Made by a program: the position numbers and the translations under genes
DNA from: a virus
Taxonomy: Duplodnaviria > Heunggongvirae > Uroviricota > Caudoviricetes
Reading direction: 5' to 3' (one strand)
DNA length: 64,000 nucleotides
IMG/VR virus record: IMGVR_UViG_3300045988_154997
Coordinates: 37,871-101,870 of that record
Shown here: piece by piece, positions 1 through 64,000 of the stretch
How positions within the stretch are numbered: the stretch's first letter is position 1
Layout of the letters: every line of letters starts with the position of its first letter
Notes under the pieces: model-generated
Seen by the model: only the letters and a program-made list of their open reading frames with translations
The model's database searches: none
What the model was told of the DNA's origin: nothing

Positions 1-241
1 CATTCTAACTTATACTATGGTAAGGAATACTACTAAAATTTGTATCAATACTGAATACATTCATATCATATGCAAGTTACTTTTCTTACCTATTTTGGGC
101 TAATTTTTCTCCGTGCAATGGCCTTTAACCGGTCTTTTAAGTGCCTATCGAAAAAAATGATAATAGCTTTACAACCCTAACCTTTGATGTAATATCGGTA
201 AGCACTTACCAGAGAGAATTGAACGCGCAAAGGTTGTGACC

Positions 242-628
242 ATGTCTGATAACAAGATTGAATTTATAGAAAGTCGCTACGCTGCTTTTATCGCAGGGTT
301 GATTGAATCCTCACCTATGAGCCAGGCCCAGATAGCCAAAACAATTGGGTATAAAAACGCCAACAACCTTTCTTTAATTAAAAGCGGCAAAATTCCTTTG
401 CCTATCGATAAGGTTCGTCCGCTGGCGCTGGCACTGGGTATTGAGCCAAGTCGTCTTATGATGATGGTGCTGGAAGAACGCCAACCCGAACTCGCAGCAT
501 TTTTATACAAAGAAGGCACTGCTCCTCTTAACGAGGACGAAAAACAGGTTCTTGCTGCATATAACGAGCGATTCGGTAAAGAGAAAGGCGCATCACAAAA
601 GGTTGTTGAGGCCATAAAGTCTCTATGA
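242..628 (+). CDS. XRE-family HTH regulator (putative)
   Basis: ORF track 236..628 starts at GTG; first ATG at 242. HTH-like stretch SQAQIAKTIGYKNANNLSLIKSG. Converges on and overlaps the recombinase stop by 6 nt. Confidence 0.5.
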   Translation: MSDNKIEFIESRYAAFIAGLIESSPMSQAQIAKTIGYKNANNLSLIKSGKIPLPIDKVRPLALALGIEPSRLMMMVLEERQPELAAFLYKEGTAPLNEDEKQVLAAYNERFGKEKGASQKVVEAIKSL

Positions 629-1726
629 AAAATTTACACGAATAAGCTCTGTTGATAGACGATCTCCCTTAAATTTGTGGTCAATTTCGTCTAAATCCGG
701 TTGCTCTACGATTGATGCGATGTACGTCGAGAAACTTTCTAAGGCGTCTCGCATCTCGTCCATATAATCGTGCCGGTCGTAGACCCGATCTATCCCCTCA
801 AGACTGTGGTTCATGATTTTACGTGATACCTCCTGGCTTATGCCTAATGCTGGGAAGTAACTACGCGCAGTACGGCGCAAATCTCGGGGTGTAAATGGCT
901 CAAGCTCCATCAGTTCTGGTCGTTCCAGAATACGACGTAATGCCTGGGCTATTGCCACTTTAGACATAGGAAGGTCTTTCCCGATTTTTTTATTCGAAGG
1001 CACGAGCCACTGGCTGTCTTTACCATATTCGAACAACTCTTCAATACATGTGCGCATTAATGAGCTTAAAGGCAGAGAATGCTCACGGGCAGATTTGTTC
1101 CTCTTGCCTTGATTCCAAACCCCACGCTTAAGATTGAACTCACTTTTTTTAGCCCGCAGTACTTCGTCAGGTCGTCTTGCGGATACAAGACATAGCCTGG
1201 CCGCCCATTTTGTACCAGCACACACATTGAAGTAGTCCCATATATTCCAGAACACCCATACCTCTGCGTCGGTCAGCTTCCGCTCGCGAGGTGTGGGCTT
1301 TGCGCCACCGGCAACTTTGTTAAGTGACATATCGTTTAACGGTGACACGTCGATCATCCCCTGGAAGGCGCACCAGCTGAGGAACTGCTTCATCAGAGAG
1401 AAAACGCGGCGACCCATAACAATTTTGCCATCCAGTATTAGTGGGTTGACCAGTTGGTTCACCATGAACCTATTAATATCACTTACTTTTACATCGGCAA
1501 TGTGCGGCAAAACATGTATCAAAATACAATGAACAGCGATCTCTGGCCGACGTCTTGTTATCAGCAGAGATAAGCGAGTGAATAACATGAATGCGTCCGA
1601 GAATCTCATGTCATTGCTGACCTGGGAGATCATAACGGCCTGCATTTGAGATGCTCTTTCGAGATACTCAATCGCCTCTTTTGAGGTGTTCTCCGCAGCG
1701 CGTGCTCTGTCAAAGCTATTTTTCAT
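623..1726 (-). CDS. int: tyrosine recombinase / integrase
   Basis: C-terminal catalytic signature: ARRPDEV (Arg box), PRDLRRTARSY (box II-like), MNHSLEGIDRVYDRHDY (HxxxxxxxY with catalytic Tyr). Confidence 0.75.
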   Translation of the reverse strand: MKNSFDRARAAENTSKEAIEYLERASQMQAVMISQVSNDMRFSDAFMLFTRLSLLITRRRPEIAVHCILIHVLPHIADVKVSDINRFMVNQLVNPLILDGKIVMGRRVFSLMKQFLSWCAFQGMIDVSPLNDMSLNKVAGGAKPTPRERKLTDAEVWVFWNIWDYFNVCAGTKWAARLCLVSARRPDEVLRAKKSEFNLKRGVWNQGKRNKSAREHSLPLSSLMRTCIEELFEYGKDSQWLVPSNKKIGKDLPMSKVAIAQALRRILERPELMELEPFTPRDLRRTARSYFPALGISQEVSRKIMNHSLEGIDRVYDRHDYMDEMRDALESFSTYIASIVEQPDLDEIDHKFKGDRLSTELIRVNFS

Positions 1727-1824
1727 ATGACAATCACCGAGTTACGCCGATGCACTGTATAAGTAAACAGTATATTAGGCATAGATTCTTATAGGATCAA
1801 GAGTAAAAGTAACTCATTTTCAGT

Positions 1825-1857
1825 AATGATTCCATACATAGTAGGTATGGAATCATT
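1825..1857. promoter_or_regulatory. perfect 13-bp inverted repeat AATGATTCCATAC-N7-GTATGGAATCATT, candidate operator
   Basis: Read directly in the divergent intergenic region between the recombinase (minus) and the first cargo ORF (plus). Half-site recurs at 6642-6654 and 7654-7666. Confidence 0.5.
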
Positions 1858-1946
1858 GGGGGGCGATTTTTTTGAATCTATCTTTTCGAACGGAGGGGTT
1901 GGCTTCACTTTTATCTTCATCACCTAAAAGGTAATTGATTTACTTG

Positions 1947-2924
1947 AAAATGGCTGGTTTTATAGTATTGTCATGCGATCGCTGCAACAGGATAAGAAAA
2001 ATGATAAAAGAGACACCGGAAGTCAACACGCTATCTGAGTTATTAGGGGCTACGCCTCCCAAACCTCAGCTAGTAGTGACGACTAAAGGTATTGATTTAG
2101 GTCTGGATATCTCCCTCGGAGATTGGAATAACTCTTCATTATTATCACGACCTTCAGCTTTGTTAGCAATTGAGCATGGGGAAAATTTATTTGAACTCAT
2201 GGATAAAGAGTTAGGTCTTGTTGGTATTAATGAAGAAGGAGTGATCAAGTCAAACATCATTATCGAACTAGATCCCCATAAAACAACTATGAGAATATTA
2301 GGTAAAATTGCGGAAGCACTCATTGTTGAAGAATGTGAAAAAAACGCGAAACAAAATGAAAACTGGGCATTATTAGCAAAGAGATATACCCCTTTCACAG
2401 ATAGTTTGTCTAATTATAAAGCTGTTGGGACTGGACTCAACTATACGAAAATTAACTATCCTACTAAATATCAACCTAATGATACTCAACGGGACATTGT
2501 GTGGATAGACAAACGAGACCCACTTTCTCAATTACTTATTTCTGCTCCAACGTCGAATTCAGGTATACAGGCTGGAATTCAAGTGAAGGTCAGTGCAAAT
2601 GGTCTTAACTATCTATCACCAATGGATTTTTCTAGCAGAAGATATGAGGTCCCTATTGTTTACTTTGATTTAAATAATGATTTTTTTGAAATTCAGATGA
2701 AGATAGTGAACTCAGGAATTGATTCGGTTTATGGAATGGATTATCACCGTGGTAGAAACATTTCTCCTGAAATACATGAAAAACTATGTGCATATTATAA
2801 CCTTATATACTCCATTATCATTGGTGATATGAAATTAGAGGCTCTGTTACTAAATGAAGAGGCACTGAAAGGGTATGTGACTGAGATTAAAGATAGACAA
2901 GGTAAAAGAATAATCGTGACGTGA
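1947..2924 (+). CDS. hypothetical protein (AT-rich cargo gene, no recognisable motif)
   Basis: Long ORF 1935..2924 (TTG in track); first ATG at 1947, alternative ATG at 2001 with AGGA upstream. Visibly AT-rich compared with the structural genes. Confidence 0.45.
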   Translation, partial: KMAGFIVLSCDRCNRIRKMIKETPEVNTLSELLGATPPKPQLVVTTKGIDLGLDISLGDWNNSSLLSRPSALLAIEHGENLFELMDKELGLVGINEEGVIKSNIIIELDPHKTTMRILGKIAEALIVEECEKNAKQNENWALLAKRYTPFTDSLSNYKAVGTGLNYTKINYPTKYQPNDTQRDIVWIDKRDPLSQLLISAPTSNSGIQAGIQVKVSANGLNYLSPMDFSSRRYEVPIVYFDLNNDFFEIQMKIVNSGIDSVYGMDYHRGRNISPEIHEKLCAYYNLIYSIIIGDMKLEALLLNEEALKGYVTEIKDRQGKRIIVT

Positions 2925-3086
2925 AAACCTAAACTGTAAAGGCAACAAAAGGTGAAATAATAACTCATTAAAAGCACATTGTGTGAAATTTTAATCTGAT
3001 AATTCATATATCGGAAGGGATTTTAGATATTTTTAATATTTATAACTGTCCTTTTCATAGATATAGTTGATTTGAGCGCACACTTT

Positions 3087-3107
3087 CATGTAAAAAGCCG
3101 CCTAAGC
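3087..3107. terminator. hairpin AGCCGC-CTAA-GCGGCT, T-run on minus strand
   Basis: Stem-loop followed by TTTTT when read on the minus strand, immediately downstream of the glutaredoxin stop (3117). Confidence 0.5.
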
Positions 3108-3116
3108 GGCTCTTAA

Positions 3117-3362
3117 TTATAATGTACTCACCAGAGCGGCGAATTCCGTATAGCCACCGATAGATTCGCCATTTACGAACACCTGCGGTATGGTCTCCAC
3201 CGGCTTGCCAACCAGGGCGCTCAATTTCTCTTTGTCTATCCCAGCAGACACAATATCGATGTATTCGTAATCGCCAAAACCGTGACCGTGAAGCTGCTTC
3301 GCCAGCTCGACCGCACGTTTGCAGTATGAGCAGTTATCTCGTCCATAGATAGTGATCGTCAT
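3117..3362 (-). CDS. glutaredoxin (GrxA/NrdC-like)
   Basis: 81 aa; CSYC active-site motif at the N-terminus; KPVETIPQVFVNGESIGGYTEF closely resembles E. coli Grx1 from memory. RBS GAGG 7 nt upstream. Confidence 0.85.
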   Translation of the reverse strand: MTITIYGRDNCSYCKRAVELAKQLHGHGFGDYEYIDIVSAGIDKEKLSALVGKPVETIPQVFVNGESIGGYTEFAALVSTL

Positions 3363-3502
3363 TGCTTTGCCTCGTTATGCGCTTCGCTGGGGAACGTGTA
3401 GCGGTTAGTGAAAGAGCTGAGGTGGTAGTGCTCGTGAATGTATGGATTTGACTTCTGCACCTGACGAGATGCGCGACGCGCATGTTTACATTTATTTCCC
3501 AT
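3359..3502 (-). CDS. small basic hypothetical protein (47 aa), translationally coupled to glutaredoxin
   Basis: ATG at 3502 preceded by AAGGA. Stop overlaps the glutaredoxin start as ATGA. Track ORF 3359..3577 is probably an over-extension. Confidence 0.35.
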   Translation of the reverse strand: MGNKCKHARRASRQVQKSNPYIHEHYHLSSFTNRYTFPSEAHNEAKQ

Positions 3503-3558
3503 ATTGAGTCCTTTCAAGTGAGTATCCGAAAGAACTATACAGTTAACGTGCGTAAAAA

Positions 3559-3587
3559 GTAAGTGCTTACCTATCATTTATTGATAG
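3559..3587. promoter_or_regulatory. dispersed motif copy: GTAAGtgCTTAC palindrome + CTATCA-N5-TGATAG palindrome
   Basis: Contains the 16-mer GTGCTTACCTATCATT (3563-3578), identical to 9685-9700. Sits upstream of the plus-strand ORF at 3652. Confidence 0.4.
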
Positions 3588-3651
3588 AAGAATAGCCGCC
3601 TGTCGTGTGATACTATTTACAGAACTAAACTGGCTTTCCACAAGGTGTAAA

Positions 3652-4473
3652 ATGACTATCCTTGAAAATCCTGATGCGAATGTTGAATCTGTTTATAGTC
3701 TTCATCCAACCACGTTGTTTCATTTTACAAAAAACGAAGATGCTTTCTATAGCATATTGGCTGAGAAATATTTTAAACCATTTCTTGCTCGCGAGGAAAT
3801 AAGAGGAGTCGGGGGACGCAGGAGGTTTGCAGTACCAATGGTATCGTTTTGTGACATAAAACTATCACAAATCAGAGATCATAGCGGAAAATATGGAGAA
3901 TTCGGTCTTGGGCTAACTAAGTCTTGGGCGGAAAAGAAAGGTCTACACCCAGTTCTATATATGAATAAGAGTAGTGAAATATTTTCTAAATACAATGCCA
4001 GAATTCGACTTATTAAAAATAAGTTGGTGCCGCTTTGGAAGGCTAGAGGAAATTTAGATACCAAAAACAGAATAGAGTTTGAGAAATTGAAAGCAGAATA
4101 TTCTGATCTATATAATTTACTGCGTTATATGAAAAATTACAGAGGCAAGCTAGAGCGAAAAGATAATAAAACAATAGAGAATTATATATATGCAGACGAG
4201 AAAGAGTGGCGTTATGTGCCAGCTCCTTTTATTGGTGATTTATGGCCTAGTCTGAGTTTGGAGCGTGTTATCACTTCTGATGACAAAGCAAAAATTAGCT
4301 CAAAATTTTCAAAGTTTGGCATTGATTTTGAGTTCAATGATATAAAATATATACTTATACCTAAAGAACAACATATCCAAAAGCTAATTAACTTTCTCTC
4401 AGGTTTAGATGGATTTGAATCTTCAATTATTAGCAAAATTCTGACCATGGATAAAGTAAAGCAAGATTTTTAA
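3652..4473 (+). CDS. hypothetical Abi-like protein (N-terminal LFHFT motif)
   Basis: ORF 3607..4473; first ATG in frame at 3652 (MTILENP). N-terminal LFHFTKNEDAFYSIL recalls the HFT start of AbiGi-type proteins (from memory, unverified). AT-rich. Confidence 0.45.
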   Translation: MTILENPDANVESVYSLHPTTLFHFTKNEDAFYSILAEKYFKPFLAREEIRGVGGRRRFAVPMVSFCDIKLSQIRDHSGKYGEFGLGLTKSWAEKKGLHPVLYMNKSSEIFSKYNARIRLIKNKLVPLWKARGNLDTKNRIEFEKLKAEYSDLYNLLRYMKNYRGKLERKDNKTIENYIYADEKEWRYVPAPFIGDLWPSLSLERVITSDDKAKISSKFSKFGIDFEFNDIKYILIPKEQHIQKLINFLSGLDGFESSIISKILTMDKVKQDF

Positions 4474-4499
4474 TTTTTGGTTTAACGGGAGCCTAATTA

Positions 4500-5711
4500 G
4501 TGTCAATATTTTTAAGCGAAAAGGAAATGCAAAATTGGATAATTGACAAATTATCTGATCAAGATGGATTATATAATTCAATCATCAATATTGATAAATT
4601 AAATGAATTTAATCCGAAAAGACCCGAAGAGAAAAAAATTAAGGAGAGTTATCAGTTTTGTTTAAAGAACATAACATTGTTACATTTAATGACAGATGAT
4701 GAGAATATCTCAGCAACAAAATCTGAGATATTAAGACCTGATGTCGTTGCTTATTCAACAGAGAATGAATCCTTAGTTCTTATTGAGTTAAAAAATTTTT
4801 CAACACCAACAAGGGAAGCTGGAACTGAGCTAGTGGCATATGCTGCGGAACTAAAAAGTTACTTGTCATACTTGTCTGATGGAGATATTACCAATGTACT
4901 TATATCACCTGACTGGCCACCTTTGGTTAGACACTTTATTTTTAATATGATCGTGTGGCAGAAGAAAAACTTTCTATGTTTAGAACCTTGCTATGATTTA
5001 CAAGGTAACGTATCACTTACTCCTTTAGATATTAATAAATTAGTTATTGCGGAAGAAGCACTCAAGTTCTCATTTCGTCATCTTGGCGGGTTTCATATAT
5101 GTTTGTATGATGATGAAATGTATAATCAACCGACTTCCACTTCTCGTTTACATTCGAAATTGAATGTTATTAAAGCCAGCATGGCAAAAATGTCCTCAGA
5201 CGGTGAAAAGACTAATAGCCATGGGTTTGCTATTTTATGTAGAAATTTGAACGAGAGAACTTTAGCACCATATACGATTACTCTAGTTAATGTTTCTGCG
5301 TTTTCTTCCATAGAGCGATACTTTCATTCGCCACAAATATCCAATGCTTCTCAACTCCCTAGAATAGGACAAAAAATTTATGACATTTACACTCATTACC
5401 AACCATCAGGTTTTGGGGCATCAATGTCGAAAATTTACAATTCTGGGAGGGCATATTTAGAAAAAATTAATTGCAAGCCGCGGATCGAGGTTATAGACAC
5501 CTGGGATGTATTGCAAGTACATACACATGCGCCTTATATGGAAATGGTTCATATTGAAACGTGGGGAGTTTTTAAAGAAAAATTGATTGAAGGTCTAAAT
5601 GAATGTTATGAGGATGAATATTACACACCTGATTTTAACGATGTAGATTTTTGCATGGTGTGTATTGAATCCTTAATTGACCAGAATTATGAATTTATAA
5701 AACTTTTTTGA
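4500..5711 (+). CDS. PD-(D/E)xK nuclease-like protein (putative)
   Basis: 403 aa. Motif ILRPDVVAYSTENESLVLIELK fits the PD...(D/E)xK nuclease core. GTG start at 4500 with GGGAG 9 nt upstream; 26 nt after the previous gene. AT-rich. Confidence 0.5.
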   Translation: MSIFLSEKEMQNWIIDKLSDQDGLYNSIINIDKLNEFNPKRPEEKKIKESYQFCLKNITLLHLMTDDENISATKSEILRPDVVAYSTENESLVLIELKNFSTPTREAGTELVAYAAELKSYLSYLSDGDITNVLISPDWPPLVRHFIFNMIVWQKKNFLCLEPCYDLQGNVSLTPLDINKLVIAEEALKFSFRHLGGFHICLYDDEMYNQPTSTSRLHSKLNVIKASMAKMSSDGEKTNSHGFAILCRNLNERTLAPYTITLVNVSAFSSIERYFHSPQISNASQLPRIGQKIYDIYTHYQPSGFGASMSKIYNSGRAYLEKINCKPRIEVIDTWDVLQVHTHAPYMEMVHIETWGVFKEKLIEGLNECYEDEYYTPDFNDVDFCMVCIESLIDQNYEFIKLF

Positions 5712-5713
5712 AG

Positions 5714-5736
5714 AAAAGGGGCCGAAGCCCCTTTGA
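5714..5736. terminator. rho-independent terminator hairpin (AAAAGGGGC-CGAA-GCCCCTTTT), bidirectional
   Basis: GC stem with 4-nt loop and flanking A/T runs. Ends the plus-strand cargo operon and the minus-strand tRNA transcript. Confidence 0.6.
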
Positions 5737-5805
5737 ATATTGCGCTGAAAAAAAGTGTTGCTAGGATGTTAGCAAGCTATGGTTAAGAACGTCTGCCGTA
5801 ATTGT

Positions 5806-5895
5806 CAATCACAGCGTTGAGCGGTCTGGTTTATGTTAGCGGAGTCTTAATCGAGTTGATTAAAAGGCCAAACCGCTCAACGCTGTGTCTGGCGG
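5806..5895. repeat. long inverted repeat (15-bp arms ACAGCGTTGAGCGGT / ACCGCTCAACGCTGT, ~56-nt spacer)
   Basis: Read directly. Arms resemble those of a second IR at 6712-6833. Lies next to the 3' end of tRNA-Ser. Confidence 0.5.
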
Positions 5896-5899
5896 AGAG

Positions 5900-5986
5900 T
5901 AATGGAATCGAACCATCATCGTTTGCACAATGGGACGATTTTCAAGACCGCTTGAGCACCATGCTCCCTACTCTCCGGCCGTTGTG
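5900..5986 (-). tRNA. tRNA-Ser (anticodon UGA, type II) - tentative isotype
   Basis: 87 nt; reverse complement starts GGAGAGT, ends GGTTCGATTCCATTACTCTCCGCCA. Anticodon loop CTTGAAA. Long variable arm. Anticodon stem has two G-U pairs. Confidence 0.6.
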
Positions 5987-6200
5987 GTGGCCGGTACTGA
6001 ATCTCCGGCATACGGTGCAGCCAATTAGGACTACGGACGATCACCGCTCGCGAAAGGGAAGATTTGCGGCCGCATTTCCCTAACATCCAAGAAAGCTATC
6101 GCATCAGTCTGCGAATCCACCACAACGGTAAGATCACTACCTTTCGACCAGTCATTGTGCACATGAACGACGATTAACCGTAATGATCTTATCGTTGTAT

Positions 6201-6276
6201 TGGTGCCGGTTAACGGACTCGAACCGCTGACATCCTGCTTACAAGGCAGGCGCTCTACCAACTGAGCTAAACCGGC
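6201..6276 (-). tRNA. tRNA-Thr (anticodon UGU)
   Basis: 76 nt GCCGGTTTAGCTCAGTTGGTAGAGCGCCTGCCTTGTAAGCAGG...GGTTCGAGTCCGTTAACCGGCACCA; perfect acceptor and anticodon stems; CCA encoded. Confidence 0.8.
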
Positions 6277-6280
6277 AATT

Positions 6281-6367
6281 TGGTGGGGAGTGATGGAGTC
6301 GAACCACCCGAGTCGCAATGACAGTAGATTTACAGTCTGTCCCGCTACCTCTACGGACTAACTCCCC
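6281..6367 (-). tRNA. tRNA-Tyr (anticodon GUA, type II), atypical anticodon stem
   Basis: 87 nt GGGGAGT...ACAGA-CTGTAAA-TCTAC...GGTTCGACTCCATCACTCCCCACCA; resembles E. coli tRNA-Tyr but the two outer anticodon-stem pairs are C-A / A-C. Confidence 0.65.
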
Positions 6368-6372
6368 TAAAT

Positions 6373-6447
6373 TGGCGATGGTGGGTGGATTCGAACCACC
6401 GACCAGTTGGTTAACAGCCAACTGCTCTACCGCTGAGCTACACCATC
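6373..6447 (-). tRNA. tRNA-Asn (anticodon GUU)
   Basis: 75 nt GATGGTGTAGCTCAGCGGTAGAGCAGTTGGCTGTTAACCAACTGGTCGGTGGTTCGAATCCACCCACCATCGCCA; canonical cloverleaf. Confidence 0.8.
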
Positions 6448-6637
6448 AATTCAGCACTGCCAGTATTTATTACTCAACAGTGCCAATCGCGGCGGTGTTA
6501 GTTTCTGCCAGGAAACACACCGCTACTGGCACTTTCCGTTAGTGCCAGACGTTTTCGACTTCGCTCAATAGAAGGCAAAATCTTTAAGTAGATGATGTTT
6601 CTGAGGACAGCACCTACTTTGTAATTTATACAATGTG

Positions 6638-6654
6638 ATGTATGGAATCATTTG
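6638..6654. promoter_or_regulatory. 17-mer GATGTATGGAATCATTT (copy 1 of 2)
   Basis: Identical 17-mer at 7650-7666; shares its 13-mer with the operator palindrome at 1825-1857. Confidence 0.4.
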
Positions 6655-6711
6655 TTGTGAAAACAGGCACTAATGGCAACAGTGGTTAAACCTATACAAC
6701 AATCCTGTCTT

Positions 6712-6833
6712 CACAACGTTGAGGCCACTACTCCGATTGAATGTTTGCCCAACATGTTACATATCAACGCTCGCCGGTATCTCTGTGAATAGAACCTTAG
6801 AATTGATAAAAATGTAATGGCCTCAACGTTGTG
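6712..6833. repeat. long inverted repeat (15-bp arms CACAACGTTGAGGCC / GGCCTCAACGTTGTG, ~92-nt spacer)
   Basis: Read directly; arm sequence is related to the 5806-5895 IR. Confidence 0.5.
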
Positions 6834-6909
6834 TGCTGGCTAACCATACCAGCCGGGCTACGTCGCCGCTTTTTAACCCAGTATAAACGACATAATTGAA
6901 CAAAATGAC

Positions 6910-6989
6910 GTAACAGGATGGGCGGTCATTGGCTAAGAATCCGGGAGTCGTATATGAGTTGAAAATATACTGACCGCCCATTCTGTTAC
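6910..6989. repeat. inverted repeat (19-bp arms GTAACAGGATGGGCGGTCA / TGACCGCCCATTCTGTTAC, 1 mismatch)
   Basis: Read directly. A further 8-bp-stem hairpin (GAGGGAAC-TCTCAT-GTTCCCTC) follows at 6997-7018. Confidence 0.5.
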
Positions 6990-7193
6990 TTCATCGGAGG
7001 GAACTCTCATGTTCCCTCCTGCGTTCTGCAATCACACTCGCTCAGTGTGTCCCATTTCGGTAACGAGGCTGGAAACTGACCTCGCTGGTGTTTGGCTTAT
7101 TAGGCTACTGCCAGATAGACTTCTTCGTTTGCACTTGTATTTAAGTTCAAACAGTCGCGTCTCAACGAAAACAAAGTCATCTTATACATAAAA

Positions 7194-7219
7194 GATAGGT
7201 AAGTAAATACTTATTATTG
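7194..7219. promoter_or_regulatory. dispersed motif copy (GATAGGTAAGTA + TAAGTA-aa-TACTTA)
   Basis: Contains the reverse complement of TACTTACCTATC and a TAAGTA..TACTTA palindrome; just downstream of the gene ending at 7225. Confidence 0.35.
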
Positions 7220-7224
7220 TATTT

Positions 7225-7515
7225 TTATTCGGTTGTGACTTTTTTGATCAAGGCCACTCTACGACTAGGTGTTCTTGTGATGGTGGCAGTGAATTGTTTC
7301 GCTTGGATAGTAATGGTTTCGTTCTCCTTAAGTTGCCCGTAGCGAGTTTCCACCAGGGTGCCAAGACGCCACAGACCATCATCGATACGTTTATGACTAG
7401 CAAATTTAATCAGCAACAGTTTTACGACTAACTGACCTACGTAAAAGGCGAATGCGACTCCGGCCGCTAAGAAATAGGTGACCAACCACCATTCCCAAGA
7501 AGTTAACTTGCTCAT
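7225..7515 (-). CDS. small membrane protein (hypothetical)
   Basis: 96 aa with hydrophobic segment WEWWLVTYFLAAGVAFAFYVG; start overlaps the upstream stop as ATGA. Confidence 0.5.
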   Translation of the reverse strand: MSKLTSWEWWLVTYFLAAGVAFAFYVGQLVVKLLLIKFASHKRIDDGLWRLGTLVETRYGQLKENETITIQAKQFTATITRTPSRRVALIKKVTTE

Positions 7516-7664
7516 TTTTTCACCTTTGTTTCATGAACTACTCGATACACGCGCTTTCCGATGCACAGTGTTTTGGTTTTAAGTTCCTGCTTAATCAAAT
7601 CATGACAGATGCCGAAGCCGATAAGGAAGCCAGCCATAAAAGCCAATGAGATGTATGGAATCAT
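7512..7664 (-). CDS. small hydrophobic protein (50 aa; below the ORF-track size cutoff)
   Basis: Hand-translated MIPYISLAFMAGFLIGFGICHDLIKQELKTKTLCIGKRVYRVVHETKVKK; ATGA overlaps at both ends. Its start lies inside the 17-mer motif. Confidence 0.35.
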   Translation of the reverse strand: MIPYISLAFMAGFLIGFGICHDLIKQELKTKTLCIGKRVYRVVHETKVKK

Positions 7665-7876
7665 TTAAAGGCTCCTGATTCTACTAATTGCTGTAGCAAT
7701 AATTTCCCTTTATCAGTTAACTGGTAGTTGGCCGAGCGCCACGTTTCAGAAACGTTTGCAACCAACCCTAAACGCTCTAACTTAGCTCGCGTTTTAGGCT
7801 TCCAGTACTCAGGGAACTCCGGCCACTTACTTATTTCATGAAGCGTTTCTTTCTCCCGTTTACTTAATACGATCAT
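7661..7876 (-). CDS. hypothetical protein
   Basis: 71 aa ORF; start overlaps the ligase stop (7873-7876), translationally coupled. Confidence 0.45.
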   Translation of the reverse strand: MIVLSKREKETLHEISKWPEFPEYWKPKTRAKLERLGLVANVSETWRSANYQLTDKGKLLLQQLVESGAFK

Positions 7877-9195
7877 TCTTTATCTCCGATTCGATCTTCG
7901 GTATCGCGTAAGCAACGCGGCCATTTCAGTCGTGGGTGGCGTAAGCTGCCATCAGGTGTTTTCTCGTGACAATGAACCTCGACAATACGACCACGGTACT
8001 TCTCTTTGTTGTTCCAGATCTCGTCCAGATATTTATGCTTAATGCCGCTCGCACGAACGATGACGCCGTTTTCAAGACGAATAACAATTTTCCCAAGCGT
8101 GTTGGCAAAACCAGAGTCCGGGTCGCCCGGCTCAAAATCGATAATTTCACCATCTTCTGAATCTTCGTCTTTTAACTTCCACCAGCTGCGGGTACGTTTA
8201 AACTCGTAAACAGAGTTCGGATCTTTGCCCATCTCCCCTTCTTCGTTATCGTCCAGGCGTTTCATGAAGCGTTCGATGAAGTCTTCGTGGCTATGGATGA
8301 TGTAGAACGGATGCAGGTGAATGTCTTGTGCGTAGCCTTCACTGCGATCGTTTTTGAACAACGCCACGAGCATAGCCAGGCGCTCTTTCAGCTTCATACC
8401 TGTCTTTGCATACTCTTTGGATTTAGCCTGTGCTCGCCATTCCGGTAGGAAGAAGTCGAAAACATGATAAATAGCGCCAATTGCCTGCACGTTCTTTTTG
8501 CGCAATGCAGATACGGACTGGTTAAATGAACCGGCTGTGCCTTCACCATCGAAGAAGATGTGTTTGTGGCCTGAAAGTTTGCCTAATTCGAGCATGGCTG
8601 GCTTTAGGTGATCGAGAGACGTGATTGGATTACCAGTACGAGAAAGGAAGTTAACCTCTTCTTCGTCAACAATAACCTCGCAAATTACTCGCAAACCATC
8701 GAGCTTAAGGCTGCCAATCATCGGCCATTTTGCTTTAGGGTTTGGCTTGAAGGGGTATTTGTCGCCTTTTTCTTTATACGGTGACGCCAGCTGCACCTCG
8801 AATTTCGGAATGGGATTTTCAAAAACCTTGTTGCATAGGCTAATCCCAACGCCAGCTTTCGGATCTTTTAAGAGGAAACGACGGAAGACGTCCTGCCCAT
8901 CGGCGCACATTGACGCCACGATAGACTCAACAGCAGCTATTGCTGCGTTCCCCGTCAGCTCGCGAGAGGCCAGCTTATTCAGTACATCAATGGCTTTTTC
9001 GTCACTTGGGACGGACTCACTAAGCGGCTCTGCCACTTTGTATTTCTTTACCCCAAAACGGATGAAAGGGTTGAGCATCAATGAAACCATGCTTTGTTCA
9101 AAGTCATCCATGTTGGCCAATGCCTCTTTTTTTGCATTGGTTCCCATAGCTTTCATTTCGTCCAGCTTATGCTTAAGTGCGATCAACTTTTTCAT
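7873..9195 (-). CDS. ATP-dependent DNA ligase
   Basis: Adenylation motif I KLDGLR (SLKLDGLRVICEV); C-terminal GSLRHPRLKWPRCLRDTEDRIGDKE typical of ATP-dependent ligase OB-domain ends. Confidence 0.8.
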   Translation of the reverse strand: MKKLIALKHKLDEMKAMGTNAKKEALANMDDFEQSMVSLMLNPFIRFGVKKYKVAEPLSESVPSDEKAIDVLNKLASRELTGNAAIAAVESIVASMCADGQDVFRRFLLKDPKAGVGISLCNKVFENPIPKFEVQLASPYKEKGDKYPFKPNPKAKWPMIGSLKLDGLRVICEVIVDEEEVNFLSRTGNPITSLDHLKPAMLELGKLSGHKHIFFDGEGTAGSFNQSVSALRKKNVQAIGAIYHVFDFFLPEWRAQAKSKEYAKTGMKLKERLAMLVALFKNDRSEGYAQDIHLHPFYIIHSHEDFIERFMKRLDDNEEGEMGKDPNSVYEFKRTRSWWKLKDEDSEDGEIIDFEPGDPDSGFANTLGKIVIRLENGVIVRASGIKHKYLDEIWNNKEKYRGRIVEVHCHEKTPDGSLRHPRLKWPRCLRDTEDRIGDKE

Positions 9196-9662
9196 TGTTG
9201 TTTTGCCTCCATATGTTGATCGATTTGCTCATGTGTTTCTTTTGTTGTTTCTTCAATCAACGCCGCATACACGTCAGTGATCGCTGTTTGTGATGTGGCG
9301 CTCTTCTTAACCATGCTATTAATCGTTACACTGTCACGTTTTCGTTTTATAGTTCTGGCTTGTTTATTCCGTTCTTCAACCTCCTTAATGAGTGCGGTCA
9401 TATCTTCGTAATACAGAGATTCTCCTTTACGAATCTCTTCAACCATCATTTTTAACGCCTTGCATTTGCCTGCTTTAATAGCGGTTGCGCACGACTGGAA
9501 AGACGTTCGAGGAAGACGGTTTTCTTTGAAGGCAAGAATGGTGTGCTGGCAAACGGAGTAGCTGCAATATGCCGACTCACCGTTTATCTTTACTTCCTCA
9601 CAACGAAGTGAATAACCGTTATTTCCTGAAATAGAAGGGATTTTTGACAAATCAGCTTTCAC
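9192..9662 (-). CDS. Cys-rich hypothetical protein
   Basis: 156 aa with clustered cysteines (YCSYSVC, SCATAIKAGKC); overlaps the ligase start by 4 nt. Confidence 0.45.
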   Translation of the reverse strand: MKADLSKIPSISGNNGYSLRCEEVKINGESAYCSYSVCQHTILAFKENRLPRTSFQSCATAIKAGKCKALKMMVEEIRKGESLYYEDMTALIKEVEERNKQARTIKRKRDSVTINSMVKKSATSQTAITDVYAALIEETTKETHEQIDQHMEAKQQ

Positions 9663-9684
9663 AATTACCGCCAGAAATAATCTT

Positions 9685-9700
9685 GTGCTTACCTATCATT
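9685..9700. promoter_or_regulatory. dispersed motif copy GTGCTTACCTATCATT
   Basis: Exact 16-mer shared with 3563-3578, in the intergenic region between minus-strand genes. Confidence 0.4.
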
Positions 9701-9729
9701 ATTTGCGTAAAAAACGACACACAGAGAGC

Positions 9730-10512
9730 TTACCAACTTCCCCAGCTAATCATCTTGCGCTGATCGCTTTCTAAGCGATAGGGGGCAAGAAGCTCTGTGA
9801 CATGATTGGTGGCGTATGATTTGGCCTCTTGCTCTATCATCGGTAATTCGTTAGCAATCCTGACCATCTTCCCAGCAAATTCCGCCATTACGCCATCACA
9901 CGCCTTACCCGCATCAACAATGATATGCACAAGATCCAACTGGCTTTTGCACATGTCCCAAAGAGTCGAATATTCGCTCTCCCTGATTAGATTTACAGCA
10001 TCATTAGCCCCTTTATTAATCAAAACCTCCAACAGATTTGTCGGGGTGACGAAATCGGCTTTCAGAGACAATGTTGGTTCAGCTTTTACCGACAGCAAGT
10101 AATCTTCAAAGTTTTGCTTGTCTTCCAGCAAAGCTAAACTACGCATAGCTCGAATTGATTCTCGAATAACGGCTTCAATATGTTCGTCACCTGGAGGACA
10201 GATAATGGTATCTGTATAGATGACTCTGCCATCAAACCACGTCCCAACCTGCACTTTTAGAGTTCGTAAGTTTTCTTTGCGTACAAAAACAACTAATGCA
10301 GAACGTCGTGCATGTGCAGGTTCGCCCCATACGCACAACTTAACCTTCAGATAAGGTAGCCCCGGTAGCGGGATCTCGACCAAACGAGTGGCGATATGAT
10401 CCATTGCCGTATTGACGGCTTTTCCAATGATGTCTAGCCGATTGCTCTCGCTGATTTCTAAACCAGTTTTATCAATGATGTTGCAGGCTAATCTCTTAAT
10501 TTCTTCTTTCAT
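9730..10512 (-). CDS. hypothetical protein
   Basis: 260 aa ORF, no motif recognised. Confidence 0.45.
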   Translation of the reverse strand: MKEEIKRLACNIIDKTGLEISESNRLDIIGKAVNTAMDHIATRLVEIPLPGLPYLKVKLCVWGEPAHARRSALVVFVRKENLRTLKVQVGTWFDGRVIYTDTIICPPGDEHIEAVIRESIRAMRSLALLEDKQNFEDYLLSVKAEPTLSLKADFVTPTNLLEVLINKGANDAVNLIRESEYSTLWDMCKSQLDLVHIIVDAGKACDGVMAEFAGKMVRIANELPMIEQEAKSYATNHVTELLAPYRLESDQRKMISWGSW

Positions 10513-10553
10513 ACCAACTCCTAGCTAACGGATGAAAGTATTCTTACAAAAAC

Positions 10554-10580
10554 TTAAGTATGTATATACTTATCATTTTA
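10554..10580. promoter_or_regulatory. dispersed motif copy TAAGTA-tgtata-TACTTA + TCATTTTA
   Basis: Palindromic motif in the intergenic region upstream of the 9730..10512 gene. Confidence 0.35.
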
Positions 10581-10637
10581 GGTGCAATAGTTCTTTATAC
10601 TAAGATGCCGGGCGTATCCGCAGCCCAGCATTCACCT

Positions 10638-11051
10638 TTAATGAGCTACAGCCTCACTGTTGCACATCTTTCTGTAGACCTGCTTATAACGCTGTAAATC
10701 ATGAGGATCATTAGGTGCCAACGACTTCGATAGGATTTTGTATACCACCCCTTTTGAAAACATGCCCTTTGGCTTCATTTCGAGTTCAACAACATATGAG
10801 TGATAGCCCACGTATGCACCAAAGCCATTTTTGGCGTTTAATTCACCACACACAAAGCCTGTCACACTCCCATCATCATGATCAGTCCTGACAAACTTAT
10901 CTTTCCTAAACATCACCGACGTGGGATCTTTCATATCATCCGCAATTGCCTGTTGGCCCAGAGTAATAGCCTTCTCGTCTGTAGGCTTACACCCAACTAA
11001 TGCAAACAAAGACAATAAAGCACCTGTTAAAATCAACTTCTTTTTGCTCAT
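10638..11051 (-). CDS. lipoprotein (hypothetical)
   Basis: Signal peptide with lipobox MSKKKLILTGALLSLFALVGC. Confidence 0.55.
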   Translation of the reverse strand: MSKKKLILTGALLSLFALVGCKPTDEKAITLGQQAIADDMKDPTSVMFRKDKFVRTDHDDGSVTGFVCGELNAKNGFGAYVGYHSYVVELEMKPKGMFSKGVVYKILSKSLAPNDPHDLQRYKQVYRKMCNSEAVAH

Positions 11052-11284
11052 TTTGACTTCCCTTTATTTATATTTATCGTAGGTATTAGTTAACCAAAAC
11101 ACGAGCCGTGTCACAATAATTCCATAGCTCATTATTTCCATCGGTGATTAATATCACATCAACTTTACAGTTCATAAATTAAATTATCAAAGCTGACAGA
11201 TTAACTAAATTTAAGTACCCTTTTCGCACACTTGACGCTTGCCGCGTCTAAACTGTTCATCCTATATCAACAGAACAAAAAAAC

Positions 11285-12430
11285 ATGAAATACATAAAAT
11301 CTTCATCGTTGCTGGCATTAACTTTGCTTTTTAACTCTGGATTCGTTAACGCAGACAATAAACAAACGCTGATAGAAGCCGCTACCGCAGGGGATACCGC
11401 AGCACAAAGTGAGTTAGGTACAAATTATTTTGATGGTGTCAATGGTTTTGATAAGGATGTAGTTGAGGCCAAGAAGTGGATTGATCTAGCTGCAGAAAAG
11501 GGAGATAAAGTAGCATATTATGCACTTGGAGTTATGTACACATTTGGCGAGGGTGTAGATAAAGACCTAAATAAAGCTGTTGAGTACTACAAACTTGCGG
11601 GGGATGCTCGTGAAGGTAGAGCCTACAACAATCTTGGTGCTATTTATCAAAAGGGGATGCTTGGTAAAGTAGATCATGCACTCGCCATTAAATACTTCAA
11701 ACTAGCCTCTGATGCCGGGTATGTTAAAGCAACTTCAGTTCTTGGGGCGTATTACCAATATGGTAAAGGCGTTAAAAAGAATTATAAAAAGGCTTTTACT
11801 TATTACAAAAAGGCGGCAGACCAAGGCAGTTCAGAAGCTATGATAGGATTAGGAATACTATACGATGATGGGTTAGGCGTTAAACGCAATGATGCAGAAG
11901 CAGTTAAGTGGTATAAAAAGGCAGCGGAACTTGGAAACGCCGACGCCATAACCAATCTTGGCATTATGTATGAGAATGGGGAAGGTGTAAAAAAGGACTA
12001 TAAAAAAGCAGCCGACCTTTATCAGACTGCTTGCGATAAAGGAGAAAAAAGAGGCTGCGATTACATTGCAGAACTGAAAGAAAGCGGCAAATATCGAGCG
12101 CCGGCTTCCAAAGCCAAAACAAAATCCGCCACCCAGCGACTTATTGCTAAATCCATTGATAAGGGCGTTAACGCTACATTTACCTGGCAGGGTGATGATG
12201 CTACCTTCACCGCTAATGATGGCAAAGTTGACTGCACCTTCCTGAAGGATTTTTCAGAGAAAGGAGGCAATCTGGCTACCTCGTTTGTTTGCACCGACAA
12301 CGTTCAAATCATCCTGAAGCAATTCAGAGATACCAAGAATGCCTACCTCGCGGTAATGACTGACAACTTCAACACAGAAGTTAAATCATTTTCGGTCAAT
12401 GTGTACGTGACTAATACTGGTTCAAACTAA
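11285..12430 (+). CDS. secreted Sel1-repeat (TPR-like) protein
   Basis: N-terminal signal peptide; several Sel1-type repeats (AxxGxxxAxxxLGxMYxxGxGVxKDxxKAxxWYKKAAxxG). Encoded opposite to its neighbours. Confidence 0.75.
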   Translation: MKYIKSSSLLALTLLFNSGFVNADNKQTLIEAATAGDTAAQSELGTNYFDGVNGFDKDVVEAKKWIDLAAEKGDKVAYYALGVMYTFGEGVDKDLNKAVEYYKLAGDAREGRAYNNLGAIYQKGMLGKVDHALAIKYFKLASDAGYVKATSVLGAYYQYGKGVKKNYKKAFTYYKKAADQGSSEAMIGLGILYDDGLGVKRNDAEAVKWYKKAAELGNADAITNLGIMYENGEGVKKDYKKAADLYQTACDKGEKRGCDYIAELKESGKYRAPASKAKTKSATQRLIAKSIDKGVNATFTWQGDDATFTANDGKVDCTFLKDFSEKGGNLATSFVCTDNVQIILKQFRDTKNAYLAVMTDNFNTEVKSFSVNVYVTNTGSN

Positions 12431-13675
12431 TGCTGCTATGCCTTTTACCTTGCTTAAAAGTTCAAGCTGTCGTGAGTAAGGTTTTGCGCAATAGTAGGCT
12501 TTGATAATCTGCCCCGGGGTCGCATCGCCGGGGTCGAGTCCTTCCTCGCCCAAACATGCAATTTTCACATTAAGACCGATACTGGTCAGTCGCCTGGCTG
12601 CGGCCATAGTGTTTCGTATAGCTTGCTTTTCACTATCCCACATCATGATCACATTACGTAATCCACGCGCCTTGAGCGTCAGGAACGCGCCCAACTGATC
12701 TTCTGCATCCTGAGTGGTGTTACCAGATAGATGCATCCCGAACGTTCCTATTGGTTCCACGTAATCGCGTAATGTTTCTTCGTCAAAAATAGCTCGTTTG
12801 ACCCCCATAACATCGAACGCCCCCTCACAGACAACTACAGTCTGTTTGCCGACTGCATTGTGGCCGTTGTAGAGAAACTTACCTGAAGCTGGAAGCTGCA
12901 TAGGAAAGAGGTAGCGGCGTTCTGCTGTACCGGTAATGTCTCGTCCTTGAAATGTCTTCATTACCCCATCCAGATCGTAAACCGGTATCAGTATTCGCAT
13001 ATCGAAAATCTGTCCTTTAACCTGATCTGTATACGGATCTACATAAGCGTGCTTGCCTTCGACGCAGTATCGTAGGTCAAAATACTTTGCCATTTCAGGC
13101 GATATATTTCGTTCAACCAGATAGTCTGGAAGATGGCCATCTATAGGAAGATCGTAATGACGAGGGAGTGCAACTGGTCCCTCTAACTCGACTGTGCTTG
13201 CAAGCACTATCTCTTCTTTCTTTGGTGCCCACCCCTGGGAAAGAAGAGCGTTCTGCACATATTCCTCGAACTGTCGTCGTGATTTACCGCTGTAGTGCTT
13301 GAGGAAGACCAGCTTATTGAACTGAATCTCTTCGGGATGATCACCAGCGAAGCATTTACCGACGCCACTGGTCAGATTGAAATATACCTTCCAGTTGGAG
13401 CTGCCGCATACCGGACACTCCTTGATATTCACTTCACGACCGCGAGTACTCACGCCTCCACGTCGATAAACGATACCTTCAGTATCCAACCATTGTTCAA
13501 AATCTAATTCGGTAATTAGCTCTTTCAGCTCGCTCACGATAATTCCACTTTTAACAGGCAATATTGTGACCAACCTAAATGTTGATATAACATAAAGGCT
13601 CATGTGTTTTTCTTTTGTGGTTTGGCAAAAGAAAAGTTGTTTCACCAATGAATCAAGCGTGGAGGTGTTCTCCAC
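12422..13675 (-). CDS. DNA primase (zinc-binding + TOPRIM)
   Basis: CPVCGSSNWKVY...GKCF zinc-ribbon; TOPRIM-like VVVCEGAFDVMGV. Start uncertain (GTG at 13675; internal candidates at 13606 and 13537). Confidence 0.7.
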   Translation of the reverse strand: MENTSTLDSLVKQLFFCQTTKEKHMSLYVISTFRLVTILPVKSGIIVSELKELITELDFEQWLDTEGIVYRRGGVSTRGREVNIKECPVCGSSNWKVYFNLTSGVGKCFAGDHPEEIQFNKLVFLKHYSGKSRRQFEEYVQNALLSQGWAPKKEEIVLASTVELEGPVALPRHYDLPIDGHLPDYLVERNISPEMAKYFDLRYCVEGKHAYVDPYTDQVKGQIFDMRILIPVYDLDGVMKTFQGRDITGTAERRYLFPMQLPASGKFLYNGHNAVGKQTVVVCEGAFDVMGVKRAIFDEETLRDYVEPIGTFGMHLSGNTTQDAEDQLGAFLTLKARGLRNVIMMWDSEKQAIRNTMAAARRLTSIGLNVKIACLGEEGLDPGDATPGQIIKAYYCAKPYSRQLELLSKVKGIAALV

Positions 13676-13684
13676 GCTTATTTT

Positions 13685-15025
13685 TTAGGTAACGTCTAAG
13701 ATTCGCTCAATGAAGCGCATTTGTTCGAGGTTTTGTTTAACGCGAATGCTGATCCCTCCCTGCTGGTTACGCGAACCAGCAAAGTAGAGACGAGCCTCTC
13801 CTTTCGCTTCTTCTTCTTCGGTTTTGTTGATCGTTATTACCAGGTCAGCAATACGTACTTTTTCGATGTTGTCGGCAGCGTGCATCATTGTGGCAACTTC
13901 TGACGCGCCACCTTCACGGTTTGTTTGCGACGCCGTGATACCAGCAACGTTATGCTTGTCATAAAGAGCACGTAAATCGGTGTAGATACTACGAATGTTG
14001 GCGCGATCATCACGAAGGTCATAACTGGCACGCATCAAATCTGCGTAGTCGACAACAACCATGTCAGGCACCATGCCGTTGGCTTTCATGCTGTTAAGCA
14101 TACGGTCCAGATCTGCCGGTGACATACTTCCTGACGGACGCTCAACCACCCACAAACTACCAATCCCCTTCGTGGCTCCCAACTCTGCCAACTTACGATG
14201 AACCTCATCGCGCCGTTCCACCAGCTTGGACATTTCTGTCTCCGACAATCTTGCATCAAAACGGTCGGATAAAATGGTGGTGTGAACCTCCAGCGAGAGA
14301 TACAGAACATTGTAGCCAGCAAGCGTTGCGTTTATGGAAAACTCACCCATTGCGGTCGATTTGCCGGATTTAGCGAACCCCATGAAGAGCACCATTTCAC
14401 GCTTCGCCCAGCCTTTTTGGTACAGCAACCTATCGAGCAGAGGGAGTCCAGTTGTAATGCTGTTTGGCACATACTCCTCTGAAGCCTCATATTCACGCGC
14501 TTTCAATCGCTCACTTGCGGAGGTGTAGTAGTCATAGATTCCGGTCGCTTCGTTCGAGCCTATCTGCTGAACCTTGGCCATGATTGCCATCGCCCCCTGA
14601 AAGTCGCCCTTCTCTTTCAGTTCAGCAGCTTTAATCAGAGCATCATCAAACGCTACACTTTTTGCGAATGTGGATACCTGGTCAACCATGTACGAGGTAT
14701 CAGACAATTTTTCTGCAAGGATGCGCTTAAACGCAGCAACAACATCCGGGAAGAGTTCCTCACGGATGGTCTTATCGCGTTTCGCGCGCTTAAGCATATC
14801 CAGAATCGCAGATGAAGAAGGCGCGCTCTTGTACATACGGTAATAGCCCGAAACCATATTAACCAATATGGCATTGGCCGCATTGGCAAATTGGCTAGGC
14901 ACAACCAGATCTCCCGCACGAGTAAGAAACTCGTGATCACGACAAAAATATGCCGTCAGTCTGTTCTGGAAATCTTCATCAAACTCTTCGGACAGCCCGC
15001 GTCCTGTATGGCAAAGTTCGGTCAT
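13685..15025 (-). CDS. replicative DNA helicase (DnaB-like)
   Basis: Walker A GFAKSGKST, Walker B VVVDYADLM, ASQTNREG; RecA-like C-terminal domain typical of the DnaB/gp41 family. Confidence 0.85.
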   Translation of the reverse strand: MTELCHTGRGLSEEFDEDFQNRLTAYFCRDHEFLTRAGDLVVPSQFANAANAILVNMVSGYYRMYKSAPSSSAILDMLKRAKRDKTIREELFPDVVAAFKRILAEKLSDTSYMVDQVSTFAKSVAFDDALIKAAELKEKGDFQGAMAIMAKVQQIGSNEATGIYDYYTSASERLKAREYEASEEYVPNSITTGLPLLDRLLYQKGWAKREMVLFMGFAKSGKSTAMGEFSINATLAGYNVLYLSLEVHTTILSDRFDARLSETEMSKLVERRDEVHRKLAELGATKGIGSLWVVERPSGSMSPADLDRMLNSMKANGMVPDMVVVDYADLMRASYDLRDDRANIRSIYTDLRALYDKHNVAGITASQTNREGGASEVATMMHAADNIEKVRIADLVITINKTEEEEAKGEARLYFAGSRNQQGGISIRVKQNLEQMRFIERILDVT

Positions 15026-15044
15026 GTGCTTTCCTTTGTTTTTT

Positions 15045-15075
15045 AAACAAATTGTTTTCTAGTATTAGTTAATTA
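15045..15075. promoter_or_regulatory. conserved promoter/operator element (AACAAATTGTTTTCT...TTAATTAG)
   Basis: One of 8 copies of AACAAnTTGTTTTCT, here ~20 nt upstream of the helicase start. Confidence 0.45.
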
Positions 15076-15818
15076 GATAGGGGATCAATAAACCGCCGTG
15101 CTTCTTCCAGTTCTTCTGGAAAGTGGGCGGAAATAAGGCGCTCTGGAACGATTTCCATTAGCCAGATAGCAGAGAAAATTGCGCGTATGCGCTTGCTGCG
15201 GGGGATGATGCGCAAACGCTCCAGAATCCACTCAAAATAGCTTTCCTGAATCGGGTTGAACTGCATGTCTCCCATATGCTTAAAGCTAACCAGAGAGTCA
15301 TCCAGACGGGTTGTTGCGCGTCTGGATAATTTCTCTTCGAATATCTCAATCAGTTCTGGCTGCCATAAATGCTGTGGGCGCGGCAACTTGTCCCACAGAC
15401 GCCGTGCAGCTGCGGAAAGAACCGTGGAGATAAAGTAGTCGTATGAACAGCAATAGCGATCAGCAAACTGGCGTGCTTTCCATAGCGACGTTTTATTGGC
15501 AGTCGACAACTCCTGATAAGGCAGGCGTTTTAACCCGGTGGTGAACGGAGCTGTTTCAAAGTGTTCGCGACCGTGCGTCAGCATGATATTTGAGTACTGA
15601 CGTTTGTATGCCTCCGTAAAAAGACAGGTGGCCATGAGAGGATGCATGTCGCGGTAATCAAACCACTTCGTCTCGAAGAGTTCAGCCTCGTCATTGCAGC
15701 GCGACAAACCAATGTTTTCAGCGACCCACTTGTCCATAACAGCGGTATTCCACTCTGTCATGAAGTCGTACTGGTCGTTGTCAATGGTATCAAAAAAGAT
15801 TTGGCTCATGTGGCTCAC
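15069..15818 (-). CDS. hypothetical protein
   Basis: 249 aa ORF directly upstream of the helicase; no motif recognised. Confidence 0.45.
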   Translation of the reverse strand: MSHMSQIFFDTIDNDQYDFMTEWNTAVMDKWVAENIGLSRCNDEAELFETKWFDYRDMHPLMATCLFTEAYKRQYSNIMLTHGREHFETAPFTTGLKRLPYQELSTANKTSLWKARQFADRYCCSYDYFISTVLSAAARRLWDKLPRPQHLWQPELIEIFEEKLSRRATTRLDDSLVSFKHMGDMQFNPIQESYFEWILERLRIIPRSKRIRAIFSAIWLMEIVPERLISAHFPEELEEARRFIDPLSN

Positions 15819-15819
15819 C

Positions 15820-15840
15820 TGATAGGTAGTTACTTACTTA
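15820..15840. promoter_or_regulatory. dispersed motif copy (reverse orientation: TAAGTAAGTAACTACCTATCA)
   Basis: Lies ~10 nt upstream of the start codon of the 15069..15818 gene on the minus strand. Confidence 0.35.
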
Positions 15841-15927
15841 TTGCAATGAGCGGATGATAGCGACTGGTGGCAGTTTTTGGAAGTGGAAACGGAAGGGAAT
15901 GTGTCTGGGAAGTTGGCATAGAAAAAG

Positions 15928-15985
15928 ACCTGCTTCCGTATAAATAATAATAAGTAACTTAGTATTTATATACAGAAGCAGGTTC
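15928..15985. repeat. ~58-bp palindromic element (CCTGCTTCCGTATA...AT-rich core...TATACAGAAGCAGG)
   Basis: 14-bp GC-containing arms around an AT-rich core with TAAGTAACTTAGTA; a paralogous element sits at 49989-50045. Confidence 0.5.
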
Positions 15986-16006
15986 CAAATTCAACCAGCA
16001 GGATGC

Positions 16007-17203
16007 TTAAACATCTTTTAGAAAGCCTGGAAACCAATGTTTCATGATATACCTAAAATGTGCTCTAGTTGGTTCAAAAACCTGTCTAGATACCAGCGCT
16101 CCATCAGGATGATTCTGAACAGACTGTTCTTTTTCCATATCGTAAAAATTATGAGTTATCTCTGGGGGGAAGAAAATATTTCTGTCCAGTGGCACTGTCG
16201 CAAAAGGATTGTAGTAAATATGAAGGCCGTCAAAGTGCGTCTCTTCATGAGCAGTGGAATGGCAAACTACAATATCCGCACCAGTGACTTCGTTATTTAA
16301 AAAATGCCGATATGTAGTGATGAAATGATCAGGACCTATCCTTTGTGTGTGCTTTCCCTCGTTTTTCATCCCTTCATTGGCGATGAAATCATTCACATCA
16401 ATGGCTCGATATCGTGTTGACCTTACATATCTACCGATACCGCTTTGAACCACGGCTTTTCCAAAAGTGCCGGTGGTGGAGAAAATAACCGCACTTATTT
16501 CTTTATATGAGTCGTTAGTAAATATACCTAATGGAATTTCAACGTCTTCATTCTTTTTGATTGAGGTAACTTTAGTTTGGCTGCCAGTCACCAAATTTCT
16601 GGTGGTAGGTTCCTCAATGCCAAACAACACTCGATTGATGATTGTGTTATTTTGAGACAATGATAAATCGGAGTCAAAGGGTGCAAGCGCCAGAACAAAC
16701 GGCTTATTAACTACATGAGACATCGTAGAGTACGGGAATTTTTTGCCATTAACTCCTGTAAAAAGATCATGTTTGTCTTTGATTTTTCCGATTAATTTTA
16801 GCGTTGATTGATGTTTGAATTTTGATTCGCTAAAAAGAGCACCTGCAGGTGGATTATGTGGCCGATCTGATATCACAGCTTCGACGTTAAACTGGTAGCC
16901 TGACGGTGTAGTAACACAGAAATCGGGACTGTCTTTTGTGTAGTCGACAGAATAATCGAGACGAATAAACATTTCGTTCAGATACAATTCCCATAAGGCG
17001 GAATTGAAGGTTGTCTGAAACTCTTTAACGAATTTAGTCTGCTCACCGCTACGCTCCAGTAACCCACGCCCCCACGACTGTATCACTTCTCTTACTGGAG
17101 CATATGTATTATCTTGATAAATCTGTTTAAAAGATTCGTGCAGCTTGTTTTTTGCTATTTTGGTTGAGAACAAATCCATTATTAGCCTCACTAACCAGTT
17201 CAA
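16007..17203 (-). CDS. hypothetical protein (398 aa), partner of the DUF2971-like gene
   Basis: Long ORF, moderately AT-rich, no motif recognised; immediately downstream of the DUF2971-like gene on the same strand. Confidence 0.45.
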   Translation of the reverse strand: MNWLVRLIMDLFSTKIAKNKLHESFKQIYQDNTYAPVREVIQSWGRGLLERSGEQTKFVKEFQTTFNSALWELYLNEMFIRLDYSVDYTKDSPDFCVTTPSGYQFNVEAVISDRPHNPPAGALFSESKFKHQSTLKLIGKIKDKHDLFTGVNGKKFPYSTMSHVVNKPFVLALAPFDSDLSLSQNNTIINRVLFGIEEPTTRNLVTGSQTKVTSIKKNEDVEIPLGIFTNDSYKEISAVIFSTTGTFGKAVVQSGIGRYVRSTRYRAIDVNDFIANEGMKNEGKHTQRIGPDHFITTYRHFLNNEVTGADIVVCHSTAHEETHFDGLHIYYNPFATVPLDRNIFFPPEITHNFYDMEKEQSVQNHPDGALVSRQVFEPTRAHFRYIMKHWFPGFLKDV

Positions 17204-17245
17204 TAAGAAAAGCGCCCAACATAATCATTTGAGGAAAGTCTGGAG

Positions 17246-17965
17246 CTACTTCAGCTTTTCTTTGACAAGAAGATAACCATCATCAGGTGTACTCATTTTG
17301 TAAACCTCGATGCTCGTGTCTAGCTGTGTCCGGGCATATTCTTCTACTTCAGGAGAAACGTTATACCCAAGAATGATCTCTCTAATATATTTCTTATCAA
17401 ATGCCTGAGCGCCTATTTTTTTAGTAATAACCCTTTGTTCTTCCTCATATTTCCAGCATTCGTGCTTGTAGAAAAAGAGCTTATCAAAAAGTACCTTAAA
17501 CTCATCTGTAACTTCATCGAACACGGGAACAGAAGGTATATATTTCACATTATCAAAGCTGTGATACCCCTCAATAGAGGTAACAAAATCATCATCAAAG
17601 CCTATGCAGAAACCTTTATGCGACACTGAGTAATGTGACCACATCAAGATGTTATCTTCGTTTGGTGACAAGCACACCACACCAAAAGCCCCTAATGATT
17701 CTTTCCGCAAATCCACAGCCAACGATTTTGCAGCTTCAGGAGCTACAGCATCCCAGTCTTCAAAGGAAAAATCCTTACATCCATTGTCTTCAAAGTGTTT
17801 CCGGCGCTCCACTTCTGTACCTCCCATCGTTATCGAAACTTTGAACTCTGATGGGTCGTTGAATGAAGAAGGTGCGCTAGCAGAGATAGTGCCGTCCTCT
17901 ACAAACCGTTTGAGGTTACGTAACACTTTTTGCGAATCTTCACTTCCAATATATTTGTAGAGCAT
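17246..17965 (-). CDS. DUF2971-like protein
   Basis: First ATG gives MLYKYIGSED...SSFNDPSEF...NILMWSHYSVSHKGFCIGFD; the LYKY / FNDP / MWSHY pattern matches my recollection of DUF2971. Track start 18004 is TTG. Confidence 0.45.
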   Translation of the reverse strand: MLYKYIGSEDSQKVLRNLKRFVEDGTISASAPSSFNDPSEFKVSITMGGTEVERRKHFEDNGCKDFSFEDWDAVAPEAAKSLAVDLRKESLGAFGVVCLSPNEDNILMWSHYSVSHKGFCIGFDDDFVTSIEGYHSFDNVKYIPSVPVFDEVTDEFKVLFDKLFFYKHECWKYEEEQRVITKKIGAQAFDKKYIREIILGYNVSPEVEEYARTQLDTSIEVYKMSTPDDGYLLVKEKLK

Positions 17966-18009
17966 TAGGGAACCTATAGAAAGAGGTGCCAAGCAGCACC
18001 TCAATAAAA

Positions 18010-18369
18010 TTAACCTTTCTTCATCAACTCGCGTTTGATTTCATCGGTACGCATCGTGACGTCGGCAGCAGTGATCGCCTCGTTAAGTTTCACGATATCC
18101 TCGATTTCCTGCGGCGACTTCTCTGCCAGATGGAAAATAGCAGCACGAATCACATCAGAGCGGGTGAATTTCTCGAAGCGAGGGATGAACTTCATCATCT
18201 CCAGCAGTTCGAAGTATTCGTCTTCCAGTGACATTGTGCGGCTTTTAATTTTCTCTTTGCCACGAGTCGGGCGTCCCTGTGGTCTGACTGGTTGGCGCAA
18301 AGGAGTTGTGTTCTTAGCCGGTGCATCAGGCTCTTTGCGCTTTGCTAGGTCACCCATTTTCATGGACAT
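18010..18369 (-). CDS. small partition partner protein (ParG/ParB-like, putative)
   Basis: 119 aa, basic N-terminus then helical C-terminus; directly downstream of ParA with a 1-nt overlap, as in type Ib partition operons. Confidence 0.45.
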   Translation of the reverse strand: MSMKMGDLAKRKEPDAPAKNTTPLRQPVRPQGRPTRGKEKIKSRTMSLEDEYFELLEMMKFIPRFEKFTRSDVIRAAIFHLAEKSPQEIEDIVKLNEAITAADVTMRTDEIKRELMKKG

Positions 18370-19037
18370 TATTCTTCTTCCTCCAGACTCAACAGATAAT
18401 CTACAAATTCTTCAAACTCGGCTTCCGCCTTTTTGTCGCGCTCGCTACCGGTCATTTCAAAGATAGAACGACCAGACTCTTCCGCATCATCGTAGACGTT
18501 GCGGTTATATAGATTGACAGGCGCAGACTCGATGCCAAACGTCTCGACAATCTCTTTAGCCGCCAGAATGCGAGACACTTGTGATGGCAAAGCCGGGCAC
18601 TGGTTCATGACCGCGCGGACCTTCACTTTATCGTTTACATTGCGAACATTGTCGATAATAGGATCGATGTCACGTAAAGATTTCAAATCACGACGCTTAG
18701 GACGCAGCGGGATAATGATAACGTCAGCCATCAGCATCGCTTGTCGCTGAATTTCGGAGTCGAAGCCACCAGCATCTACCACTACATACTCAGCTCTACC
18801 CTGAAGCGATTTTAGGTGCTTAATGATGTCATCCTGAACGTATGCAAAAGGAATCAGCTCAAGGTCTTCGTTCTGTCGACGGTCTTCACACCAGCTCGTT
18901 GTCGTGCGCTGAATATCTATATCGGTGATATAAACCTTCTTCTTCTTTTTGACTTTCAGGCAAACGGCAATTTGCTGGGCAACGGTGGATTTGCCAGGCC
19001 CGCCCTTTGTGCCGCCAACCACAAAGATCTTGGTCAT
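18369..19037 (-). CDS. parA: ParA-family partition ATPase
   Basis: Deviant Walker A GGTKGGPGKST at the N-terminus, ~220 aa, acidic C-terminal tail. Confidence 0.8.
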   Translation of the reverse strand: MTKIFVVGGTKGGPGKSTVAQQIAVCLKVKKKKKVYITDIDIQRTTTSWCEDRRQNEDLELIPFAYVQDDIIKHLKSLQGRAEYVVVDAGGFDSEIQRQAMLMADVIIIPLRPKRRDLKSLRDIDPIIDNVRNVNDKVKVRAVMNQCPALPSQVSRILAAKEIVETFGIESAPVNLYNRNVYDDAEESGRSIFEMTGSERDKKAEAEFEEFVDYLLSLEEEE

Positions 19038-19073
19038 TGGAGAGTTCCCTTTGCGTATATAATTATCGTCTGA

Positions 19074-19100
19074 AACAACTTGTTTTCTTATATGTGATAT
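19074..19100. promoter_or_regulatory. conserved promoter/operator element (AACAACTTGTTTTCTTATATGTGATAT)
   Basis: Copy of the AACAAnTTGTTTTCT element ~40 nt upstream of parA. Confidence 0.45.
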
Positions 19101-19172
19101 AGCCTAAATGCCTACGGCTGTGGTGTAAAGGTTTAATGATAGGTACATAGATTTGGTAAGGACTTAATAACA

Positions 19173-19197
19173 AAAAACCCGCCGTAGCGGGTTTAGG
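19173..19197. terminator. rho-independent terminator (AACCCGC-CGTA-GCGGGTT), minus strand
   Basis: Hairpin followed by a T-run on the minus strand, 3 nt after the stop of the 19200..19976 gene. Confidence 0.6.
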
Positions 19198-19199
19198 AA

Positions 19200-19976
19200 T
19201 TAGTGGTTGGTAGACCTGGCATCAAATGTTGTAACGCCCACTTCAATGTGGCGGTCTTCTTTGGAGATGATGGTGAGAATCTGACTAGATGGGTCTATGC
19301 TGACAGCCATAGGGTTCCAGTGACGTAACTGAGCCTCGCTGTTCAATAGCAGCGCATCCCACGGTTTGACGCCATTCTGCCCAATACCACCTTCAACAAG
19401 GACATCTATAAATTCTTTATTTAAATTGTCATAGATTTGGACACGCCCGACCAGAAGCATACCGACCGCCCAAATTCTGGCACCGTAAACCGTCTGATGG
19501 TCATCACATACCACATGGTCATGCCAATTGAGAAGGAAATTGTAAACTCTTCTAGCAAGTCCCTTTTGTTCCTTTGAAGGGGTTACAAATGCCCCTTTGA
19601 TCTGGACACCAAGGTGAGAGCCTTTTTGTGAGCGAAACTGGAAACGTTTGTAGACGAACCTGGCAATCTGAATGCCGTCATCATCTTCTTGTTCATCACC
19701 AACTAACTCACGAACACTATGAACTATCTCTGCTTCTGAATACCCCTGCTCGTCAAGATCCATTGCATGTTCTTGAAGCCAATCTGCATCAGGGTCGCCT
19801 ACAAATGATACTGTCAAACAGTAATCATAATTAGATCCCGTCAAGGACCATTCTGTGAGCCGTAAAACAGAAAAATCAGAGTTAACCATGTAGCCAACTC
19901 TGATTTTCTCTCTTGCTTCACATTCAGGGAAATCAGACAGAACTTTTGAATACTCTGCTATGAATGATGGTGACAT
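19200..19976 (-). CDS. hypothetical protein
   Basis: 258 aa ORF with an acidic stretch EQEDDDG; no motif recognised. Confidence 0.45.
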   Translation of the reverse strand: MSPSFIAEYSKVLSDFPECEAREKIRVGYMVNSDFSVLRLTEWSLTGSNYDYCLTVSFVGDPDADWLQEHAMDLDEQGYSEAEIVHSVRELVGDEQEDDDGIQIARFVYKRFQFRSQKGSHLGVQIKGAFVTPSKEQKGLARRVYNFLLNWHDHVVCDDHQTVYGARIWAVGMLLVGRVQIYDNLNKEFIDVLVEGGIGQNGVKPWDALLLNSEAQLRHWNPMAVSIDPSSQILTIISKEDRHIEVGVTTFDARSTNH

Positions 19977-20375
19977 TTAGTTCGCAAGCCGCATATCCGT
20001 AGATGAATCCAGTTTCGCTATTTTAACATCTACGCGGTATTTATCTTTGATAAATTTAGCTATTTTGCTTTCAATCTCATAGAAAGCATCCTGTTCACAA
20101 CGCACAACATCGGGAAACTGTTTTTCTGGCTTAACAAGAAAACGTAACCGATTGTTGAGCACCATCATTTCTGCAAACAATTTGATGGTAAACTTGCCTT
20201 CTTCAACGTCACTTTTAAGGTTAACGATGAAACGCTGATCCTTAAGCATACCCGGTTTGTTCATTTCACGAATTTGGAGCGAGTCATTCCAATGCCGCAA
20301 CGGAACCGATGCGATCATCTTGGTACAGTCTCTTATCGTCTGAATAGAACGAGATGCGTTAAGTGCAGTATGCAT
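19977..20375 (-). CDS. hypothetical protein
   Basis: 132 aa ORF abutting the previous gene. Confidence 0.45.
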   Translation of the reverse strand: MHTALNASRSIQTIRDCTKMIASVPLRHWNDSLQIREMNKPGMLKDQRFIVNLKSDVEEGKFTIKLFAEMMVLNNRLRFLVKPEKQFPDVVRCEQDAFYEIESKIAKFIKDKYRVDVKIAKLDSSTDMRLAN

Positions 20376-20549
20376 GTTTCCACCTTAGCCGGTAATAACT
20401 TTATGTCATAGCGGCGACCTTGTCGGTTTAGAGGCTACGAGTATGCGTCGATTTATTAAAACAAGGTATGATTTACTTGACATCCATGCTTCAAATCTAC
20501 CTTGTGCTCTAATAATATGCAAATTTTATGTTAGAAAATTCCGCTTTTA

Positions 20550-20789
20550 TTATGGCACTTTTCTGCCCCATCCACACAATCGCTCCCCTATCATATTGTG
20601 AAAAAGTACTTCCCTTTCAGTCTCTTCGGTCATGAGATCATCACGGCTGATGTATAGCGGTGTAGCCGCATCGCAGAAAAGCACACCAGAGGATTGAGGC
20701 TTAATCACGCAACCACTTATTGTGCAACTCATGATGAACAGTAGAAGCATCTTTGCGCCGTAACTCATCAAGTGTTTCATTTTTGACAT
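20550..20789 (-). CDS. outer-membrane spanin (Rz1-like lipoprotein), overlapping the i-spanin
   Basis: Internal start MSKMKHLMSYGAKMLLLFIMSCTISGC gives a signal peptide and lipobox; the frame overlaps the 3' part of the i-spanin gene. Confidence 0.45.
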   Translation of the reverse strand: MSKMKHLMSYGAKMLLLFIMSCTISGCVIKPQSSGVLFCDAATPLYISRDDLMTEETEREVLFHNMIGERLCGWGRKVP

Positions 20790-20952
20790 CCACTGTGCTT
20801 TGAAGTCGTTTCCTGTCTTCCTGTTTTGCCTTCTCTTCCATTGCTCGTCGCGCCGCATTTCCGCCCATCGTGTAAGCGCCGACCAGAACGAAAAGAACGG
20901 CAGCCAGCGTAATCAAAGCAACTTTTAGCTTTGTCATCAGGCTGCCTAGCAT
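20701..20952 (-). CDS. inner-membrane spanin (Rz-like)
   Basis: 83 aa; N-terminal TM segment ALITLAAVLFVLVGAY followed by charged coiled-coil; directly downstream of the endolysin. Confidence 0.5.
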   Translation of the reverse strand: MLGSLMTKLKVALITLAAVLFVLVGAYTMGGNAARRAMEEKAKQEDRKRLQSTVDVKNETLDELRRKDASTVHHELHNKWLRD

Positions 20953-20953
20953 A

Positions 20954-21673
20954 TTAGACCATCCCTTTCTGGTGTCTTCTTACCTGCGACCAGGCGATAA
21001 ATCCAGCCACAACAATAGTGGCAATACCGAAGATGATGCGTACTGTATCCCCACTAGAGATATGACCTTGTGCTTTATCCATAGCAGCGGAAACCTGCGG
21101 CATAACATCGGCCAGCTGCGCCAGACCAATACCTGCTGTAACAGTTGCGCCTGCTGTTTCTTTAGTTACAGGAACAGCCTTCACGGTTTTCACCGGCTTA
21201 ACGACGCCAGCTCGACGCAGACCTTCCTCAATAACTTCTGCCGCATACCAGGTGTTCAGCGTTTTTAGCGGACCTCGCCCATTCTCATGGCGAATGATTG
21301 CCTCAACCAAAGGTCGAAGAATGTCGTAATCATGCAGATCGATGATCATGTCTGCGGTTACACCAACGGCTTTAGACACCTCATTAATGTAGGCGTCAGT
21401 GTTGTTTTCATTCGGCGGTGCCCAACGTTCAATAACTTCACGAATGGTATCGATACTTGAGCCGTCTTTTGCGCGACGTTTGTCGTGGTAGGTAATTAGA
21501 GTCACCGCCAGCGCACGAATCCCCCAAACAGGGTCTTTAAACGTGCAAAAGCGCGGTTCGTCTGGATTCGCAACCAGACCTTGCCACGGTGATCCTTTAT
21601 CAAGATTACCGGGGTTATTATTACGAATGCCTCTCGGAGTCTTCATCCTTGATCTCCTGTTATTGCAGTCCAT
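20954..21673 (-). CDS. putative endolysin (peptidoglycan hydrolase) with C-terminal TM segment
   Basis: Position in the lysis cassette; N-terminal GIRNNNPGNL motif (recalled from phage lysins, unverified); C-terminal hydrophobic VRIIFGIATIVVAGFIAW. Confidence 0.45.
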   Translation of the reverse strand: MDCNNRRSRMKTPRGIRNNNPGNLDKGSPWQGLVANPDEPRFCTFKDPVWGIRALAVTLITYHDKRRAKDGSSIDTIREVIERWAPPNENNTDAYINEVSKAVGVTADMIIDLHDYDILRPLVEAIIRHENGRGPLKTLNTWYAAEVIEEGLRRAGVVKPVKTVKAVPVTKETAGATVTAGIGLAQLADVMPQVSAAMDKAQGHISSGDTVRIIFGIATIVVAGFIAWSQVRRHQKGMV

Positions 21674-21995
21674 TTTTTACGCCATACGCGGCTAACCCCA
21701 AAAGCAGTGCAGTAATAAAGAACGACGTTATTTTAGAAACAATGCCGCCAAAGAACCCACTGGAGATGGAATCTAACCGGTTAAGGAGTTTGTCCAGATT
21801 GGAGTGTTGAATACTATGTTGCGCCGGGGTCATATCACCAAAGTAGGTTTTCAGCTGATCATTGACCTCCTGGCCAATTTCTTCACGTAGCTCTTTACCT
21901 AATTTGCCAACAACCTCCCGAGCAACGATCGCGGCAATACGCTCAACTTGCTCTGTTGTAACGCTCGCCATCTCGTTCGACATGTTTTCCTCCAT
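21660..21995 (-). CDS. holin-like membrane protein (putative)
   Basis: 111 aa with C-terminal TM segment SKITSFFITALLLGLAAYGV; directly upstream of and overlapping the endolysin. Confidence 0.35.
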   Translation of the reverse strand: MEENMSNEMASVTTEQVERIAAIVAREVVGKLGKELREEIGQEVNDQLKTYFGDMTPAQHSIQHSNLDKLLNRLDSISSGFFGGIVSKITSFFITALLLGLAAYGVKNGLQ

Positions 21996-22051
21996 GAAAA
22001 GTCAAATCGGGATGGCGGATTTATATCACATTTCACCCTTTTGTTGTAGGT

Positions 22052-22069
22052 GTGTACTTACCTATCATT
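22052..22069. promoter_or_regulatory. dispersed motif copy GTGTACTTACCTATCATT
   Basis: Upstream (~60 nt) of the holin-like gene start. Confidence 0.4.
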
Positions 22070-22298
22070 CAGCATTGCAACGAACTGATGAGAAAGCACC
22101 TACTCCTACCCATCGCCAGTTATAGATGCTACCCGCTTTGTATAAGGTATAGTCGTTCACTTTTTTAACAGCATATATGGGTATGACTGTCTCCTGTCCA
22201 CCAATGATAGCCTCACCGTAACATATAGGTGTCGGCAATTTCTGGCAGCCAGTAAGAGAGAGAACAACAGCTATTGTTAGAAATAATCTTTTCATCAT
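22065..22298 (-). CDS. small lipoprotein, candidate superinfection-exclusion (Cor/Llp-like role)
   Basis: 77 aa, lipobox MMKRLFLTIAVVLSLTGC; sits between the tail-fibre genes and the lysis genes. Confidence 0.5.
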   Translation of the reverse strand: MMKRLFLTIAVVLSLTGCQKLPTPICYGEAIIGGQETVIPIYAVKKVNDYTLYKAGSIYNWRWVGVGAFSSVRCNAE

Positions 22299-22305
22299 TT
22301 ACTCA

Positions 22306-22914
22306 TCAGTTATACAGATTTCTATTTATTACCGGTACTCTGCCATTTACGCTAAAACTATGGCCGCCATTAAGTTGGTTTACGAATATCGAGCTAACAG
22401 TATTTCCATATGCCGCATATCCATAAACCATTGTCATGGCCCCGCCCGGTACTGGAACCGCGAACACATTTGCATATGTTGGGATTATCGCTGGCGGGTA
22501 ATCAAAAACATGCCCTCCAGAACTGTTCCACTCCGTATTATTAAGAAAGGTAAATGAAAGTGGGATATTTGCCGTATTATAGATCTCCTCTCCTCGCGCA
22601 TTGAAAAAACTCATGCCCCAAGTTTCTTTTTTGGCTATACCTTTCGAAAATACGTATATCGTGGCACTAGAATCGCTACCCTGACCTCCGAAACTGTAAA
22701 TCACCTGGTTGTTACGCACTATTCTGTTGGCTATTAATGAAACAGCTTTCGAATAGGCAACAAAAATCATCGGTGAACGATCTGGAGATATTTGGGTGTT
22801 AAACTCTGTCCCGCCAGACAAAGAAACAACCTGCTTTCTCTGAAAAACGATAGGAGACAAAGAAGGAGACATCCAGACCTTCCCGTCAGATCGATATATC
22901 TTGCTTCCGTACAT
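22306..22914 (-). CDS. tail fibre-associated protein (hypothetical)
   Basis: 202 aa, Gly/Ser/Asn-rich; coupled (TAATG overlap) to the upstream 84-aa gene, downstream of the tail fibre. Confidence 0.4.
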   Translation of the reverse strand: MYGSKIYRSDGKVWMSPSLSPIVFQRKQVVSLSGGTEFNTQISPDRSPMIFVAYSKAVSLIANRIVRNNQVIYSFGGQGSDSSATIYVFSKGIAKKETWGMSFFNARGEEIYNTANIPLSFTFLNNTEWNSSGGHVFDYPPAIIPTYANVFAVPVPGGAMTMVYGYAAYGNTVSSIFVNQLNGGHSFSVNGRVPVINRNLYN

Positions 22915-23168
22915 TATTTTTGAAAAACCAATATGTTTAAATTGCCACTAGCTCCAGACCATGAAATGGTATTTCCAGAAACCGTAAGACTTGTGTATTT
23001 CCCATTGGTTACGTCCATTATGTAATAGTCGATTCCCAATCCCGCCTCAACCTCATATGTTCTACTTCCTGAACCAGAGGGAGTAAAATAATCGAGGTAA
23101 TAAACAGGGGCCAACGCATCGACCATCTCCTGTCTTGATGGCGACCAAACCTGTGCACCATAGCTCAT
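22914..23168 (-). CDS. hypothetical protein (tail fibre region)
   Basis: 84 aa ORF directly downstream of the tail fibre gene. Confidence 0.4.
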   Translation of the reverse strand: MSYGAQVWSPSRQEMVDALAPVYYLDYFTPSGSGSRTYEVEAGLGIDYYIMDVTNGKYTSLTVSGNTISWSGASGNLNILVFQK

Positions 23169-23228
23169 AAATATATCCTTATACTTTTAAGCAGGGGCTG
23201 GTTTAGTTCCAGCCCCGATTGAAGTTGT

Positions 23229-26200
23229 TTATTCTTTAGGTGAATTTAACTTCGTTTCAAGCTCCTCAACCCTTTTGGTCAATTGCTGAATATGATGAAT
23301 GAGTGGTACAACCAAACGCTCATACATCACTCCTTCAGCGACCATACCATTTGAGGAAATATCTCCTGGAGAATCATTATTTGTTGGTTCACGCCAATGG
23401 ACATATTGCGGGGCAATCTCACCAACCTCTTCAGCAATAAGGCCGTAATACCCCCAATCCTTTCGGTCACCTCGACAAATTGAACGATACCAAACAGGTC
23501 TTAATGACAAAAGTTCATCAGCATATCGATCTTGTAATGTTTCAATATCCTTTTTATAGCGCCTTGAAGATGTTGAACGCCAAACTGTATTGATACCTGG
23601 GTTTGGATCAATGTACATATTGGCACCGCTAGTAGTTGTGCCAATATCCCATATAGCAAACCCTCCACTACCGCCTGATTTGACAACCAGTGTTTCAGCA
23701 ATAATATCCAGGTTGCCACTATAGCCTGTCAGTGATGATCTGCTTGCATAGGAACTTAGAAGGTTTGTTACCTCTGTTTTCGTATAAGCATTAAGGTTAG
23801 CCGCAGTCAAAGTAATATCGGCAGAGCCATCAAACGCCACACCAGCAATTTTCCTTGCTGTCTGCAATTTTGTGGCTGTTGCGGCATTACCAGTAGTATT
23901 CTGATTACCGGTTGTATTCACACCAGGGATTGAATCCTTAGCGGTATATACCTGCGCCCACGCTGACCATGCCGCATCAGTGGTATCTCTTCTGGAGCGA
24001 ATGAAAACCGGCGCATGTGCACCGCTCGTACCACTCCAGCCAATAAGCAACTCGCCCTCACCAGCAGCACTCGCACCTTTCATGTGCAATACGTTGCCAT
24101 ACGTGGTCGGGTAGCTATTGTTGTACGCCTCGTACATTTGAATGCCAGCAGTACCTTGAGTAGAACCGCTTAAAGCCGTAACTCGACCACGAGAAACCAA
24201 TGTATTAATATTGATATCACCTGAACCATCAAACTTAACACCATTGATGTTTCTCGCTGTTTGCAACTTCGTAGCTGTTGAAGCATTGCCATTCAAGCTA
24301 CCATTTACGCCACCAGTAACATTTAGTCCATTACCAATAGACACAACACCGCTGCTATTATTAATTATAATCGGTCGCAAACTGTTCCATGAACCTAACG
24401 TATCTCCTGATGCTGTTAGCATGAAATATGTGCTGCCGCCGTCATTACGGATAAAGAACCCGTAGTTACCGTAAGCAATGCGGAAACCATTTGCATATTT
24501 TGAAACGATCTCACCAGAAGACGTTAACCCTCCAGATAATGTGCCACCTGAAAGCGGTAATGCTCCTACATCAGAAGCTGTTGGTTTGTTTCTAGTGTTA
24601 TAAGAACGACGCCAGCCTGGTGCATAATCACTTCCATTGTACACATAAATAAATTCCGCATTGTTAACACCACCATGACCCGATGTTGTTGTCGTTGTAA
24701 CACGAATAGTGTAGTGGCTTGTTGCCTTATTACTAAACACCTCAATCACGGAACCAGATAGATCGATCCTACCGCAACCAGTGTCGTCTATATAATTATT
24801 GTTGGCGTAAGTCCATGAGCACCGTGCGATCCAATGTTTGTTTGTAAATGCCCCCTGATTATTTAGCCAAGTTATAAATTGAGCAGTCGTAAATGCCGTT
24901 CCGTTACCACTATTTAACCATCCAGCGGCAGCGGTTGGCGCGTTTATATCAGCCGGCTGAGGCATAAATCCAGTCGTGTAAACCTGCTCCCAACCACTTT
25001 CAAAACCATAGCCATCTCTTGAGGAACGGTAGAACAGACCACCATTTTTATAGTGAGCTTTAATTTGAAGCGTACGGCAACTACCTACACCGGTATAAAA
25101 GTTGGCAAGAATATAACTGTCGCCTGTTCTAGTTACATTGTAAGCACCAGATTCAGCATTCCACGGCACGCCACCATCAGCATCCGCATATGACCCTGTT
25201 GCCCTTCTTGCGAAAGCGGCAACATGCGCAGCGGTTAAAGTGATATCAGTAGAACCATCAAATGGAACACCGGATATTTTTCTTGCAGTCTGAAGTTTTG
25301 TAGCAGTTGCAGCATTACCAGTGGTGTTCTGATTACCCGTAGTGTTTACACCTGGAAGGTTGATATTTGCAGAACCGTCGAAACCAACTCCACCGATAGA
25401 TCTTGCCGTCTGCAATTTCGTTGCTGTACTTGCATTACCATTTAATGTTCCGGTGATCCCACCAGTAACAGACAACGGACCTGAAACTGTTCCTCCGGTT
25501 GTTGGCAGTGCTCCAATATCTAACGGCGTCGGTTTCTGATGTGTGCTATACATCGTATAAACAACACCATCGGTAACGCTGGAAGGCTTACTCGCTGAAT
25601 ATGTTGGCGATGTATAAATAGAAACTGACGCATTTGCAGTACAATCCCAATGGATATTTACACTCGTCGCATAATTGCCAATTTCAACGTAAATATCATA
25701 TGTATCGCCGGATGTGTTGATCCAGGCGAAATTCGTTAATCCGACAGCTGTACGCTTCCACAAAGCACCTGTAATCCCTTTGGGGTTTCCATTGCCTGCT
25801 CGTAGAACCAGTTCTGAAATGCCTGCCTGATGTGGGGAGCCGACGTTGTAACCAGCGCCACCAATCAATGCGATGTAAACGATGGAACTCGCTTGTGGCA
25901 TTGTAACAGTAGCCAGTTTGAACCACCCGGCCCCGCCAGAGAAAGACATCGTTATTGAATTTAAAGTACCAATATCTTTCGGCGTTAATGTGATATCCGC
26001 AGTCAGTGCTTTCCCGTTAATTTTTCGGTTAGATGGCACCCTGCTGTTCGCATTGTCATTGACTACTTTAACTGCTTTTGGCGTTGCGGCCAGCGATTCA
26101 CTGGTGCTGTCGACAGCACTGCTAAGTTTCACAACACCTTTAGTTGTAAGGCTTGCGTCTTCCATCGCAACTGCACCGGCAATCTCTTCAGCACGATCAG

Positions 26201-27527
26201 CAGCAGCTTCCGCACGGGTCGCAGCGGATTCAGCAGCAGTTTTGCTCTGAGATGCTGCCGTCGCACTGCCTGCCGCCTCTGTTGCTTTCGTGGATGCCGT
26301 CGTGGCGCTGCCCTTCGCTGCTGACGCCTGTCTGGTCGCCTCATCTTTTGAAGCAGACGCAGATGATGCCGATGACGCCGCCGAACTGGCGGACGATGCG
26401 GCAGCCGTTTTTGAGGATTCTGCGCTGGTTTCCGACGCTTTCGCGTTCGTTTCGGATGTCTTCGCTGCGGAAGCAGACCTCGCTGCTGCGCTGGCCTGTT
26501 CAGTGGCTTCGCCAGCCTTCGTTGTGGCTGTTGAAGCAGACGATGCGGCACTTTCTGCCGATTTTCCGGCGGCGGTGGCACTGGCTGAGGCCTGCCCGGC
26601 ACTTGTTGACGCGGCACTGGCAGACGACGCAGCCGCTGTTTTTGAGCCTGCCGCAGCCGAGGCGCTCTGTCCCGCTGCCGTTTCAGAAGACCTGGCGTTC
26701 GTCTCGGACGTTTTTGCCGCCTTCGCGGAATTTCCTGCCGCCGTTGCCGAGGAAGCGGCATTACTGGCGCTCGAGGCTGCGCTCGTTTCTGATGATTTCG
26801 CTGCCTCTTTTGAGGCCGCCGCATCCCGGGCTGAGGTGGCAGCTTCTGACGCCTTCGTGGTCGCGGTGGATGCAGAAGTGGCTGCAGATTTTTGTGACGC
26901 TGCAGCATTCGTTTCAGACGTTTTCGCGGCACCGGCACTGGTGGCCGCCGCGCTTTTTGAGGACTCTGCAGCGGATGCACTTTGAGACGCTTGAGAGGCT
27001 TTTTCTCCAGCGGTATTGGCGCTTTCTGCTGCTGCGGCAGCACTGGCCGCCGCCTCACGAGCTTTGTCGCCAGCAGCATCAATCGCGTCAGTGTTATTTT
27101 TATACCACTCAACGTTTTCGTTGTGCTCGTTGACGATCTGCATTAGCGGCTTAACGGTCACTTCTGTACCGTCTTCACGCTCGATTGTCACCTCATCCAG
27201 AGCAGTCAACCAACTGCGCATGGACTTGGAATCAGCCGACATACGCGACATTAGTGCTGTAAAGCGCGCGCTAAACTGTGTTAAGTCGCCTTCATAGGTC
27301 GTAATGATTCGGCACGGAACTTCAGACTGAGTTTCGCCGGTATAAGGTTCTGAGAGAACAATGTTCGTATCACTGGTTACGCGCTTGATCTCATACAGCT
27401 TATTGTCGGGGCCAATGACGATCATCCCCGGCAACACACCATTAGCTGTTACGTTCCAGGCTGTCCCTGCCCCAACCAGAGTATTGCTGCCCTGTGTAAA
27501 TGTGATAGTACCTTCCCTGTACCACAT
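23229..27527 (-). CDS. long tail fibre protein with C-terminal intramolecular chaperone (S74-like) domain
   Basis: 1432 aa: N-terminal Ala/Ser-rich low-complexity region, four copies of a GNASTATKLQTARxIxGVxFDGSxDI fibre repeat, C-terminal RYKKDIE...GLIAEEV autoproteolytic chaperone-like domain. Confidence 0.8.
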   Translation of the reverse strand: MWYREGTITFTQGSNTLVGAGTAWNVTANGVLPGMIVIGPDNKLYEIKRVTSDTNIVLSEPYTGETQSEVPCRIITTYEGDLTQFSARFTALMSRMSADSKSMRSWLTALDEVTIEREDGTEVTVKPLMQIVNEHNENVEWYKNNTDAIDAAGDKAREAAASAAAAAESANTAGEKASQASQSASAAESSKSAAATSAGAAKTSETNAAASQKSAATSASTATTKASEAATSARDAAASKEAAKSSETSAASSASNAASSATAAGNSAKAAKTSETNARSSETAAGQSASAAAGSKTAAASSASAASTSAGQASASATAAGKSAESAASSASTATTKAGEATEQASAAARSASAAKTSETNAKASETSAESSKTAAASSASSAASSASSASASKDEATRQASAAKGSATTASTKATEAAGSATAASQSKTAAESAATRAEAAADRAEEIAGAVAMEDASLTTKGVVKLSSAVDSTSESLAATPKAVKVVNDNANSRVPSNRKINGKALTADITLTPKDIGTLNSITMSFSGGAGWFKLATVTMPQASSIVYIALIGGAGYNVGSPHQAGISELVLRAGNGNPKGITGALWKRTAVGLTNFAWINTSGDTYDIYVEIGNYATSVNIHWDCTANASVSIYTSPTYSASKPSSVTDGVVYTMYSTHQKPTPLDIGALPTTGGTVSGPLSVTGGITGTLNGNASTATKLQTARSIGGVGFDGSANINLPGVNTTGNQNTTGNAATATKLQTARKISGVPFDGSTDITLTAAHVAAFARRATGSYADADGGVPWNAESGAYNVTRTGDSYILANFYTGVGSCRTLQIKAHYKNGGLFYRSSRDGYGFESGWEQVYTTGFMPQPADINAPTAAAGWLNSGNGTAFTTAQFITWLNNQGAFTNKHWIARCSWTYANNNYIDDTGCGRIDLSGSVIEVFSNKATSHYTIRVTTTTTSGHGGVNNAEFIYVYNGSDYAPGWRRSYNTRNKPTASDVGALPLSGGTLSGGLTSSGEIVSKYANGFRIAYGNYGFFIRNDGGSTYFMLTASGDTLGSWNSLRPIIINNSSGVVSIGNGLNVTGGVNGSLNGNASTATKLQTARNINGVKFDGSGDININTLVSRGRVTALSGSTQGTAGIQMYEAYNNSYPTTYGNVLHMKGASAAGEGELLIGWSGTSGAHAPVFIRSRRDTTDAAWSAWAQVYTAKDSIPGVNTTGNQNTTGNAATATKLQTARKIAGVAFDGSADITLTAANLNAYTKTEVTNLLSSYASRSSLTGYSGNLDIIAETLVVKSGGSGGFAIWDIGTTTSGANMYIDPNPGINTVWRSTSSRRYKKDIETLQDRYADELLSLRPVWYRSICRGDRKDWGYYGLIAEEVGEIAPQYVHWREPTNNDSPGDISSNGMVAEGVMYERLVVPLIHHIQQLTKRVEELETKLNSPKE
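26130..27110. repeat. low-complexity GC-rich coding repeat (Ala/Ser/Thr-rich part of the tail fibre)
   Basis: Repetitive GCx codon runs; produces three long artefactual antisense ORFs in the six-frame track. Confidence 0.7.
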
Positions 27528-27571
27528 GTTGAATATGCTCCTTGATTTGGTGGGCTATCCTTGCCCACCAT

Positions 27572-27590
27572 TAAGTATGTACCTACTTAT
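27572..27590. promoter_or_regulatory. dispersed motif copy TAAGTATGTACCTACTTAT
   Basis: Between the J stop and the tail-fibre start; preceded by hairpin GGTGGGC-TATCCTT-GCCCACC (27549-27569). Confidence 0.35.
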
Positions 27591-27619
27591 TTTTACCGAT
27601 ATAAATATTTTTTTCTACA

Positions 27620-30600
27620 TTACAGAAGGCCAATTCTTACTCGTAGGACGTTGTTATCGTCATAAACGTCAATCCGCTGACCATTTATGACCAGTCGCCC
27701 ATTACCCCCGCTATTACCGTTGATCTCAAGCGTTCCATTTTTGCCGAACCGCCATCCAGATCTACCGCTAACAAAATTGGTAGATTGCAGATCGCCTACT
27801 TTTGCATTGGTGATTGTGCCATCCTTGATATACGCACCATTCATATAGGCGATACTGTTTTCGATAACAAATGGCGTGGTGATCTTCCCGTTAACAGAGT
27901 TGACCAAACCAAACCTGTCAGCCTGCACCAAAAACTGAGAAAGGCCAGTGGTGTCGATACCAAGCGCAATACCAGCAACATACTTCTGCCCTCCGCTCGT
28001 TGAAGTTTCCATTTTCAACGTCCACGCGGTTGACACTTTTTTGTTGGTATCAGCAATAGCTGTTGCCTGCTGTTGAATTGTCGCGGTATTTCCATCCACC
28101 TCTGCTTTCAGAGTATCGATTCGCCCACTCAGAGCATTATCTGCCTGCGTTCTCGCTGTCGTTTCAGTTGTTACCGCCGCGGAAATGTTGGCTGCCGTTT
28201 GAGACTCTAAGTTTGTGATTTGAGTCGCCAATGCAGCATCTTGCTCTGTACGCGTTTTCGTTTCGGTTGCTACAGCCGCTTTAATATCCTCTTTGTATTG
28301 AGAGGTCAGCTTGGTGATCTGAGACGACAACGCCGAGTCAGCATCAGTTCGAGCCTGCGTTTCAACTGCAACGGCCGCACTAATATCTTTCGCTGTCTGT
28401 GCTTTTAAACTTGAAACCTCTTTTGTTAAAGCGGTATCACCATCAGCACGAGCCGTTGTTTCTCTGGCAAGAGATGCCTCGAGATCATTAGCTTTTGCTG
28501 TAAGAGACGAAATCTGAGTGGACAATGCACTATCGGCATCAGTCCTTGCCTTTGTCTCTACAGCAACCGCTGCGGCAATATCAGTTCCGGTTTGTGCTCG
28601 CAGGCTGTTAATTTCTCGTGAGAGCGCCTGGTCAGCACTTGCTCTGGCCTCCTGCTCCTGAGTGATGGCAGCGGATATATCACCGTCAACCTTTGACTGA
28701 AGCTGGTTTATTTGTTTGGCTAACGCAGAGTCCCCGCTTGCTCGGGCCTCCTGCTCACTACGTATTGCAGCAGAAATATCATCATCAACCTTTGCCTGAA
28801 GTTGGGTGATCTGGCTTGCCAGAGCCGAATCTTCCGTTGCTCGGGCTTCTTGCTCTTCCTTAATAGCTGCGACGATATCGTTGCTTACTTTCGACTCAAG
28901 CTGAGTGATCTGTGTCGTCAGAGCTTCATCGGCAGATGTGCGAGCCTCCTGCTCTGTACTAATCGCCGCGCTGATATCTCCTTCAAACTTAGATTGCAGC
29001 TGAGTGACACGCTTTGCCAACGCTTCATCGCCATCGGCACGAGCGGTGGACTCTTCCAGAATACTGGCCTTAATGTCTTCGCCAATTTCTACGCGAATTT
29101 CCTCAACCTTCGTGGCCATTGCAGACATATCATCAGCAAAGGTTTTCTGTGTTGTTGCGATCTTCGCGTTATTGACCATCTGCTTGTGCTGGTCTTCATC
29201 TTGACGAAGAGCCAGGTCAATATTTGTTTTGGCTAACGCCTCAATGTTCGTAGTCAGTTCTGCACTGGCACGATCGACCTCTGCAACCGTCTTTTTCATT
29301 TCTTCAACGGCAGCGGAGCTTTCCTCTACCGTTGACTGCAACACTTCCAGTTGTTTAGCGTTTGCAGCATCGCCTTCAACACGAGCCTCGCTTTCCTTAG
29401 CAATAAGAGCCGCCGCTTCATCTCTTGCAGCCTTTATTGCCTCGACTGTATTAGCGAGAGCTTTATCGTGTTCAGATACGGTGTTTTCGATTTCAACAAT
29501 TGCAGCATCAGTAGCATCAATTTTTTCAAACGCTTCATTGACCTTGTCGATCGTTGCCGAAACCTCACCTTTAAGCTCGGTTTGTGCGTTCTCCAAAGCA
29601 TCGCTACGCTCGTTGAATTTTATTTCAAAACCCGCGAGGTTATCGCTGAACTGCTTATCTAATTCAGCTATATCTTCCTTAACGTCGTTTACCGACCCCT
29701 CCAAAGATTCGACGCTCTGGTTGATATGCTCATTTAACTCGTCAACTGCTTCTTGAGAGGCTTTGCTGTTGATGTCCTCAAGCAGAGCCTGACCAAGCTC
29801 GGAAGATGTAATTTTGCCAGCCAGGAACGACAGTACATCGCGAGTTGTCGCCTCTGTACCCAAGTTTGAGTTCGGAGGGCTTAACATACCTCGCTTGTTC
29901 GATGCTCGAACCCAGTAATACCACGTTTCGCTATCCCCAAGACCAGCATGTGTAAAGGTGGTGCTTGCAGACTCTGCGATCAGTTTCGCCGTATCCAGAT
30001 TGTTGGTCTGGGATGCGTAAACATTAATGTGATCAAGGTCTACCGAATCTGGATTAACCCAATTCAGTATCACATTACGATAGTCTCCAACGGCCGTTAA
30101 TGACGTTGGTGCATCCGGCGGTGTCATTGTGCCCAGCACCTGATAAACGGTACTGATAATTTCTGTTTTTTTACCGTTGAATGAAACCGCATACAGTTGG
30201 AAGTCGTAGCGTCCATTCTCCGCGACATTAACGATTTCGTATTGCTCTTCGGTTACACGCGCCGATTGCCAGTTCGATACATTGTTTTCATCAGAACGTC
30301 GCCAACTGATCCAATACTCTGGAGATTTCCCTTCCCATGTTGCAGTCAGTTTTACTGACAGGTTGCCCGGGCTTGAGAGGTAAGTCCCTTCAGTGATTTG
30401 CAAATTAGACGGCTTGGAGTAAGTCGGGTCCAATACCGTCGTATTCTGCGGGATAAGCGTTGCACCATTGTCGATCGCCTCATATTTAGACGGATTGTTT
30501 TCAACAGCGGTGATGTCAAAGCTACCCGACGTTTCCCCCTGAGCGATGTTAACGATGCGAACGCGCATAGGTTCGAGATCTGGTTCTGTAATTGTCCAGA

Positions 30601-32350
30601 CACCGTTCAAAACAGGCGTTTCCGCTGACGACAGAGCTTTTGAAAACGTAACCTTTGTTATGTTTTCGCCAGTTTCAAGAACATCGCGCTCAACGATTTT
30701 GCCTTCCTGATTCAATATCCGAATAAAGCTGCCGCTTTTAGCTAACGACACAGGCGCATCGAGAGTGATGCTGTTTTTGGTAAACTCCACAATTCGACCG
30801 GAGTTACGTTTACCTGCACGATATTTGTTCTGAATCAGAACGGTTTCACCGGGCATCAGAAATGAGGCGTCTAAGCCGGCAGTAAATGTAATTACATCCG
30901 ACTCCATTCTGGCGGTATACAAAAGCCACAAACCAACTCGGTGAGCCTGGCCTCGGCTTGTACATCCAAATGCTACGACTTCTGTTTTACGCTCACCATA
31001 ACGGCGCATTGCGTCCTGATCTTCAACGTACTCGATATTTTGCTTATAACCGTCCTCCTTGTTGTTGTAGGTTACGAGCGCAACGGATGGGCGATCTTTA
31101 CGCGCAGAACCTTTATAGGTAAACAGTCCATCTTTGACGTTGGAGTTGGTAAACATCATTACCGGATCTGATGGGCTATCCTGCATGATGTTAACCATGC
31201 CACCAGCCCAAAACACCATGCCGCGGAATGCACCGGCAATATCCTGAATTAATCGGTATGCGTCTTGTCGACTGGTGATCTGCGTATTGATTGCAAAGCG
31301 TTTCTCTTTACCCCCAAAGCCATCATCGACCTCTTCGTCACAATATCGACCAATCTGGTAGAGCTGGCCGAGGTCAATCATGGATTCCGACACAAATTGC
31401 CCAAGACCATACCGAGTATTGGTAAGCAAATCGTAGAGAATCCACGCAGGGTTTGAAGAAGACAACAGCTTAAAAGTACCGTCCCATACGCCGACATAAG
31501 TATTGGTGTATTCGTTGTAGTTTGACGGTACTCGGATTTTGATACCGCGCACCAAATACGAACGGGAAGGCATTGTGCTACCAAACTGCTCTGAATTGAC
31601 CTTCAAGCCAACAAGAGCAGAGTTAGGGTAGTTCATTGGCGTGTCGACAATCTCACCGATGGAATCAACCCATGTGTCGTTGTAGAGGTACTGGCTACTG
31701 TTATCATCTGTAAGACGAATCACCCTAACCTTGTATGCACGACCAGGCTTAGGTAGTTTCAGCTCATAGCTACGGTAATACACGCCTGTTTTCTTTGCCG
31801 TTAGCGTGATATCAACGCTTTTCTCACCTTCTGCCACCACATCAGAAAATGTTGCGTCTCCGTTGGCGATCTGGAATTTGTACTTCACCGTAGTGCCATT
31901 TGTATCGCCAGAGCTTTTATCAACGCTACGTAAAGAGGGGAATTTCATGATGACACGAACGCGATCAGCTTCATCGTTATCGATTGAAACCGTAACGTCG
32001 TGTGTTTTTTTAAGCTGAATATTTACGGACTTAGGCGTTTCAACAAAATCAAAACCAGCCATTGGCGTCTGGTCTTGTGAGCCGTCACGAAAATCCCATG
32101 TAATACCGCTGAAGTTGGAAGAGCCATCTTCATTCAAGATCGGTAAATCGTCGATGAAGATCGACTTTGCGCCATTTACCAGGCCACCGATAACCCCCTC
32201 GCCAAGAAGGTCGAGGATGGCTGCCATAGCACGAGAATTGACAGTATCATCAGCTTCAACCGGGGTACGGCTGGAGCTTTTACTTTTCTTGCCACCAGCA
32301 CCGGCAATAAGAAGCGGTAATTTTTTCTTCTTGAACTGTTCCATGTCCAA
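27620..32350 (-). CDS. J: central tail fibre / tip attachment protein J with inserted tandem-repeat region
   Basis: N-terminal half aligns by eye to lambda gpJ (YPNSALVGLKVNSEQFGS, AFGCTSRGQAHRVGLWLL, KYVAGIALGIDTTGLSQFLV); contains ~10 tandem ~33-aa repeats. Confidence 0.85.
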   Translation of the reverse strand: MDMEQFKKKKLPLLIAGAGGKKSKSSSRTPVEADDTVNSRAMAAILDLLGEGVIGGLVNGAKSIFIDDLPILNEDGSSNFSGITWDFRDGSQDQTPMAGFDFVETPKSVNIQLKKTHDVTVSIDNDEADRVRVIMKFPSLRSVDKSSGDTNGTTVKYKFQIANGDATFSDVVAEGEKSVDITLTAKKTGVYYRSYELKLPKPGRAYKVRVIRLTDDNSSQYLYNDTWVDSIGEIVDTPMNYPNSALVGLKVNSEQFGSTMPSRSYLVRGIKIRVPSNYNEYTNTYVGVWDGTFKLLSSSNPAWILYDLLTNTRYGLGQFVSESMIDLGQLYQIGRYCDEEVDDGFGGKEKRFAINTQITSRQDAYRLIQDIAGAFRGMVFWAGGMVNIMQDSPSDPVMMFTNSNVKDGLFTYKGSARKDRPSVALVTYNNKEDGYKQNIEYVEDQDAMRRYGERKTEVVAFGCTSRGQAHRVGLWLLYTARMESDVITFTAGLDASFLMPGETVLIQNKYRAGKRNSGRIVEFTKNSITLDAPVSLAKSGSFIRILNQEGKIVERDVLETGENITKVTFSKALSSAETPVLNGVWTITEPDLEPMRVRIVNIAQGETSGSFDITAVENNPSKYEAIDNGATLIPQNTTVLDPTYSKPSNLQITEGTYLSSPGNLSVKLTATWEGKSPEYWISWRRSDENNVSNWQSARVTEEQYEIVNVAENGRYDFQLYAVSFNGKKTEIISTVYQVLGTMTPPDAPTSLTAVGDYRNVILNWVNPDSVDLDHINVYASQTNNLDTAKLIAESASTTFTHAGLGDSETWYYWVRASNKRGMLSPPNSNLGTEATTRDVLSFLAGKITSSELGQALLEDINSKASQEAVDELNEHINQSVESLEGSVNDVKEDIAELDKQFSDNLAGFEIKFNERSDALENAQTELKGEVSATIDKVNEAFEKIDATDAAIVEIENTVSEHDKALANTVEAIKAARDEAAALIAKESEARVEGDAANAKQLEVLQSTVEESSAAVEEMKKTVAEVDRASAELTTNIEALAKTNIDLALRQDEDQHKQMVNNAKIATTQKTFADDMSAMATKVEEIRVEIGEDIKASILEESTARADGDEALAKRVTQLQSKFEGDISAAISTEQEARTSADEALTTQITQLESKVSNDIVAAIKEEQEARATEDSALASQITQLQAKVDDDISAAIRSEQEARASGDSALAKQINQLQSKVDGDISAAITQEQEARASADQALSREINSLRAQTGTDIAAAVAVETKARTDADSALSTQISSLTAKANDLEASLARETTARADGDTALTKEVSSLKAQTAKDISAAVAVETQARTDADSALSSQITKLTSQYKEDIKAAVATETKTRTEQDAALATQITNLESQTAANISAAVTTETTARTQADNALSGRIDTLKAEVDGNTATIQQQATAIADTNKKVSTAWTLKMETSTSGGQKYVAGIALGIDTTGLSQFLVQADRFGLVNSVNGKITTPFVIENSIAYMNGAYIKDGTITNAKVGDLQSTNFVSGRSGWRFGKNGTLEINGNSGGNGRLVINGQRIDVYDDNNVLRVRIGLL
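28060..29010. repeat. tandem ~99-bp repeats inside the J gene (encode the 33-aa DISAAIxxEQEARxxAD repeats)
   Basis: Near-identical segments recur with 99-bp spacing (e.g. GCTCGGGCCTCCTGCTC at ~28737 and ~28836). Confidence 0.7.
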
Positions 32351-32361
32351 AAAATCCTTGA

Positions 32362-32952
32362 TTACATAAGCTGGTCGATGGTGATAGAAGAACTCACGAC
32401 CTGTGAGCCAACTAAAATTTCCTCGCCATAGATAAGCTGTACAGGGTTCCCCTGGTTTGTTGTGTTTTGAGGTCCATCAAAGTAATAAGAGTTCGAGTTA
32501 TCCGCCTGCCTCACACTTTCGTTAGTGGCTTGCGGAGATATGATTTGCGCTATACCGCCCATCATCAGTGACAAACCGAGAGGCGCAAGAGCGGGCACCC
32601 ATATCGAGGCAACCATTAATACTGCTCCAACAACCGTCTGAAACCATCCAAAAGCAGATCCACCACTTCCTCGCGGAACAGGGGTAATGCGGATTTTTGC
32701 AATATTGTCAGACTGCCCCATCATCTGATATTCACTCTCGTCCACAGACCACTTGTGGCCCTGTTTATTGGTGATCTGGATGTGGTATCTGTCATAGGTT
32801 TTGATATTGCGCTTCATCCATGCTTTAAACCCAGGCTTGTTGGCCTCAATTAAATCCAGAGCCTGTTTTGTATTACGCACCTTTAGATGCCAGTGGCGGC
32901 CAAAATGTTTGGCCATAGGGCCTCCAAGCTGCACATGAACTAACTCAGACAC
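32362..32952 (-). CDS. I: tail assembly protein I
   Basis: C-terminal GPQNTTNQGNPVQLIYGEEILVGS matches lambda gpI GPVNTVAQGNPVPLLYGEMIVGS; position between K and J. Confidence 0.7.
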   Translation of the reverse strand: MSELVHVQLGGPMAKHFGRHWHLKVRNTKQALDLIEANKPGFKAWMKRNIKTYDRYHIQITNKQGHKWSVDESEYQMMGQSDNIAKIRITPVPRGSGGSAFGWFQTVVGAVLMVASIWVPALAPLGLSLMMGGIAQIISPQATNESVRQADNSNSYYFDGPQNTTNQGNPVQLIYGEEILVGSQVVSSSITIDQLM

Positions 32953-33764
32953 GTCTCATCTCCCTTGAGCAAGTCTCTGTGACGCAAGTGATGCGTCGTA
33001 TGTTTCTGATACATTCCGCCGTAATAAGCACGACAACTTAGGCGGTCGATCTGGTGATGAAGAATCATTCCATCGCCGATATAAACCGCGCAGTGGTCAG
33101 GCATTTTCCCGTATTGGATAAAGAATACGTCCCCACGTTGAGGCTCTGTTCCGGGCGCAAGACGCACCAATCCCTCGTTACGGTAGTTCTGATCGAGAAT
33201 GTCGTTATCGCCGGTGTACCACGATGGAATATGCAGGTGTGCGTTCGGGTTTAGTTCGACGTTAAACTCACGCTTCAAATAGTCCCGACACAACATCCAG
33301 CAATCAAATACGCCAAATACATACGGTCTGCCCAGGTATGGCATTTCGAAACCATCAGGTGTGATCACATTCATCTCGCTAAAATGGAAAGGGGCATCTC
33401 CCTCAACATTCTTGCGAATAGCCAGAATCATCCACGGAACTTCCGTCGTTTCGCAGCCTGCACGATCGGCATAAGATGCTTCTGCTGATTCATCAGTATG
33501 TGAATGCCAGATTGCGATAACATCACCCGCATCCTCTGCCGCCATAATGTCGTCAACGTGCATTACAAAAGTGTTCTGCGGGTTCTCCGAAACATTCCGC
33601 GCTTCCATAAAGCGATATTTGTCGCCATTAGTTCTAACCAGAAAGCCACACGCTTCATTAGGGTAGCGATTTATGGCGCAGAGATAGATTTGCTGCATAA
33701 CGTCAGAGCCAAGCTCAGGGATTGCTTTATTACCCATACCGCGTAGCTCCAATAAATCCGCCAA
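32940..33764 (-). CDS. K: tail assembly protein K (JAB/MPN + NlpC/P60 domains)
   Basis: ACGFLV and HSHTDES (JAB-like), GDVFF...HCAVYIGDGMILHH (NlpC/P60-like); lambda K position. Confidence 0.75.
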   Translation of the reverse strand: MADLLELRGMGNKAIPELGSDVMQQIYLCAINRYPNEACGFLVRTNGDKYRFMEARNVSENPQNTFVMHVDDIMAAEDAGDVIAIWHSHTDESAEASYADRAGCETTEVPWMILAIRKNVEGDAPFHFSEMNVITPDGFEMPYLGRPYVFGVFDCWMLCRDYLKREFNVELNPNAHLHIPSWYTGDNDILDQNYRNEGLVRLAPGTEPQRGDVFFIQYGKMPDHCAVYIGDGMILHHQIDRLSCRAYYGGMYQKHTTHHLRHRDLLKGDETCLS

Positions 33765-34428
33765 AATGGATCACACCGTCGGCAAAATAATTCCGACGCG
33801 CATTACAGGCGTCATAACGTTTTGTGCAGTAATCCGCACCAGACATAGACGTCTGCTGGTTATTTTTGTCGAAATATGGACCGGTATAGCCGCATTCTGG
33901 CCCTCGGTATTTCCACGGGCAGGTGTTTTTAATGATCTGACGATACGGCAGTTGCACCCCCATCAAATCGAACACACTGGACAATTCAAACTCGACAACC
34001 TGATGAGTTTCGAGAGTTTTCTGTTCGATAAACCACATTTCATCCGGGAAATGTTGGTTTGGATCTGCTGTTGGGTTGCCGTCTTTAAAATTAACGGCAT
34101 CGAGGAAGCGAGCCAGCGTCATCTTGCGAATAATGCGGCAGCCAACAAGATCGTCGTTCGCCTGAACTTCCGCAGAGACGGTTCCGGCAAAGTTCGATAC
34201 CTGAATTTTTGGACGAGGCAACGTTCCCTGGCCCGTTTTGTCAAAGCCTGATGCTTTTATTGGCCACGGCTCGTATGTCACTCCTTGCCAGACGACCGGT
34301 TGCATCAGTTCGTTTGTTCCGGCGTGGAAGAATAGCTTCCCCCCTGAAGTTGTGTTCGACATATCCAGTACGAACAACTCAATGAGTGCAGAGGGAGATA
34401 AGCTCTGAATATCAGCTTTAATTCCCAT
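33730..34428 (-). CDS. L: minor tail protein L
   Basis: ARFLDAVNF and NTCPWKYRGPECGYTGP match lambda gpL; start moved to MGIKAD (34428) with AAGGA upstream, giving 232 aa. Confidence 0.85.
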   Translation of the reverse strand: MGIKADIQSLSPSALIELFVLDMSNTTSGGKLFFHAGTNELMQPVVWQGVTYEPWPIKASGFDKTGQGTLPRPKIQVSNFAGTVSAEVQANDDLVGCRIIRKMTLARFLDAVNFKDGNPTADPNQHFPDEMWFIEQKTLETHQVVEFELSSVFDLMGVQLPYRQIIKNTCPWKYRGPECGYTGPYFDKNNQQTSMSGADYCTKRYDACNARRNYFADGVIHFGGFIGATRYG

Positions 34429-34477
34429 TGTTTCATCCTTGAAATAAGTAGGCGCTAACATCCTGTCAGCGCCACAA

Positions 34478-34500
34478 TGATAGTAAATTAGTACTTACTT
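34478..34500. promoter_or_regulatory. dispersed motif copy (TGATAG...TACTTACTT) with adjacent hairpin
   Basis: In the M-L intergenic region; hairpin GGCGCT-N11-AGCGCC at 34451-34473. Confidence 0.3.
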
Positions 34501-34510
34501 ATCCAGATAC

Positions 34511-34846
34511 TTAAGCCTCAAATACTTGTCTGAATGTAGCAGTTAAGACACAGTACCCCTGATATCGCTTGACCGTATGACTGTCACATACAACTACAAT
34601 CTGCTTGCCTCTTGGATTAACCCAATAGAACGATTCAACGCCTGATCGCTCAGTCAGGAAGTCATCGATTGCATTAATTTCGTTGTATGATCTGGTAAAG
34701 GTTAACGACCATTCTTCTTTAATACGATTAAGACCTTGAGCCTGTCGCTGCTCGTAGTCATCACCAAAATTAAGTACCGTTACATTCGGTTTTACGCTTT
34801 TTTCAGATTCGTAATCTGGATACCAATTAAACGTTTGTCTTTCCAT
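34511..34846 (-). CDS. M: minor tail protein M
   Basis: 111 aa; FGDDYEQRQAQGLN...SFYWVNP resembles lambda gpM (FGDGYSQRAPAGLN...SFLWTPP); located between H and L. Confidence 0.8.
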   Translation of the reverse strand: MERQTFNWYPDYESEKSVKPNVTVLNFGDDYEQRQAQGLNRIKEEWSLTFTRSYNEINAIDDFLTERSGVESFYWVNPRGKQIVVVCDSHTVKRYQGYCVLTATFRQVFEA

Positions 34847-34888
34847 CTCACATCCTTGTGAGACTGCCCCGGTCGGGGCAGTCGATAG

Positions 34889-37800
34889 TTAGTTACGTTG
34901 AGTGTTTGGGTTGAGTGATCCGCCAGGGCGTTTCTCTTGAGCAATAGTCTCAAGCGCGATTGCTTTCATCCGTTGAGCGGCATTGTTCCATATGCTTTCT
35001 GTATCGCCGGATTCAGTTGTGCTACCGTCACTATGGACGTTGATCTCAATTGATACCGGAGAAAGAACATTTCCTCCTCCACTCATACCATCGGTACTGA
35101 GCGTTACAGGGATTGTTCGGCCATCAGGCAATGGAACATACGCCTCATTCATAGAACCTTCCCCAAACAACGCTAATTGAGGCGAGTTAGCAATACCGCC
35201 TTTCTGGTATGCCCGGAGCGGGATCACGCCGTCTTTTCCGAATATTCCTCCATTTGCAAACTTCGGGATTGCAGGAATGCCTTTAGTTCCGTCAGCCACA
35301 CTGCTGGTTGCGGTTTTAGCAGAGCTTGATGTCACGCTGTCGAAACCACCGCCAGCCCAAGCTGAAACAAGACCAGATGCAACCGTTGCTCCAAAACTCA
35401 ACCACTTATTACCAGAGCCGGAAGCATTAGCTCCAAGCATTGCAAACGCGGCAGACAGCGCGCCGGTAACAGAGCTTAGGTTCTGCATCGAGAAGATGGA
35501 GTCCTTCACTGCTTTTGTCTCAGCATCTTTGGCTTCAGTGCTATCAAATAGCCCTGATACCCAGCTACCAATCGCATTTGTTGCAGTGCCAATTGCGCTG
35601 GTGGTCTGCTGTGTTGTTTGCCCCAATCCAGTTACCGAACTGGACGTCTCCTTCGTGGCTTCTCCTACTGACTTGTCGCCGTTAACAGTGTTACCCATTC
35701 GTACACCTTGATTGGCAACGGCGGAAGCAACCCCGGTCAGCAAATTACCACTCTGTGAACTACCAGCTGCGGTGGTTCCCATCCCCAACATGTTCATTAG
35801 AGGCAGCGTGATCTGCGACTTCACGACCATATTGGTGATATCTTTCAAAATGGACTGAGATAGGCTGGAGAAGCTCATCTTCCCGTTAATAACGAAATCA
35901 GTCAGGGCATCAGTTAAGCCACTAAACAAATCAGTCCAGGTGTTTTCGATCTGCTCTGCCAGATTTTCGTATTCCAGTGCCAACTTCTGCGTCGCAGTCC
36001 CCGTCTCTTTAATGAGCGCGGTATTTCCAGCGGCAATAAGTTGATTGATTTTCTTAGTATAAAGCGCCACGACTTTAGGATCAGACGCCTTATCACGAAG
36101 TTCTATCAACGCTTTAAGATTACGGTTGTAGGTGCCTTCGAAATCAGCAACTTTATCTTCGCGAGACGGCGTATAGCCAGCACTAATAATGGAATCCGCC
36201 TCCGGTGCCCAAGTGGAGATCATCTGCTCAACATTGCGGCGATTAAACATCTCGCGATATTCAGGTGTCGCATTTTTGAGGTCTTCAAGACGTTTTTTCG
36301 CCTTGTCGATCATCTCTTGAGTGATGAACTCGTTAGGAACCGCATTAGCCAAATCTGTCAGCGATTTCGTTGTATCGCGAAGAGACTGATCAAACGATAC
36401 CGTAGCCTTAGAGCTTTCACCCATTTGCCCCATAAGCTGATCGGCTTTGTCCAGAGCCTTCTGGTATCCGGCTGCCAGTTTCTGTTGCGCTGCCTGTTCC
36501 TTCTTGGCCGCACGCTGCGAGGCGTTAGCTGATCGTTGGGCTGCTTTCTCGGCAGCTGCTGCATCCTGTTCACGAGCTTTAGTCAGTGCAGCAATGGCTG
36601 CGGCACGCTCTTCATCGCTCATTTTCTCCAGAGAGCTGGCGCTGGATGCTTTCTGCAAATTAAGCTGCGTCTTGAGTTGTTTAGGCCCAATAATCGGCTT
36701 ACCTTCGAAGTCCATCATCGGAGTGCCGTCAGGCAAAGTACGTTGATAAGTCGCAGAATCCATCTGGTTTCGCATATATTGCGCCAGCGCCTTCTGAGCT
36801 GCTTTATCAGTTGTACCTAACCCAAGAACAGTCCCCTGGTTTGACATTACGCCCTTACCAGTTTTGGCCGCGTTATCTCTCTCGAACTCTGCCTGAGTCA
36901 GCTCCTGAGCAACGGCTTCCAAATGCTCCTGATAACCACGAATACTGCCTTGCAGTTTCTGGATCTGCTCGGTATTTCCATCCTTTTTGGCTTTTTCAAG
37001 CTGATCATTAAGAGTCGCGATTTGCTTCTCGGTCGCATTCTTACGAGAAGAAAGTGAATCAACCAGTTTTTGCGCAGGCTCCAGATAGCTTTTGTTTACC
37101 GTTTCACGTAACGGTGCCAATAGCTTGTTCTTTTCGTCATCTGAAAGTGAACCGTCATCATTGATTTTCTGGATCTTATCCAGAGCCTCCTGCCGGGCTT
37201 TCACGAATGTTGCCGCGAAAATCTGGTTTTCCGCTCGAATTTTCTCAATCTGAGATTCGGCAGCCTCTTTAGCCAAACGCTTTGCTACAGCGCCGTCACC
37301 AAGAGCTATCGTGCCGGTTATCTTTTGATACTCTTCCTGATTTTTTTTCAGGCGTGCTTCGATGTCAGCCTTCGACTCTTTGTGAGTAATAACACCGGCA
37401 GAGTTAGATACGTAATTAACGCCCTCACCATTTTTTAATGCTCGTTGATCAGCGAGAATCTGCTTTTCGAGCTTTTCTGCGCGATCGGCCATCTGTGCTC
37501 GTTTGGCCGCTGTCATCGCCTCTGGTATTTTCCTAATCTCGTCAACGACCTTTGAAGTTTCGCTGCGGAGCATGGTCATGTACGTGATTAGGCCAGCAAC
37601 AGCTACAGTGGCAACTGTAAATGCTGCCCCTATAGGGTTTGCTGCAATGAACGCCGTTAATCCCGCAAAAGCGCCTTTAAGCCCCGTAATCGCCCCACGG
37701 ATGGCGAAAATAAGAGAGGGAATCGGAGCCAGCCCCATACGTGCCGCACGATTGAATCGAGTTACTGCTGTAGCACCGAGATTAAATGGAGTCTGTATGG

Positions 37801-39463
37801 CGGTCGCCATCGTGGCAAAGGTGCTAACCATCTGGCTCCCAGCGCCAACTACCCCCATGATCCCTGCTCGCATCAGTTTGAACGCAACCATCGCGGCCAC
37901 GACCTTACCGAGATTAATTACCAGCTCTTGGTTCTTTGCTAACCATTGAGCAAGCTGACGCAACCCATCGATTGCCGTTGTTAACCCCGAACCTAAAGAA
38001 TTGGCAAACGAAATCCCTTCGGCGCTATTCATGATTGAAGCCAGTTCTTTCATCCCCTTCGATAGAGAATCCAGATATCCGGCCTGACCAACCCGATCAG
38101 CAAATAACGTGAATGACGTCTGAAGTTGCGCCAGCGCACCTGTGTAGGTTTGCATCATGTCTTTCGCTGCGTTCTCATTCTCCGCACGCAGACCAACAAA
38201 CATCAGAGACAACGCCTGTTTTGCCTCAACCGTACCGCTGGCAACGGCTTTAGTCAGTTCCCCCATAGTGATGCCTGCGGCGTCTGCCATTGCCTGCATC
38301 GCGTTAGGAACGGCTTCACCTAATTGCTGACGTAGCTCTTCCATTGACACAACGCCCTTACCGGACATCTGCTGAACGGCCACAGCCGCACGTTTCAACA
38401 GCTCACTATCACCACCAAAACGAGCAACGGAGTCCACCAGCGCCTTCAGAGAACCATCGGTTGGATCTAAGCCAGCAGAACGAAACTTCACGAAGGAGTC
38501 TGTTAACGCCTGCATCGCGAACGGCGCATTTTGAGCCATGTCTACGATGTACCTCATATCATCAGCGGCAGCCTGGCCCGGGTTGGACTTCTCCTTATTC
38601 AACCCTCGAAGCATCACCCGCATACGTTCCATTTCGGCCGCAGCTTCAACAATAGGCTTCTGCCACCCAAACATGATGTCAGTAACCGTTCTGGCTGCAT
38701 CTCCGATCTCGCCAAGCAGGAAAATGTTGCCACGAAGGCCAGAGAACATACCTCCTTCGTTACTTTTACCGCTATGGCCAGAAGCGCCGCTACGCCGCCC
38801 GCTACCACCATCGCCACTTCCAGATGTACGAACGCGTACCGGCTTGCTAATCAGTTGCTGACGTCCGATAACTTCGTCCATCTGCTCACGAACCTTTTTC
38901 AGTCCCTCGGCAGCCTGACTCGTTGTGACACCCCAATTACTGAGTCGCTTCGTCGTGGTATTAAGGCGCGTATTCATGCCACTCACGGACGCAGAGGCTT
39001 CTTTGACCTCCGTACCAAAGCGGCTTGCGCTTTTGCTTGCATAGGTCGCCCAATCAGAGAAATCATTTAGCTCTGATTGCACTTTACGTAATGACGCGGT
39101 GAGTTTATCTACTGAAGAAGTTGTCGTATCGACGCGCTCAATCAGGGCTTTAAGACCAGAATTGAGGCTGGTGATGTTGCCACGCATTTTACGCGTAGCA
39201 TCTGAAGCAAGCTCAAAACCGGCAGCTACATCCTGTAGTTTATCTGCCGTAGAATCGAGCTTGCTTTCCAGAACGCCAATGATACGGGCGACCGAACCCA
39301 AAGAGCGTTCAAAGGTTTGGATTTTTTGAGCAGGCTTTGTTACCTGCTCACCAAATCGAGTAAGCAGTTTCCCCGCACGATCGATTGACGCTGTAAACTG
39401 TTTGTCTTCCAGCGACAGGATAAACTCTACGTTTTGTGACATTCCCTTGTCATCCTCTGCCAA
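34889..39463 (-). CDS. H: tail tape measure protein
   Basis: 1524 aa, long helical/coiled-coil central region, hydrophobic Gly-rich segment; position between G-T and M. Confidence 0.85.
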   Translation of the reverse strand: MAEDDKGMSQNVEFILSLEDKQFTASIDRAGKLLTRFGEQVTKPAQKIQTFERSLGSVARIIGVLESKLDSTADKLQDVAAGFELASDATRKMRGNITSLNSGLKALIERVDTTTSSVDKLTASLRKVQSELNDFSDWATYASKSASRFGTEVKEASASVSGMNTRLNTTTKRLSNWGVTTSQAAEGLKKVREQMDEVIGRQQLISKPVRVRTSGSGDGGSGRRSGASGHSGKSNEGGMFSGLRGNIFLLGEIGDAARTVTDIMFGWQKPIVEAAAEMERMRVMLRGLNKEKSNPGQAAADDMRYIVDMAQNAPFAMQALTDSFVKFRSAGLDPTDGSLKALVDSVARFGGDSELLKRAAVAVQQMSGKGVVSMEELRQQLGEAVPNAMQAMADAAGITMGELTKAVASGTVEAKQALSLMFVGLRAENENAAKDMMQTYTGALAQLQTSFTLFADRVGQAGYLDSLSKGMKELASIMNSAEGISFANSLGSGLTTAIDGLRQLAQWLAKNQELVINLGKVVAAMVAFKLMRAGIMGVVGAGSQMVSTFATMATAIQTPFNLGATAVTRFNRAARMGLAPIPSLIFAIRGAITGLKGAFAGLTAFIAANPIGAAFTVATVAVAGLITYMTMLRSETSKVVDEIRKIPEAMTAAKRAQMADRAEKLEKQILADQRALKNGEGVNYVSNSAGVITHKESKADIEARLKKNQEEYQKITGTIALGDGAVAKRLAKEAAESQIEKIRAENQIFAATFVKARQEALDKIQKINDDGSLSDDEKNKLLAPLRETVNKSYLEPAQKLVDSLSSRKNATEKQIATLNDQLEKAKKDGNTEQIQKLQGSIRGYQEHLEAVAQELTQAEFERDNAAKTGKGVMSNQGTVLGLGTTDKAAQKALAQYMRNQMDSATYQRTLPDGTPMMDFEGKPIIGPKQLKTQLNLQKASSASSLEKMSDEERAAAIAALTKAREQDAAAAEKAAQRSANASQRAAKKEQAAQQKLAAGYQKALDKADQLMGQMGESSKATVSFDQSLRDTTKSLTDLANAVPNEFITQEMIDKAKKRLEDLKNATPEYREMFNRRNVEQMISTWAPEADSIISAGYTPSREDKVADFEGTYNRNLKALIELRDKASDPKVVALYTKKINQLIAAGNTALIKETGTATQKLALEYENLAEQIENTWTDLFSGLTDALTDFVINGKMSFSSLSQSILKDITNMVVKSQITLPLMNMLGMGTTAAGSSQSGNLLTGVASAVANQGVRMGNTVNGDKSVGEATKETSSSVTGLGQTTQQTTSAIGTATNAIGSWVSGLFDSTEAKDAETKAVKDSIFSMQNLSSVTGALSAAFAMLGANASGSGNKWLSFGATVASGLVSAWAGGGFDSVTSSSAKTATSSVADGTKGIPAIPKFANGGIFGKDGVIPLRAYQKGGIANSPQLALFGEGSMNEAYVPLPDGRTIPVTLSTDGMSGGGNVLSPVSIEINVHSDGSTTESGDTESIWNNAAQRMKAIALETIAQEKRPGGSLNPNTQRN

Positions 39464-39719
39464 ATATTTGCATCAGTTGCTCTTTGGCGTCAGGGTCTGC
39501 CTTATCCTGGCTTGGATCGTAGACTTTATCTGTTACGACTGGTCTTCCAATCCTGAGTTGCAAACCCTCCATGAACGCCTTCACAGCCTCGCCATCCGCC
39601 TGGGACGCACGAGCGACTTGTAAGTTGCGGACATCCTCTTCCGCACGCAGACGGTCTATATTGCGACTGAGCATCCAGAACATCGTGAGAGGAACGTTCA
39701 GTAGCTCTAATGGCGACAC
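39450..39719 (-). CDS. T: T-frame segment of tail assembly chaperone G-T (reached by -1 frameshift from G)
   Basis: This frame is open upstream to 39836 and sits at -1 relative to G; poly-A slippery stretch GAAAAAG at plus coordinates 39823-39829 (minus strand). Confidence 0.6.
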   Translation of the reverse strand: MSPLELLNVPLTMFWMLSRNIDRLRAEEDVRNLQVARASQADGEAVKAFMEGLQLRIGRPVVTDKVYDPSQDKADPDAKEQLMQIFGRG

Positions 39720-39799
39720 GGCGTAGTGAGCAACTACACGACTGAAATAGAATCCGAGATCTATTGAGACGGTCCTTGTCCCGGATTCATCGCGGGAAA

Positions 39800-40117
39800 T
39801 TACTTTGCCCCTTCGCCAGCCGCTTTTTCGTTTTCTTCATCAATCACTTCCATAGCGAAGGTGAAGATCTGCTGGAGTTGCGGAACAGTCAGTTTTTCAA
39901 GAACTTCGTTAGGTACTGAAGGGATAACCTTACGAACCAGATCTGCATAAGCTGTCACTTGCTCAACAGGAGACATGTTCATGAGATCTTTGCCTTCCAT
40001 CTGCTTGATGGAAACGAACAGACCTACCGTCATTTCAACGATGGGATATTCCTGACCGCCAAATTTGATGCTTTTCTTCGGAGGCAGAATGGAATCTAGA
40101 TCGAGTAATTTGGTCAT
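39800..40117 (-). CDS. G: tail assembly chaperone G
   Basis: 105 aa acidic protein between the major tail and tape measure genes; ends EENEKAAGEGAK. Confidence 0.7.
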   Translation of the reverse strand: MTKLLDLDSILPPKKSIKFGGQEYPIVEMTVGLFVSIKQMEGKDLMNMSPVEQVTAYADLVRKVIPSVPNEVLEKLTVPQLQQIFTFAMEVIDEENEKAAGEGAK

Positions 40118-40172
40118 TGGTTAAAATCCTTTTAAAAGAGAGGCCCATCCTGAGCCTCTGCTTAATTACTGA

Positions 40173-40919
40173 TTAATCTGCGGGGTTAATCGTTACTGAC
40201 TTAGTTGCCTTCTTACCACCGCTATTGCTGGTGAAGGAGATATTTGTAGAACCCTGCGCCACACCACGTACCAGACCCGTTTGATCTACCGTGGCCTTTT
40301 TCTGGTCTTCGGATTCCCAAACACCGGTTTTGTCTGCGGCATCAGCTGGAGTGATTTCGGCTGTCAGTTGCACAGTCTCCCCTGCTTTTACAGTTGGAGA
40401 TTCCGGTTTGATCGACACGGTTTTTACCGGTTTAGGGCCGCTCATTCTTCCCAGAACGCCTTCGTCATCAGGGTATGCGCTGAACTGAACAGAGAACACA
40501 CGAACATCATCAGACTGGTAAGTCATGGTGAAGTTACCTGCGGTCGCAGCTTTCGGGATGGTCAGAACGTAGTCGGTAGTGTCCTGCGGAGTCAGAACCA
40601 GCTCTTTGGCTACGTCGATCAGGTTGACACCCTGTGCGGAAGTGATGGTCACAGCGTTGTCGTCTTCGTTCAGAGTAGACCCCGGCATCAGATCGACCAT
40701 ATTTTTCAACACAGACTCGGCCAGCGGCGCAGTAATGGTAATGTTACGACCCTGCACCAGCTCTGACATAATTGTCTGGCCGTGCTGGTCGACAGTGACT
40801 TTCAGCGTTTCAGTGGCTACTTCAACCTGAACACCACCTTTGGTGTAACCCAAATCCACACCACCAAACGACACCTTACAGGCACCAAGTTTGATGTTTT
40901 TTACATGGGTATTAGACAT
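40173..40919 (-). CDS. V: major tail protein with C-terminal Ig-like (Big_2) domain
   Basis: Start MSNTHVK with AAGGAG 8 nt upstream; C-terminal Big_2-like VKAGETVQLTAEITPADAADKTGVWESEDQKKATVDQTGLVRGVAQG. Confidence 0.75.
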   Translation of the reverse strand: MSNTHVKNIKLGACKVSFGGVDLGYTKGGVQVEVATETLKVTVDQHGQTIMSELVQGRNITITAPLAESVLKNMVDLMPGSTLNEDDNAVTITSAQGVNLIDVAKELVLTPQDTTDYVLTIPKAATAGNFTMTYQSDDVRVFSVQFSAYPDDEGVLGRMSGPKPVKTVSIKPESPTVKAGETVQLTAEITPADAADKTGVWESEDQKKATVDQTGLVRGVAQGSTNISFTSNSGGKKATKSVTINPAD

Positions 40920-40969
40920 TGATGGAAAACTCCTTTTTCCGTTAATTCTACGCATTCATTGCGCTAACA

Positions 40970-40985
40970 GTAAGTATATACTTAC
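40970..40985. promoter_or_regulatory. dispersed motif copy, perfect palindrome GTAAGTATATACTTAC
   Basis: 16-bp perfect palindrome in the U-V intergenic region. Confidence 0.4.
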
Positions 40986-40993
40986 CGATTAAC

Positions 40994-41377
40994 TTAATTC
41001 AATAAATAGCCAGCAAATTCAACAGGAATGCCTGCTTCTATTAATGCTCCATCATTTTTGGGATAAATGATTGGCATCGCCATCGGTCGTACCAGTCGAA
41101 AATAAACACCACCAGATTCCGTTTCCTCTACTGGAAACATCTCAATGATTTTATTGGCTTTCTCAACCGTCGTAGTAATTGACGAACCACGCACAATTAT
41201 TGTGAATGATTCGTGGTAAAAGCCCTGTAGCTCATGATCGATGCTGATACCGGTATTTGGGTTAATAAGCAGGACGCCAGATTTCACATTGGCAGGCAAG
41301 TAGTGACAGAAAATGTCAGTCCCGACCGTGCCAATCTTTGCCTTCTGCATCAAACTTGCAAACGCTTCAATAAACAC
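40994..41377 (-). CDS. tail terminator protein (U-like), by position
   Basis: Probable GTG start at 41377 with GAGAGG upstream, 2 nt after the upstream stop; track start 41500 would overlap the upstream gene. Confidence 0.45.
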   Translation of the reverse strand: MFIEAFASLMQKAKIGTVGTDIFCHYLPANVKSGVLLINPNTGISIDHELQGFYHESFTIIVRGSSITTTVEKANKIIEMFPVEETESGGVYFRLVRPMAMPIIYPKNDGALIEAGIPVEFAGYLLN

Positions 41378-41378
41378 A

Positions 41379-41852
41379 TTAACCTCTCGTAAAACCGGCT
41401 TTTCTGGCAGCCTCAAGAATCGCTTCTGAGAACTGCTTCTCGCTAATTTCCACCGTTCTTTCCAGAAAGTGTGGCCCAACACGAGGTTTAACACCGGCAA
41501 TTGGTGGGTTTGTCACGTTCTTCATTCGAGAAAGATAACCGAGTCGGTATTTACCCAGCTCCATGTACTTAGCATAGTCACCGACTTCTACGCCCGGATG
41601 CCCCTGACGTGGTTTTGCTCCAGACACAGAAAGCTCAATGCGCAGCCCTGAATAACCTTCTTTAATCACCCTGGCAAAGATGGCTGTCTCCAGAGATCCG
41701 GTTTCCAGCGGGGCCATTGCACGGCTGAGACGCTCAACCAAACGCGCCAGCTTTTCCATGTCCCGAATAAGATATCGCTTAAATGCTTTCTGGCTGTTAT
41801 TGAGTCTATTCCCCGCACGTTTGAACTGATGCGCATCGTATTTCAGACCCAT
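41379..41852 (-). CDS. tail completion / head-tail joining protein (Z or HK97 gp10-like), by position
   Basis: 157 aa basic protein in the head-tail connector position. Confidence 0.45.
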   Translation of the reverse strand: MGLKYDAHQFKRAGNRLNNSQKAFKRYLIRDMEKLARLVERLSRAMAPLETGSLETAIFARVIKEGYSGLRIELSVSGAKPRQGHPGVEVGDYAKYMELGKYRLGYLSRMKNVTNPPIAGVKPRVGPHFLERTVEISEKQFSEAILEAARKAGFTRG

Positions 41853-42187
41853 ATATTCGCCCCCACTTCAAGATGCCCAGGTCTTCCTCGTAGCCCCCAG
41901 CGGCGATGAACACTGGACACCTTTAATTTTTGACCTTCAAGGATCAGCACATCATCAAGTTGTACAGCCGCTTCTAAAGGGACAACTAACACAGCATCAA
42001 ACAGCTCCAGACTCGCCTTACCACGACTACCAGAGCTATCAGCACGAACTGACGATTTCTCATTACTCTGTTCGAACTTAACCACGCCGACATTCGTCTT
42101 CCTGACGAATTGTAATTGCGCCTCGCCGTAAACGTTCTTTGCGCCAAAGCGGTAGATCGCAATTTCTGTTTGCCACGAAATATTCAT
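41843..42187 (-). CDS. head-tail adaptor / head closure protein (putative)
   Basis: Track ORF starts at TTG (42283); first ATG at 42187 (MNISWQTEIAIY). Confidence 0.4.
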   Translation of the reverse strand: MNISWQTEIAIYRFGAKNVYGEAQLQFVRKTNVGVVKFEQSNEKSSVRADSSGSRGKASLELFDAVLVVPLEAAVQLDDVLILEGQKLKVSSVHRRWGLRGRPGHLEVGANIWV

Positions 42188-42266
42188 GCTCTCTCTCTGT
42201 TGTTGTCGGTCGCTCTCATTACTGGCCAAAAACCCTTTCGACCAAAAGTAAATAATGCGACTGGCG

Positions 42267-43100
42267 TTACGCACGGCGAACAATCATACGGTTGTTGATG
42301 TAACTGACCAGCAAGCGCCAGGTACTGCGAGCCACATGCACGTTTGCAGCTTTACCGGTACGGTACATGTTGGTTGTTTCACCGATTGACTCTGATAAAA
42401 TGCCATCCTCTCGTGCTGCGGCAACATCATTGCCATTTGCGATCTCACACGCTTCGTTGACAACGGCAAGCATCAACGCTTCTTTGAAGTAGTCAGGGAA
42501 CTCTTCAAACTTCTCCTGCGTCATCTTTTCCCAATCGACTAAATCATGCCGGTACGCTCCATCTGCTCCCCACGGAATGTCATACACATTCAGCATATTT
42601 TGAGGGCGATCGTATCGGTCAAAGTCGATACGTAGAATTTTGCAGATTGAGAACGGTAAAGTTTTAATTCGTCTGGTAGCCTCAATGAGACGCTTGCGCA
42701 TTAAGCCTTCACCATCCGACAGCAAAGTGTCCCCATTCAGCATATCGATCGCCTGCATTTGAGCATCAGCGACAGTTGCAAACGACTGTTCTGGTATCGA
42801 CAGTTCAAAACTATTCAGCAGAACATACATTTGCCGCTCTTCATGCGTCAGACCCGATGCAACAGCCTTCACAATGATGTACCGCAGATCGCGTTCTTTC
42901 TCAGAGAGCTGGTTATATTCAGCCGACACGACAACCGGAATCGACATTTGACCGCTGGTAATTTCTAGCGGCTCGCCATCAACGAGAATAGCCCCGGTGC
43001 TGTCCTTTACTGTGTAGGTAGCAGATTCGATATCCAGCACGTTGAAGGCAAATGAAAGGGAAACAGCTTCACCGCTACGATACGAGTCGATCTGCGCCAT
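42267..43100 (-). CDS. hypothetical virion-module protein
   Basis: 277 aa ORF in the head-tail connector block. Confidence 0.45.
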   Translation of the reverse strand: MAQIDSYRSGEAVSLSFAFNVLDIESATYTVKDSTGAILVDGEPLEITSGQMSIPVVVSAEYNQLSEKERDLRYIIVKAVASGLTHEERQMYVLLNSFELSIPEQSFATVADAQMQAIDMLNGDTLLSDGEGLMRKRLIEATRRIKTLPFSICKILRIDFDRYDRPQNMLNVYDIPWGADGAYRHDLVDWEKMTQEKFEEFPDYFKEALMLAVVNEACEIANGNDVAAAREDGILSESIGETTNMYRTGKAANVHVARSTWRLLVSYINNRMIVRRA

Positions 43101-43534
43101 TACTCACCGCCTTGTGCTTTCAGGATGCCTTCAATCATCTCGACAATTCCTTTCGCTTTGACACCAACCTGATTACCAATCACACGTAGACCGGCAATGC
43201 CTTCATTGTCTGCAATTGACTCCAACTCTTCTCGTGTGAAAGTCTGGATCTGTTTGGCCGGTTCATCTGGTGTCCCACGTTTCATTGGCACAATGTCAGG
43301 TGCTGCTGGCTCGGTAATCAGGTCTGCGGTCAACTCGCCACGATCACTGTATGCGGCAGACGGAGAAACATTTTTGCCCTCGACTGTTGATGCTCGCATT
43401 GAGGCACAAATCCTTTGCTGATCGATAAAAGGCAACTCCGCTACGGACACCCCGTTCTCGAACTGAACGCCGCACAACATTCCCGAATAACCGGAAAATT
43501 GCGGTTCTAATAAAACAATTTTTGCTGGTTTCAT
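43100..43534 (-). CDS. hypothetical virion-module protein
   Basis: 144 aa ORF, start overlaps the downstream gene. Confidence 0.45.
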   Translation of the reverse strand: MKPAKIVLLEPQFSGYSGMLCGVQFENGVSVAELPFIDQQRICASMRASTVEGKNVSPSAAYSDRGELTADLITEPAAPDIVPMKRGTPDEPAKQIQTFTREELESIADNEGIAGLRVIGNQVGVKAKGIVEMIEGILKAQGGE

Positions 43535-43578
43535 AACGCATTCTCTCTACATGGGCGGCTTTCGCCGCCCAATATTGA

Positions 43579-44499
43579 TTATTCCTGTGCAGCAGTGACT
43601 TCTACGGTCGCTGTCGCTTTGTGGCTACCATCTTGGGTAGTAACCTCGATTGTGGCAGTACCAGCCGCAACGCCAGTTACAACACCGGTTTCGCTATCCA
43701 CCGTTGCAAACTCGGTATTTTTGGATTCCCAAGTAACGGTTTTATTTGTTGCTCCTGCCGGCTCGACATTTGCGGTCAGCTGAACAGTTTTGTTTGCCTC
43801 AACGGTTGTGCTATTTGGGTCGATTTCGACGCCGGTAACAGCCACAACAGGCGCAGTTACTTCCACCGTTGCAGTTGCCTTTTTGCTGCCATCTTGGGAA
43901 ACGATCTCAATCGTCGCAGTGCCAACTTCTACACCAGTAACGTTCCCGCTCTGGTCTACCGTTGCCTTATCTTCATTTTTGGAAGACCAGGTAACAGCCT
44001 TATTCGTCGCATTTGACGGCTGAACATTCGCTTTCAGACTGACTGATTTCCCTTTCTCAACAGACGTTGATTCTGGCGTTACCGTTACGGATTGAACGGC
44101 TACCGGATTTACGGTGACTTCCACTGAAGCGGAAAGCTGGGTTTCCTGATCAGTTGCAGTAATTTTTACTTTGCCTGGTGCTGCGCCAGTTACTAATCCA
44201 GTGCCGTTAACGGTTGCAATTTGGTCATTGGCTGACTTCCAGGTGAATGAACTGGCACTCTTACCCATACTAATACCTGCACTAAGTTGAACAGTTTTCC
44301 CAACCAAAACTGACGGTGAAGCCGGGGTTATGTTTACGGATTGGGAGAGGGGAACCGCCTGCAAACAAGCAGATAGCTGACTTTGTTGCCGCTCGGTTAA
44401 AGGTTCATCGGAGATAGAATTGGTAAATCCGGCACGGCACATATGCCCCGTAAAATCCGAAAATGCCTCTTCCGTAATCTTCATCTTTTGTTCTGGCAT
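43579..44499 (-). CDS. Ig-like (3x Big_2) capsid decoration protein (putative)
   Basis: Three tandem ~85-aa Big_2-like repeats (VxLxAxVxPxxATNKxVTWxSxNxxxATVDxxGxVTGVxxGTATI); directly downstream of the major capsid gene. Confidence 0.6.
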   Translation of the reverse strand: MPEQKMKITEEAFSDFTGHMCRAGFTNSISDEPLTERQQSQLSACLQAVPLSQSVNITPASPSVLVGKTVQLSAGISMGKSASSFTWKSANDQIATVNGTGLVTGAAPGKVKITATDQETQLSASVEVTVNPVAVQSVTVTPESTSVEKGKSVSLKANVQPSNATNKAVTWSSKNEDKATVDQSGNVTGVEVGTATIEIVSQDGSKKATATVEVTAPVVAVTGVEIDPNSTTVEANKTVQLTANVEPAGATNKTVTWESKNTEFATVDSETGVVTGVAAGTATIEVTTQDGSHKATATVEVTAAQE

Positions 44500-44572
44500 T
44501 TCTCGCTCCTACAAAAAGGGTGGGCGTATAGCCCACCCTTTAACATAGATAACTACCTATCTACCACACTGA

Positions 44573-45448
44573 TTAAATTTTTACATTGGTCAGTGCAGCG
44601 ATAGCCTTATCGTGCTTATTCGCCAGAGAGCAGTACCACTTCACACGGGTACGTACTGCGTCTTTGTTCTGTACAGTACCAATGTTTTCAACAACGATAC
44701 CTGCGTTGTCGCCGCCATACAGACCAGTAACGCCGTTCTCTTCTGACAGATGCAGGCAGTAGATGCTTGCTTTGCCAGCATCGGTCGGGATGAAGTCGTT
44801 GATGATGAACGGAACGCCGTTATGACACAGCATCGGACGACCGAAGTTCTCCATCATGATTTCAGACGGACCTACGTTTACTGTACGCAGCAGCGCACGG
44901 TAAGCACGCAGGTGCTCTGAACGCATCATGATGCAGTCAGCACCAAGATCTTTCACCGCATCGACCAGTTCGTCGAACATAGAGAAAGTCATAGATGCAC
45001 CGGCGATATCGATCTTCTGATCTGCGTGCATCAGGCGTGGAATGCCGTCAAACGCCTTGTTGTTGGAGCTGGAGTCACCCAAAATCAGGTTGCGACGGAA
45101 CGCACGAGCCAGACCTTTAACTTTCTGACGAACCTGAATAGCCAACTGGTTGTTGGTGTCGGCCATAGTGGTCGCCAGGAATTTATCAACGTCTACGTCA
45201 CCAGCCAGAATACGCAGTTTCGCAACGCATTCTTCGAAGGTTGCTGCACCTTCAGGGATGGTGTCGTTAACGTCGATGAAGGTAGCTTCACTCAGCGTTT
45301 TTTCACGGTTGTACAGATATGCCTTTGAATTAATTTTCATAAAAGGCAGGATGGCAAACAGGTCATCGCGATCGATGATAGTTTCGATCACACCCTGTTC
45401 AAGTTCGTTGTTAGACAGCTTTTCAGCTTCTTCACGCAGTAGTGGCAT
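44573..45448 (-). CDS. major capsid protein
   Basis: 291 aa, located after the scaffold gene and before the decoration gene; call rests on gene order and size only. Confidence 0.75.
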   Translation of the reverse strand: MPLLREEAEKLSNNELEQGVIETIIDRDDLFAILPFMKINSKAYLYNREKTLSEATFIDVNDTIPEGAATFEECVAKLRILAGDVDVDKFLATTMADTNNQLAIQVRQKVKGLARAFRRNLILGDSSSNNKAFDGIPRLMHADQKIDIAGASMTFSMFDELVDAVKDLGADCIMMRSEHLRAYRALLRTVNVGPSEIMMENFGRPMLCHNGVPFIINDFIPTDAGKASIYCLHLSEENGVTGLYGGDNAGIVVENIGTVQNKDAVRTRVKWYCSLANKHDKAIAALTNVKI

Positions 45449-45473
45449 CTATCAATTCCCTTTGATTTAGATG

Positions 45474-46361
45474 TTACTTAAGTCCAATTTTCCCCAGACC
45501 GGAGGCCAACTTATCCATAGTCGACTTGTTCTTCGGTTGGGATATTGTGTAGGTCGATTTGGAATGTGAGCCTACACCCTGCTTGGCTTCGCTACGCATC
45601 AATGCGTCAGCTTCCGGATCTGCCCGCACAATGCGTTCAATCGCGGATTCAAACGGCAACGGCTTACCTTCACCGTCAACCAGAACAGCTCGTTCTTTGT
45701 GACCTGCCGGTTTGTCATAACCCACTACGCTACCGTCTTCACCCACTTCAAAATGAGAACCGTAGATCACGCGGGCTTTTGCCGGGGTCATCAGAACTTT
45801 GTCACGTAGGAAGAGAGAGTTACTGAAGGAAGCGCCCACGGTCATCTCGACTAATTGAGATTTCAGTGATGCGTTTTCACTTTCCAGTGCTGCATAACGT
45901 TCGTCACGCTGTGCCAGCTCTGCCTGGTGTGCTTCGATCATCTGTTTTTTAACAGCATCGAACTCACCACGACGCTCCAGTTCAGCTTGCTCCGCCTCAC
46001 GACGTGCGTTTTCTGCGGCCTGTTCAGCTTCTAAAAGCTGGCGAGCACGAGCCGGATCGATATCACCGTACTGAGCAAGCTGATCGGCCAATGTGCGCTC
46101 TTTCTCTTTGCGCTTCATGTTCTCCTTCAGCAGTTCAGCACCAGCTTTCTTGGTTTTACGAAGTTCGGCCAGTAACTCTTCCTGAGTCATGCCAGCGTAT
46201 TCGTCATCGCCCTTCGGCTGCTCTTTTTGTTCCCCCTGTTTGTCAGGATCTTGTGTACTCTGCTCATTATCAGCAGCTACACCGCCAGCGCCTCCACGCT
46301 CATGCGCTTCAGCGACATCCATCAGACCACGACGGGCCAAAAGCATTTGCCACAGATTCAT
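45474..46361 (-). CDS. scaffolding protein
   Basis: 295 aa, strongly charged/helical (EAEQAAENARREAEQAELERR); between portal and capsid. Confidence 0.7.
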   Translation of the reverse strand: MNLWQMLLARRGLMDVAEAHERGGAGGVAADNEQSTQDPDKQGEQKEQPKGDDEYAGMTQEELLAELRKTKKAGAELLKENMKRKEKERTLADQLAQYGDIDPARARQLLEAEQAAENARREAEQAELERRGEFDAVKKQMIEAHQAELAQRDERYAALESENASLKSQLVEMTVGASFSNSLFLRDKVLMTPAKARVIYGSHFEVGEDGSVVGYDKPAGHKERAVLVDGEGKPLPFESAIERIVRADPEADALMRSEAKQGVGSHSKSTYTISQPKNKSTMDKLASGLGKIGLK

Positions 46362-46382
46362 AAAAATTCCTTTTGTTACTTA

Positions 46383-47957
46383 TCACTCGTTCTCTTGAGT
46401 AGATGAGTCCCCATTCCCTCGGGGTTGATCTTGCCCGCTTTCTTGGGCTGCACCACGATCATAAGTAAGTACTGACTTATTTTCAAGGGTATTTAGATCA
46501 TTTTTTGGAGGAAAATTCAAGAGATCTTTATCAAATTCCTTTTTCATCGCCTCAGTAATGTTCGGGAAAATCTTCTCAATAAGCATTTCCATCTGGTGAC
46601 GACGTACAGAGTCCGGTGCCTGAAGTAATGACAGTTTCTCGGCAACAGAAAATTCATCAGTAAGGCCACGAATATCGAAACTTTCTGGATACGCAATTAA
46701 AGAGTGGTCTTCGTCCAGATCTACCCCCATCCATTTCGCAACCAGTAGCATGATTTGGCGTTCAGCCCTTTCCAGACGCTCTGCTTTTGTGACAAGCAAG
46801 CTATTTACACGCTGGAAGTCATACATTTTTGCGGCACCAGATGAATTATCGATTCCCTGTGCGTTGTCCTGCTTCGTTCGCTCACCAGCTACACCAACTG
46901 AATGGTAGATTTCGTTAATCACCGTCTTAATCGTAGTGATGATCATCTGAGCTTGTTTCGGGTCTGGTGACAGATAAAACGGCTGGTTTCCACCTTCAGA
47001 ATCGTAGGTGAAGACTCGCTTTGTGCCCATTTCAAGCACTTTAGTGTGGTTTTCATCACCAGGTAAAAGCGACTGTACCGGTATAGCCAACTGGCTAAAT
47101 GTCTGATCCTGAATAATGGCATCAAGGTTTGACAGATAGTTTGCAACCGCACGATCAAGATAAGCGATATCATCGATCAACGATGGGCTGAAATACGGTG
47201 ATTCACTTTCTCCAATACAATCAACAGGAAACACAGGAACTACGCCGAGATTATGCTCACCGCTATCCTCTAAAATAACTTTTGCCTGACGGCGACCTGC
47301 TCCACCAGCGCCCTTCTTCACTTCCTCACGGAACAGATACCACTCGTTTTGTGTCCACAGACGATAACGTTGGTATTCCTGACCTGTAGAAGTAAAAGGA
47401 TCTGCGTCATCACGAGCGACTTCCACAATTAACGCCCACAACATATTCCCGTCGTCGTCCCATGCCACATCCAGCATTTGCTGAGGTGAAATCCAGTAGG
47501 CGTAGGCGCGAGCATCTTTCTTTTTCTCGTCAGCTACTGACTCAACATCACCACTCATCGTGCTATCGACAACAACCCATATGCGACCGTAAATAGACGA
47601 CTGCAAATCAATAGCGGCCATAAATGAGTCAATAGAGGCATTCTGGCGAGTCGCACGTTTCCAGAAATTGCGGATCTGCTCTGGTGCCTCTTCGATATTT
47701 CTATGAATGTCTTCTTTAAAGAGATATTTGTTGATGAGGTTTACCACCTCACGAGTGTGGTTGAAGCGATAAGCACGTTCAACTCGCTCCTTAAACTCCT
47801 GATCTCCCTCTTTAAAGTAACGAAAGATATTGTCTGTAAACCAACCACGCCCGCCAGCGTAAGTGCTGGCGAGGAAGTCCCAATGTTCTTTTTTCTTTTC
47901 GTATTCCGGGTGGCGTCGCGCCACCAGATCCTTAATTTGTTTGTCGTTCAATTCCAT
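46383..47957 (-). CDS. portal protein
   Basis: 524 aa directly downstream of the large terminase; acidic C-terminus. Confidence 0.75.
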   Translation of the reverse strand: MELNDKQIKDLVARRHPEYEKKKEHWDFLASTYAGGRGWFTDNIFRYFKEGDQEFKERVERAYRFNHTREVVNLINKYLFKEDIHRNIEEAPEQIRNFWKRATRQNASIDSFMAAIDLQSSIYGRIWVVVDSTMSGDVESVADEKKKDARAYAYWISPQQMLDVAWDDDGNMLWALIVEVARDDADPFTSTGQEYQRYRLWTQNEWYLFREEVKKGAGGAGRRQAKVILEDSGEHNLGVVPVFPVDCIGESESPYFSPSLIDDIAYLDRAVANYLSNLDAIIQDQTFSQLAIPVQSLLPGDENHTKVLEMGTKRVFTYDSEGGNQPFYLSPDPKQAQMIITTIKTVINEIYHSVGVAGERTKQDNAQGIDNSSGAAKMYDFQRVNSLLVTKAERLERAERQIMLLVAKWMGVDLDEDHSLIAYPESFDIRGLTDEFSVAEKLSLLQAPDSVRRHQMEMLIEKIFPNITEAMKKEFDKDLLNFPPKNDLNTLENKSVLTYDRGAAQESGQDQPRGNGDSSTQENE

Positions 47958-47975
47958 TTGAATAACCTTGGATAA

Positions 47976-47990
47976 TTACTTACCTATCGA
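47976..47990. promoter_or_regulatory. dispersed motif copy TTACTTACCTATCGA
   Basis: In the 26-nt gap between the terminase large subunit and the portal. Confidence 0.35.
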
Positions 47991-49240
47991 GAACCACCAA
48001 GAATAACACGGTTTTTGACTGGATACCTACGATGTACTGGATAGCCCAATGCGTCTGCACTATGCTCAATGCCACCTGTCTTATCCATATCTCGTGTTCC
48101 AGGCTTGTAGATGACTTTTTCCAGTGAATCAATCAAATGCTTGCACTTCGGATCGATATACAGCCGGATATCTCCAGATGCGGACATCAGCATTCGGTTA
48201 ACAGCATTAACACGATCCGCAATTGGCGGGTGCTTTTTCGAATAATCGACACGTAAGAATCCCTTCTCTTTGAATATGTCTACGTCAGACTCCCCACGAG
48301 CATGTTGGCGATAAGCACCTGCCGGATCTGGAAATACCGTTACCTGTGATTTCCAGCGCCAGAAGCGTCTCTCAAGCTCATCACAAACTTCTGCCGTGTT
48401 AGAGGAAAAGAGCACCAATTCATCAATTGCCCATAGCTCACCATTTGGCTGAGGTTGCAAAATTACTGAAGACATCGGGTCAATGTTGAAGTCCTGCCCT
48501 ACCCATATAGGCAACCGAGGGTTGAACTGAAGCGGTTTTACATGCACGTTACGATCGAACGGGTAGTAAACGCGCCCGGACATGTTCTCAAAGCTGGCCA
48601 GGTACTCCTGAGCGAACGATTTGGGGTCCATATCGTTCTTAGCAGCTTCAATTTCCGCCGTAGGTACAAACGGAGAATCGGCAGTTACAAACTGCCAGCT
48701 CTTCCACTGTCCCTTTCTTTGCAGCTCTACGTTCTGGCCTATAGTCCACAGTTTGTGAAATTCCGAGAAGCCTTTTGGCGTACCAATGATCAGTGCACCG
48801 CCGCGTGTCGATGAAAGAGTAGGTCGTAACACCTTGTACCAGGTGTCAGCCTTCATATCCTGAAATTCATCAAGCACTACAAAATGCAACGCTACGCCGC
48901 GCAGAGTGTCAGGCTTATCAGCACCTTTGAGGGCGATCTCCGAACCGTTCTTCAACACGATTGTCATCGTGGTGTCGTTCTTTTTCCTAACCCACTTACG
49001 AGGCAGAACTTCCTGTAGATCGTCCCATAAAATCTGGCGAGCCATCTGGTAAGTAGGAGCGACATACCAGACCCTTTGCTTTTTTTCCTTTGCCGCCGCA
49101 CGAATAATAGTGGAGATCGACAACCGGGATTTTCCCCAGCGTCGACCAGCACAAACAACTTTAAATCGATGCGGAGACTGGAAGACTTTCATCTGTCCAG
49201 AATGCAGTTGCACAAGACTGAGCGAGGACGGGATTGCCAT
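47984..49240 (-). CDS. terminase large subunit
   Basis: Walker A VVCAGRRWGKS, Walker B VVLDEF; C-terminal nuclease-sized domain. Confidence 0.85.
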   Translation of the reverse strand: MAIPSSLSLVQLHSGQMKVFQSPHRFKVVCAGRRWGKSRLSISTIIRAAAKEKKQRVWYVAPTYQMARQILWDDLQEVLPRKWVRKKNDTTMTIVLKNGSEIALKGADKPDTLRGVALHFVVLDEFQDMKADTWYKVLRPTLSSTRGGALIIGTPKGFSEFHKLWTIGQNVELQRKGQWKSWQFVTADSPFVPTAEIEAAKNDMDPKSFAQEYLASFENMSGRVYYPFDRNVHVKPLQFNPRLPIWVGQDFNIDPMSSVILQPQPNGELWAIDELVLFSSNTAEVCDELERRFWRWKSQVTVFPDPAGAYRQHARGESDVDIFKEKGFLRVDYSKKHPPIADRVNAVNRMLMSASGDIRLYIDPKCKHLIDSLEKVIYKPGTRDMDKTGGIEHSADALGYPVHRRYPVKNRVILGGSR

Positions 49241-49872
49241 TATTCGTCCTCCCCTTCACTTCCATCATCTGTCGCATCAAATTCGCTTAGAGCTTCTTCT
49301 TCCAACGTCTCAAGCAATTCGTCATCGATGATTTCAGGCTCGTCGTCTTCCTGACGTAATTTCGCCACCTGGGAAGGCGTAAGCTCACCAAATACCAGGT
49401 TCGGAATTTCTTCCTCGTCATTTTCCGCATGATCCATGCCCAATGCTTTGGACGAAACTTCAAAGCATTTTGCAAGGGTATTACTGGCTCTCTGTAAGCT
49501 CTTGAGAGAATCCTCAATCGCCCCTAAAGGCTTACCCTCACGTTTGGCCGTAGTGACTTCGACCATCACCATCTGCCCCAACGCATACGCCCAGCCGTCA
49601 TAACGTGTACGACGTTCTTCTATCTTTTCCGCACGGGCTTTAGCGCGAAGCTCTGCGTCAGATTTAAGAGACTCACGAACCATCTTCCCAACAGAGTCCG
49701 CGCCTTTCTCTAATCCTCGCTTTTTGAAATGTCTGGAGAGTGTTTCACGACGAATGCCGTACTCTTCCTCCAGCTTTGAGAGTGTATATTCGCCTGACGT
49801 CCATTTGGCTTCAGCTTCGGCCCACTCCGCTGGTGTCAGGCGAGTTTTTACCTCGTCTTTTTCGACCGTCAT
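49240..49872 (-). CDS. terminase small subunit (putative)
   Basis: 210 aa, N-terminal HTH-like YTLSKLEEEYGIRRETLSRHFKKRG, acidic C-terminus; start of the large subunit overlaps its stop. Confidence 0.6.
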   Translation of the reverse strand: MTVEKDEVKTRLTPAEWAEAEAKWTSGEYTLSKLEEEYGIRRETLSRHFKKRGLEKGADSVGKMVRESLKSDAELRAKARAEKIEERRTRYDGWAYALGQMVMVEVTTAKREGKPLGAIEDSLKSLQRASNTLAKCFEVSSKALGMDHAENDEEEIPNLVFGELTPSQVAKLRQEDDEPEIIDDELLETLEEEALSEFDATDDGSEGEDE

Positions 49873-49913
49873 AGATCCCTCTAAAACACACAGAGCGCGT
49901 CCATGCGCTCTAA

Positions 49914-49969
49914 AACAACTTGTTTACTGCATCTGCTAACCAACTTGTTTTCTGGGGTGTTTAATTAGG
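49914..49969. promoter_or_regulatory. two tandem copies of the conserved promoter/operator element
   Basis: AACAACTTGTTT (49914-49925) and CAACTTGTTTTCTGGGGTGTTTAATTAGG (49941-49969), upstream of the terminase small subunit. Confidence 0.45.
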
Positions 49970-49988
49970 TCTGGCATGTCTTACGAAG

Positions 49989-50045
49989 CCTGCTTCCGTA
50001 TATATTTAATAAGTTACTTATTATTTATATATACAGATGCAGGTC
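49989..50045. repeat. ~57-bp palindromic element, paralogue of 15928-15985
   Basis: CCTGCTTCCGTATATAT...TAAGTTACTTATTA...ATATATACAGATGCAGG. Confidence 0.5.
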
Positions 50046-50067
50046 TTTAAATAAGCTCCCAGACCGA

Positions 50068-50334
50068 TTACATCACCAGTAACTTCGCTTTGGCTCGACC
50101 TAAAGTGGTTAACCCAAGAGTTCGGCGGTGATAGCGATTGTCACTGCGTTGGCGCGTATGCCCTTTCTCCACCAGCCCCTTTTTTATCAGAGCGCGAATT
50201 GAGAACTGGATACTTTGCTTGGTTGTCTTGTACGGCAAAACTTCAAGCAATTCGTCCAGGTCAAGTAGATGACCTCGCTCATAACCGAGATTGAGCGTTT
50301 TGATGATGTCCTTTTGTTTATCGGTTAACGTCAT
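50068..50334 (-). CDS. small winged-helix DNA-binding protein (putative)
   Basis: 88 aa, basic C-terminus; last gene of the ParB-ParB-ATPase-GNAT operon. Confidence 0.4.
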   Translation of the reverse strand: MTLTDKQKDIIKTLNLGYERGHLLDLDELLEVLPYKTTKQSIQFSIRALIKKGLVEKGHTRQRSDNRYHRRTLGLTTLGRAKAKLLVM

Positions 50335-50343
50335 GGCAAATCC

Positions 50344-51234
50344 TTATGCCGGTAAAGCAATTTCTAACGGTTTATCCAAAGGTTGTTTGTCGAATGCCAG
50401 CAGTGGCAGCGTGTCAGGCAGTCGACGGCCAAAGTCAGGGTTTCGGTACACACCATACAACGGAGACGTAAAGCTCAGGTTGTGAATGTCCTTGAGCAGC
50501 TTCACAATGCTGGCCTCGTCCACCAGACTGTCGGCAATGTCCTGAATCGTCGTGCCACGATTCCGCCCAGCTTTTGCCAGGGAACTGTTCTTGTGGTAGT
50601 CCGCCACCAGATCACGCAGTGCACGGCGACGACGAGACTCGCTCATTGCGAACAACTCTTTGACGATCGCCTCGTTATCACCCGGGTCGGAACGGAAATG
50701 GCGCTGGAATACACGCAGTGCACTTTCATAGCTCTTCGGTCGCTCAGGGCGGATGAACTTAAACCCTGCTTTCATGGCGAAGGGATTGTATTTGCTCATC
50801 GAGGACTGGATCTCAATGATTGGCCGGTCATGCATCCTGCTAACCAGGTTAATCATTCGATAAGAGACGCCTACGCCACGATACTGAGTATCCACAACTG
50901 AGCGACTGATCACCGCAAAGTTGTTATTCACGTACCGACCCCAGTACTGGTTAGCCACGGTGGTATTAGTGGTTGGTTTCAACTTAGGAAACATGCGGTG
51001 GCGAGGTGCCAACAGTAGTTTCGGGTAAGCCATAACCACGACGCCCACCAGACGGTCATCAAGTTCGCAGCGATAGTAAGTTGGCGCGAAAGGTTTGCCG
51101 TCTGTTTTGTAGTGAAGCGACTTAAGAGCGTGCCAGTCCTCTACAGTTCCCTTTGTAACAGTCATTCGCTCCAGAAAGTCCAGATGACGCGGAAACTCTT
51201 CAGGGCGGTAGCGTTTAATGATGATGTCCGTCAT
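50344..51234 (-). CDS. GNAT-fold acetyltransferase-like protein (putative)
   Basis: Motif-A-like TQYRGVGVSYRMINLV (Q-x-x-G-x-G); 296 aa. Confidence 0.45.
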   Translation of the reverse strand: MTDIIIKRYRPEEFPRHLDFLERMTVTKGTVEDWHALKSLHYKTDGKPFAPTYYRCELDDRLVGVVVMAYPKLLLAPRHRMFPKLKPTTNTTVANQYWGRYVNNNFAVISRSVVDTQYRGVGVSYRMINLVSRMHDRPIIEIQSSMSKYNPFAMKAGFKFIRPERPKSYESALRVFQRHFRSDPGDNEAIVKELFAMSESRRRRALRDLVADYHKNSSLAKAGRNRGTTIQDIADSLVDEASIVKLLKDIHNLSFTSPLYGVYRNPDFGRRLPDTLPLLAFDKQPLDKPLEIALPA

Positions 51235-51896
51235 GAATGGACCTCATCATGACTACCATTGTGATATTCCACCTTCACGCGTTCTTTGTAGTGCTTGGTG
51301 ATCTGCATATCCGGGCGCAGCGCGTTCTTCAGGTCTTCGTGAGTCGTCGCCACCATTACCGTCGCACCAACCTTTCGAGCGGCACGCTGGAGGTTAGACG
51401 CCACAACCTGAGCGGTTACACGGTCGAGAACAGCGCCGAACTCGTCAGCAGCCCACACTTTAGCGCCTGACTCAATCAGTTTGGCAATCTTGAGACGATA
51501 TTTCTGACCGTCTGACATTTCAGAAGGCTTGCGAACAAACAGATATGCATCGTTCAGACCAGCCATAGATAACAACCCAAGCGCATCGCTGGTCGTTTTG
51601 CCCAACTGATCGATGACGTTAACCTCATTATCGAAGGTAAAATCATCGATGGAGGCTACAGACAGCCCTTCATCCTTCATCTGTCGTTGCAACTCGCGCA
51701 GCACAACGGATTTGCCGGAACCGGATTGGCCGGTGATGTACACCACATCGCCCTGCTTCACTTCCAGCTCCAGATTGTCGTAAAGCGTCCACTCTTTTTC
51801 GTCCAGGCCAAGCCCGAACGACTCAGCGATTTCCAACGTGCGCGTGGTTTTATTTACGCGTGTCTGAAACGATACGTTGATGATGTATTTGCTCAT
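51231..51896 (-). CDS. ABC-type P-loop ATPase
   Basis: Walker A GQSGSGKS, ABC signature-like LSDGQKYRL (my call; the 4th residue is D, and only one Gly is present), Walker B VWAADEF, H-loop TTHED; 221 aa. Confidence 0.7.
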   Translation of the reverse strand: MSKYIINVSFQTRVNKTTRTLEIAESFGLGLDEKEWTLYDNLELEVKQGDVVYITGQSGSGKSVVLRELQRQMKDEGLSVASIDDFTFDNEVNVIDQLGKTTSDALGLLSMAGLNDAYLFVRKPSEMSDGQKYRLKIAKLIESGAKVWAADEFGAVLDRVTAQVVASNLQRAARKVGATVMVATTHEDLKNALRPDMQITKHYKERVKVEYHNGSHDEVHS

Positions 51897-52594
51897 GCAG
51901 CCATCTCCCCGGAAGAGATCTTCTCCGCATATGCCACAAATGCGTCTACCCCGCTTTCTCCCGTCATTTCTTCCATGTGGGCAAGCAAATCACCAACAAC
52001 AATGGCAGAGCCAGCAGGAAGCGTTTTAAAGCCCAATACGTCGACAACACGTACTTCTTCCGCTGCAACTTCACGACTGATCTCGGTGTGTTCATCCTTC
52101 TGTCGTTTAGTTTCTTCGCCAAGATCGATAACTAGCGAGTCGGTGTCCATTTCTTCTGTCATGCTACCAACGAGAACATTCAACTCACGCTCTTCAAAGC
52201 CGAAAACCTCGATATCGTCCAGAACAAGCGACTCAAGCTCTTTCTGTAGCTTAATTGCATCGTAATCAATGCTGGCAAGTCGGTTATCTTCAAGGCGCTT
52301 CGCACGAACCTCGTCATCACTGAGATCATCGCGAACAATAACCGGTACGCGCTCAAGTCCAGCAAAAATTGCAGCCTCACGGCGGCCGTGGCCAGTAATA
52401 ATTACGTCGTTCTTATCGACCGTAATTGGCTGGTCAAATCCGCGCTTTTTAATGGCTGCGGCTAGATCTCGGATCTGCTGTTCATCATGCTTTTTGGCAT
52501 TCATCTCATAGGGAATAAGATCTGCCGGGTCGCGATATACGATTTCAAACTTTTTGGTCATTACATACGCTCCTTGTAGTAGTCGACCAGCCAC
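51893..52594 (-). CDS. ParB-like nuclease domain protein
   Basis: ParB/Srx N-terminal motif IITGHGRREAAIFAGLERVPVIV; acidic C-terminal half. Confidence 0.6.
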   Translation of the reverse strand: MAGRLLQGAYVMTKKFEIVYRDPADLIPYEMNAKKHDEQQIRDLAAAIKKRGFDQPITVDKNDVIITGHGRREAAIFAGLERVPVIVRDDLSDDEVRAKRLEDNRLASIDYDAIKLQKELESLVLDDIEVFGFEERELNVLVGSMTEEMDTDSLVIDLGEETKRQKDEHTEISREVAAEEVRVVDVLGFKTLPAGSAIVVGDLLAHMEEMTGESGVDAFVAYAEKISSGEMAA

Positions 52595-53259
52595 ACCAGA
52601 GCCTCACCAGCGTTCTCCATTTCATTACCGGTGTTAATAGCCTGCTCTTTGATGATGTTTTTTATGGTTTCTGCAACACGATCTGACGCATCGAAAGTTA
52701 CTTTGAAGCGCATGGTCTGATGTTCCGCACCCACACGTTCGGTTTTCTCTCGTTTGTCGGTATCGACAGGCTCATCACTACCACGAGACAACGCCTCCAG
52801 TGCTTCAAGGTCGATTGCCGCCTCTTTTGCTAAAACCATCGAGATTTCGTCGTCATACGGGGCGATTTCAGACAGTTGATAGTCAAGTTCTGACTGAATT
52901 TCTTCAATGAAGCGTTGCAATGCGATTTGGTCGTCTTCACCGTATCGCTCGTTGTCCACCAGTGACATCTGTTTAGCTACGACATCGCTAATTTTGCCCA
53001 CAGAAAGCACCGGAACCGTTGAAATTCCTTGCTCAATAGCAGCACGCCAGCGATGTTCGCCGCCGAGGATTTCAAAAAATCCATCTTCAAGTTCACGAGC
53101 CAAAATTGGCTTAAAAAAGCCCAATTTTTCGATAGAACCTTTCAGTTTTTCAAAATTCTGCGCACCAACCGAATTGGTGTTCCAGGTATTCGGGCGAAGG
53201 TTGGCAACATCAACCTGCAAAATCGTGATTTTTACATCCATTTTATTGCTACAATCCAC
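52561..53259 (-). CDS. ParB-like nuclease domain protein (second copy)
   Basis: ParB/Srx motif ILGGEHRWRAAIEQGISTVPVLSV; first gene of the operon. Confidence 0.6.
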   Translation of the reverse strand: MDCSNKMDVKITILQVDVANLRPNTWNTNSVGAQNFEKLKGSIEKLGFFKPILARELEDGFFEILGGEHRWRAAIEQGISTVPVLSVGKISDVVAKQMSLVDNERYGEDDQIALQRFIEEIQSELDYQLSEIAPYDDEISMVLAKEAAIDLEALEALSRGSDEPVDTDKREKTERVGAEHQTMRFKVTFDASDRVAETIKNIIKEQAINTGNEMENAGEALVWLVDYYKERM

Positions 53260-53277
53260 TAAGTAATCACTTACTTA
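53260..53277. promoter_or_regulatory. dispersed motif copy TAAGTAA-tcac-TTACTTA in a divergent promoter region
   Basis: Palindrome between the minus-strand ParB-like operon start (53259) and the plus-strand helicase start (53324). Confidence 0.4.
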
Positions 53278-53323
53278 TTATAATAGCCAAATAACATACA
53301 AAAGGCACTAAGGAAAGAGGTTT

Positions 53324-54883
53324 ATGACTGTTCGGATTGTATCTAACGCAGTTAATGCGCTTATTTCTGGCGCAGATGACAAGGTAAAGCAAATGGTGCA
53401 ACAGATGTTGAGCTACGAAGTCGAGACTGGCGACTGGAAGGGCACAAGCACGATGTTCAACTGGAGTAAAAACTCGTTCCCTGCTGGCTTTGCCAAGCCT
53501 GTAGCGGCGAACTTGAACAAGGCGGGCATCAAATGTGTTCATATCCGCAAAGACAAAGCCCCGGCGCTTGGTAAACCAAATCCTGCGGTTAACCCATTCC
53601 CATACAATCCTGATTATGCGTATCAGGATCAGACTGTGGAAACACTGGTTCGAGAGGGAATGATGATTGCGCAGATCGCTACTGGTGGCGGGAAATCTAA
53701 CGTTGCCTGCAAAGCAGCTGCACGTATCGGTCGAATGACATTATTTTTAACAACCCGCTCTGTTCTGATGTTTCAAATGGCCGAAAACTTCCAGAGATCC
53801 ATCGACTACCGCGCCGAAAATGGCGAACCGTGGTTAAAAGACCAAAAGGTTGGAGTCATTGGCTCGGGTGAGTTCCAGGTATCACGACATATCAACGTCG
53901 CTACAGTTCAAACTCTTGCAAGTTTCCTCGAAGAACCACCACGCGATGCAACACCAGATAAGAAAAGCTACCACCTCAAACGTCGGGAGTTGGTGAAACG
54001 CTTCCTTTCAAGTGTCTCTCTTCTTATTCTGGAAGAGGCGCATGAGTCTTCAGGCTCAAATTTCTATGACATCGCCAGATTATGTGTGAACGCAGACTAT
54101 CGTCTGGCGCTTACAGCCACGCCGTTCATGAAGGATTCGACGGAAGCCAACATGCGCCTGATGGCGGTGGCCGGGCGAATTGAAATTAAAGTCACAGAAA
54201 AGTACCTGATTGATCGAGGCATTCTGGCAAAGCCGTACTTCCTTTATCATAAAGTTGCCTACAAGCCAGACGAGGCCAGAATCAAGGCCGAACTTGCCAA
54301 CAAACACCTCAATTTTAGAGTTGGTATGAGCACCGCCTACCAAAAGGCTTATCAGTTGGGGATCGTGTATAATTTGGGACGTAACGAGGCCATTGTTCGC
54401 GAAGCATTGCTCTATAAGCAACATTCTCTCAATTGTATGACTCTGGTTCGTCTTAAACGCCACGGGCAAATCCTGATGGAAATGATGAAAGAGTCCGGCC
54501 TTAGAGTTGACTTCATCTATGGGGAATCTAACCAGGCGACAAGGCAAGCAAAGCTGAACAGTTTAGCGTCTGGAGAAATAGATGTTTTAATAGGCTCGAC
54601 TATTCTGGATGTCGGTGTTGATGTGCCAAGCGTTGGTGCGGTCATTCTTGCTGGTGGTGGGAAAGCAGAAGTTGAAATGAGGCAGCGTGTCGGTCGTGGC
54701 TTACGAGCCAAAAAAAATCAGGCAAACGTGTGTTTTATCACTGATTTCATTGACATTAGCAACAAATACCTGTTGTCTCACTCTTATGAGCGAAAACACA
54801 TCATCGACACCACACCTGGCTTTGCAGAAGGTGTATTGCCTATTGATGGAGCATTCGATTTTGGAGTTCTGAAACGAGATTAG
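53324..54883 (+). CDS. superfamily-2 DEAD/DEAH-box helicase
   Basis: Motif I IATGGGKSNVA, motif II LILEEAHES, motif III LTATPF, motif VI QRVGRGLR. Confidence 0.8.
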   Translation: MTVRIVSNAVNALISGADDKVKQMVQQMLSYEVETGDWKGTSTMFNWSKNSFPAGFAKPVAANLNKAGIKCVHIRKDKAPALGKPNPAVNPFPYNPDYAYQDQTVETLVREGMMIAQIATGGGKSNVACKAAARIGRMTLFLTTRSVLMFQMAENFQRSIDYRAENGEPWLKDQKVGVIGSGEFQVSRHINVATVQTLASFLEEPPRDATPDKKSYHLKRRELVKRFLSSVSLLILEEAHESSGSNFYDIARLCVNADYRLALTATPFMKDSTEANMRLMAVAGRIEIKVTEKYLIDRGILAKPYFLYHKVAYKPDEARIKAELANKHLNFRVGMSTAYQKAYQLGIVYNLGRNEAIVREALLYKQHSLNCMTLVRLKRHGQILMEMMKESGLRVDFIYGESNQATRQAKLNSLASGEIDVLIGSTILDVGVDVPSVGAVILAGGGKAEVEMRQRVGRGLRAKKNQANVCFITDFIDISNKYLLSHSYERKHIIDTTPGFAEGVLPIDGAFDFGVLKRD

Positions 54884-54885
54884 TT

Positions 54886-55164
54886 ATGAGCGAAAAGAAA
54901 ACAACTTATTGTCAGGTAGCATTGTCTGATAAGGCCAATGACAAACTTGGAAAGTTTCAAGTGAAACTAAAAGAAAAAAATATCAAAATGTCTAAGGCTG
55001 AAGTCATAAATACCATTCTGGAACAATTGACAATGGCCGACTTTGACAAGGTTATATCTTCTGTCGGGGCTTCCGCTAAGACTCGTGAGAAAATCATGCG
55101 TATCTATGAGAACTCTAATATGACAAAGGAAGATCTCGAAACGCTATTAAGCAGATTAAAATAA
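54886..55164 (+). CDS. hypothetical protein
   Basis: 92 aa ORF 2 nt after the helicase stop. Confidence 0.45.
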   Translation: MSEKKTTYCQVALSDKANDKLGKFQVKLKEKNIKMSKAEVINTILEQLTMADFDKVISSVGASAKTREKIMRIYENSNMTKEDLETLLSRLK

Positions 55165-55190
55165 TCACGCTATCAATTAGGGAGACAAAG

Positions 55191-55655
55191 ATGAAGTCTC
55201 CCATACTGTTCACTTTCTGTTCTAAAACTATCATGAAATACTCGCTTCTCCCTCTACTAACGTTACCAGTGTTGATGCTTACCGCGTGCCAATCACGCCC
55301 AATATCAATCCATGACGCCAAACCAGCACCGCAGGCCAAAGTGTTCAAGTATCAAAGCGCAGCGCCAGCTACGTTGGTGGTAATGAGAGACACAGGTTTT
55401 GTAGGAGCTGGATGTGATGCTTCCATTTTCATCAACGGCGAAACTGTCGCAAAACTGGCTACAGGCGAAAAAGCGACTTTCCATTTAAATGCCGGAGAAT
55501 TAATTGTGGGTGCATCTCTTGAAGGTGCAGGTTTATGTGCTCTAAACCCCGCTCGTCAAGAGCGAGAAACGACTCTGAAGAATGGAGACACAAAAGCGTT
55601 CAGGGTGTTCACCAGCAATTCTGGTGACATCGACATTCTGCCAACAACTCTGTGA
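55191..55655 (+). CDS. lipoprotein (hypothetical)
   Basis: Signal peptide with lipobox LLTLPVLMLTAC. Confidence 0.5.
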   Translation: MKSPILFTFCSKTIMKYSLLPLLTLPVLMLTACQSRPISIHDAKPAPQAKVFKYQSAAPATLVVMRDTGFVGAGCDASIFINGETVAKLATGEKATFHLNAGELIVGASLEGAGLCALNPARQERETTLKNGDTKAFRVFTSNSGDIDILPTTL

Positions 55656-55659
55656 TGAC

Positions 55660-56184
55660 ATGACAACCAAAGATATTACCTACGGTATCCAAGCTGAACT
55701 CTGGCCGCGAGATTACACTAACGTTGAAAAACTACTGATGTTCTGGCGCAGAGAACAAATTCCTGTAAGGGTCACTCTCGAAGATGGCCAGGCGTTTTGC
55801 ATGTACGTTTATGGCCTCATGCCATCTCGTAACAAAGTTGACCTTTGCCCAGCCCCTTTTGACAAAGAAAATCGTATAAGGCTCCCACTTGAACGCATTA
55901 GTACAATTGAATCAGGTGTGGTTGACAGTATCGCTCACGATTTCAAAGGTCGACTAACAGTTCACCCTGATTATGTCGATAATCGGCCATCACGCCGCGA
56001 TTTTTTTGCAATTTGCAACCAAGCCTACAAAGCAAACAAATCTATAAGGGTGTACATGGCGGATGGCCGTGAAATTGAGGGGGTGTCAGCAGGCGCAGAT
56101 GCTTGTCAGGTTACACTACGTGTCGAGAACGGTAGAAAAATAGTTGTTTTGTTCGATTGGGTTGAACGAATTTTGCCTTTTTGA
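55660..56184 (+). CDS. hypothetical protein
   Basis: Track ORF 55582..56184; in-frame ATG at 55660 (MTTKD) lies just after the upstream stop. Confidence 0.45.
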   Translation: MTTKDITYGIQAELWPRDYTNVEKLLMFWRREQIPVRVTLEDGQAFCMYVYGLMPSRNKVDLCPAPFDKENRIRLPLERISTIESGVVDSIAHDFKGRLTVHPDYVDNRPSRRDFFAICNQAYKANKSIRVYMADGREIEGVSAGADACQVTLRVENGRKIVVLFDWVERILPF

Positions 56185-56187
56185 GTT

Positions 56188-56496
56188 ATGAAATCGATAT
56201 TGTTACCACCATTATTTTTACTTTGCTCAGTTGCGGCAAATGCAATGGACTATAAGCCTGTCATTCAGTCGCTGATGAATGACGTGTGCTCAACGTCTCA
56301 GAATGTATCAGTTTGCATGTATCAATTTTCGGCAGCCGTAAAAGCAGGAAAAGCGATAGGTGAGAATGTGGAACTGTGTAAGAAAGTGGCAAATGAAGAA
56401 CGGGCAATGTTGGATTGCGAATCTAGCGAGTCATCGGCACAGTTCGTTGATGCGCTATTTGACACCAATCGTAAGGCTGTAGATTCTGTTCAATAA
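56188..56496 (+). CDS. secreted hypothetical protein
   Basis: N-terminal signal peptide MKSILLPPLFLLCSVAANA; several Cys. Confidence 0.45.
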   Translation: MKSILLPPLFLLCSVAANAMDYKPVIQSLMNDVCSTSQNVSVCMYQFSAAVKAGKAIGENVELCKKVANEERAMLDCESSESSAQFVDALFDTNRKAVDSVQ

Positions 56497-56508
56497 ATCT
56501 ATAAGGTT

Positions 56509-56540
56509 AATAACCGGCTAAGTCCGGTTATTATTTTTCA
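56509..56540 (+). terminator. rho-independent terminator (AATAACCGG-CTAAGT-CCGGTTATT + T-run)
   Basis: Hairpin followed by ATTTTT, 13 nt after the stop at 56496. Confidence 0.6.
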
Positions 56541-56779
56541 CATCACTTCTTTATATCTACAAATCAAATAACCTAAATATATATAAGGTCTAAAGCCGCA
56601 ATCGATTATTTATTTAGGGAACACCTTCGACGATCTCGCTTTTATTTCTAGGACTTTCATCCCTGCAAAAAATTTAAAAAAAACACTTGCAATCTTTTTT
56701 CGCATATCGATAATTGAACTCGTCGAAAGCGAAGACGCTAACGACAATAAATTTTAAATTTACATAAGGAAAAATTATC

Positions 56780-57430
56780 ATGGCTAACATTATCATTTCT
56801 AAAAAATCCATCATTGAAGCTGCTTCCATTGTATCCGATGAACTGCGCGAAAAAGCAGATCTGGCAACTCAAACATATAACGAACATTATAAAAATGGTA
56901 CGCACACTAAAGCAGACAAAGCAAATATGCAAGCTGCGACCACTAAACTTGCTTACTTCATCAACAACGTCGTAAACGCAGTAGAAGACGAAAAATTATG
57001 CTCTGTTTTCTACTATGCGATTAAAGCAAGCAAACAAGCGCCAGAAGTATTTTTCCGTGATGCAATGACTAATAGTTATTCTCTGGAAAAACTGGTTTAT
57101 CTGGTTAAATCAATTAAATCTGGTAAATGCGTTTATTCCATCGCTGATATGTCTGGATCTCGTGTATTCGCTTTAATCGATATGATTAACGACGAGATCG
57201 ACACGTTCACTAATGGCGCTGTTTTCGATTTAATGAATGAAGCTAAAAAAGCGTGTGAAATTAAATTGGACGCTGGTTATACTCAAGCCAACCAGTTGAT
57301 CAATCTTTGCGAACGTCTTGGACTTGTTGAAAAAGTCAAAGGAGCTGGGAGCGCGAAAGCTGGTACTCAGCAATATCGCTTCATTAAAAATGATTTCTAC
57401 AATTATTTAGCTGATGCTTTCAAAGCGTAA
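56780..57430 (+). CDS. hypothetical protein (AT-rich cassette gene 1)
   Basis: 216 aa ORF with AAGGAAAAA upstream; visibly AT-rich. Confidence 0.5.
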   Translation: MANIIISKKSIIEAASIVSDELREKADLATQTYNEHYKNGTHTKADKANMQAATTKLAYFINNVVNAVEDEKLCSVFYYAIKASKQAPEVFFRDAMTNSYSLEKLVYLVKSIKSGKCVYSIADMSGSRVFALIDMINDEIDTFTNGAVFDLMNEAKKACEIKLDAGYTQANQLINLCERLGLVEKVKGAGSAKAGTQQYRFIKNDFYNYLADAFKA

Positions 57431-57442
57431 TTAATGGAATCA

Positions 57443-57463
57443 AGCGCCCACTATGGGCGCTTT
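57443..57463 (+). terminator. hairpin AGCGCCCA-CTAT-GGGCGCT (weak T-run), duplicate of the 57940-57960 hairpin
   Basis: Identical 21-mer at 57940-57960; sits between gene 1 and gene 2 of the cassette. Confidence 0.4.
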
Positions 57464-57478
57464 AAAGGAGCTTTGAAA

Positions 57479-57682
57479 ATGGTCAGCTATGACAAGATCC
57501 GCGCGGAATATCGCGCAAAGTATCGCGCTTATAAACTAGAATTAATCGATGATTTAATCGCGCAACGCGACCAATTAAATTTTACGTTTTCTGATTTGCT
57601 TAACAGCAAGCGAGATTGCAAGCGCAAACGTGAATACTTACGTTTAAGCGCATTAATCGGAAAACTTCAAAATTCTATTTAA
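57479..57682 (+). CDS. hypothetical protein (AT-rich cassette gene 2)
   Basis: ATG at 57479 with AAGGAG 9 nt upstream; the track start 57434 would place the hairpin inside the ORF. Confidence 0.4.
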   Translation: MVSYDKIRAEYRAKYRAYKLELIDDLIAQRDQLNFTFSDLLNSKRDCKRKREYLRLSALIGKLQNSI

Positions 57683-57702
57683 TTTTTTTAAGGAGCTTAA
57701 TC

Positions 57703-57933
57703 ATGTTTGTTCTTATCGCTGGCGTTAACGTCCATAACGAATATTATGTTAATCGCATCGCTGGGATCGCTGGTTACGCTGGGCGCGCAGTCGAGCTTAT
57801 AGATGAAACGACGCGCAAAATTGACTTATTGAGCGACCAGGAGCGAAAAAAAGCAGACGTGAACGACGCTGATATATTTTTAATGTTAAAAGCGTTTGTA
57901 GAAATGGGATTTAAAATCAGTTTACACAAATAA
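57703..57933 (+). CDS. hypothetical protein (AT-rich cassette gene 3)
   Basis: 76 aa ORF with AAGGAG upstream. Confidence 0.4.
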   Translation: MFVLIAGVNVHNEYYVNRIAGIAGYAGRAVELIDETTRKIDLLSDQERKKADVNDADIFLMLKAFVEMGFKISLHK

Positions 57934-57937
57934 AATC

Positions 57938-57966
57938 GAGCGCCCACTATGGGCGCTTTTTTCGTT
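57938..57966 (+). terminator. rho-independent terminator (GAGCGCCCA-CTAT-GGGCGC + TTTTTT)
   Basis: Strong hairpin with a 6-T run, 5 nt after the stop at 57933. Confidence 0.7.
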
Positions 57967-58420
57967 TCCAATACTCCCACCATAACGCGCCATCATTAGC
58001 ACGTTTTTTATTGTCTTTAACTCACTCCAACAACATAAAAATAAGCGCCAAAATAACGCTATGGACGCGTTTTTATATCCTTACCAGTACATACCCATTA
58101 CTTAACACATTAACGCGCTTAAAACACGTTATATTGCGCTATAGAGTATGGTTAATCATTGGCTTTTAGTCTTGCTTTATGATCCGCGTTTATTTGTCGG
58201 CGCGGATCGGCATTTTGTTTTGTTCCGTATCCGCTCGCGTATTATGTGCGCGTGATTTTTCACATAATCACACCACTTAATCACGTATGTGATTATGCTA
58301 CGAAAGAAAACTGGATGTCTCAGGCGACGAAAGTCATCATAATTTTCCCCGCTCACCTGTCCGACAACCGCTGGTTGGATTCCACCAGCTTCCCGATGTT
58401 TTTTCTACATAAAGGCGAAT
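57967..58420. other. AT-rich non-coding region with short inverted repeats (candidate origin-associated region)
   Basis: No convincing ORF; short IRs (GATCCGCG...CGCGGATC, CATAATCACA...TGTGATTATG); adjacent to iteron-like repeats. Confidence 0.4.
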
Positions 58421-58423
58421 GCA

Positions 58424-58541
58424 GCCGTTTCCCGAAAAAAATCCTGGCCGTTCCCCGTCGGTTCATGAATACGTTCCTCGCCGTTTCTGAAAATTTCCCT
58501 GCGGCAGCTGGTGGCTATAGAGAAAGGGCCGTTTCTGGCCC
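58424..58541. repeat. iteron-like direct repeats, array A (GCCGTTTCCC-type, 4 copies)
   Basis: Copies at 58424, 58447, 58480, 58528; the last lies within a terminator hairpin downstream of the 58551..59033 gene. Confidence 0.5.
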
Positions 58542-58550
58542 TCTTCTCAG

Positions 58551-59033
58551 TTACACGCCATCAAGGATGTGGATGCGGTTGCTTGCGTATACATTCAGCA
58601 TAAAGTTAGCGCAAAACAGTTTCCATGTATCAACGCCAGCGGTATACGTAATGTTTTTGCATTTAATTGCATTGTTGGCGATCCGCATCCCCTGCGATAC
58701 TGCTTCATCGTCGGAAAATTTGAACGACGATTGAGTTTTAATCCAGACAGAAATCTGCGTAGCGAACTCAATCAGCTTGGACTGGCAGAATCGCCCGGAG
58801 CGCACCGGAAAGACGAACGTTCCGAATCCAGAATTTACCACATACGCTTTCTCAAATACCCGCGAGTAACGACGATTGCCAATGATGTCGCGTGCAATAA
58901 TGCATTTTTCTTGTGCTGACAGTTCTACCGTCTCATTGTCGCGCCATGCACCAAGTACTCGTTTTTCAATGTCAGAGAACGTTACAGCGATATTGCCATG
59001 TGCGGGTGCGTTTACAGTAGCGATAAAATTCAT
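58551..59033 (-). CDS. hypothetical protein
   Basis: 160 aa ORF flanked by a promoter-like element upstream and a terminator hairpin downstream. Confidence 0.5.
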   Translation of the reverse strand: MNFIATVNAPAHGNIAVTFSDIEKRVLGAWRDNETVELSAQEKCIIARDIIGNRRYSRVFEKAYVVNSGFGTFVFPVRSGRFCQSKLIEFATQISVWIKTQSSFKFSDDEAVSQGMRIANNAIKCKNITYTAGVDTWKLFCANFMLNVYASNRIHILDGV

Positions 59034-59044
59034 GATTAATTCCT

Positions 59045-59077
59045 TATCGTAAATAACAAATTGTTTTCTTGTTGGTG
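59045..59077. promoter_or_regulatory. conserved promoter/operator element (AACAAATTGTTTTCTTGTTGGTGTTAATTATCG)
   Basis: Best-preserved copy. On the minus strand reads TTAACA-N17-TGTTAT with palindrome AACAATTTGTT in the spacer, then AAGGA and ATG. Confidence 0.5.
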
Positions 59078-59119
59078 TTAATTATCGTTGTACGAATAAG
59101 GCGTCAAAGTGGAAAGTTG

Positions 59120-59208
59120 CGGTAGCCGGACGGGAACAGGTGGGTTTGTCGGTTGCCTGGAGGTAAGAGGTTGGTGTTTTTAGCCTGCGGGAAACAGGAT
59201 GGTCATTT
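59120..59208. repeat. three tandem ~31-bp repeats (CGGTAGCCnGG-N-GAGGTgGG-TTTT family)
   Basis: Same family recurs as two tandem copies at 62295-62357. Confidence 0.5.
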
Positions 59209-59228
59209 AAGGCCATCAATGCTGATGG

Positions 59229-59381
59229 CCTTAATAATTATCGACCGATTACGCTAAGGATCTTTTCCTCAACTGATTTGTTGTTGCGACTAAACTGCCT
59301 TGCGTATCTGATGACAGAAGAGGCGTTTTGCTTTCTGACCATCTCGGCTCTTTCCTTCAGGCGTTTCTTGAAATCGCCCAT
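59229..59381 (-). CDS. small basic protein (50 aa; below the ORF-track cutoff)
   Basis: Hand-translated MGDFKKRLKERAEMVRKQNASSVIRYARQFSRNNKS...; GGTGG upstream of the ATG; hairpin 59201-59224 downstream. Confidence 0.3.
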
Positions 59382-59383
59382 AT

Positions 59384-59758
59384 TTACCACCAGGCGCAGA
59401 AGGTCAGTCTGTTATTGTGAAAGTCGTGGTTCCTGATCAGGTCTTCCACAAGTTTTTTCAGCTTATCCACGTCATGCCAGTAACCTTCGTCGTACTCCTG
59501 ACTGCCGAAGAAAAAACCTTCCCGAGTAGGCAAGTACTCTTCGCAATTGCTTTCGTTTATGTGCATCAAATGAGCTTTCAGAAGACAAATGTCATTCATC
59601 GTTAATTCTAAAAGCTCACAATTTTCGACTTCACCTACGTTGCGCTCCATCCACCCAACGAGCGCATTGAACTTACGGAAGTAAGCAACCTGCTTTCTGG
59701 ATGCCTCGTTATTCAGATCGTTTTTAGGCTGTGTCTCGATATAGATATCAAGTCCCAT
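59384..59758 (-). CDS. hypothetical protein
   Basis: Start placed at MGLDIYIE (59758) with AAGGA 7 nt upstream; the track start 59800 is GTG. Confidence 0.45.
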   Translation of the reverse strand: MGLDIYIETQPKNDLNNEASRKQVAYFRKFNALVGWMERNVGEVENCELLELTMNDICLLKAHLMHINESNCEEYLPTREGFFFGSQEYDEGYWHDVDKLKKLVEDLIRNHDFHNNRLTFCAWW

Positions 59759-59805
59759 GATGGTTTCCTTATTAAGTTGCTTCAGTGAAATCATTTTCAC
59801 AAATC

Positions 59806-59826
59806 AGATAAGGCAGAAAACAAATT
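59806..59826. promoter_or_regulatory. conserved promoter/operator element (GAAAACAAATTGTTATCGGGC)
   Basis: Copy of the AACAAnTTGTT element upstream of the 59384..59758 gene. Confidence 0.4.
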
Positions 59827-59832
59827 GTTATC

Positions 59833-59857
59833 GGGCATAATAAAATGGCGCGGTTTA
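59833..59857. terminator. rho-independent terminator (AAATGGCGCG-GTTTA-CGCGCCATTT), minus strand
   Basis: Perfect hairpin with T-rich tail on the minus strand, downstream of the stop at 59876. Confidence 0.6.
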
Positions 59858-59875
59858 CGCGCCATTTAAAGAGGA

Positions 59876-60271
59876 TTAAGCGAATACGCTTTCAGGGATT
59901 AAGGTGTCGGCAGGAATGCCAGAGGTAATGCGCAGACCGTACTGGCCAATCCAGGTGGTGCTGGTGTTCAGGCTGGAGGCGAATACGGTGTTAACCATAT
60001 TCATCATGGTTTCAAACACCTCTTCATCAACCTGGCGGAAGTAGTTCTCGATTTTCAGCAGCAGCGGGTCAGTTGCATCGAGAATGGACTGGTATTGAGT
60101 CGCGTACTCGCCGCCGGAGGCGTCACCTTTACGCACGATCGTACTGGCCTGGACTTCGGCACCAGTTTCGGTGTTGTACGTAACAACGGTAATTTTTGCC
60201 ACATTCTTACCTTCGGCGGTTTCAGAGGCATAGTAAACATCAACTGTCAGTTTTTCGCGTTTAACGGTCAT
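59876..60271 (-). CDS. hypothetical protein
   Basis: 131 aa ORF between a terminator and an upstream palindromic motif. Confidence 0.5.
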   Translation of the reverse strand: MTVKREKLTVDVYYASETAEGKNVAKITVVTYNTETGAEVQASTIVRKGDASGGEYATQYQSILDATDPLLLKIENYFRQVDEEVFETMMNMVNTVFASSLNTSTTWIGQYGLRITSGIPADTLIPESVFA

Positions 60272-60314
60272 TTCACTCTCCGTAGTGTATTGGTTATTTT
60301 TCTATTCTATGATC

Positions 60315-60330
60315 GTAAGTATGTACTTAC
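60315..60330. promoter_or_regulatory. dispersed motif copy GTAAGTA-tg-TACTTAC
   Basis: Near-perfect palindrome ~45 nt upstream of the 59876..60271 gene start. Confidence 0.4.
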
Positions 60331-60340
60331 AATACAAAAA

Positions 60341-60363
60341 AGCCCCGTAAGGATGGCGGGGCT
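60341..60363. terminator. rho-independent terminator (AGCCCCG-TAAGGATGG-CGGGGCT), minus strand
   Basis: Hairpin followed by TTTTTT on the minus strand, downstream of the stop at 60398. Confidence 0.6.
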
Positions 60364-60397
60364 GTCGTACGGTCGACTAATTACCACTTGCACATTA

Positions 60398-60708
60398 TCA
60401 GGCTATTGCCATCACTGATGCTCTCTGAATCTCTTGCTGGGCCACGCGGTTAACTTCCATCAAAGCCAGTTCGAGCTGATGTTCCGGCCACATTCTTTGA
60501 AATGCCACCCAGCCTTTTCCACGCTGGCGACGAACATTCATTACATAACGAGTAAAGGTGTTTTTATCGAAAGACACCGCTGTTTCACGGAACAGACGAA
60601 TAGAGGTCCCATTGGCAACGATGTCCAGCAAAGTTAATTGAGCAACCAGTGCAGGCTTCTCTTTTCTCTTCTGGTCTTTGTCCAGACCAAGAACCAATGA
60701 TTTTTTCA
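60398..60708 (-). CDS. hypothetical protein
   Basis: Start placed at MKKSLVLG with GGAG 6 nt upstream; the track start 60739 would overlap the promoter element. Confidence 0.45.
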
Positions 60709-60721
60709 TCACAACTCCGTA

Positions 60722-60750
60722 AACAACTTGTTTTCTCAATGGCGTAAATA
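60722..60750. promoter_or_regulatory. conserved promoter/operator element (AACAACTTGTTTTCTCAATGGCGTAAATAAT)
   Basis: Copy of the AACAAnTTGTT element directly upstream of the 60398..60708 gene. Confidence 0.45.
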
Positions 60751-60862
60751 ATACCAGTAAGAAAACGGCTACAAAGCATATTGATCAGGTGCATGAGCTA
60801 TATGCAGGTTCTTCCCTGCGGCTATAGAGAAATTAAGCCAGCAATGCTGGCTTTGGTTGGGG

Positions 60863-61213
60863 TTACTCGAATACTTCAAGAAACTCCTGAACGTCCCAAT
60901 GCTGGACGAGGTGAAGATAGACCTTAGAAATCACGTCATTTTCGCTATCGCATGTGAAGTAGTACTTCTGGCTGCGGTTGTATGTGTCCACACAAAATTC
61001 GCTCATATCCATAAAGTCAGCATCTTCACCCATGTCGCAAATCATCAAAGCAGGTGCGTCATCACGAGTCATCAGCTCAAGCACCCACCGCGAATTGATC
61101 AGAGTGGAAGACCAACCTTCTAACTCATAAAACTGATCAAACTCTTTTTGAGTTAATTTCTTGATTTGGTTGATGTCGATATTTGCAAACATAAAGCAAT
61201 CCTTAAACAACAT
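60863..61213 (-). CDS. hypothetical protein
   Basis: 116 aa acidic ORF; start possibly at the internal MFANIDINQ (61192). Confidence 0.4.
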   Translation of the reverse strand: MLFKDCFMFANIDINQIKKLTQKEFDQFYELEGWSSTLINSRWVLELMTRDDAPALMICDMGEDADFMDMSEFCVDTYNRSQKYYFTCDSENDVISKVYLHLVQHWDVQEFLEVFE

Positions 61214-61236
61214 GTTTTCTTGATGGTGTTATTATC
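61206..61236. promoter_or_regulatory. conserved promoter/operator element (AACAACATGTTTTCTTGATGGTGTTATTATCG)
   Basis: Copy of the element at the 5' end of the 60863..61213 gene. Confidence 0.45.
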
Positions 61237-61555
61237 GCAATAACGCACAGGCGAAAAAGGATTTTATTCCGGTGAATGTGGTTTTGGCAGTGAGTTTTCA
61301 GGTTCAGTACCGAGTACACTTTTTACATTATTCTGATTTAGTGGCCGAAAGTGGCTGGTGGGCAGAATAATCCTCTCCCCGAAAACCTACTGAAATCGAT
61401 TGTGACCCGTTGGCTGTCTGGCACAATTACGCTGTAGCTGGGCATTCAGAGGGAATCCAGCGGTAAGCAAGTCCGCCTGCACGTGAGCGCCTCTCTTCTT
61501 CCCGCACATTACAGGTGGGTAGCCGCAACTCTCCCTCTCGCTATACCGGTACGCC

Positions 61556-61690
61556 GCCGTTCCTGAACCGGCATCGAGCCTTTTCCCGAAATCCACACAG
61601 GCAACTCGACCGTTTCCCTGAAAACCTCCAGCCGTACCCCGAAGGCAACCCAGCCGTTTCTGTAGCGGGATGCAGCCTTTTCCCTGTATG
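61556..61690. repeat. iteron-like direct repeats, array B (6 copies of GCCGTTTCCCTG-type 10-mer at ~22-bp spacing)
   Basis: Copies start at 61556, 61578, 61609, 61631, 61653, 61675; spacing 22 bp (one 31-bp gap). Confidence 0.6.
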
Positions 61691-61899
61691 GACCGAAGGC
61701 TGACCGTAGGGGTGTTACGGGGGATAAAATCAGGAGTTGAATAAATACGAAAAAGGAGGCGACACCCCTCCTTCCCTCCCGACTTATACATACCTGGCTT
61801 CTTCGCTATACATGTTGTGTTTTCTTCGTGTTTTATCTGTTTCAACCTCTCTATAGGCGTTAATGCTCACTCCTTCCAGAACGTTCTATACGGCGACTA

Positions 61900-62520
61900 T
61901 TTCTGTTGGTGAATTGGGTGTGTTGTTTTCTCTGTCGGTGTATGTGGTTTCGTTAGTTTTGCGGTGGTTCTTCTATGGGGTGTTCTCGTCGTTTTGGTGA
62001 TTGTTCTTCTCCGTCTATGGAGTAATGGCAGGTGGGCGATTGCTTTCGTTATTGTGTTTGAGTTGTTTGTCTGGAGTGTGTGAAAGGCTTTTGTAGTTAT
62101 TCGTGTATTGGGTAATGGCGTTTCCCGTGATTGTTATGTTTCGTGTCTTTTGGGATTGAGAGAAACCTTGCGGTTACAGGCTTCGTTGGGGTTTCAGTGA
62201 TTCTGGTGTTTCTTCGCTGTTTGGGTAATGGCGTGTCGTGGGTATCGCGCGTATGAATGTTTTCGGATTGCCTGTGAAAGTTAGGTTGGTTGTCCGGTAG
62301 CCTGGGGAGAAGAGGTGGGTCTTTTCGGTAGCCTGCCATAAAGAGGTTGGCTGTTTTGGGTAATGGCATATGTGTTATTTAGTTGTTTTGTTATGCCTGA
62401 AAATAAGTTGTTTATATGTTTGTGTAACGCAACGGGAACGATTTTGAGCGTGTGTTTTTGTTGGTAGTGTGTTGGGTCGTCTGTGGTGAAAATTGGACGC
62501 TGTGGCGCTGTCTGCTGCGT
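61900..62520. repeat. G+T-rich strand-biased non-coding region with internal repeats
   Basis: Plus strand almost only G and T; GGGTAATGGC recurs at ~62111, ~62223, ~62359; two tandem 31-bp repeats at 62295-62357; no credible ORF. Confidence 0.5.
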
Positions 62521-62756
62521 AGAATTACGGGTATAAGCAGTGATGTGTGAAAACGTCAATTTTTTAGACCAAATCGGGTGAAAGCGTTGATGTTTCGTTG
62601 ATCTGTTATTCAGTTGTTTTCTTGATTGTATAAACAACTATAACTTATTGATATTTAAGGATGTGATTGCGGGTATGGAAGGAGAGTAGTGGCGATCAAC
62701 GGATTCTTATAGAAAAGAATCAAATTGTGACCGCCATTATCAATGAGTTGCAACCG

Positions 62757-63326
62757 TTAGTTGTTCAGATAAACATTTGGAACACGGACGTAGAAGTTCC
62801 TGTCGCCGGTAAGTTCCAGAGTAATGTTAATGTCATTACCATTGTCTAGTGTAGCCGTTGCTCTATAGAACTTATCCGTCACCTTGTCCTCTATTGTCAC
62901 CTTCATACATTTTGGTGCAGTCGAACCGTTATTCTCTTTCAGAATAGTTGTCACGAGAGGGCAGGCTGCTTCTTCAAGAGCAACCTCGTCCTTGTGTGGG
63001 ATGCCGATGAAGATAATCCAAGCCAGCGACGCAACGATTATGATAAATGGCACTCTGCTGCCTTTTGTAATAGTCGCGCGCTTCCAGAGATAGACAGGCA
63101 GGAGGAATACCCCCCATAGAATTGAAGGTGGTTCACAGCCAGACTCCGATAGAGCCATTCTGTCAGCTACTAACAAACCGATGGTAGTTACACCCCCAAT
63201 TATAATAGCGTAATTGGTATACTCTTCCGGCGATACTCCAAAGAAGAAAGGCATGAACGCTAGAATCCACGCATAAATGTTATTCAGAGGTTTTGTTTGT
63301 TGGTTCTGGGTTTCCATCACATCCAT
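62757..63326 (-). CDS. membrane protein (hypothetical)
   Basis: 189 aa with several hydrophobic segments (IYAWILAFMPFFFGV, IIIGGVTTIGLLV, ILWGVFLLPVYLW, FIIIVASLAWIIFIGI). Confidence 0.5.
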   Translation of the reverse strand: MDVMETQNQQTKPLNNIYAWILAFMPFFFGVSPEEYTNYAIIIGGVTTIGLLVADRMALSESGCEPPSILWGVFLLPVYLWKRATITKGSRVPFIIIVASLAWIIFIGIPHKDEVALEEAACPLVTTILKENNGSTAPKCMKVTIEDKVTDKFYRATATLDNGNDINITLELTGDRNFYVRVPNVYLNN

Positions 63327-63478
63327 TCCATCACATAAAAATCGCGTTTATATATTATCAATTTTCTCACTTGTATAACCTAAATACGCATCCGTTTATC
63401 AATCCACCTTCCACAAACATCAGCGTTAGCTATGAAAAATAACAATCTCAAAGTGAAAACCATTATCATAGGAAACGA

Positions 63479-63664
63479 TTAGATGAGATGGTCTAATTCA
63501 TCATCTATCATTGCTTTAACACTTGAGTCATTAACCCCGTATTGATTTATGAACCGTTTCAGCTCCGGTGAAAACTGAAGGTAGATATCGTGAGCGTTTT
63601 TCACTGTAGGTTCAACGCCACGCATTTCAAGCGCCTTTAGTAGATATGAGTCTTCTTTAAGCAT
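63479..63664 (-). CDS. small hypothetical protein
   Basis: 61 aa ORF; no motif. Confidence 0.3.
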   Translation of the reverse strand: MLKEDSYLLKALEMRGVEPTVKNAHDIYLQFSPELKRFINQYGVNDSSVKAMIDDELDHLI

Positions 63665-63700
63665 AAATTCTCCGTTGTCTAGTATGAAGCGATTGCCGGA

Positions 63701-64000
63701 TTACCATTGCCAGCACTCTAGCCCTTCAACGACCGGTGCACCACAATCAAAATGTACAGAGTCAAAGCCTACATCAAGTACTTTCTGAATGTTCGCAATC
63801 GCGCCCTCGGATATACCATATCGACGCAACTCATCTTTCCAGTCATCGTCCTGTAACCCGGCGTGGACAATGCAACCGTACTCAATTTGTGAAACCCAAT
63901 CCAGCTCATTGCTTGCGATCATGAATCGGCGAGCATCTTCCTCTGATGTATGAGATGAGCTGATCAATGCCACCTGGTAGGCTTGGGTAATGTTCAACAT
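63701..64000 (-). CDS. hypothetical protein, possibly truncated by the window edge
   Basis: ORF reaches the last base of the window; the ATG at 64000 may or may not be the true start. Confidence 0.35.
   Translation of the reverse strand: MLNITQAYQVALISSSHTSEEDARRFMIASNELDWVSQIEYGCIVHAGLQDDDWKDELRRYGISEGAIANIQKVLDVGFDSVHFDCGAPVVEGLECWQW

Follow-up and report, generated by a model that had tools for sequence, protein, structure and literature searches.

The closest analogue of the locus described here is the module shuffling mediated by promoter-early stem-loops (PeSLs) in T4-type phages (Arbiol et al. 2010, PMC2839356; Comeau et al. 2014, PMC4122927). In both settings, copies of a short conserved regulatory stem-loop, a transcription terminator, flank small ORFs that are non-essential and of unknown function. 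Where close relatives differ by an insertion, deletion, or replacement, the change is bordered by such copies, which implies recombination between them. A PeSL, however, combines a strong sigma-70 early promoter with the stem-loop, whereas here what comes after the stem-loop is a Shine-Dalgarno sequence, and a promoter part is lacking. Furthermore, PeSLs are scattered across several hyperplastic regions of virulent myoviruses, whereas one to three copies occur here at a single locus of a temperate siphovirus-type phage-plasmid. The morons of lambdoid phages, reportedly described in 2000, are likewise extra small genes found in some relatives and not in others, with an intrinsic terminator at the end. 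Yet the small genes studied here have no promoter of their own, lie inside an operon behind a core gene and, as far as the orthologue of the 76-aa gene is concerned, are unexpressed from the prophage in the single lysogen examined. A third known system is the REP element between malE and malF, an intercistronic stem-loop that is said, in work dating from 1987, to set differential expression within its operon. The likeness lies in a stable GC-rich hairpin without U-tract between an upstream gene and downstream cistrons; the difference is that the hairpin here copies the operon's own terminator and does not belong to a genome-wide repeat family.

The window, i.e., the whole stretch of 64,000 nucleotides analyzed here, derives from an SSU5-type phage-plasmid, and identity of the studied region amounts to 97% with Escherichia phage CMS-2020a, 94% with PhiR41_1, and 82% with SSU5. 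The same group includes pMT1/pFra of Y. pestis as well as pHCM2 of S. Typhi. The studied stretch is the 3' part of one operon, consisting of a core gene and a small variable slot (Table 1). Its three ORFs, all on the plus strand, have the sizes given in an earlier note on this DNA (216, 67, and 76 aa). The AT-richness pointed out there is real, albeit modest, with a GC content of 38.8% at the locus compared to 45.6% in the window, which places the locus in the lowest 6% of equal-sized windows. The two hairpins that were thought to frame all three genes enclose only the 67-aa and 76-aa genes, because the first of them, HP1, is located between genes 1 and 2.

Table 1 Features of the operon and its upstream boundary (positions in the window)
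Feature	Positions	Strand	Description
Upstream terminator	56508..56533	+	hairpin of the preceding 102-aa gene; sequence unrelated to HP1/HP2
Putative sigma-70 promoter	56687..56714	+	TTGCAA, 16 nt, GATAAT; 9/12 consensus matches
Gene 1	56780..57430	+	216 aa, phrog_1513
HP1	57443..57463	+	stem 57443-57450 / 57454-57461, loop CTA, then 3 T; abuts gene 2 Shine-Dalgarno
Gene 2	57479..57682	+	67 aa, phrog_6145; AAGGAG at 57465-57470
Gene 3	57703..57933	+	76 aa, phrog_1585; AAGGAG at 57690-57695
HP2	57939..57964	.	HP1 stem-loop and T6 run (57957-57962)
T2	57984..58009	+	candidate back-up terminator hairpin; in relatives AACGCGCCA-N4-TGGCGCGTT and T run

Searches of Pfam, NCBIfam, PADLOC, and PDB sequences with all three proteins returned nothing above threshold. 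This agrees with the earlier statement that the proteins have no recognisable motifs, in that no Pfam or NCBIfam family reaches threshold. The only family matches are to PHROG families of unknown function. At the gathering threshold, Rfam recovered three tRNAs alone, all far from the locus, and our literature search on the pFra protein accessions and on PhiR41/CMS-2020a/pHCM2 found nothing on the function of these genes. All three genes are under purifying selection (dN/dS of 0.07 for gene 1, 0.17 for gene 2, and 0.23-0.31 for gene 3). Of the checks suggested in the earlier note, remote homology yielded nothing above threshold, and structure prediction was informative to the extent that it gave folds, a winged helix for gene 1 and a ferredoxin-like fold for gene 3. 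The same note had regarded homology to conserved core genes with known function as evidence against its cassette; half of this applies, in that gene 1 proved to be a conserved core gene, with no known function attached.

Gene 1 is a core gene of SSU5/pHCM2/pMT1-type phage-plasmids, as it is found in 815 PLSDB plasmids with per-genus counts nearly equal to those of the portal gene. The proposed self-contained cassette of three genes thus dissolves into a core gene and two small accessory genes, the latter being moron-like in their presence and absence. Purifying selection on gene 1 is strong. In the AF2 model (pLDDT 82.5), residues 8-68 make up a long helical hairpin, with a helical bundle next and a C-terminal winged helix at about residues 129-201. 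In this last domain, a helix-turn-helix (H145-158, H168-179) would be followed by a beta-hairpin wing (E183-186, E198-201). The recognition helix and wing of this predicted domain are the most conserved part of the protein. No match at E ≤ 0.001 was obtained in structure searches of PDB and BFVD, which returned generic winged-helix folds; the best Foldseek hits were weak (E 0.016 in PDB, 0.042 in BFVD) and covered the C-terminal winged helix alone. The gene 1 sequence itself had no match in Pfam, NCBIfam, or PDB. A profile of the gene 1 alignment recovered 23 proteins at E ≤ 0.001 among 1.84 billion representatives, comprising full-length relatives, some of them distant, and fragments, and gave no tie to a named family in this library, which carries neither names nor annotation. 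The gene 1 product is probably a dimeric nucleic-acid-binding protein with a helical hairpin and a winged helix. As a core, lysogeny-silent gene for a probable nucleic-acid binder, gene 1 is a sensible knock-out target.

Upstream, the gene 1 unit is bounded by a terminator and a promoter-like site. The terminator folds at -12.6 kcal/mol (z -4.55), and its alignment columns reach 90% conservation or more across 77 distinct upstream regions. The promoter scan overall was not above chance (13 sites vs 10.5 expected). Relatives have nonetheless retained both the -10 region TCGATAATT and the CTTG of the -35 in this putative promoter of gene 1.

Genes 2 and 3 are truly accessory, being present or absent among close relatives, and are confined to SSU5-type elements. 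For gene 2, the program-made ORF begins at 57434 (82 aa); the start at 57479 is preferred because AAGGAG lies 8-9 nt before it and because the annotations of relatives use the same start. CorA/MIT transporters are about 300 aa long and carry a GMN motif and, at the C-terminus, two transmembrane helices. The label 'MIT family metal ion transporter' that gene 2 bears in SSU5 and in PHROGs is a mis-annotation, which we traced to the SSU5 record, and CorA/MIT identity is ruled out by the length of 67 aa, the lack of a CorA Pfam match, and the lack of anything above threshold in any library. The gene 3 product has a predicted beta-alpha-beta-beta-alpha-beta fold of the generic ferredoxin-like kind; a structure search of PDB gave no match at E ≤ 0.001, only generic ferredoxin-like folds. 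With just 15-20 nt from HP1 to the following start codon, genes 2 and 3 lack a promoter of their own, and this interval between hairpin and ATG contains a Shine-Dalgarno sequence and no promoter hexamers.

The 21-mer AGCGCCCACTATGGGCGCTTT shared by both hairpins occurs exactly twice in the 64 kb, at 57443 and 57939, the second position being one nucleotide below that first reported, compared to 0 copies expected from 100 shuffles. If 90% identity is accepted, the repeat is 31 nt long, and even the looser pattern GCGCC-N3-7-GGCGC retrieves the HP1 and HP2 sites alone within the window. Both sites fold into a stem of 8-9 bp with 6 GC pairs and a 3-nt loop (about -15.6 kcal/mol in 50-nt contexts), and the hairpin begins 13 nt (HP1) or 6 nt (HP2) past a stop codon. 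The description of these hairpins as duplicated terminators fits only one of them. HP2 scored as an intrinsic terminator with 6 T past the stem, is terminator-like on the minus strand too, and by these sequence features is the canonical intrinsic terminator of the operon. HP1 continues with TTTAAAGG, was not called a terminator in the scan, and is probably a read-through copy of the terminator stem-loop. This distinction holds well beyond the window. The T run past the stem measures 1-4 nt in 42 of 42 distinct contexts with a gene behind the hairpin, compared to 5-7 nt in 33 of the 35 distinct contexts in which the hairpin is terminal. Given T runs of only 1-4, copies followed by a gene probably allow read-through. 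Farther downstream, comparison with 56 distinct right flanks shows that the 3' arm of T2 has decayed to TAGCACGTT in the window.

Across 85 related loci, the stretch after gene 1 is either empty or occupied by the 67-aa gene, by the 76-aa gene, by both of them, or by a pair of 76-aa paralogues. With HP for the hairpin and g2 and g3 for the gene 2 and gene 3 families, the architectures are HP-g2-HP (27 of the 85 loci), HP-g3-HP (18), the window's own HP-g2-g3-HP (17), HP alone (9), HP-g3'-HP (4), HP-g2''-HP-HP (4), HP-g2-g3'-HP (3), HP-g3'-HP-g3-HP (2), and HP-g2''-HP (1). The slot is thus occupied by only two protein families. The hairpin is found at its outer edges and, in 2 of 22 two-gene loci, also between the genes. 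Four architectures occur even among gene 1 alleles at least 92% identical to that of the window, and an empty site (L055) joins the usual left flank of HP1 to the usual right flank of HP2. Between lineages with just 82-83% identity in gene 1, the g3 module reaches 93-96%, and on the evidence of these sequences gene 3 has been exchanged horizontally between lineages. HP1 is a recombination junction between lineages, because inter-lineage identity rises from about 80% to about 95% exactly at this hairpin. Further junctions are seen at T2 and farther downstream. IMG/VR contigs carry 1-3 hairpin copies each, always beside gene 1 where flanks are available. In some relatives, 2-3 copies form 44-bp tandem repeats directly after gene 1 without a gene between them, an arrangement for which the terminator role offers no explanation.

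Small promoter-less ORFs that are each flanked by a palindrome, in arrays of variable content, are also reminiscent of an integron-like cassette system, in which the hairpins would be site-specific recombination sites analogous to attC. attC sites are imperfect palindromes of 57-141 nt with extrahelical bases, and an IntI integrase is expected next to the cassettes. The hairpin here is a perfect palindrome of 19 nt, the annotations of the relatives PhiR41_1 and SSU5 show no integrase within 6 kb to either side, just two gene families occupy the slot, and the additional junctions at and beyond T2 are as expected for general homologous recombination. We consider an integron-like system highly improbable and reject the attC reading on the grounds of size, perfect symmetry, and the missing integrase.

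The explanation that we favor, and regard as reasonably probable, is an operon in which terminator-derived hairpins bound an exchangeable slot behind a core gene. The sigma-70-type promoter would drive both gene 1 and the slot, and the repeated hairpin would be the operon's own intrinsic terminator. Accessory modules, each a small ORF with its Shine-Dalgarno sequence and a few further bases, would have been inserted downstream of a hairpin copy, which would leave the slot with a hairpin at either end. Where a gene follows, the copy would have lost its U-tract, so that transcription reads through it. By analogy with the malE-malF hairpin, from which protection of the upstream message against 3' exonucleases and downstream attenuation are expected, these read-through copies probably shield the 3' end of the gene 1 message and reduce expression of the genes behind. 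The last copy, with its U5-7 tract retained, would terminate transcription, backed up in most relatives by T2 as a second hairpin. Recombination or slippage between identical copies could then lead to loss, gain, and duplication of modules and to their exchange between lineages. The hairpin-bounded slot is tidy and fairly ordinary phage genome tinkering that leaves current understanding in place, and it would provide a clean natural case of terminator hairpins acting as module-exchange junctions outside T4-type phages, where PeSLs were described.

The stem is more conserved than structure alone obviously requires. It is unchanged in about 170 copies, including lineages in which gene 1 identity falls to about 50%, to about 40% in FljA-like relatives, and to 33% in p160, and this despite a mean dS of 0.84 among gene 1 alleles. 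The neighbouring T2 hairpin, in contrast, is not the same in lineages at the 50% level. Stems without variation also render covariation unusable. Such invariance would be accounted for if the hairpin were primarily a sequence-specific palindromic DNA site with 8-bp arms and a 3-bp spacer, bound by a dimeric protein and serving as operator, roadblock, or centromere-like element. Its most obvious binder would be the predicted winged-helix product of gene 1, whose recognition helix and wing are its best-conserved part, and the loop varies and flips as expected of an uncontacted spacer. The gene-free tandem arrays after gene 1 resemble the centromere repeats of the sopC/parS type, which in plasmid F are located downstream of sopB, the gene of a DNA-binding protein. 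Both are short inverted repeats arrayed in direct tandem, with units of about 43-44 bp, right behind the gene of a putative DNA-binding protein. However, just 1-3 copies are present here, and we saw no gene for a partition NTPase next to them. The silence of gene 1 in the plasmid state speaks against a role in partition, and we set a centromere aside for this reason.

Several observations also speak against a specifically recognised palindrome in general. The longer U-tract on terminal but not on internal copies follows the logic of a terminator, no copy is found near the operon promoter or elsewhere in the 64 kb, and the other terminator hairpins of the locus are highly conserved as well. In some relatives, the symmetric variant AGCGCCA-GAA-TGGCGCT is one pair shorter, so that pairing is kept although the spacing of half-sites would change. 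A Pectobacterium relative with a gene 1 homologue of 39% identity retains the recognition helix (TQxNQxIxLCERLG) yet carries another terminator stem at that position behind the gene. This comparison weakens the proposal that gene 1 recognises the hairpin, and shows that the position and presumed function of the terminator are conserved rather than its sequence. We judge a primary role as protein-binding site unlikely. An equally small chance is given to the broader proposal that the invariant 19-bp palindrome is a recognised element that defines an exchangeable payload slot behind the core gene in all enterobacterial SSU5/pHCM2/pMT1-type phage-plasmids. If true, the recogniser could be the winged-helix protein encoded upstream or another element-encoded protein, and the two small-protein families would be alternative host-specific payloads, e.g., anti-defence proteins.

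Evidence on expression of the favored operon with its terminator-bounded slot comes from lysogen RNA-seq of the phage-plasmid Cyrano in E. coli LF82 (PMC9928086 S1 Table), i.e., from one strain under few conditions. The orthologues of gene 1 (CYRAN_113) and of the 76-aa gene (CYRAN_112) have 5.9 and 5.0 normalised reads, respectively, compared to a prophage median of 9.8 and the authors' moron cut-off of 49; gene 2 has no orthologue in Cyrano. Both orthologues are silent in this lysogen, and with read numbers so far under the cut-off they are not prophage-expressed morons, contrary to the moron unit suggested previously. As the operon is off in the lysogen, its products most likely act after induction or infection.

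It is possible, albeit doubtful, that the unit, or at least its pair of small genes, is a moron or an anti-defence payload, as first proposed, or else a payload for host takeover, with accessory genes that would aid the phage-plasmid against certain hosts. Genes 2 and 3 are small, limited to SSU5-type elements, variably present among close relatives, and swapped between lineages, and their dN/dS of 0.17-0.31 exceeds that of gene 1. Gene 3 alleles are mosaic (e.g., SDQERKKADV vs NDIERSDIGI), with an IAG repeat of variable length, and silence in the lysogen fits early lytic expression of the small genes. However, gene 1 is core and not accessory, the small genes lack their own promoter, and their expression in the prophage state is not that of morons. 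The restriction of the slot to two families across 85 loci is unlike typical anti-defence islands, the predicted fold of gene 3 is generic, and none of genes 1-3 matched a defence-related or other family, with a best E of 0.027, not significant, in the PADLOC defence-family search. Among clinical Klebsiella, E. coli, Enterobacter, and Salmonella, phage-plasmids of the SSU5 type are common, and the early and accessory regions of these elements are almost all annotated as 'hypothetical'. The two-family variable slot offers a possible typing marker and a candidate host-interaction payload. A payload role of the small genes is also compatible with the hairpin-bounded slot architecture.

This locus, which lies behind an uncharacterised core gene, represents a local and promoter-less form of the known phage shuffling of small accessory genes. 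Positions 56500-58100 of the window share 97% identity with Escherichia phage CMS-2020a, 94% with PhiR41_1, 91% with Cyrano, and about 82% with Salmonella phage SSU5 as well as with several Klebsiella phage-plasmids, which on sequence similarity identifies the window as an SSU5-type phage-plasmid. Annotated relatives share the gene order UvsW-like helicase, small genes, FljA-like 'transcriptional regulator', 216-aa gene (gene 1) and one or two small genes, followed by a gap of ~600 bp and a long opposite-strand series of small genes. The three plus-strand ORFs described in the earlier note are present, each with a good ribosome-binding site (AAGGA or AAGGAG 8-9 nt ahead of the ATG). As also described there, the region is AT-rich (GC 38.8% vs 45.6% window-wide, the lowest 6% among equal-sized windows) and none of the three proteins matches a Pfam or NCBIfam family above threshold. 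Contrary to what had been supposed, gene 1 is not enclosed by the two hairpins, because the first copy (HP1) stands between gene 1 and the 67-aa gene g2; the second (HP2) follows the 76-aa gene g3. Both contain the 21-mer AGCGCCCACTATGGGCGCTTT, found in exactly two copies, at 57443 and 57939 (formerly given as 57940), with none expected by chance, and the similarity of the repeats reaches 31 nt. Only part of their description as duplicated terminators holds: HP2, with T6 after the stem, scores as an intrinsic terminator, whereas HP1, followed by TTTAAAGGAGC, does not. The promoter-like site upstream of gene 1 has a -10 element that is conserved among relatives.

Features of the locus and its surroundings in the window
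Feature	Position	Strand	Remark
Three-tRNA gene cluster	6204-6447	minus	one barely above Rfam threshold (32.9 vs 29 bits)
Composition outlier	26001-27000		GC 0.593, AT skew -0.327; inside 1432-aa ORF 23229-27527
Lipoprotein-like ORF, 154 aa	55191-55655		overlapped by listed FljA-like ORF
FljA-like gene	55582-56184		Pfam Flag1_repress, E 2.5e-84 over residues 31-197
ORF, 102 aa	56188-56496		signal-peptide-like N-terminus (MKSILLPPLFLLCSVAANA); phrog_9536
Unrelated terminator	56508-56533		upstream bound of gene 1
Promoter-like site	56687-56714		TTGCAA-16-GATAAT; upstream bound of gene 1
Gene 1, 216 aa	56780-57430	plus	
g2, 67 aa	57479-57682	plus	
g3, 76 aa	57703-57933	plus	
g3 triplet-repeat motif	57757-57783		residues 19-27, IAG-IAG-YAG
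Flipping hairpin loops	57451-57453, 57947-57949, 57993-57996		
Non-coding gap, ~590 bp	57967-58550		between converging transcription units
Terminator-like hairpins in gap	58180-58209, 58236-58252	plus	
Iteron-like GCCGTTTC motifs in gap	58424, 58447, 58480, 58528		
Second cluster of gap motif	61578-61643		
Composition outlier	62001-63000		GC skew +0.312

Beyond gene 1, the locus is a variable slot. Among 80 IMG/VR loci encoding gene 1 plus phage records, 85 loci had enough flanking sequence to be classified. With HP denoting a hairpin copy and g2'' and g3' the diverged branches of the two gene families, the architectures were HP-g2-HP (27/85), HP-g3-HP (18/85), HP-g2-g3-HP as in the window (17/85), a single HP with no gene (9/85), HP-g3'-HP and HP-g2''-HP-HP (4/85 each), HP-g2-g3'-HP (3/85), HP-g3'-HP-g3-HP (2/85) and HP-g2''-HP (1/85). 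Just two protein families, g2 and g3, thus occupy the slot; each has two branches (42% identical in g2, 58% in g3) and both are found in SSU5-type elements only. Purifying selection (dN/dS 0.17 for g2, 0.23-0.31 for g3) shows that they are real genes. For g2, no family match above threshold was obtained. Its annotation as 'MIT family metal ion transporter' in the SSU5 record is untenable for a protein of 67 aa with no CorA match; this unsupported label was carried from SSU5 RefSeq (SSU5_119) into PHROGs phrog_6145, category 'moron, auxiliary metabolic gene and host takeover'. The AF2 model of g3 (pLDDT 74; only one of five models >60) has a beta-alpha-beta-beta-alpha-beta ferredoxin-like fold with generic Foldseek matches (Cas2, PII, designed ferredoxins; E >= 0.006). 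Alleles of g3 carry a triplet-repeat motif that varies in length through 3- or 6-aa deletions, and they are mosaic in one segment (SDQERKKADV vs NDIERSDIGI).

Several lines of evidence mark the copies of the hairpin as junctions for recombination. The empty site of L055, a related locus, has one hairpin with the usual left flank of HP1 (TTAGATGGATATA) and the usual right flank of HP2 (TTTTTTCGTTTCAAGATCC), the product that would be expected from a crossover between two copies. Two further loci (L022, L027) hold two diverged g3 paralogues with a hairpin ahead of each. Gene-1 alleles at least 92% identical to that of the window are accompanied by four slot architectures. The g3 gene is 93-96% identical in loci whose gene 1 is just 82-83% identical to the window's; g2, unlike g3, diverges in step with gene 1. 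In alignments of the window with loci L044 and L049, identity is ~80% up to HP1, jumps to ~95% precisely there and remains high as far as ~58230. The g2-g3 junction of the window lacks a hairpin and reads TAA-TTTTTTT-AAGGAGCTTAATC-ATG, which could be the remnant left by precise excision of an inter-module hairpin. Hairpin loops flip between relatives, near-identical ones included (CTA or TAG in HP, e.g., L003 vs L006; TTGT or ACAA, also ATGA or TCAT, in the back-up terminator T2; L001, L003, L077 and others). These flips are small inversions that leave the stem unchanged, a hallmark of template switching at palindromes or of recombination within a hairpin.

A U-tract is required for intrinsic termination. 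Directly after the stem, T continues without interruption for 1-4 nt in all 42 distinct contexts in which a gene follows and for 5-7 nt in 33 of 35 distinct terminal contexts; one stem-loop therefore exists in two functional versions. From its sequence, the last copy is a canonical intrinsic terminator, followed ~25 nt downstream in most relatives by T2, which has decayed in the window. Internal copies lack a termination-type U-tract, so that RNA polymerase would pass, and they may protect the upstream message and reduce downstream expression. In a Pectobacterium plasmid with a gene 1 of 39% identity, the same place is occupied by an unrelated terminator (ATCCGCCA-TTAC-TGGCGGAT plus a T run); position and role are therefore conserved, not sequence.

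The 17-nt core GCGCCCA-NNN-TGGGCGC is invariant in ~170 copies, save the loop and two single stem mismatches, even in lineages whose gene 1 is ~50%, FljA-like protein ~40% and downstream 160-aa protein 33% identical, and between which the adjacent T2 differs. Some diverged relatives have two or three hairpins as 44-bp tandem repeats with no gene in between; in others the first hairpin is a symmetric variant one pair shorter. The exact 19-mer occurs in 93 IMG/VR stretches, beside gene 1 wherever flanking sequence is present; on one long stretch (L090), none of six neighbouring genes tested was present. One possible source of the invariance is homogenisation through the recombination events by which the modules are moved. 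Sequence-specific recognition, e.g., by the gene-1 winged helix, is an improbable cause: the U-tract pattern obeys terminator logic, no copy lies near any promoter, the upstream terminator at the locus is conserved to a similar degree, and the recognition helix is kept in the Pectobacterium homologue, yet the stem there is another.

By its distribution, gene 1 is a core gene of this phage-plasmid group. Its homologues form 102 clusters at 90% identity, all without a name, and on long contigs the element is invariably a 100-115 kb enterobacterial phage-plasmid. Searching PLSDB by tblastn located it on 815 plasmids (Klebsiella 346, Escherichia 217, Enterobacter 91, Yersinia 62, Salmonella 49, Citrobacter 25, Cronobacter 10), nearly equal to the counts of the window's portal protein in the same genera (341, 204, 91, 62, 49, 25, 10), which additionally matches distantly elsewhere. 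The Yersinia matches are pFra/pMT1 of Y. pestis with unchanged gene order; one of these plasmids (L088, NZ_CP151600.1, 4950-5912) carries the FljA-like gene, gene 1 and a 75-aa slot gene. Strong purifying selection acts on gene 1 (dN/dS 0.07 at mean dS 0.84). When 1.84 billion representative proteins were searched with a profile, 23 matched at E <= 0.001, from full-length relatives to distant ones and fragments, with no link to a named family because the library carries no names or annotation. In the AF2 model (pLDDT 82.5), residues 8-68 form a long helical hairpin, accompanied by a helical bundle and, at the C-terminus, a winged helix (helices 145-158 and 168-179, strands 183-186 and 198-201). 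Conservation within the protein is highest in the recognition helix and wing (YTQANQLINLCERLG..EK.KG.G). Foldseek returned weak, domain-level winged-helix matches only (MukE/F, Orc/Cdc6 WHD, RTP, TubR, MarR/PadR; best E 0.016 in PDB, 0.042 in BFVD). From the predicted fold, the product is probably a nucleic-acid-binding protein. Gene 1 is itself mosaic: compared with L044 or L049, the window shows 95-100% identity over 57080-57240 and 55-85% over the remainder of the gene.

Normalised counts for all genes of Cyrano, an SSU5-type phage-plasmid of E. coli LF82, are available from published RNA-seq (PMC9928086, S1 Table). The orthologues of gene 1 (CYRAN_113) and g3 (CYRAN_112) reach 5.9 and 5.0, the latter being the floor value, compared with a Cyrano median of 9.8, a moron cut-off of 49 set by the authors and 18 for the FljA-like neighbour; inside macrophages, values are up a few-fold. 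Judged from these read counts, the operon is off in the lysogen, which counts against a moron by expression and against a role in plasmid maintenance and fits a function after induction or infection. Two of three hallmarks of a moron, an own promoter and expression from the prophage, are lacking. The proposal of a self-contained three-gene anti-defence or moron cassette survives as an accessory reading of the two small genes of the variable slot; gene 1 is core. An integron-like cassette was rejected, as the palindrome is small and perfect and the relatives PhiR41_1 and SSU5 have no integrase annotated within 6 kb to either side. Among described phenomena, the nearest is the shuffling of modules in T4-type phages by promoter-early stem-loops (PeSLs), short promoter-plus-terminator cassettes that flank small ORFs of unknown function and recombine to give indels and replacements (PMC2839356, PMC4122927). 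Stem-loop, small ORFs and bounded indels are shared, but the locus has neither the promoter part nor the genome-wide spread; it is not a PeSL, and by analogy would work in a similar way.

FljA binds fliC mRNA and acts as a translational repressor. The conserved phage-plasmid copy also has a weak Hfq-like match (E 0.001), and its targets might be host flagellin or transcripts of the phage. Because the ORF as listed overlaps the lipoprotein-like ORF, translation probably begins downstream of the ATG given for it. The 102-aa ORF, found in some relatives (pJN2-26) and missing from others (SSU5, PhiR41_1), marks a further variable spot just upstream of the operon. The non-coding gap may serve as an origin, as a packaging site or as a small-RNA locus, and its motif GCCGTTTCCCGAA is kept even in the Pectobacterium relative (L182, ~4093).

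Follow-up and report, generated by a model that had tools for sequence, protein, structure and literature searches.

Two conserved arrays of phased direct repeats, probable protein-binding platforms in SSU5/pHCM2-type phage-plasmids

Background

Several described plasmid and phage systems are built on clusters of short repeats. The iterons of P1 oriR/incA, RK2 oriV, F and pPS10 are direct repeats with a phase of about two helical turns, form more than one cluster, and change in copy number by whole units. In the satellite phage-plasmid P4, ori and crr are two clusters of the same short repeat, kilobases apart, that act jointly in cis and are bound by the alpha primase-helicase. Repeat arrays with small ribbon-helix-helix (RHH) or winged-helix binders also serve as centromeres, as in R1 parC/ParR, pB171 parC1/parC2, pBtoxis tubC/TubR and pSK1 Par, and the RHH centromere-binding proteins use short direct-repeat arrays in two clusters (R1 parC, pB171). 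The phage-plasmid N15 has dispersed centromeres, located among phage genes and far from its par operon, which are palindromes bound by the HTH protein SopB. In lambda, the cosB sites R1-R3, bound by gpNu1, form a cluster of short protein-binding repeats.

Here, we describe two clusters of a short phased repeat, CCGTTTCCC, that is common to the whole SSU5/pHCM2 phage-plasmid family. We analyzed a stretch of 64 kb (the window) of an E. coli phage-plasmid of this type, 100% identical to pYLPM7a, with a complete plasmid of 112.6 kb. Like the iterons, the arrays consist of direct repeats set about two helical turns apart and divided between two clusters, and among relatives entire units of 22 or 44 nt are gained or lost. 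Like P4 ori and crr, they are two same-repeat clusters several kilobases apart, although no link to an alpha primase-helicase was seen here.

Results and discussion

The arrays occupy two fixed positions, 3.1 kb apart, and flank a variable block of small genes:

58424 to 58505, minus strand: array A, three solid units (plus-strand starts 58424, 58447 and 58480)
61556 to 61684, minus strand: array B, six units at 22/31/22/22/22-bp spacing
58551 to 61192, minus strand: variable small-gene block (160, possibly 50, 124, 131, 103 and 109 aa), function not assigned

The motif reads CCKTTTCCC on the plus strand and forms an 11-nt unit, C[A/G]GGGAAA[A/C]GG, on the gene strand. Units lie in a single orientation on one helix face, about 22 bp apart, with three to six per array, and the conserved part takes up 9-11 of the 22 bp (extent of conservation: GGGAAACGG). 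The six array B copies of the preliminary description were all recovered at the spacing above (plus-strand starts 61556, 61578, 61609, 61631, 61653 and 61675). For array A, four copies had been counted (58424, 58447, 58480 and 58528; spacing 23, 33 and 48 bp). Three of them are solid; in relatives, the spacing is 22 bp, and the last two units are nearly invariant across 52 distinct relatives. The fourth lies in the stem-loop of a terminator (GGGCCAGAAACGGCCC), and since this hairpin reads GGGGCTGGAAACGCCCC in relatives, it may not be a true unit. On the gene strand, array A reads CAGGGAAAT..CAGAAACGGC..CGGGGAACGGC..CGGGAAACGGC, with a partial unit, CAGGGAAA, at about 58495-58503.

The repeats are clustered far beyond chance. 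On the plus strand of the 64 kb, 10 of 11 matches to RCCKTWYCYS fall inside the two arrays. At up to two mismatches, GCCGTTTCCC had 68 matches in the window vs. 45 ± 6 in shuffles, with five in 135 bp of array B (Poisson P 1.5e-8) and four in 114 bp of array A (Poisson P 5e-7). Across the complete plasmid, the only iteron-like clusters were the arrays, the RepA iterons, and a short repeat family at 59120-59203.

Motif, position, and orientation are kept in pTB212, Enterobacter, pKPHS1, and pHCM2, in 31 and 51 distinct IMG/VR relatives, and further in pMT1, K. ozaenae CP027615, and Moellerella. Escherichia, Enterobacter, Klebsiella, and Salmonella have the motif at both sites, and Moellerella also has it. 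More than 700 matching plasmid records contain the arrays, and none of these records annotates either one. Unlike the motif, the surrounding non-coding DNA is about 68% identical or unalignable in relatives. Within array B, conservation is 90-100% in motif columns and 50-70% in spacers; relatives present clean deletions of 22 and 44 nt, and the array thus varies in whole units. Few non-coding sequences of the backbone are as well conserved as the arrays. They had been read as an iteron-like replicon or control locus: the helically phased direct repeats stood, under strong purifying selection, and fit a protein-binding control locus, whereas the plasmid-type replicon did not stand. The conservation of motif columns and not of spacers argues for double-stranded-DNA binding platforms, and both arrays very probably serve as such for one sequence-specific protein of the SSU5/pHCM2 backbone.

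The flanks of both arrays are rich in termination signals:

57938 to 58260, plus strand: five tandem terminator-like hairpins (starts 57938, 58055, 58180, 58195 and 58236)
58519 to 58541, minus strand: intrinsic terminator of the 160-aa gene, with the claimed fourth array A copy (58528-58537) in its hairpin
61749 to 61776, minus strand: intrinsic terminator directly upstream of array B on the gene strand, ending a CA-rich transcript
61840 to 62650, minus strand: CA-rich untranslated block between a promoter/operator module and the terminator before array B

The region holds 14 terminator-like sites vs. 5.8 ± 2.6 expected. What had been described as an AT-rich, inverted-repeat-rich stretch beside array A turned out to be the five plus-strand hairpins; a DnaA box is lacking there, and GATC occurs just twice. 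This stack is conserved in relatives, sits behind a convergent plus-strand operon, and shields array A from it. The terminator before array B retains G-U pairs on the minus strand only. Both arrays are placed just 3' of intrinsic terminators, which shield them from transcription and leave them in transcription-free zones. The CA-rich transcript that ends before array B is about 0.85 kb long and untranslated, with a conserved composition (A 0.39, C 0.29, G 0.14, and T 0.19 on the gene strand).

This transcript, terminating just upstream of array B, raises the idea that the repeats act as RNA, in a read-through 3' region whose repeated CAGGGAAA/GGA would be a sponge or regulatory site for CsrA or a FljA-family protein. 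Several units match CA(R)GGA, and the gene of a post-transcriptional repressor of the FljA family lies at a distance of 2.3 kb (55660-56184). However, both arrays are behind intrinsic terminators, and conservation spans GGGAAACGG, well beyond the GGA core. The fold was no more stable than shuffles (z +0.73), the consensus fold was weak, with covariation from only two clades, and an Rfam search (E up to 1) gave no match, CsrB/C included. An RNA role for the arrays is unsupported, and we give it the slightest chance of the readings weighed here.

Between the arrays, two further kinds of element accompany the genes:

59054 to 59109, minus strand: conserved promoter and AAACAAnTTGTTT operator module
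59120 to 59203, plus strand: second repeat family, CGGTAGCCnG..GGRAA.AGGTGGGT, three copies 28-30 bp apart

More copies of the AAACAAnTTGTTT module are located at 59818-59830, 60721-60776, 61205-61260, and about 62401-62413, and the second repeat family has two further copies at 62295-62351. The five minus-strand genes reported earlier are all present (58551-59033, 59384-59758, 59876-60271, 60398-60709, and 60863-61192), each with a terminator hairpin; a promoter module of its own was found for most of them, not for every gene as had been stated. Gene content of the block varies among relatives.

As a plasmid replication origin, the arrays were rejected. The actual replicon is of P1 type, with a RepA of 364 aa at the record origin (record positions 1-1095), outside the window. 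Its TATGCTGYCAGCGGT iterons, at least 11 in number, are unrelated to CCGTTTCCC and are accompanied by a GATC-rich region and a DnaA-box-like sequence. The replicon differs between near-identical relatives that have the arrays in common: the phage-plasmid Cyrano encodes a different RepA, with CTMTAGTGGAT iterons, yet its arrays are the same at 97% identity, so the arrays do not follow RepA. The arrays share with iteron-type replicons the direct repeats phased at about 22 bp (23/33 in array A), with a conserved core of only 9-11 bp. Unlike those replicons, they have no adjoining cognate Rep gene that co-varies with them, and are unchanged when the RepA module is swapped. The preliminary description had noted no obvious Rep initiator, and indeed neither a Rep-like gene nor a DnaA box or AT-rich unwinding element was found beside either array. 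At the arrays, there was no DnaA box (up to one mismatch), no IHF site, and only two GATC sites, and no Rep domain was found in the neighboring proteins.

The arrays could still belong to a second, RepA-independent origin, for example for the lytic phase, with a distant control or enhancer array, as in P4 ori and crr or in an oriV with a handcuffing array. The initiator would be either a 216-aa winged-helix protein or a 249-aa protein encoded upstream of a DnaB-like helicase. Iteron-like units phased at 22 bp and grouped into two clusters, a few kilobases from each other within transcription-free intergenic zones, would suit such an origin. Helicase, primase, Pol III alpha, and UvsW/X/Y-like proteins are all encoded by the element itself, and the winged-helix gene lies within an operon headed by the UvsW-like helicase. 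In Moellerella, the DNA that follows array A is AT-rich and contains five CTCATTTGAG repeats. Against it, adjoining either array there is no DnaA box, GATC cluster, or AT-rich unwinding element: the DNA holding array B is 58% G+C, and the AT-rich stretch consists of terminators. Besides, conservation is limited to 9-11 of the 22 bp, the searches detected no domain of a Rep family, and the GC-skew extremes are found at RepA's origin, away from the arrays. Altogether, we consider a second origin quite unlikely.

Terminase recognition repeats (pac or cosB-like), with the small terminase subunit as binder, were also weighed; the preliminary description had named such pac/cos repeats as the case that would refute its reading. 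Sites of this kind are commonly clusters of short repeats, and the three lambda cosB R sites contain the heptamer CGTTTCC, the core of CCGTTTCCC; nevertheless, a common 7-mer is within reach of chance. Unlike lambda, the element has a TerL of T4/headful type and a TerS with no match to Nu1 or any other Pfam family. The arrays are neither in nor beside terS (49240-49872) but 8.5-12 kb from it, they keep strict direct orientation, and their duplication 3 kb apart with genes in between does not correspond to any known pac layout. Among phages of this family, the records checked start elsewhere, Cyrano at terS, and the record ends of SSU5 and PhiR41_1 are far from the arrays. A packaging function is very improbable.

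The partition genes bear on another alternative. The preliminary description had tied the repeats to parA, which is present (18369-19037; parA-RHH at 18010-19037) but 40 kb away from the arrays. The system is of type Ib, with a ParA of 222 aa and an RHH protein of 117 aa. As a remote centromere (parS/parC-type), the phased repeats would be coated by the RHH protein and the complex moved by ParA. Their form would suit the repeated-site array of a partition centromere. In E. coli, Cyrano, and K. ozaenae alike, the ParA/RHH genes adjoin no repeat array, and apart from the RepA replicon the plasmid has hardly any repeat clusters other than the arrays. The DNA-reading beta-strand of the RHH protein, IKSRTxSxEDE, is invariant down to 30% identity, in keeping with an invariant motif, and the RHH gene is found in nearly the same taxa as the arrays. 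The RHH centromeres of R1 and pB171 and the dispersed N15 sites provide precedents; as in N15, the sites would be in a plasmid prophage, far from the par operon, although the N15 sites are palindromes and not direct-repeat arrays. However, the arrays are apart from the partition genes, unlike the R1, pB171, pBtoxis, and pSK1 centromeres, being neither in nor next to the par operon nor over its promoter. The parA promoter has no copy of the motif (GGGAAACGG unit) and carries instead a AAACAAnTTGTTT palindrome, a more typical RHH operator. Co-occurrence is expected of any two backbone features. Overall, a centromere of the ParA/RHH system is unlikely, though less so than a second origin.

For the binding platforms, the adjoining winged-helix protein is the candidate binder that we favor:

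56780 to 57430, plus strand: 216-aa protein (phrog_1513) with a C-terminal winged-helix domain

An N-terminal helical domain precedes the winged helix, which follows the alpha1-beta1-alpha2-alpha3-beta2-wing-beta3 order. Its gene is the conserved left neighbor of array A in every relative examined, and its recognition helix is invariant wherever the motif occurs. The par locus without an adjoining repeat array, in three diverged members, is also consistent with this reading. On the other hand, the winged-helix fold is generic and adjacency in a syntenic backbone is weak evidence; no motif copy was found at the gene's own promoter, no NTPase is encoded beside it, and the RHH partner of ParA is equally co-conserved, with its invariant DNA-reading strand. 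In addition, pMT1 retains array A but not the ParA/RHH genes, a divergence too recent to weigh heavily. We therefore regard the 216-aa protein as a possible binder, a little short of an even chance.

In the model that we propose, the 216-aa protein would bind the units of both arrays, oligomerize along the phased units, and perhaps bridge the arrays across the 3.1 kb. The resulting complex would most likely be a centromere-like or pairing site that maintains the plasmid prophage; a second origin is the less likely function. Alternatively, it may form a boundary that keeps the early-gene block silent. That the arrays act in plasmid-prophage maintenance at all is tentative and rather doubtful when taken by itself; the full statement of platform, 216-aa binder, and maintenance complex is plausible, though we would not quite expect it to hold.

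Conclusions

The arrays, the 216-aa protein, and the CA-rich transcript may together make up a cis/trans module, not described before, for the maintenance of SSU5/pHCM2/pMT1-type phage-plasmids. It would be distinct from the RepA-iteron and ParA systems, and could be either a centromere acting remotely or an origin or control element (lytic-switch) that is independent of RepA; we put this forward as a speculative proposal, somewhat unlikely as it stands. Showing that the arrays are not the replicon averts their mis-annotation.

Phage-plasmids of the SSU5 type include the Salmonella Typhi plasmid pHCM2, Yersinia pestis pMT1/pFra, Klebsiella plasmids of the pKPHS1 type, and E. coli CTX-M carriers, and their maintenance and plasmid/phage switching are largely unstudied. 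Should the arrays prove to be a centromere, a second origin, or a silencing boundary, curing or incompatibility tools could be aimed at them. They would then also offer a way into how the variable early-gene block is controlled, and an orphan protein family would gain a function.

The element and its two repeat arrays

The element studied here is a member of the SSU5/pHCM2 family of phage-plasmids. Over 57900-61900 it matched E. coli plasmid pYLPM7a (NZ_CP073997.1, 112,588 bp; window position x is record position x+16850) at 100% identity, and three Escherichia phage-plasmids, Cyrano (pLF82), CMS-2020a, and PhiR41_1, at 94-98%. It carries phage genes (tail, head, and terminase), replication and recombination genes (its own DnaB-like helicase, primase, Pol III alpha, and UvsW/X/Y-like proteins), and plasmid genes (ParA and a RepA plasmid replicon). 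The 112.6-kb plasmid contained 21 Chi sites (GCTGGTGG) vs. ~3.4 expected, three of them beside the arrays (58507, 58382, and 61354); this excess is in line with E. coli DNA, which is enriched in Chi, and is probably not array-specific.

The two repeat arrays noticed in the preliminary description are real, with clustering far above chance and conservation across a clinically important plasmid family. The array units (CCKTTTCCC on the plus strand) and a second repeat family were located as follows:

61556, 61578, 61609, 61631, 61653, and 61675, plus strand: six units of array B
58424, 58447, and 58480, plus strand: units of array A, with a doubtful one at 58528
59120-59203, plus strand: second repeat family (CGGTAGCCnG..GGRAA.AGGTGGGT), three copies at 28-30 bp, upstream of the promoter of the 160-aa gene
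62295-62351, plus strand: two further copies of the second family, within a CA-rich block

The unit at 58528 is doubtful because the same bases form the hairpin of the 160-aa gene's terminator. Ten of the 11 degenerate-pattern matches on the plus strand of the 64 kb fell within the arrays, and the local excess of GCCGTTTCCC at ≤ 2 mismatches gave Poisson P values of ~1.5e-8 (array B) and 5e-7 (array A). In the whole plasmid, the iteron-like clusters retrieved by TRF and a k-mer cluster scan were limited to arrays A and B, the RepA iterons, and the 59120-59203 family. Two units of this last family contain GGGAA(A)CAGG, resembling the array motif in the opposite orientation.

Conservation of the arrays

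There were 716 plasmid records matching the array B region and 779 matching that of array A. Both matched Klebsiella, Escherichia, Enterobacter, Salmonella, Citrobacter, Cronobacter, and Shigella, and array A alone matched Yersinia. None of the matched plasmid records annotated array B, and the sole annotation overlapping the array A query was the end of the adjacent hypothetical gene. Given this family-wide conservation, the observation is stronger than could be known from the sequence of one element.

The register of the units was preserved in pTB212, Enterobacter, pKPHS1, and pHCM2. In alignments of distinct sequences (32 for array B, 52 for array A), motif columns were 90-100% conserved vs. 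50-70% for the spacers. Clean 22- or 44-nt deletions distinguished several relatives in the array B alignment, and one divergent clade presented four perfect GGGAAACGG units at 22-nt spacing. The core unit persisted in K. ozaenae CP027615 and Moellerella pW18-2-b, and an AT-rich metagenomic relative had two copies reading AGGGAA(A/C)GTTTTCCC; in Moellerella and the metagenomic relative, the non-coding DNA around the core unit was no longer alignable. Moellerella pW18-2-b also displayed, after array A (6990-7090, AT-rich DNA), five copies of an iteron-like (T)CTCATTTGA(G/T)AA set that is not present in the E. coli window.

Scanning IMG/VR with the pattern gave 73 loci, 70 aligning to the window (SSU5-like) and 3 unrelated. 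Among the matches listed, a genome scan retrieved scattered single matches consistent with chance, together with Kluyvera SSU5-like contigs. Within the scope of these matches, a host-factor site or a wider distribution is unlikely. Plasmid pMT1 retained array A and lost array B and the small genes via an IS1541-associated deletion; we set it aside as a natural experiment, since its divergence is too recent to interpret.

DNA or RNA elements

A structured RNA or ribozyme at array B was suggested by its 58% G+C and two cUUCGg-like loops. The minus-strand RNA of array B showed no gain in fold stability over shuffled controls (z +0.73; 146 of 200 were equally or more stable). Across 25 sequences it gave a loose consensus fold with few double changes, all tracing to two clades, and an Rfam search of the arrays gave no match at E up to 1. 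Moreover, the arrays tolerated indels of whole units. On these grounds, the structured RNA was rejected.

Intrinsic terminators lie on the gene strand at 61776-61749 and 58541-58519, and the arrays begin 30-70 nt downstream. Five tandem terminator-like hairpins (57938-58260) screen array A from the convergent plus-strand operon, and the region holds 14 terminator-like sites vs. 5.8 expected. Given the fold results, the empty Rfam search, the tolerated indels, and the terminator shielding, our conclusion is that both arrays function as double-stranded DNA elements in transcription-free zones. The stretch beside array A previously described as AT-rich and inverted-repeat-rich does contain inverted repeats, now read as these five tandem terminators; with no DnaA boxes either, an AT-rich unwinding element was rejected.

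Between array B and the next promoter (61300-61470, minus strand) there are conserved blocks, TCTGCCAGAC.. and GATTTCAGTAGGTTTTCGGGGAGA, and a long hairpin, ATTATTCTG...CAGAATAAT, with a compensatory stem change in pTB212 (GATATTCTGC...GCAGAATATC).

The replicon lies elsewhere

The arrays had been proposed as part of a plasmid-type replicon, and this reading is wrong. The 364-aa RepA begins at position 1 of the record, beyond the window; the DNA upstream of it is DnaA-box-like and GATC-rich, and at least 11 iterons (TATGCTGYCAGCGGT) flank it on both sides, with zero occurrences of this iteron in the window. Cyrano has arrays 97% identical to ours, yet a different RepA with CTMTAGTGGAT iterons at 21-bp spacing; the two RepA types share 48% similarity (PMC3999498). 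In Klebsiella IncpKPHS1 plasmids, the published iterons also adjoin repA (PMC6735626). Since the replicon was found elsewhere with unrelated iterons, and RepA and iterons are swapped between near-identical relatives, the arrays are independent of RepA and are not its iterons.

A second origin is possible. Neither array region contained a DnaA box at ≤ 1 mismatch, a GATC cluster, or an IHF site, and the DNA around array B has a G+C of 58-59%. Plasmid-wide cumulative GC skew was monotonic, set by gene orientation with extremes at RepA, and is thus uninformative about the arrays. No Rep-type domain was found in the array-neighbouring proteins or in a 249-aa protein upstream of the helicase, for which Foldseek (viral structures) and PDB sequence searches gave nothing specific; no iteron cluster was found within or near the 249-aa and helicase genes. 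A further Rep candidate was located near parA:

16007-17203, minus strand: 398-aa protein, between the helicase cluster and parA

SSU5-like phage records lack this protein, and we rejected it as a Rep. Unrelated temperate phages encode only distant relatives (~24% identity); the gene is an accessory one, inserted here, and may act in defence.

Small genes and their promoters

The five small minus-strand genes of the preliminary description were confirmed, each with a terminator of its own. A promoter-like element for each was also claimed; a shared promoter module was found at all except the 131-aa gene. This module consists of a -10 element followed ~8 nt later by a 13-bp palindrome, AAACAAnTTGTTT, with 17 matches at ≤ 2 mismatches vs. 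6.65 expected. The palindrome and the CA-rich block lie at:

15045, 19073, 49913, 49938, 59054, 59818, 60721, 61205, and 62401: palindrome sites at minus-strand promoters (at least nine)
61840-62650, minus strand: CA-rich untranslated block, ~0.85 kb, A+C-rich and G/T-poor

Promoters with the palindrome include those of parA, terS, the DnaB-like helicase gene, and four small genes. The palindrome looks like an operator of a global regulator. The arrays could possibly form a silencing boundary around the variable, possibly toxic early-gene block.

The CA-rich block has a promoter/operator module on one side and the terminator preceding array B on the other, with a plus-strand GC skew of ~+0.45 and an AT skew down to ~-0.6. 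Its bias and length (~1 kb) are shared by pTB212, Enterobacter, pKPHS1, pHCM2, K. ozaenae, and Moellerella despite sequence divergence. It presented no conserved ORF across relatives and no Rfam match, and could be a Rho-loading RNA or an RNA-binding-protein sponge.

Candidate binders and function

A 216-aa protein (56780-57430, plus strand; phrog_1513) without a Pfam match is encoded directly left of the array A intergenic region, with one or two tiny ORFs standing between them in the closest relatives. The arrangement was also found in pMT1, K. ozaenae, Moellerella, and the metagenomic contig L212. The family is tiny, with 23 representative clusters among 1.84 billion proteins, and neither Foldseek against viral structures nor a sequence search against PDB gave anything specific. 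An AlphaFold model from 18 homologues (pLDDT 82, pTM 0.72) displayed a helical domain at the N-terminus and, at residues 126-201, a canonical winged helix. At 34% overall identity, (Y/F)TQxNQ at the start of the predicted recognition helix is among the few invariant stretches, and is preserved in L212 too. This invariance parallels that of the GGGAA(A)CG core, a co-conservation and not a proof, making the protein a candidate array binder.

The ribbon-helix-helix partner of ParA (117 aa, 18010-18363) has a beta-strand, IKSRTxSxEDE, that is equally invariant. A co-variation test with diverged ParG-like proteins (48% and 30% identity) was non-discriminating, as DNA-reading strand and motif were both unchanged.

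The terminase genes and the UvsW-like helicase are separated by a cluster (51231-53259, minus strand) that encodes an ABC-type ATPase and, side by side, two ParB_N-domain proteins. The cluster is retained in pMT1, Moellerella, and the metagenomic relative, and its proteins could be further array binders. A 174-aa protein (55660-56184, plus strand) belongs to the FljA family over its full length (PF03614, 'repressor of phase-1 flagellin', E 1.5e-84), with a copy in pMT1 as well. FljA blocks translation of fliC mRNA, and the phage-plasmid copy suggests lysogenic control of host flagellin.

A classical type Ib partition layout is disfavoured, as the arrays lie 40 kb from parA and their motif is missing at the parA promoter. 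In three diverged members, no repeat array was found beside the ParA and ribbon-helix-helix genes, and the shared sequence upstream of parA was only ~110 bp of promoter. In the search for another centromere elsewhere in the plasmid, the repeat scans retrieved no clusters beyond the RepA iterons, the two arrays, and the 59120-59203 family. This leaves the arrays, by elimination, as the leading candidates for such a centromere-like site. A pac site is also possible: lambda cosB R1-R3 contain CGTTTCC, in common with the arrays. However, the terminase differs (T4-type TerL, and a TerS without a Nu1 match), and terS (49240-49872) is 8.5 kb away.

Overall, the weaker reading of the preliminary description, a protein-bound control locus, stands with a putative binder; we infer both the binder and the function. 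The arrays were described neither in the pECOH89 paper (PMC3999498) nor in the Cyrano paper (PMC9928086), and the only repeats described in the literature consulted were the RepA iterons of IncpKPHS1 plasmids (PMC6735626). The matched database records likewise gave no description of the arrays, which are shared by an entire family of plasmids of clinical importance.

What the first reader, a model, noticed from the sequence alone, without database searches (positions are those of the whole stretch)
61900..62520. ~600-bp G+T-rich strand-biased non-coding region with repeats
The plus strand here is almost devoid of A and C. It contains recurring GGGTAATGGC motifs and two tandem 31-bp repeats that are paralogous to three copies at 59120-59208. 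The ORFs the track calls here are low-complexity artefacts. Such extreme strand asymmetry outside coding sequence is unusual; it could be a packaging or replication site, a non-coding RNA, or a recombination hotspot.
Basis: seen in the sequence. Interest (0 to 1): 0.6.

Follow-up and report, generated by a model that had tools for sequence, protein, structure and literature searches.

The report
Conserved strand-skewed non-coding element, SSU5 phage-plasmids
A roughly 0.7-kb stretch with 74% G+T on one strand is a real, non-coding element under strong selection, found in essentially all SSU5-type phage-plasmids of enterobacteria; its function is unknown, and it is probably a repressor-controlled untranslated transcript or a protein-binding DNA site used in the phage cycle.

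Summary
Window 61880-62520 is 74% G+T on the + strand, about 7 SD from the mean and unique in the window and in the whole 112.6-kb replicon. "Almost devoid of A and C" overstates it: A+C is 26%. The window is an SSU5-like phage-plasmid, 100% identical to E. coli pYLPM7a and 98% to phage Cyrano.

The stretch is not coding and not a structured RNA. It is not a G-quadruplex and not the plasmid RepA origin. It occurs in 836 plasmid records, about one per terminase gene in each enterobacterial genus. The skew persists down to 61% identity. Sequence identity (60-74%) far exceeds four-fold-site identity (33-48%).

The element carries same-orientation GTAATGGC units, three phased 31-bp repeats and a palindromic operator. 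A conserved promoter-like site points into it and a weak hairpin lies at the far end.

Published RNA-seq shows no transcript in lysogens. Yersinia pMT1 has lost the region and is still maintained as a plasmid.

Best guess (0.38): a repressor-controlled, untranslatable, structure-free A/C-rich early transcript. Main rival (0.30): a protein-binding DNA array such as a lytic origin. No description of it was found in the papers searched.

The parts
61880..62520 (-). Core skewed domain (D). It is 74% G+T on the + strand, so a leftward transcript would be about 40% A, 30-33% C, 12-16% G and 14-15% U.
   Evidence: Composition. Conserved skew in 22 lineages. Non-coding. Purifying selection.
62007..62034 (+). 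Long-form repeat unit 1, TTCTCCGTCTATGGAGTAATGGC. The consensus in relatives is GTTCTTCTCCGTGTATGGAGTAATGGC.
   Evidence: family D6; family D1.
62097..62124 (+). Long-form repeat unit 2, ending in GGGTAATGGC.
62210..62237 (+). Long-form repeat unit 3, ending in GGGTAATGGC.
62352..62367 (+). Short-form GGGTAATGGC unit. Relatives carry 2 to 6 GTAATGG units, and two present in most relatives have been lost in this window's lineage.
62264..62356 (+). Three phased units of about 31 bp, GGTAGCCTG-N7-GAGGTGGGT. The first copy is degenerate. This is among the best-conserved blocks of the element.
59120..59208 (+). Paralogous cluster of three units of about 30 bp. It lies between a hairpin (59205-59235) and the promoter of the 160-aa gene, and it is retained in pMT1. 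It also holds the largest C-over-G excess of the window for a leftward RNA.
62399..62414 (.). Palindromic operator GAAAATAAGTTGTTTA. The same motif lies next to predicted -10 boxes in front of several minus-strand genes elsewhere in the window.
62370..62392 (-). Operator-like module, 87% identical to the module at 62601-62623.
   Evidence: family D12.
62530..62559 (-). Promoter-like site P1 pointing into D. The -35 is TTGACG (62554-62559), the spacer is 18 bp and the -10 is TATACC (62530-62535).
   Evidence: Present at the same alignment column in 21 of 21 lineages, mean score 7.3 bits. Block conservation.
62587..62640 (.). Back-to-back partner region. In 19 of 21 relatives it carries a rightward TTGACT-16-TTTATT site, which is degenerate in this window. 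It overlaps a decayed copy of the early promoter/operator module on the minus strand.
61750..61776 (-). Hairpin followed by a U-run at the far end of the skewed domain. It looks like a good intrinsic terminator in the E. coli lineage and is weaker in other lineages.
   Evidence: One search gives a consensus of -4.9 kcal/mol with 2 of 9 pairs showing compensatory changes.
62691..62735 (.). Invariant 8-bp inverted repeat, GGCGATCA ... TGACCGCC, with 29 nt between the arms. Homology between lineages ends just to its right, where the cargo island begins.
61260..61750 (.). Variable spacer, C-rich on the + strand. It carries a Chi site at 61354 and a direct repeat spaced about 97 bp apart. It tolerates an extra ORF in the pHCM2 and Enterobacter lineages and an IS100 insertion in pRHB27-C18_3.

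Best explanation
The skewed domain is most likely the body of a repressor-controlled, non-coding early transcription unit of the phage-plasmid, read leftwards on the minus strand.

Proposed mechanism:
1. When lysogenic repression is lifted, transcription starts at the conserved promoter-like site at 62530-62559, and possibly also at the decayed early-promoter module at about 62600-62640.
2. It runs about 0.75 kb and ends at the hairpin/U-run at 61750-61776, or earlier.
3. The product is an A/C-rich, G/U-poor RNA that can hardly fold and has almost no start codons. It would therefore stay naked and single-stranded.
4. Such an RNA is a natural loading substrate for Rho. It also displays its repeated linear motifs (GCCAUUACYC units and three 31-nt units) for a protein or nucleic-acid partner.
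5. I propose it acts as an attenuating or insulating leader, or as a decoy, between the variable cargo island and the early lytic genes.

Shown here: the region is non-coding, structure-poor, strand-skewed and under sequence-level selection. The skewed domain also lies between the promoter-like site and the hairpin.

Inferred only: that transcription occurs, that Rho is involved, and what the partner is.
For: - The skew is a strand-level property, which a double-strand binding site does not require. Conserved alignment columns are 74.6% G+T and variable columns are still 62%.
- The skew survives in 22 non-redundant lineages, down to 61% identity.
- The minus-strand RNA folds at only -76 kcal/mol for 646 nt, against -159 kcal/mol for the + strand. 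Neither strand beats its shuffles.
- Start codons occur at 4.6 per kb in the minus-strand RNA, against 52.8 per kb for the window. C exceeds G continuously from 61877 to 62758.
- No coding signal: period-3 ratio is at most 2.3, against 6-15 for a control gene.
- The only conserved sigma-70-like site directed into the domain is TTGACG-18-TATACC on the minus strand, present in 21 of 21 lineages.
- A hairpin with a U-run closes the domain at 61750-61776. The skew begins and ends at about these two points.
- An operator palindrome shared with several promoters of minus-strand genes lies inside the unit. This fits the zero FPKM seen in lysogens.
- The paralogous 31-nt cluster at 59120-59208 is the strongest C>G bubble of the window. 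It sits after an operon's terminal hairpin, the classical place for a Rho-dependent terminator.
Against: - No transcript has been seen. CYRAN_103 (window 62281-62637) is at the detection floor in LB. It stays low (log2 2.7-4.3) in the other conditions, where the neighbouring early gene CYRAN_105 rises to log2 7.8.
- P1 scores only 7.3 bits and lacks the -7 T.
- The hairpin is weak outside the E. coli lineage.
- YC dimers are only mildly enriched: 12.0 per 100 nt against 9.7 for that strand. Shine-Dalgarno-like words are not depleted.
- A rut function alone would not explain why more than half of the columns are at least 90% conserved.
- The 31-bp units keep a spacing of about three helical turns, and one cluster lies upstream of a promoter. 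Both features suit DNA-binding proteins.
- The possible Acinetobacter counterpart is A/G-rich rather than A/C-rich.
Confidence: 0.38

Rival explanations
1. The element is a cis-acting DNA site built from one-orientation arrays of protein-binding repeats and used only in the phage cycle. The most likely version is a lytic replication origin activated by transcription from the adjacent repressor-controlled promoter, in the manner of P1 oriL or lambda ori. A phage protein would bind the GTAATGGC and 31-bp units and help load the phage DnaB-like helicase and primase.
For: - It is unique in the replicon.
- It has two repeat families in a single orientation, with copy number varying between lineages.
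- The 31-bp units are spaced about three helical turns apart in both clusters.
- Sequence-level constraint is as strong as or stronger than in the neighbouring genes.
- AT-rich operator patches and a divergent promoter pair lie beside it.
- It is silent in lysogens.
- It is present in all enterobacterial SSU5-type phage-plasmids but absent from pMT1, which also lacks the phage helicase and primase.
- An Acinetobacter relative has a 1.3-kb gap in a comparable place, with six 34-nt direct repeats.
- The element encodes its own replisome and an RNase HI.
Against: - No binding protein has been identified.
- The element is about 47 kb from the helicase/primase genes, with no initiator gene next to it.
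- Spacing of the GTAATGGC units is irregular and not conserved: 90 and 113 bp here, 93 and 135 bp in pHCM2.
- No significant T-tract phasing.
- A double-strand binding array does not explain why nearly all conserved positions, across several unrelated motifs, are G or T on one strand.
- The small genes flanking the Acinetobacter gap are not homologous, so the synteny is only coarse.
Confidence: 0.3
2. The element is the partition centromere for the type Ib ParA (window 18369-19037) and its 117-aa partner, which have no repeat array next to them.
For: - The ParA-like ATPase matches AAA_31, MipZ, CbiA and the NCBIfam ParA_partition model.
- Its partner has a weak hit to a small cell-cycle regulator family, aCcr1. 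That this family is ribbon-helix-helix is from my own knowledge.
- No repeats flank the operon.
- pMT1 lacks both the element and this ParA, and carries a P1-type parAB instead.
Against: - The element is 43 kb from the par operon.
- Its units are long and irregularly spaced. By my own knowledge, known type Ib centromeres are contiguous short repeats.
- Both the ParA hit (115 bits against a cut-off of 180) and the partner hit are below their curated cut-offs.
- A centromere should not need strand skew.
- The dispersed palindrome upstream of parA is an alternative candidate.
Confidence: 0.1
3. The element is the packaging recognition site (pac or cos), bound by the small terminase subunit.
For: It is a unique, repeat-rich non-coding site, as pac and cos regions are. 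A Chi site lies 0.5 kb to its left, in the orientation that would stop RecBCD entering from a cut inside the element (the orientation rule is established knowledge).
Against: - The terminase genes are 12 kb away with many genes between. By my own knowledge, pac and cos sites of known phages lie in or beside the terminase genes.
- None of 12 phage records starts or ends here.
- At 650 bp it is several times longer than the pac and cos sites I know of.
- Chi is over-represented across the whole element, so the nearby site is not special.
Confidence: 0.06
4. The element is a relic with no function of its own. It would be decayed tandem copies of the G/T-rich early promoter/operator module, or a product of mutational strand bias such as deamination of a strand that is often single-stranded.
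For: - The canonical promoter/operator module is itself G/T-rich on the + strand.
- The context of the GCCATTAC units loosely resembles that module (my own reading).
- Variable columns are also skewed, at 62% G+T.
Against: - Identity of 60-74% compares with 33-48% at four-fold sites of adjacent genes.
- 350 columns are at least 90% conserved, and these are more skewed than the variable ones.
- The element is retained in 836 records across at least seven genera.
- G<->T differences are not in excess over what the composition predicts (observed fractions; the expectation is my own arithmetic).
Confidence: 0.07
5. The region encodes one or more proteins, for example the ORFs annotated in phage Cyrano as CYRAN_103 and CYRAN_104, or a small hydrophobic + strand peptide.
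For: Cyrano and PhiR41_1 annotate hypothetical proteins here. The + strand frame from about 61905 is open in several lineages.
Against: - There is no period-3 pattern of variability: at most 2.3, against 6-15 in a control gene.
- All three minus-strand frames are open because of composition, and the open frames differ between lineages.
- Indels that break the frame occur in the Klebsiella lineages.
- No PHROG family matches.
- PGAP annotates nothing here in the RefSeq plasmids examined.
- Expression is 0 FPKM.
Confidence: 0.02

Closest known systems
Rho-dependent terminators and untranslated rut-containing leaders (for example lambda tR1 rutA/rutB, or the leader region of the P1 immI operon)
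   Same: The predicted RNA is C-rich, G-poor, unstructured and untranslated. It lies downstream of a regulated phage promoter and upstream of lytic genes. The small paralogous cluster at 59120-59208 sits after an operon end.
   Different: This element is 0.65-0.85 kb long, against roughly 80-150 nt for a rut site. It is A-rich as much as C-rich. It is conserved at the sequence level and has repeated motifs. Transcription and Rho dependence have not been shown.
Iteron-type origins and control arrays of phages and plasmids (lambda ori, P1 oriL, oriR and incA, R6K gamma)
   Same: It consists of arrays of same-orientation direct repeats in a unique non-coding site, with a nearby controlled promoter and AT-rich patches.
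   Different: The repeats are unrelated to the RepA iterons of this replicon. No initiator gene is adjacent. Spacing is irregular. No DnaA boxes were looked for. The strand skew extends far beyond any DNA-unwinding element I know of.
Protein-sponge RNAs with repeated linear motifs (CsrB/RsmZ, CrcZ)
   Same: It would be a long non-coding RNA whose repeated short motifs are displayed in single-stranded form.
   Different: There are no GGA or A-rich CA motifs, and no (ARN)n enrichment. The RNA is not expressed in the lysogenic state. No partner is known.
Partition centromeres made of direct repeats (F sopC with 12 x 43 bp, and type Ib parH/parC sites)
   Same: It is a one-orientation repeat array on a low-copy plasmid prophage that carries a type Ib ParA.
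   Different: It is far from the par operon, its units are not contiguous, and it is dispensable in pMT1, which has a different par system.
Large phage-associated structured RNAs (GOLLD, ROOL)
   Same: Similar size class and an association with phages and prophages.
   Different: Those RNAs are intricately folded. This sequence shows no fold signal on either strand and has no Rfam match.

Membership tests
Rho-dependent terminator / rut leader | A C>G bubble of at least about 80 nt in the transcript | tested here: met
   The minus-strand RNA is about 30-33% C and 12-16% G. The excess is continuous from 61877 to 62758.
Rho-dependent terminator / rut leader | Untranslated and poorly structured RNA | tested here: met
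   No coding signal. Start codons at 4.6 per kb against 52.8 per kb. MFE of -76 kcal/mol for 646 nt with z = -1.3.
Rho-dependent terminator / rut leader | Enrichment of YC dimers | tested here: inconclusive
   12.0 per 100 nt, against 9.7 (same strand) and 12.3 (other strand) as window averages.
Rho-dependent terminator / rut leader | The region is transcribed in that direction, and termination is sensitive to bicyclomycin or rho mutations | not testable with these tools
   Only a conserved promoter-like site is available. Published lysogen RNA-seq shows 0 FPKM.
RepA iteron origin or incA-like handcuffing array | The repeats match the replicon's Rep iterons | tested here: not met
   The RepA iterons are TATGCTGYCAGCGGT, at record positions about 112.3-1.7 kb. 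There are no shared repeats, only one chance 10-mer.
RepA iteron origin or incA-like handcuffing array | Adjacent to the rep gene | tested here: not met
   repA lies about 33 kb away, outside the window.
Phage lytic origin | A direct-repeat array with an adjacent AT-rich stretch and a promoter | tested here: inconclusive
   Repeats and a promoter-like site are present. The AT-rich patches coincide with the operator modules. No phasing was found.
Phage lytic origin | Supports replication, or shows a copy-number peak, during lytic growth | not testable with these tools
   This needs marker-frequency sequencing or a cloned-origin assay.
pac/cos packaging site | Located in or beside the terminase genes | tested here: not met
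   TerS and TerL are at window 47984-49872, 12 kb away.
pac/cos packaging site | Virion DNA ends map to the site | not testable with these tools
   No phage record starts or ends here, but record starts are arbitrary.
Type Ib partition centromere | Contiguous short repeats next to the par operon, bound by the partner protein | tested here: not met
   The element is 43 kb from parA and its units are spaced 41-142 bp apart. Binding was not testable.
Structured non-coding RNA (any Rfam family) | A covariance-model match, or a fold more stable than shuffles | tested here: not met
   No Rfam hit at gathering threshold. The best match at E<=5 was a 19.8-bit chance hit outside the domain. Fold z-scores were -1.3, +0.6 and +0.9.
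G-quadruplex-forming region | Four G-runs of at least 3 within short loops | tested here: not met
   No G3+ motif with loops of up to 12 nt.
Type III toxin-antitoxin RNA array (ToxI-like) | Near-identical tandem repeats between a promoter and a terminator, directly upstream of a toxin gene | tested here: not met
   The units are only 65-81% alike. At 59120 they lie upstream of the promoter, and no toxin-like ORF follows.
Hfq-binding (ARN)n sponge | Enrichment of A-R-N triplet runs | tested here: not met
   Counts are at or below the shuffle means.
Protein-coding gene | Period-3 substitution pattern and a conserved reading frame | tested here: not met

The most novel reading that the evidence does not exclude
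SSU5-type phage-plasmids may make, only after derepression, a 0.75-kb RNA selected to be free of structure and of start codons. Its repeated linear motifs (GCCAUUACYC and three 31-nt units) would capture a host or phage factor, for instance by trapping Rho or another single-strand RNA-binding protein. That would make it a new class of phage decoy RNA defined by composition rather than by fold. An equally novel alternative is an origin-type site that is read at the single-strand level over hundreds of bases.
Probability: 0.15. Interest if true: 0.8.

Novelty: new variant of a known kind. Interest (0 to 1): 0.6.

Why it matters
SSU5-type phage-plasmids (pHCM2 of S. Typhi, pLF82/Cyrano and many Klebsiella, Enterobacter and E. 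coli plasmids) are common in clinical Enterobacteriaceae. They carry resistance and defence cargo. Their lysis-lysogeny control, lytic origin, packaging site and centromere do not appear to have been mapped.

This element is the most unusual non-coding sequence in the replicon. It is at least as constrained as the proteins next to it. It sits exactly where the exchangeable cargo island meets the early lytic genes.

Finding what it does would assign one of the missing cis functions of the family. It would also test whether base composition of a single strand can itself be the selected trait in a bacterial mobile element.

Tried and rejected
- Rfam, at gathering threshold and at permissive E-values: nothing relevant.
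- Single-sequence folding of both strands and of the neighbouring GC-rich spacer: no signal.
- Coding tests: rejected.
- RepA iterons or an incA-like array: rejected after locating repA and its iterons.
- G-quadruplex: rejected.
- Hfq ARN sponge: rejected.
- Intrinsic curvature or T-tract phasing: not significant.
- Tandem Repeats Finder on pHCM2: no array reached the score threshold.
- Chi cluster or RecA-loading island: Chi is enriched across the whole plasmid in mixed orientation, and no Chi lies inside the domain. Also, the G/T island is on the side of the nearest Chi that RecBCD would degrade, by the established orientation rule.
- Cumulative GC skew of the whole plasmid: it follows gene orientation and gives no origin signal.
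- Substitution-type test for selection on G/T identity: uninformative at this divergence.
- Genome-wide scan for the 31-bp motif: only SSU5-type elements plus chance hits.
- Large Klebsiella plasmids that carry part of the element: these are IS-truncated hitch-hikers of the adjacent DUF262/type I R-M island, so they are not independent evidence.
- Single-protein search for distant loci: returned only close relatives.
- Homology between the small early proteins here and the Acinetobacter locus: none found.
- Pfam, NCBIfam, PHROGs and PDB searches of neighbouring proteins: no informative function.
- Literature searches: no description of the element was found, and one 2026 preprint could not be opened.
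Full report
WHAT THE WINDOW IS. The 1.5 kb around the finding is 100% identical to E. coli plasmid pYLPM7a (NZ_CP073997.1; window position = record position minus 16850). It is 98% identical to phage Cyrano, the SSU5-like phage-plasmid of E. coli LF82. Nearly all genes run on the minus strand. The finding lies in a 1.56-kb gap that PGAP leaves unannotated. To its left is a block of small minus-strand genes of unknown function (58551-61213). To its right is a variable cargo region.

THE OBSERVATION.
- Window 61900-62520 is A 13.8%, C 12.2%, G 33.0%, T 40.9%.
- The highest G+T fraction over 600 nt is 0.74, starting at 61889. The window mean is 0.500 and the SD is 0.033.
- GC skew is +0.40 to +0.53 and AT skew is -0.32 to -0.65 from 61800 to 62600.
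- In the complete 112.6-kb plasmid the next most skewed 400-nt window reaches only 60%, against 75.8% here.
- RGTAATGGC occurs four times on the + strand inside the region, with 0.77 matches expected in the whole window.
- The two 31-bp units and their three paralogues at 59120-59208 are real. A third, degenerate unit precedes them at about 62264.
- "Almost devoid of A and C" is too strong.

IT IS NOT CODING AND NOT A FOLDED RNA.
- Because the minus strand is poor in T and G, all three of its frames are open. The open frames differ from lineage to lineage.
- Variability along the alignment has no three-base periodicity. The ratio is at most 2.3 across 61200-62750, against 6-15 for the neighbouring gene 59876-60271 in the same taxa.
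- The ORFs that phage Cyrano annotates here match no PHROG family.
- Rfam gives nothing.
- Neither strand folds better than its shuffles: z = -1.3 and +0.6 for the domain, and +0.9 for the GC-rich spacer.
- There is no G-quadruplex motif.

IT IS CONSERVED AND UNDER SELECTION.
- The domain is found in 836 plasmid records, all from Enterobacteriaceae: Klebsiella 428, Escherichia 224, Enterobacter 90, Salmonella 49, Citrobacter 25, Cronobacter 9 and Shigella 7.
- These counts match the terminase-gene counts for the same genera almost one to one.
- It is also in 12 phage records, including SSU5 itself.
- Twenty-two non-redundant lineages, down to 61% identity, keep 62-74% G+T.
- Identity between this lineage and the others is 60-74%. 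Adjacent genes are 47-97% identical at the nucleotide level, mostly 47-73%, and only 33-48% at four-fold sites (apart from one near-identical E. coli relative).
- 350 alignment columns are at least 90% conserved. These are more skewed (74.6% G+T) than the variable columns (62%).
- So the asymmetry belongs to the constrained sequence and is not a mutational by-product.

ANATOMY.
- Left part: three long units, consensus GTTCTTCTCCGTGTATGGAGTAATGGC, interspersed with short GGGTAATGGC units. Relatives carry 2 to 6 GTAATGG units, and this lineage has lost two that most relatives keep.
- Next: three phased units of about 31 bp, GGTAGCCTG-N7-GAGGTGGGT. This is among the best-conserved blocks.
- Next: a palindrome, GAAAAYAANTTGTTTA, at 62399. 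The same motif lies next to predicted -10 boxes in front of several minus-strand genes elsewhere in the window. It is presumably the operator of a prophage repressor, but that is an inference.
- Next: a conserved block at 62510-62640 with back-to-back promoter-like sites. Leftward TTGACG-18-TATACC is present in 21 of 21 lineages. Rightward TTGACT-16-TTTATT is present in 19 of 21 and is degenerate in this window.
- Right edge: an invariant 8-bp inverted repeat at 62691-62735. Homology between lineages stops just beyond it, where the cargo begins.
- Left edge: a hairpin with a U-run on the minus strand at 61750-61776. It is convincing in the E. coli lineage and weak elsewhere, with 2 of 9 pairs showing compensatory changes.
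- The spacer from 61260 to 61750 is variable and tolerates insertions.

WHAT IT IS NOT.
- Plasmid origin. repA lies about 33 kb away at the record start, with at least 14 iterons (TATGCTGYCAGCGGT), a DnaA-box-like sequence and a GATC cluster. Those iterons are unrelated to the repeats here.
- Packaging site. The terminase genes are 12 kb away, and no phage record begins or ends at the element.
- Plasmid maintenance in general. Yersinia pestis pMT1 is syntenic, but an IS1541 now occupies the place of the segment holding the element. Sixty-two Yersinia records have the terminase gene and none has the element. The caveat is that pMT1 carries a foreign P1-type parAB and has also lost the phage helicase, primase and type Ib ParA. 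Its evidence therefore cannot separate a lytic function from a centromere.

EXPRESSION DATA.
- Values come from the LF82 transcriptomes (PMC9928086, supplementary table, log2(FPKM+5)).
- The ORF covering window 62281-62637 on the minus strand is at the detection floor in both LB replicates.
- It stays at log2 2.7-4.3 in the other conditions, while the early gene just downstream of the element rises to log2 7.8.
- The cargo gene immediately upstream is expressed at about 50-64 (FPKM+5).
- So no abundant RNA is made in lysogens, and transcription coming from the cargo side stops before the element.
- Nothing is known for full lytic growth.

WEIGHING THE MODELS.
- The central fact is that several unrelated conserved motifs, and the variable positions between them, all avoid A and C on the same strand for about 700 bp. 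Proteins that read double-stranded DNA do not require this. A function exerted by one strand does.
- The simplest such function is a transcript.
- The only conserved promoter-like site that points into the domain lies at its right edge. A hairpin with a U-run lies at its left edge. The skew starts and stops at about these two points.
- The resulting RNA would be about 40% A and 30% C. It would have one eleventh of the usual start-codon density and half the folding energy of its complement.
- That describes a naked, untranslatable RNA, which is what Rho loads on, and which would display its repeated motifs in single-stranded form.
- The small paralogous cluster at 59120-59208 is the sharpest C>G bubble of the window. 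It sits just after an operon's terminal hairpin, which suits the same reading.
- Against this model: no transcript has been seen, the promoter is mediocre, and YC dimers are barely enriched. Composition alone would not conserve the sequence this well. A specific partner for the repeats therefore has to be assumed.
- The main rival is a protein-binding DNA array for a phage-cycle function, most plausibly a transcription-activated lytic origin. It explains the sequence conservation, the uniqueness, the three-turn phasing of the 31-bp units, the silence in lysogens and the loss in pMT1.
- An Acinetobacter relative (TerL 59% identical) offers limited support for that rival. In a comparable position it has a 1.3-kb gap with six 34-nt direct repeats and the strongest purine and A>T skew of its 41-kb locus. 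Its flanking small genes are not homologous, however.
- The rival does not explain the skew, and neither a binding protein nor an adjacent initiator gene is known.
- I put the RNA model at 0.38 and the DNA-array or origin model at 0.30. The centromere is at 0.10, a relic at 0.07, pac/cos at 0.06 and coding at 0.02.

NOVELTY. I found no description of this element in the papers searched. It matches no RNA family. Whichever model is right, it probably belongs to a known functional category. Even so, a 0.7-kb, sequence-conserved, strand-skewed, repeat-bearing non-coding element at the cargo/early-gene junction is an unusual variant and deserves an experiment.

Noticed in passing
window 15046, 19074, 49914, 49939, 54897, 59055, 59816, 60722, 61206, 62399: The palindrome GAAAACAANTTGTT gives 20 matches at up to 2 mismatches, against 3.8 expected. 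Several copies lie next to predicted -10 boxes in front of minus-strand genes, including the parA-like gene. It looks like the operator set of a global repressor. A candidate is the XRE protein at 242-628, which is CYRAN_45 in Cyrano and is expressed in lysogens.
   Followed up: partly
whole window; for example 61354-61361 (+), 58382 (-), 58507 (+): Chi (GCTGGTGG) occurs 13 times in the window against 1.3 expected, and 21 times in the 112.6-kb plasmid. Orientation is mixed (9 on + and 12 on -), so there is no clear polarity switch.
   Followed up: partly
window 18010-19037 (-): This is a type Ib partition pair. The 222-aa ATPase hits ParA-type models, and the 117-aa partner has a weak, sub-threshold hit to the aCcr1 small-regulator family. 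No repeat array lies nearby, only one copy of the palindrome upstream. The centromere of these phage-plasmids is therefore unassigned.
   Followed up: partly
window 62691-62735: An invariant 8-bp inverted repeat (GGCGATCA ... TGACCGCC, 29 nt apart) marks the exact point where homology between lineages ends and the variable cargo island begins. The cargo differs between lineages: DUF262 plus type I R-M, DUF4942, or other genes. There is no covariation, so it could be a protein or recombination site rather than an RNA hairpin.
   Followed up: partly
window 59043-59244: The paralogous triple repeat of about 30 bp has the largest C-over-G excess of the whole window for a leftward RNA. It sits between a hairpin without a U-run (59205-59235) and the next promoter, and it is retained in Y. 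pestis pMT1.
   Followed up: partly
window 63479-63664 (-): This 61-aa protein has a weak, sub-threshold Pfam hit to the T7 gp5.9 RecBCD inhibitor (E = 0.006; 16.9 bits against a cut-off of 24.5). That is of some interest given the Chi enrichment.
   Followed up: no
L109 (A. baumannii pDETAB1) 6453-7779: This non-coding gap in a distant relative holds six 34-nt direct repeats, TAGAAATNTAGAAAYCTATNTAGATAGATA. It also has the strongest purine and A>T skew of the 41-kb locus, and it lies in a position comparable to the element studied here.
   Followed up: partly
L082 (Y. pestis pMT1) about 37884-38751: In pMT1 an IS1541 occupies the place of a segment of about 30 kb that holds the skewed element, the cargo island and the nucleotide-metabolism genes.
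   Followed up: partly
window 61260-61750; L004 and L007 2605-2847; L058 39774-41575: The C-rich spacer to the left of the element is an insertion-tolerant zone. It holds an extra + strand ORF in the pHCM2 and Enterobacter lineages and an IS100 in pRHB27-C18_3. It also has a direct repeat at 61551-61587 and 61648-61684, 78% identical.
   Followed up: no
L002 (K. pneumoniae IncFIB/HI1B plasmid) 4717-8335: The right part of the element, together with the DUF262 and type I R-M island, has been copied into large Klebsiella plasmids at 98% identity. The fragment is cut off on its left, apparently by an insertion sequence.
   Followed up: partly
pYLPM7a record about 112300-1700 (outside the window): The plasmid replicon lies here: a RepA gene flanked by at least 14 TATGCTGYCAGCGGT iterons, a DnaA-box-like sequence and a GATC-rich stretch. 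The gene crosses the record start and is therefore missing from the PLSDB gene table.
   Followed up: yes
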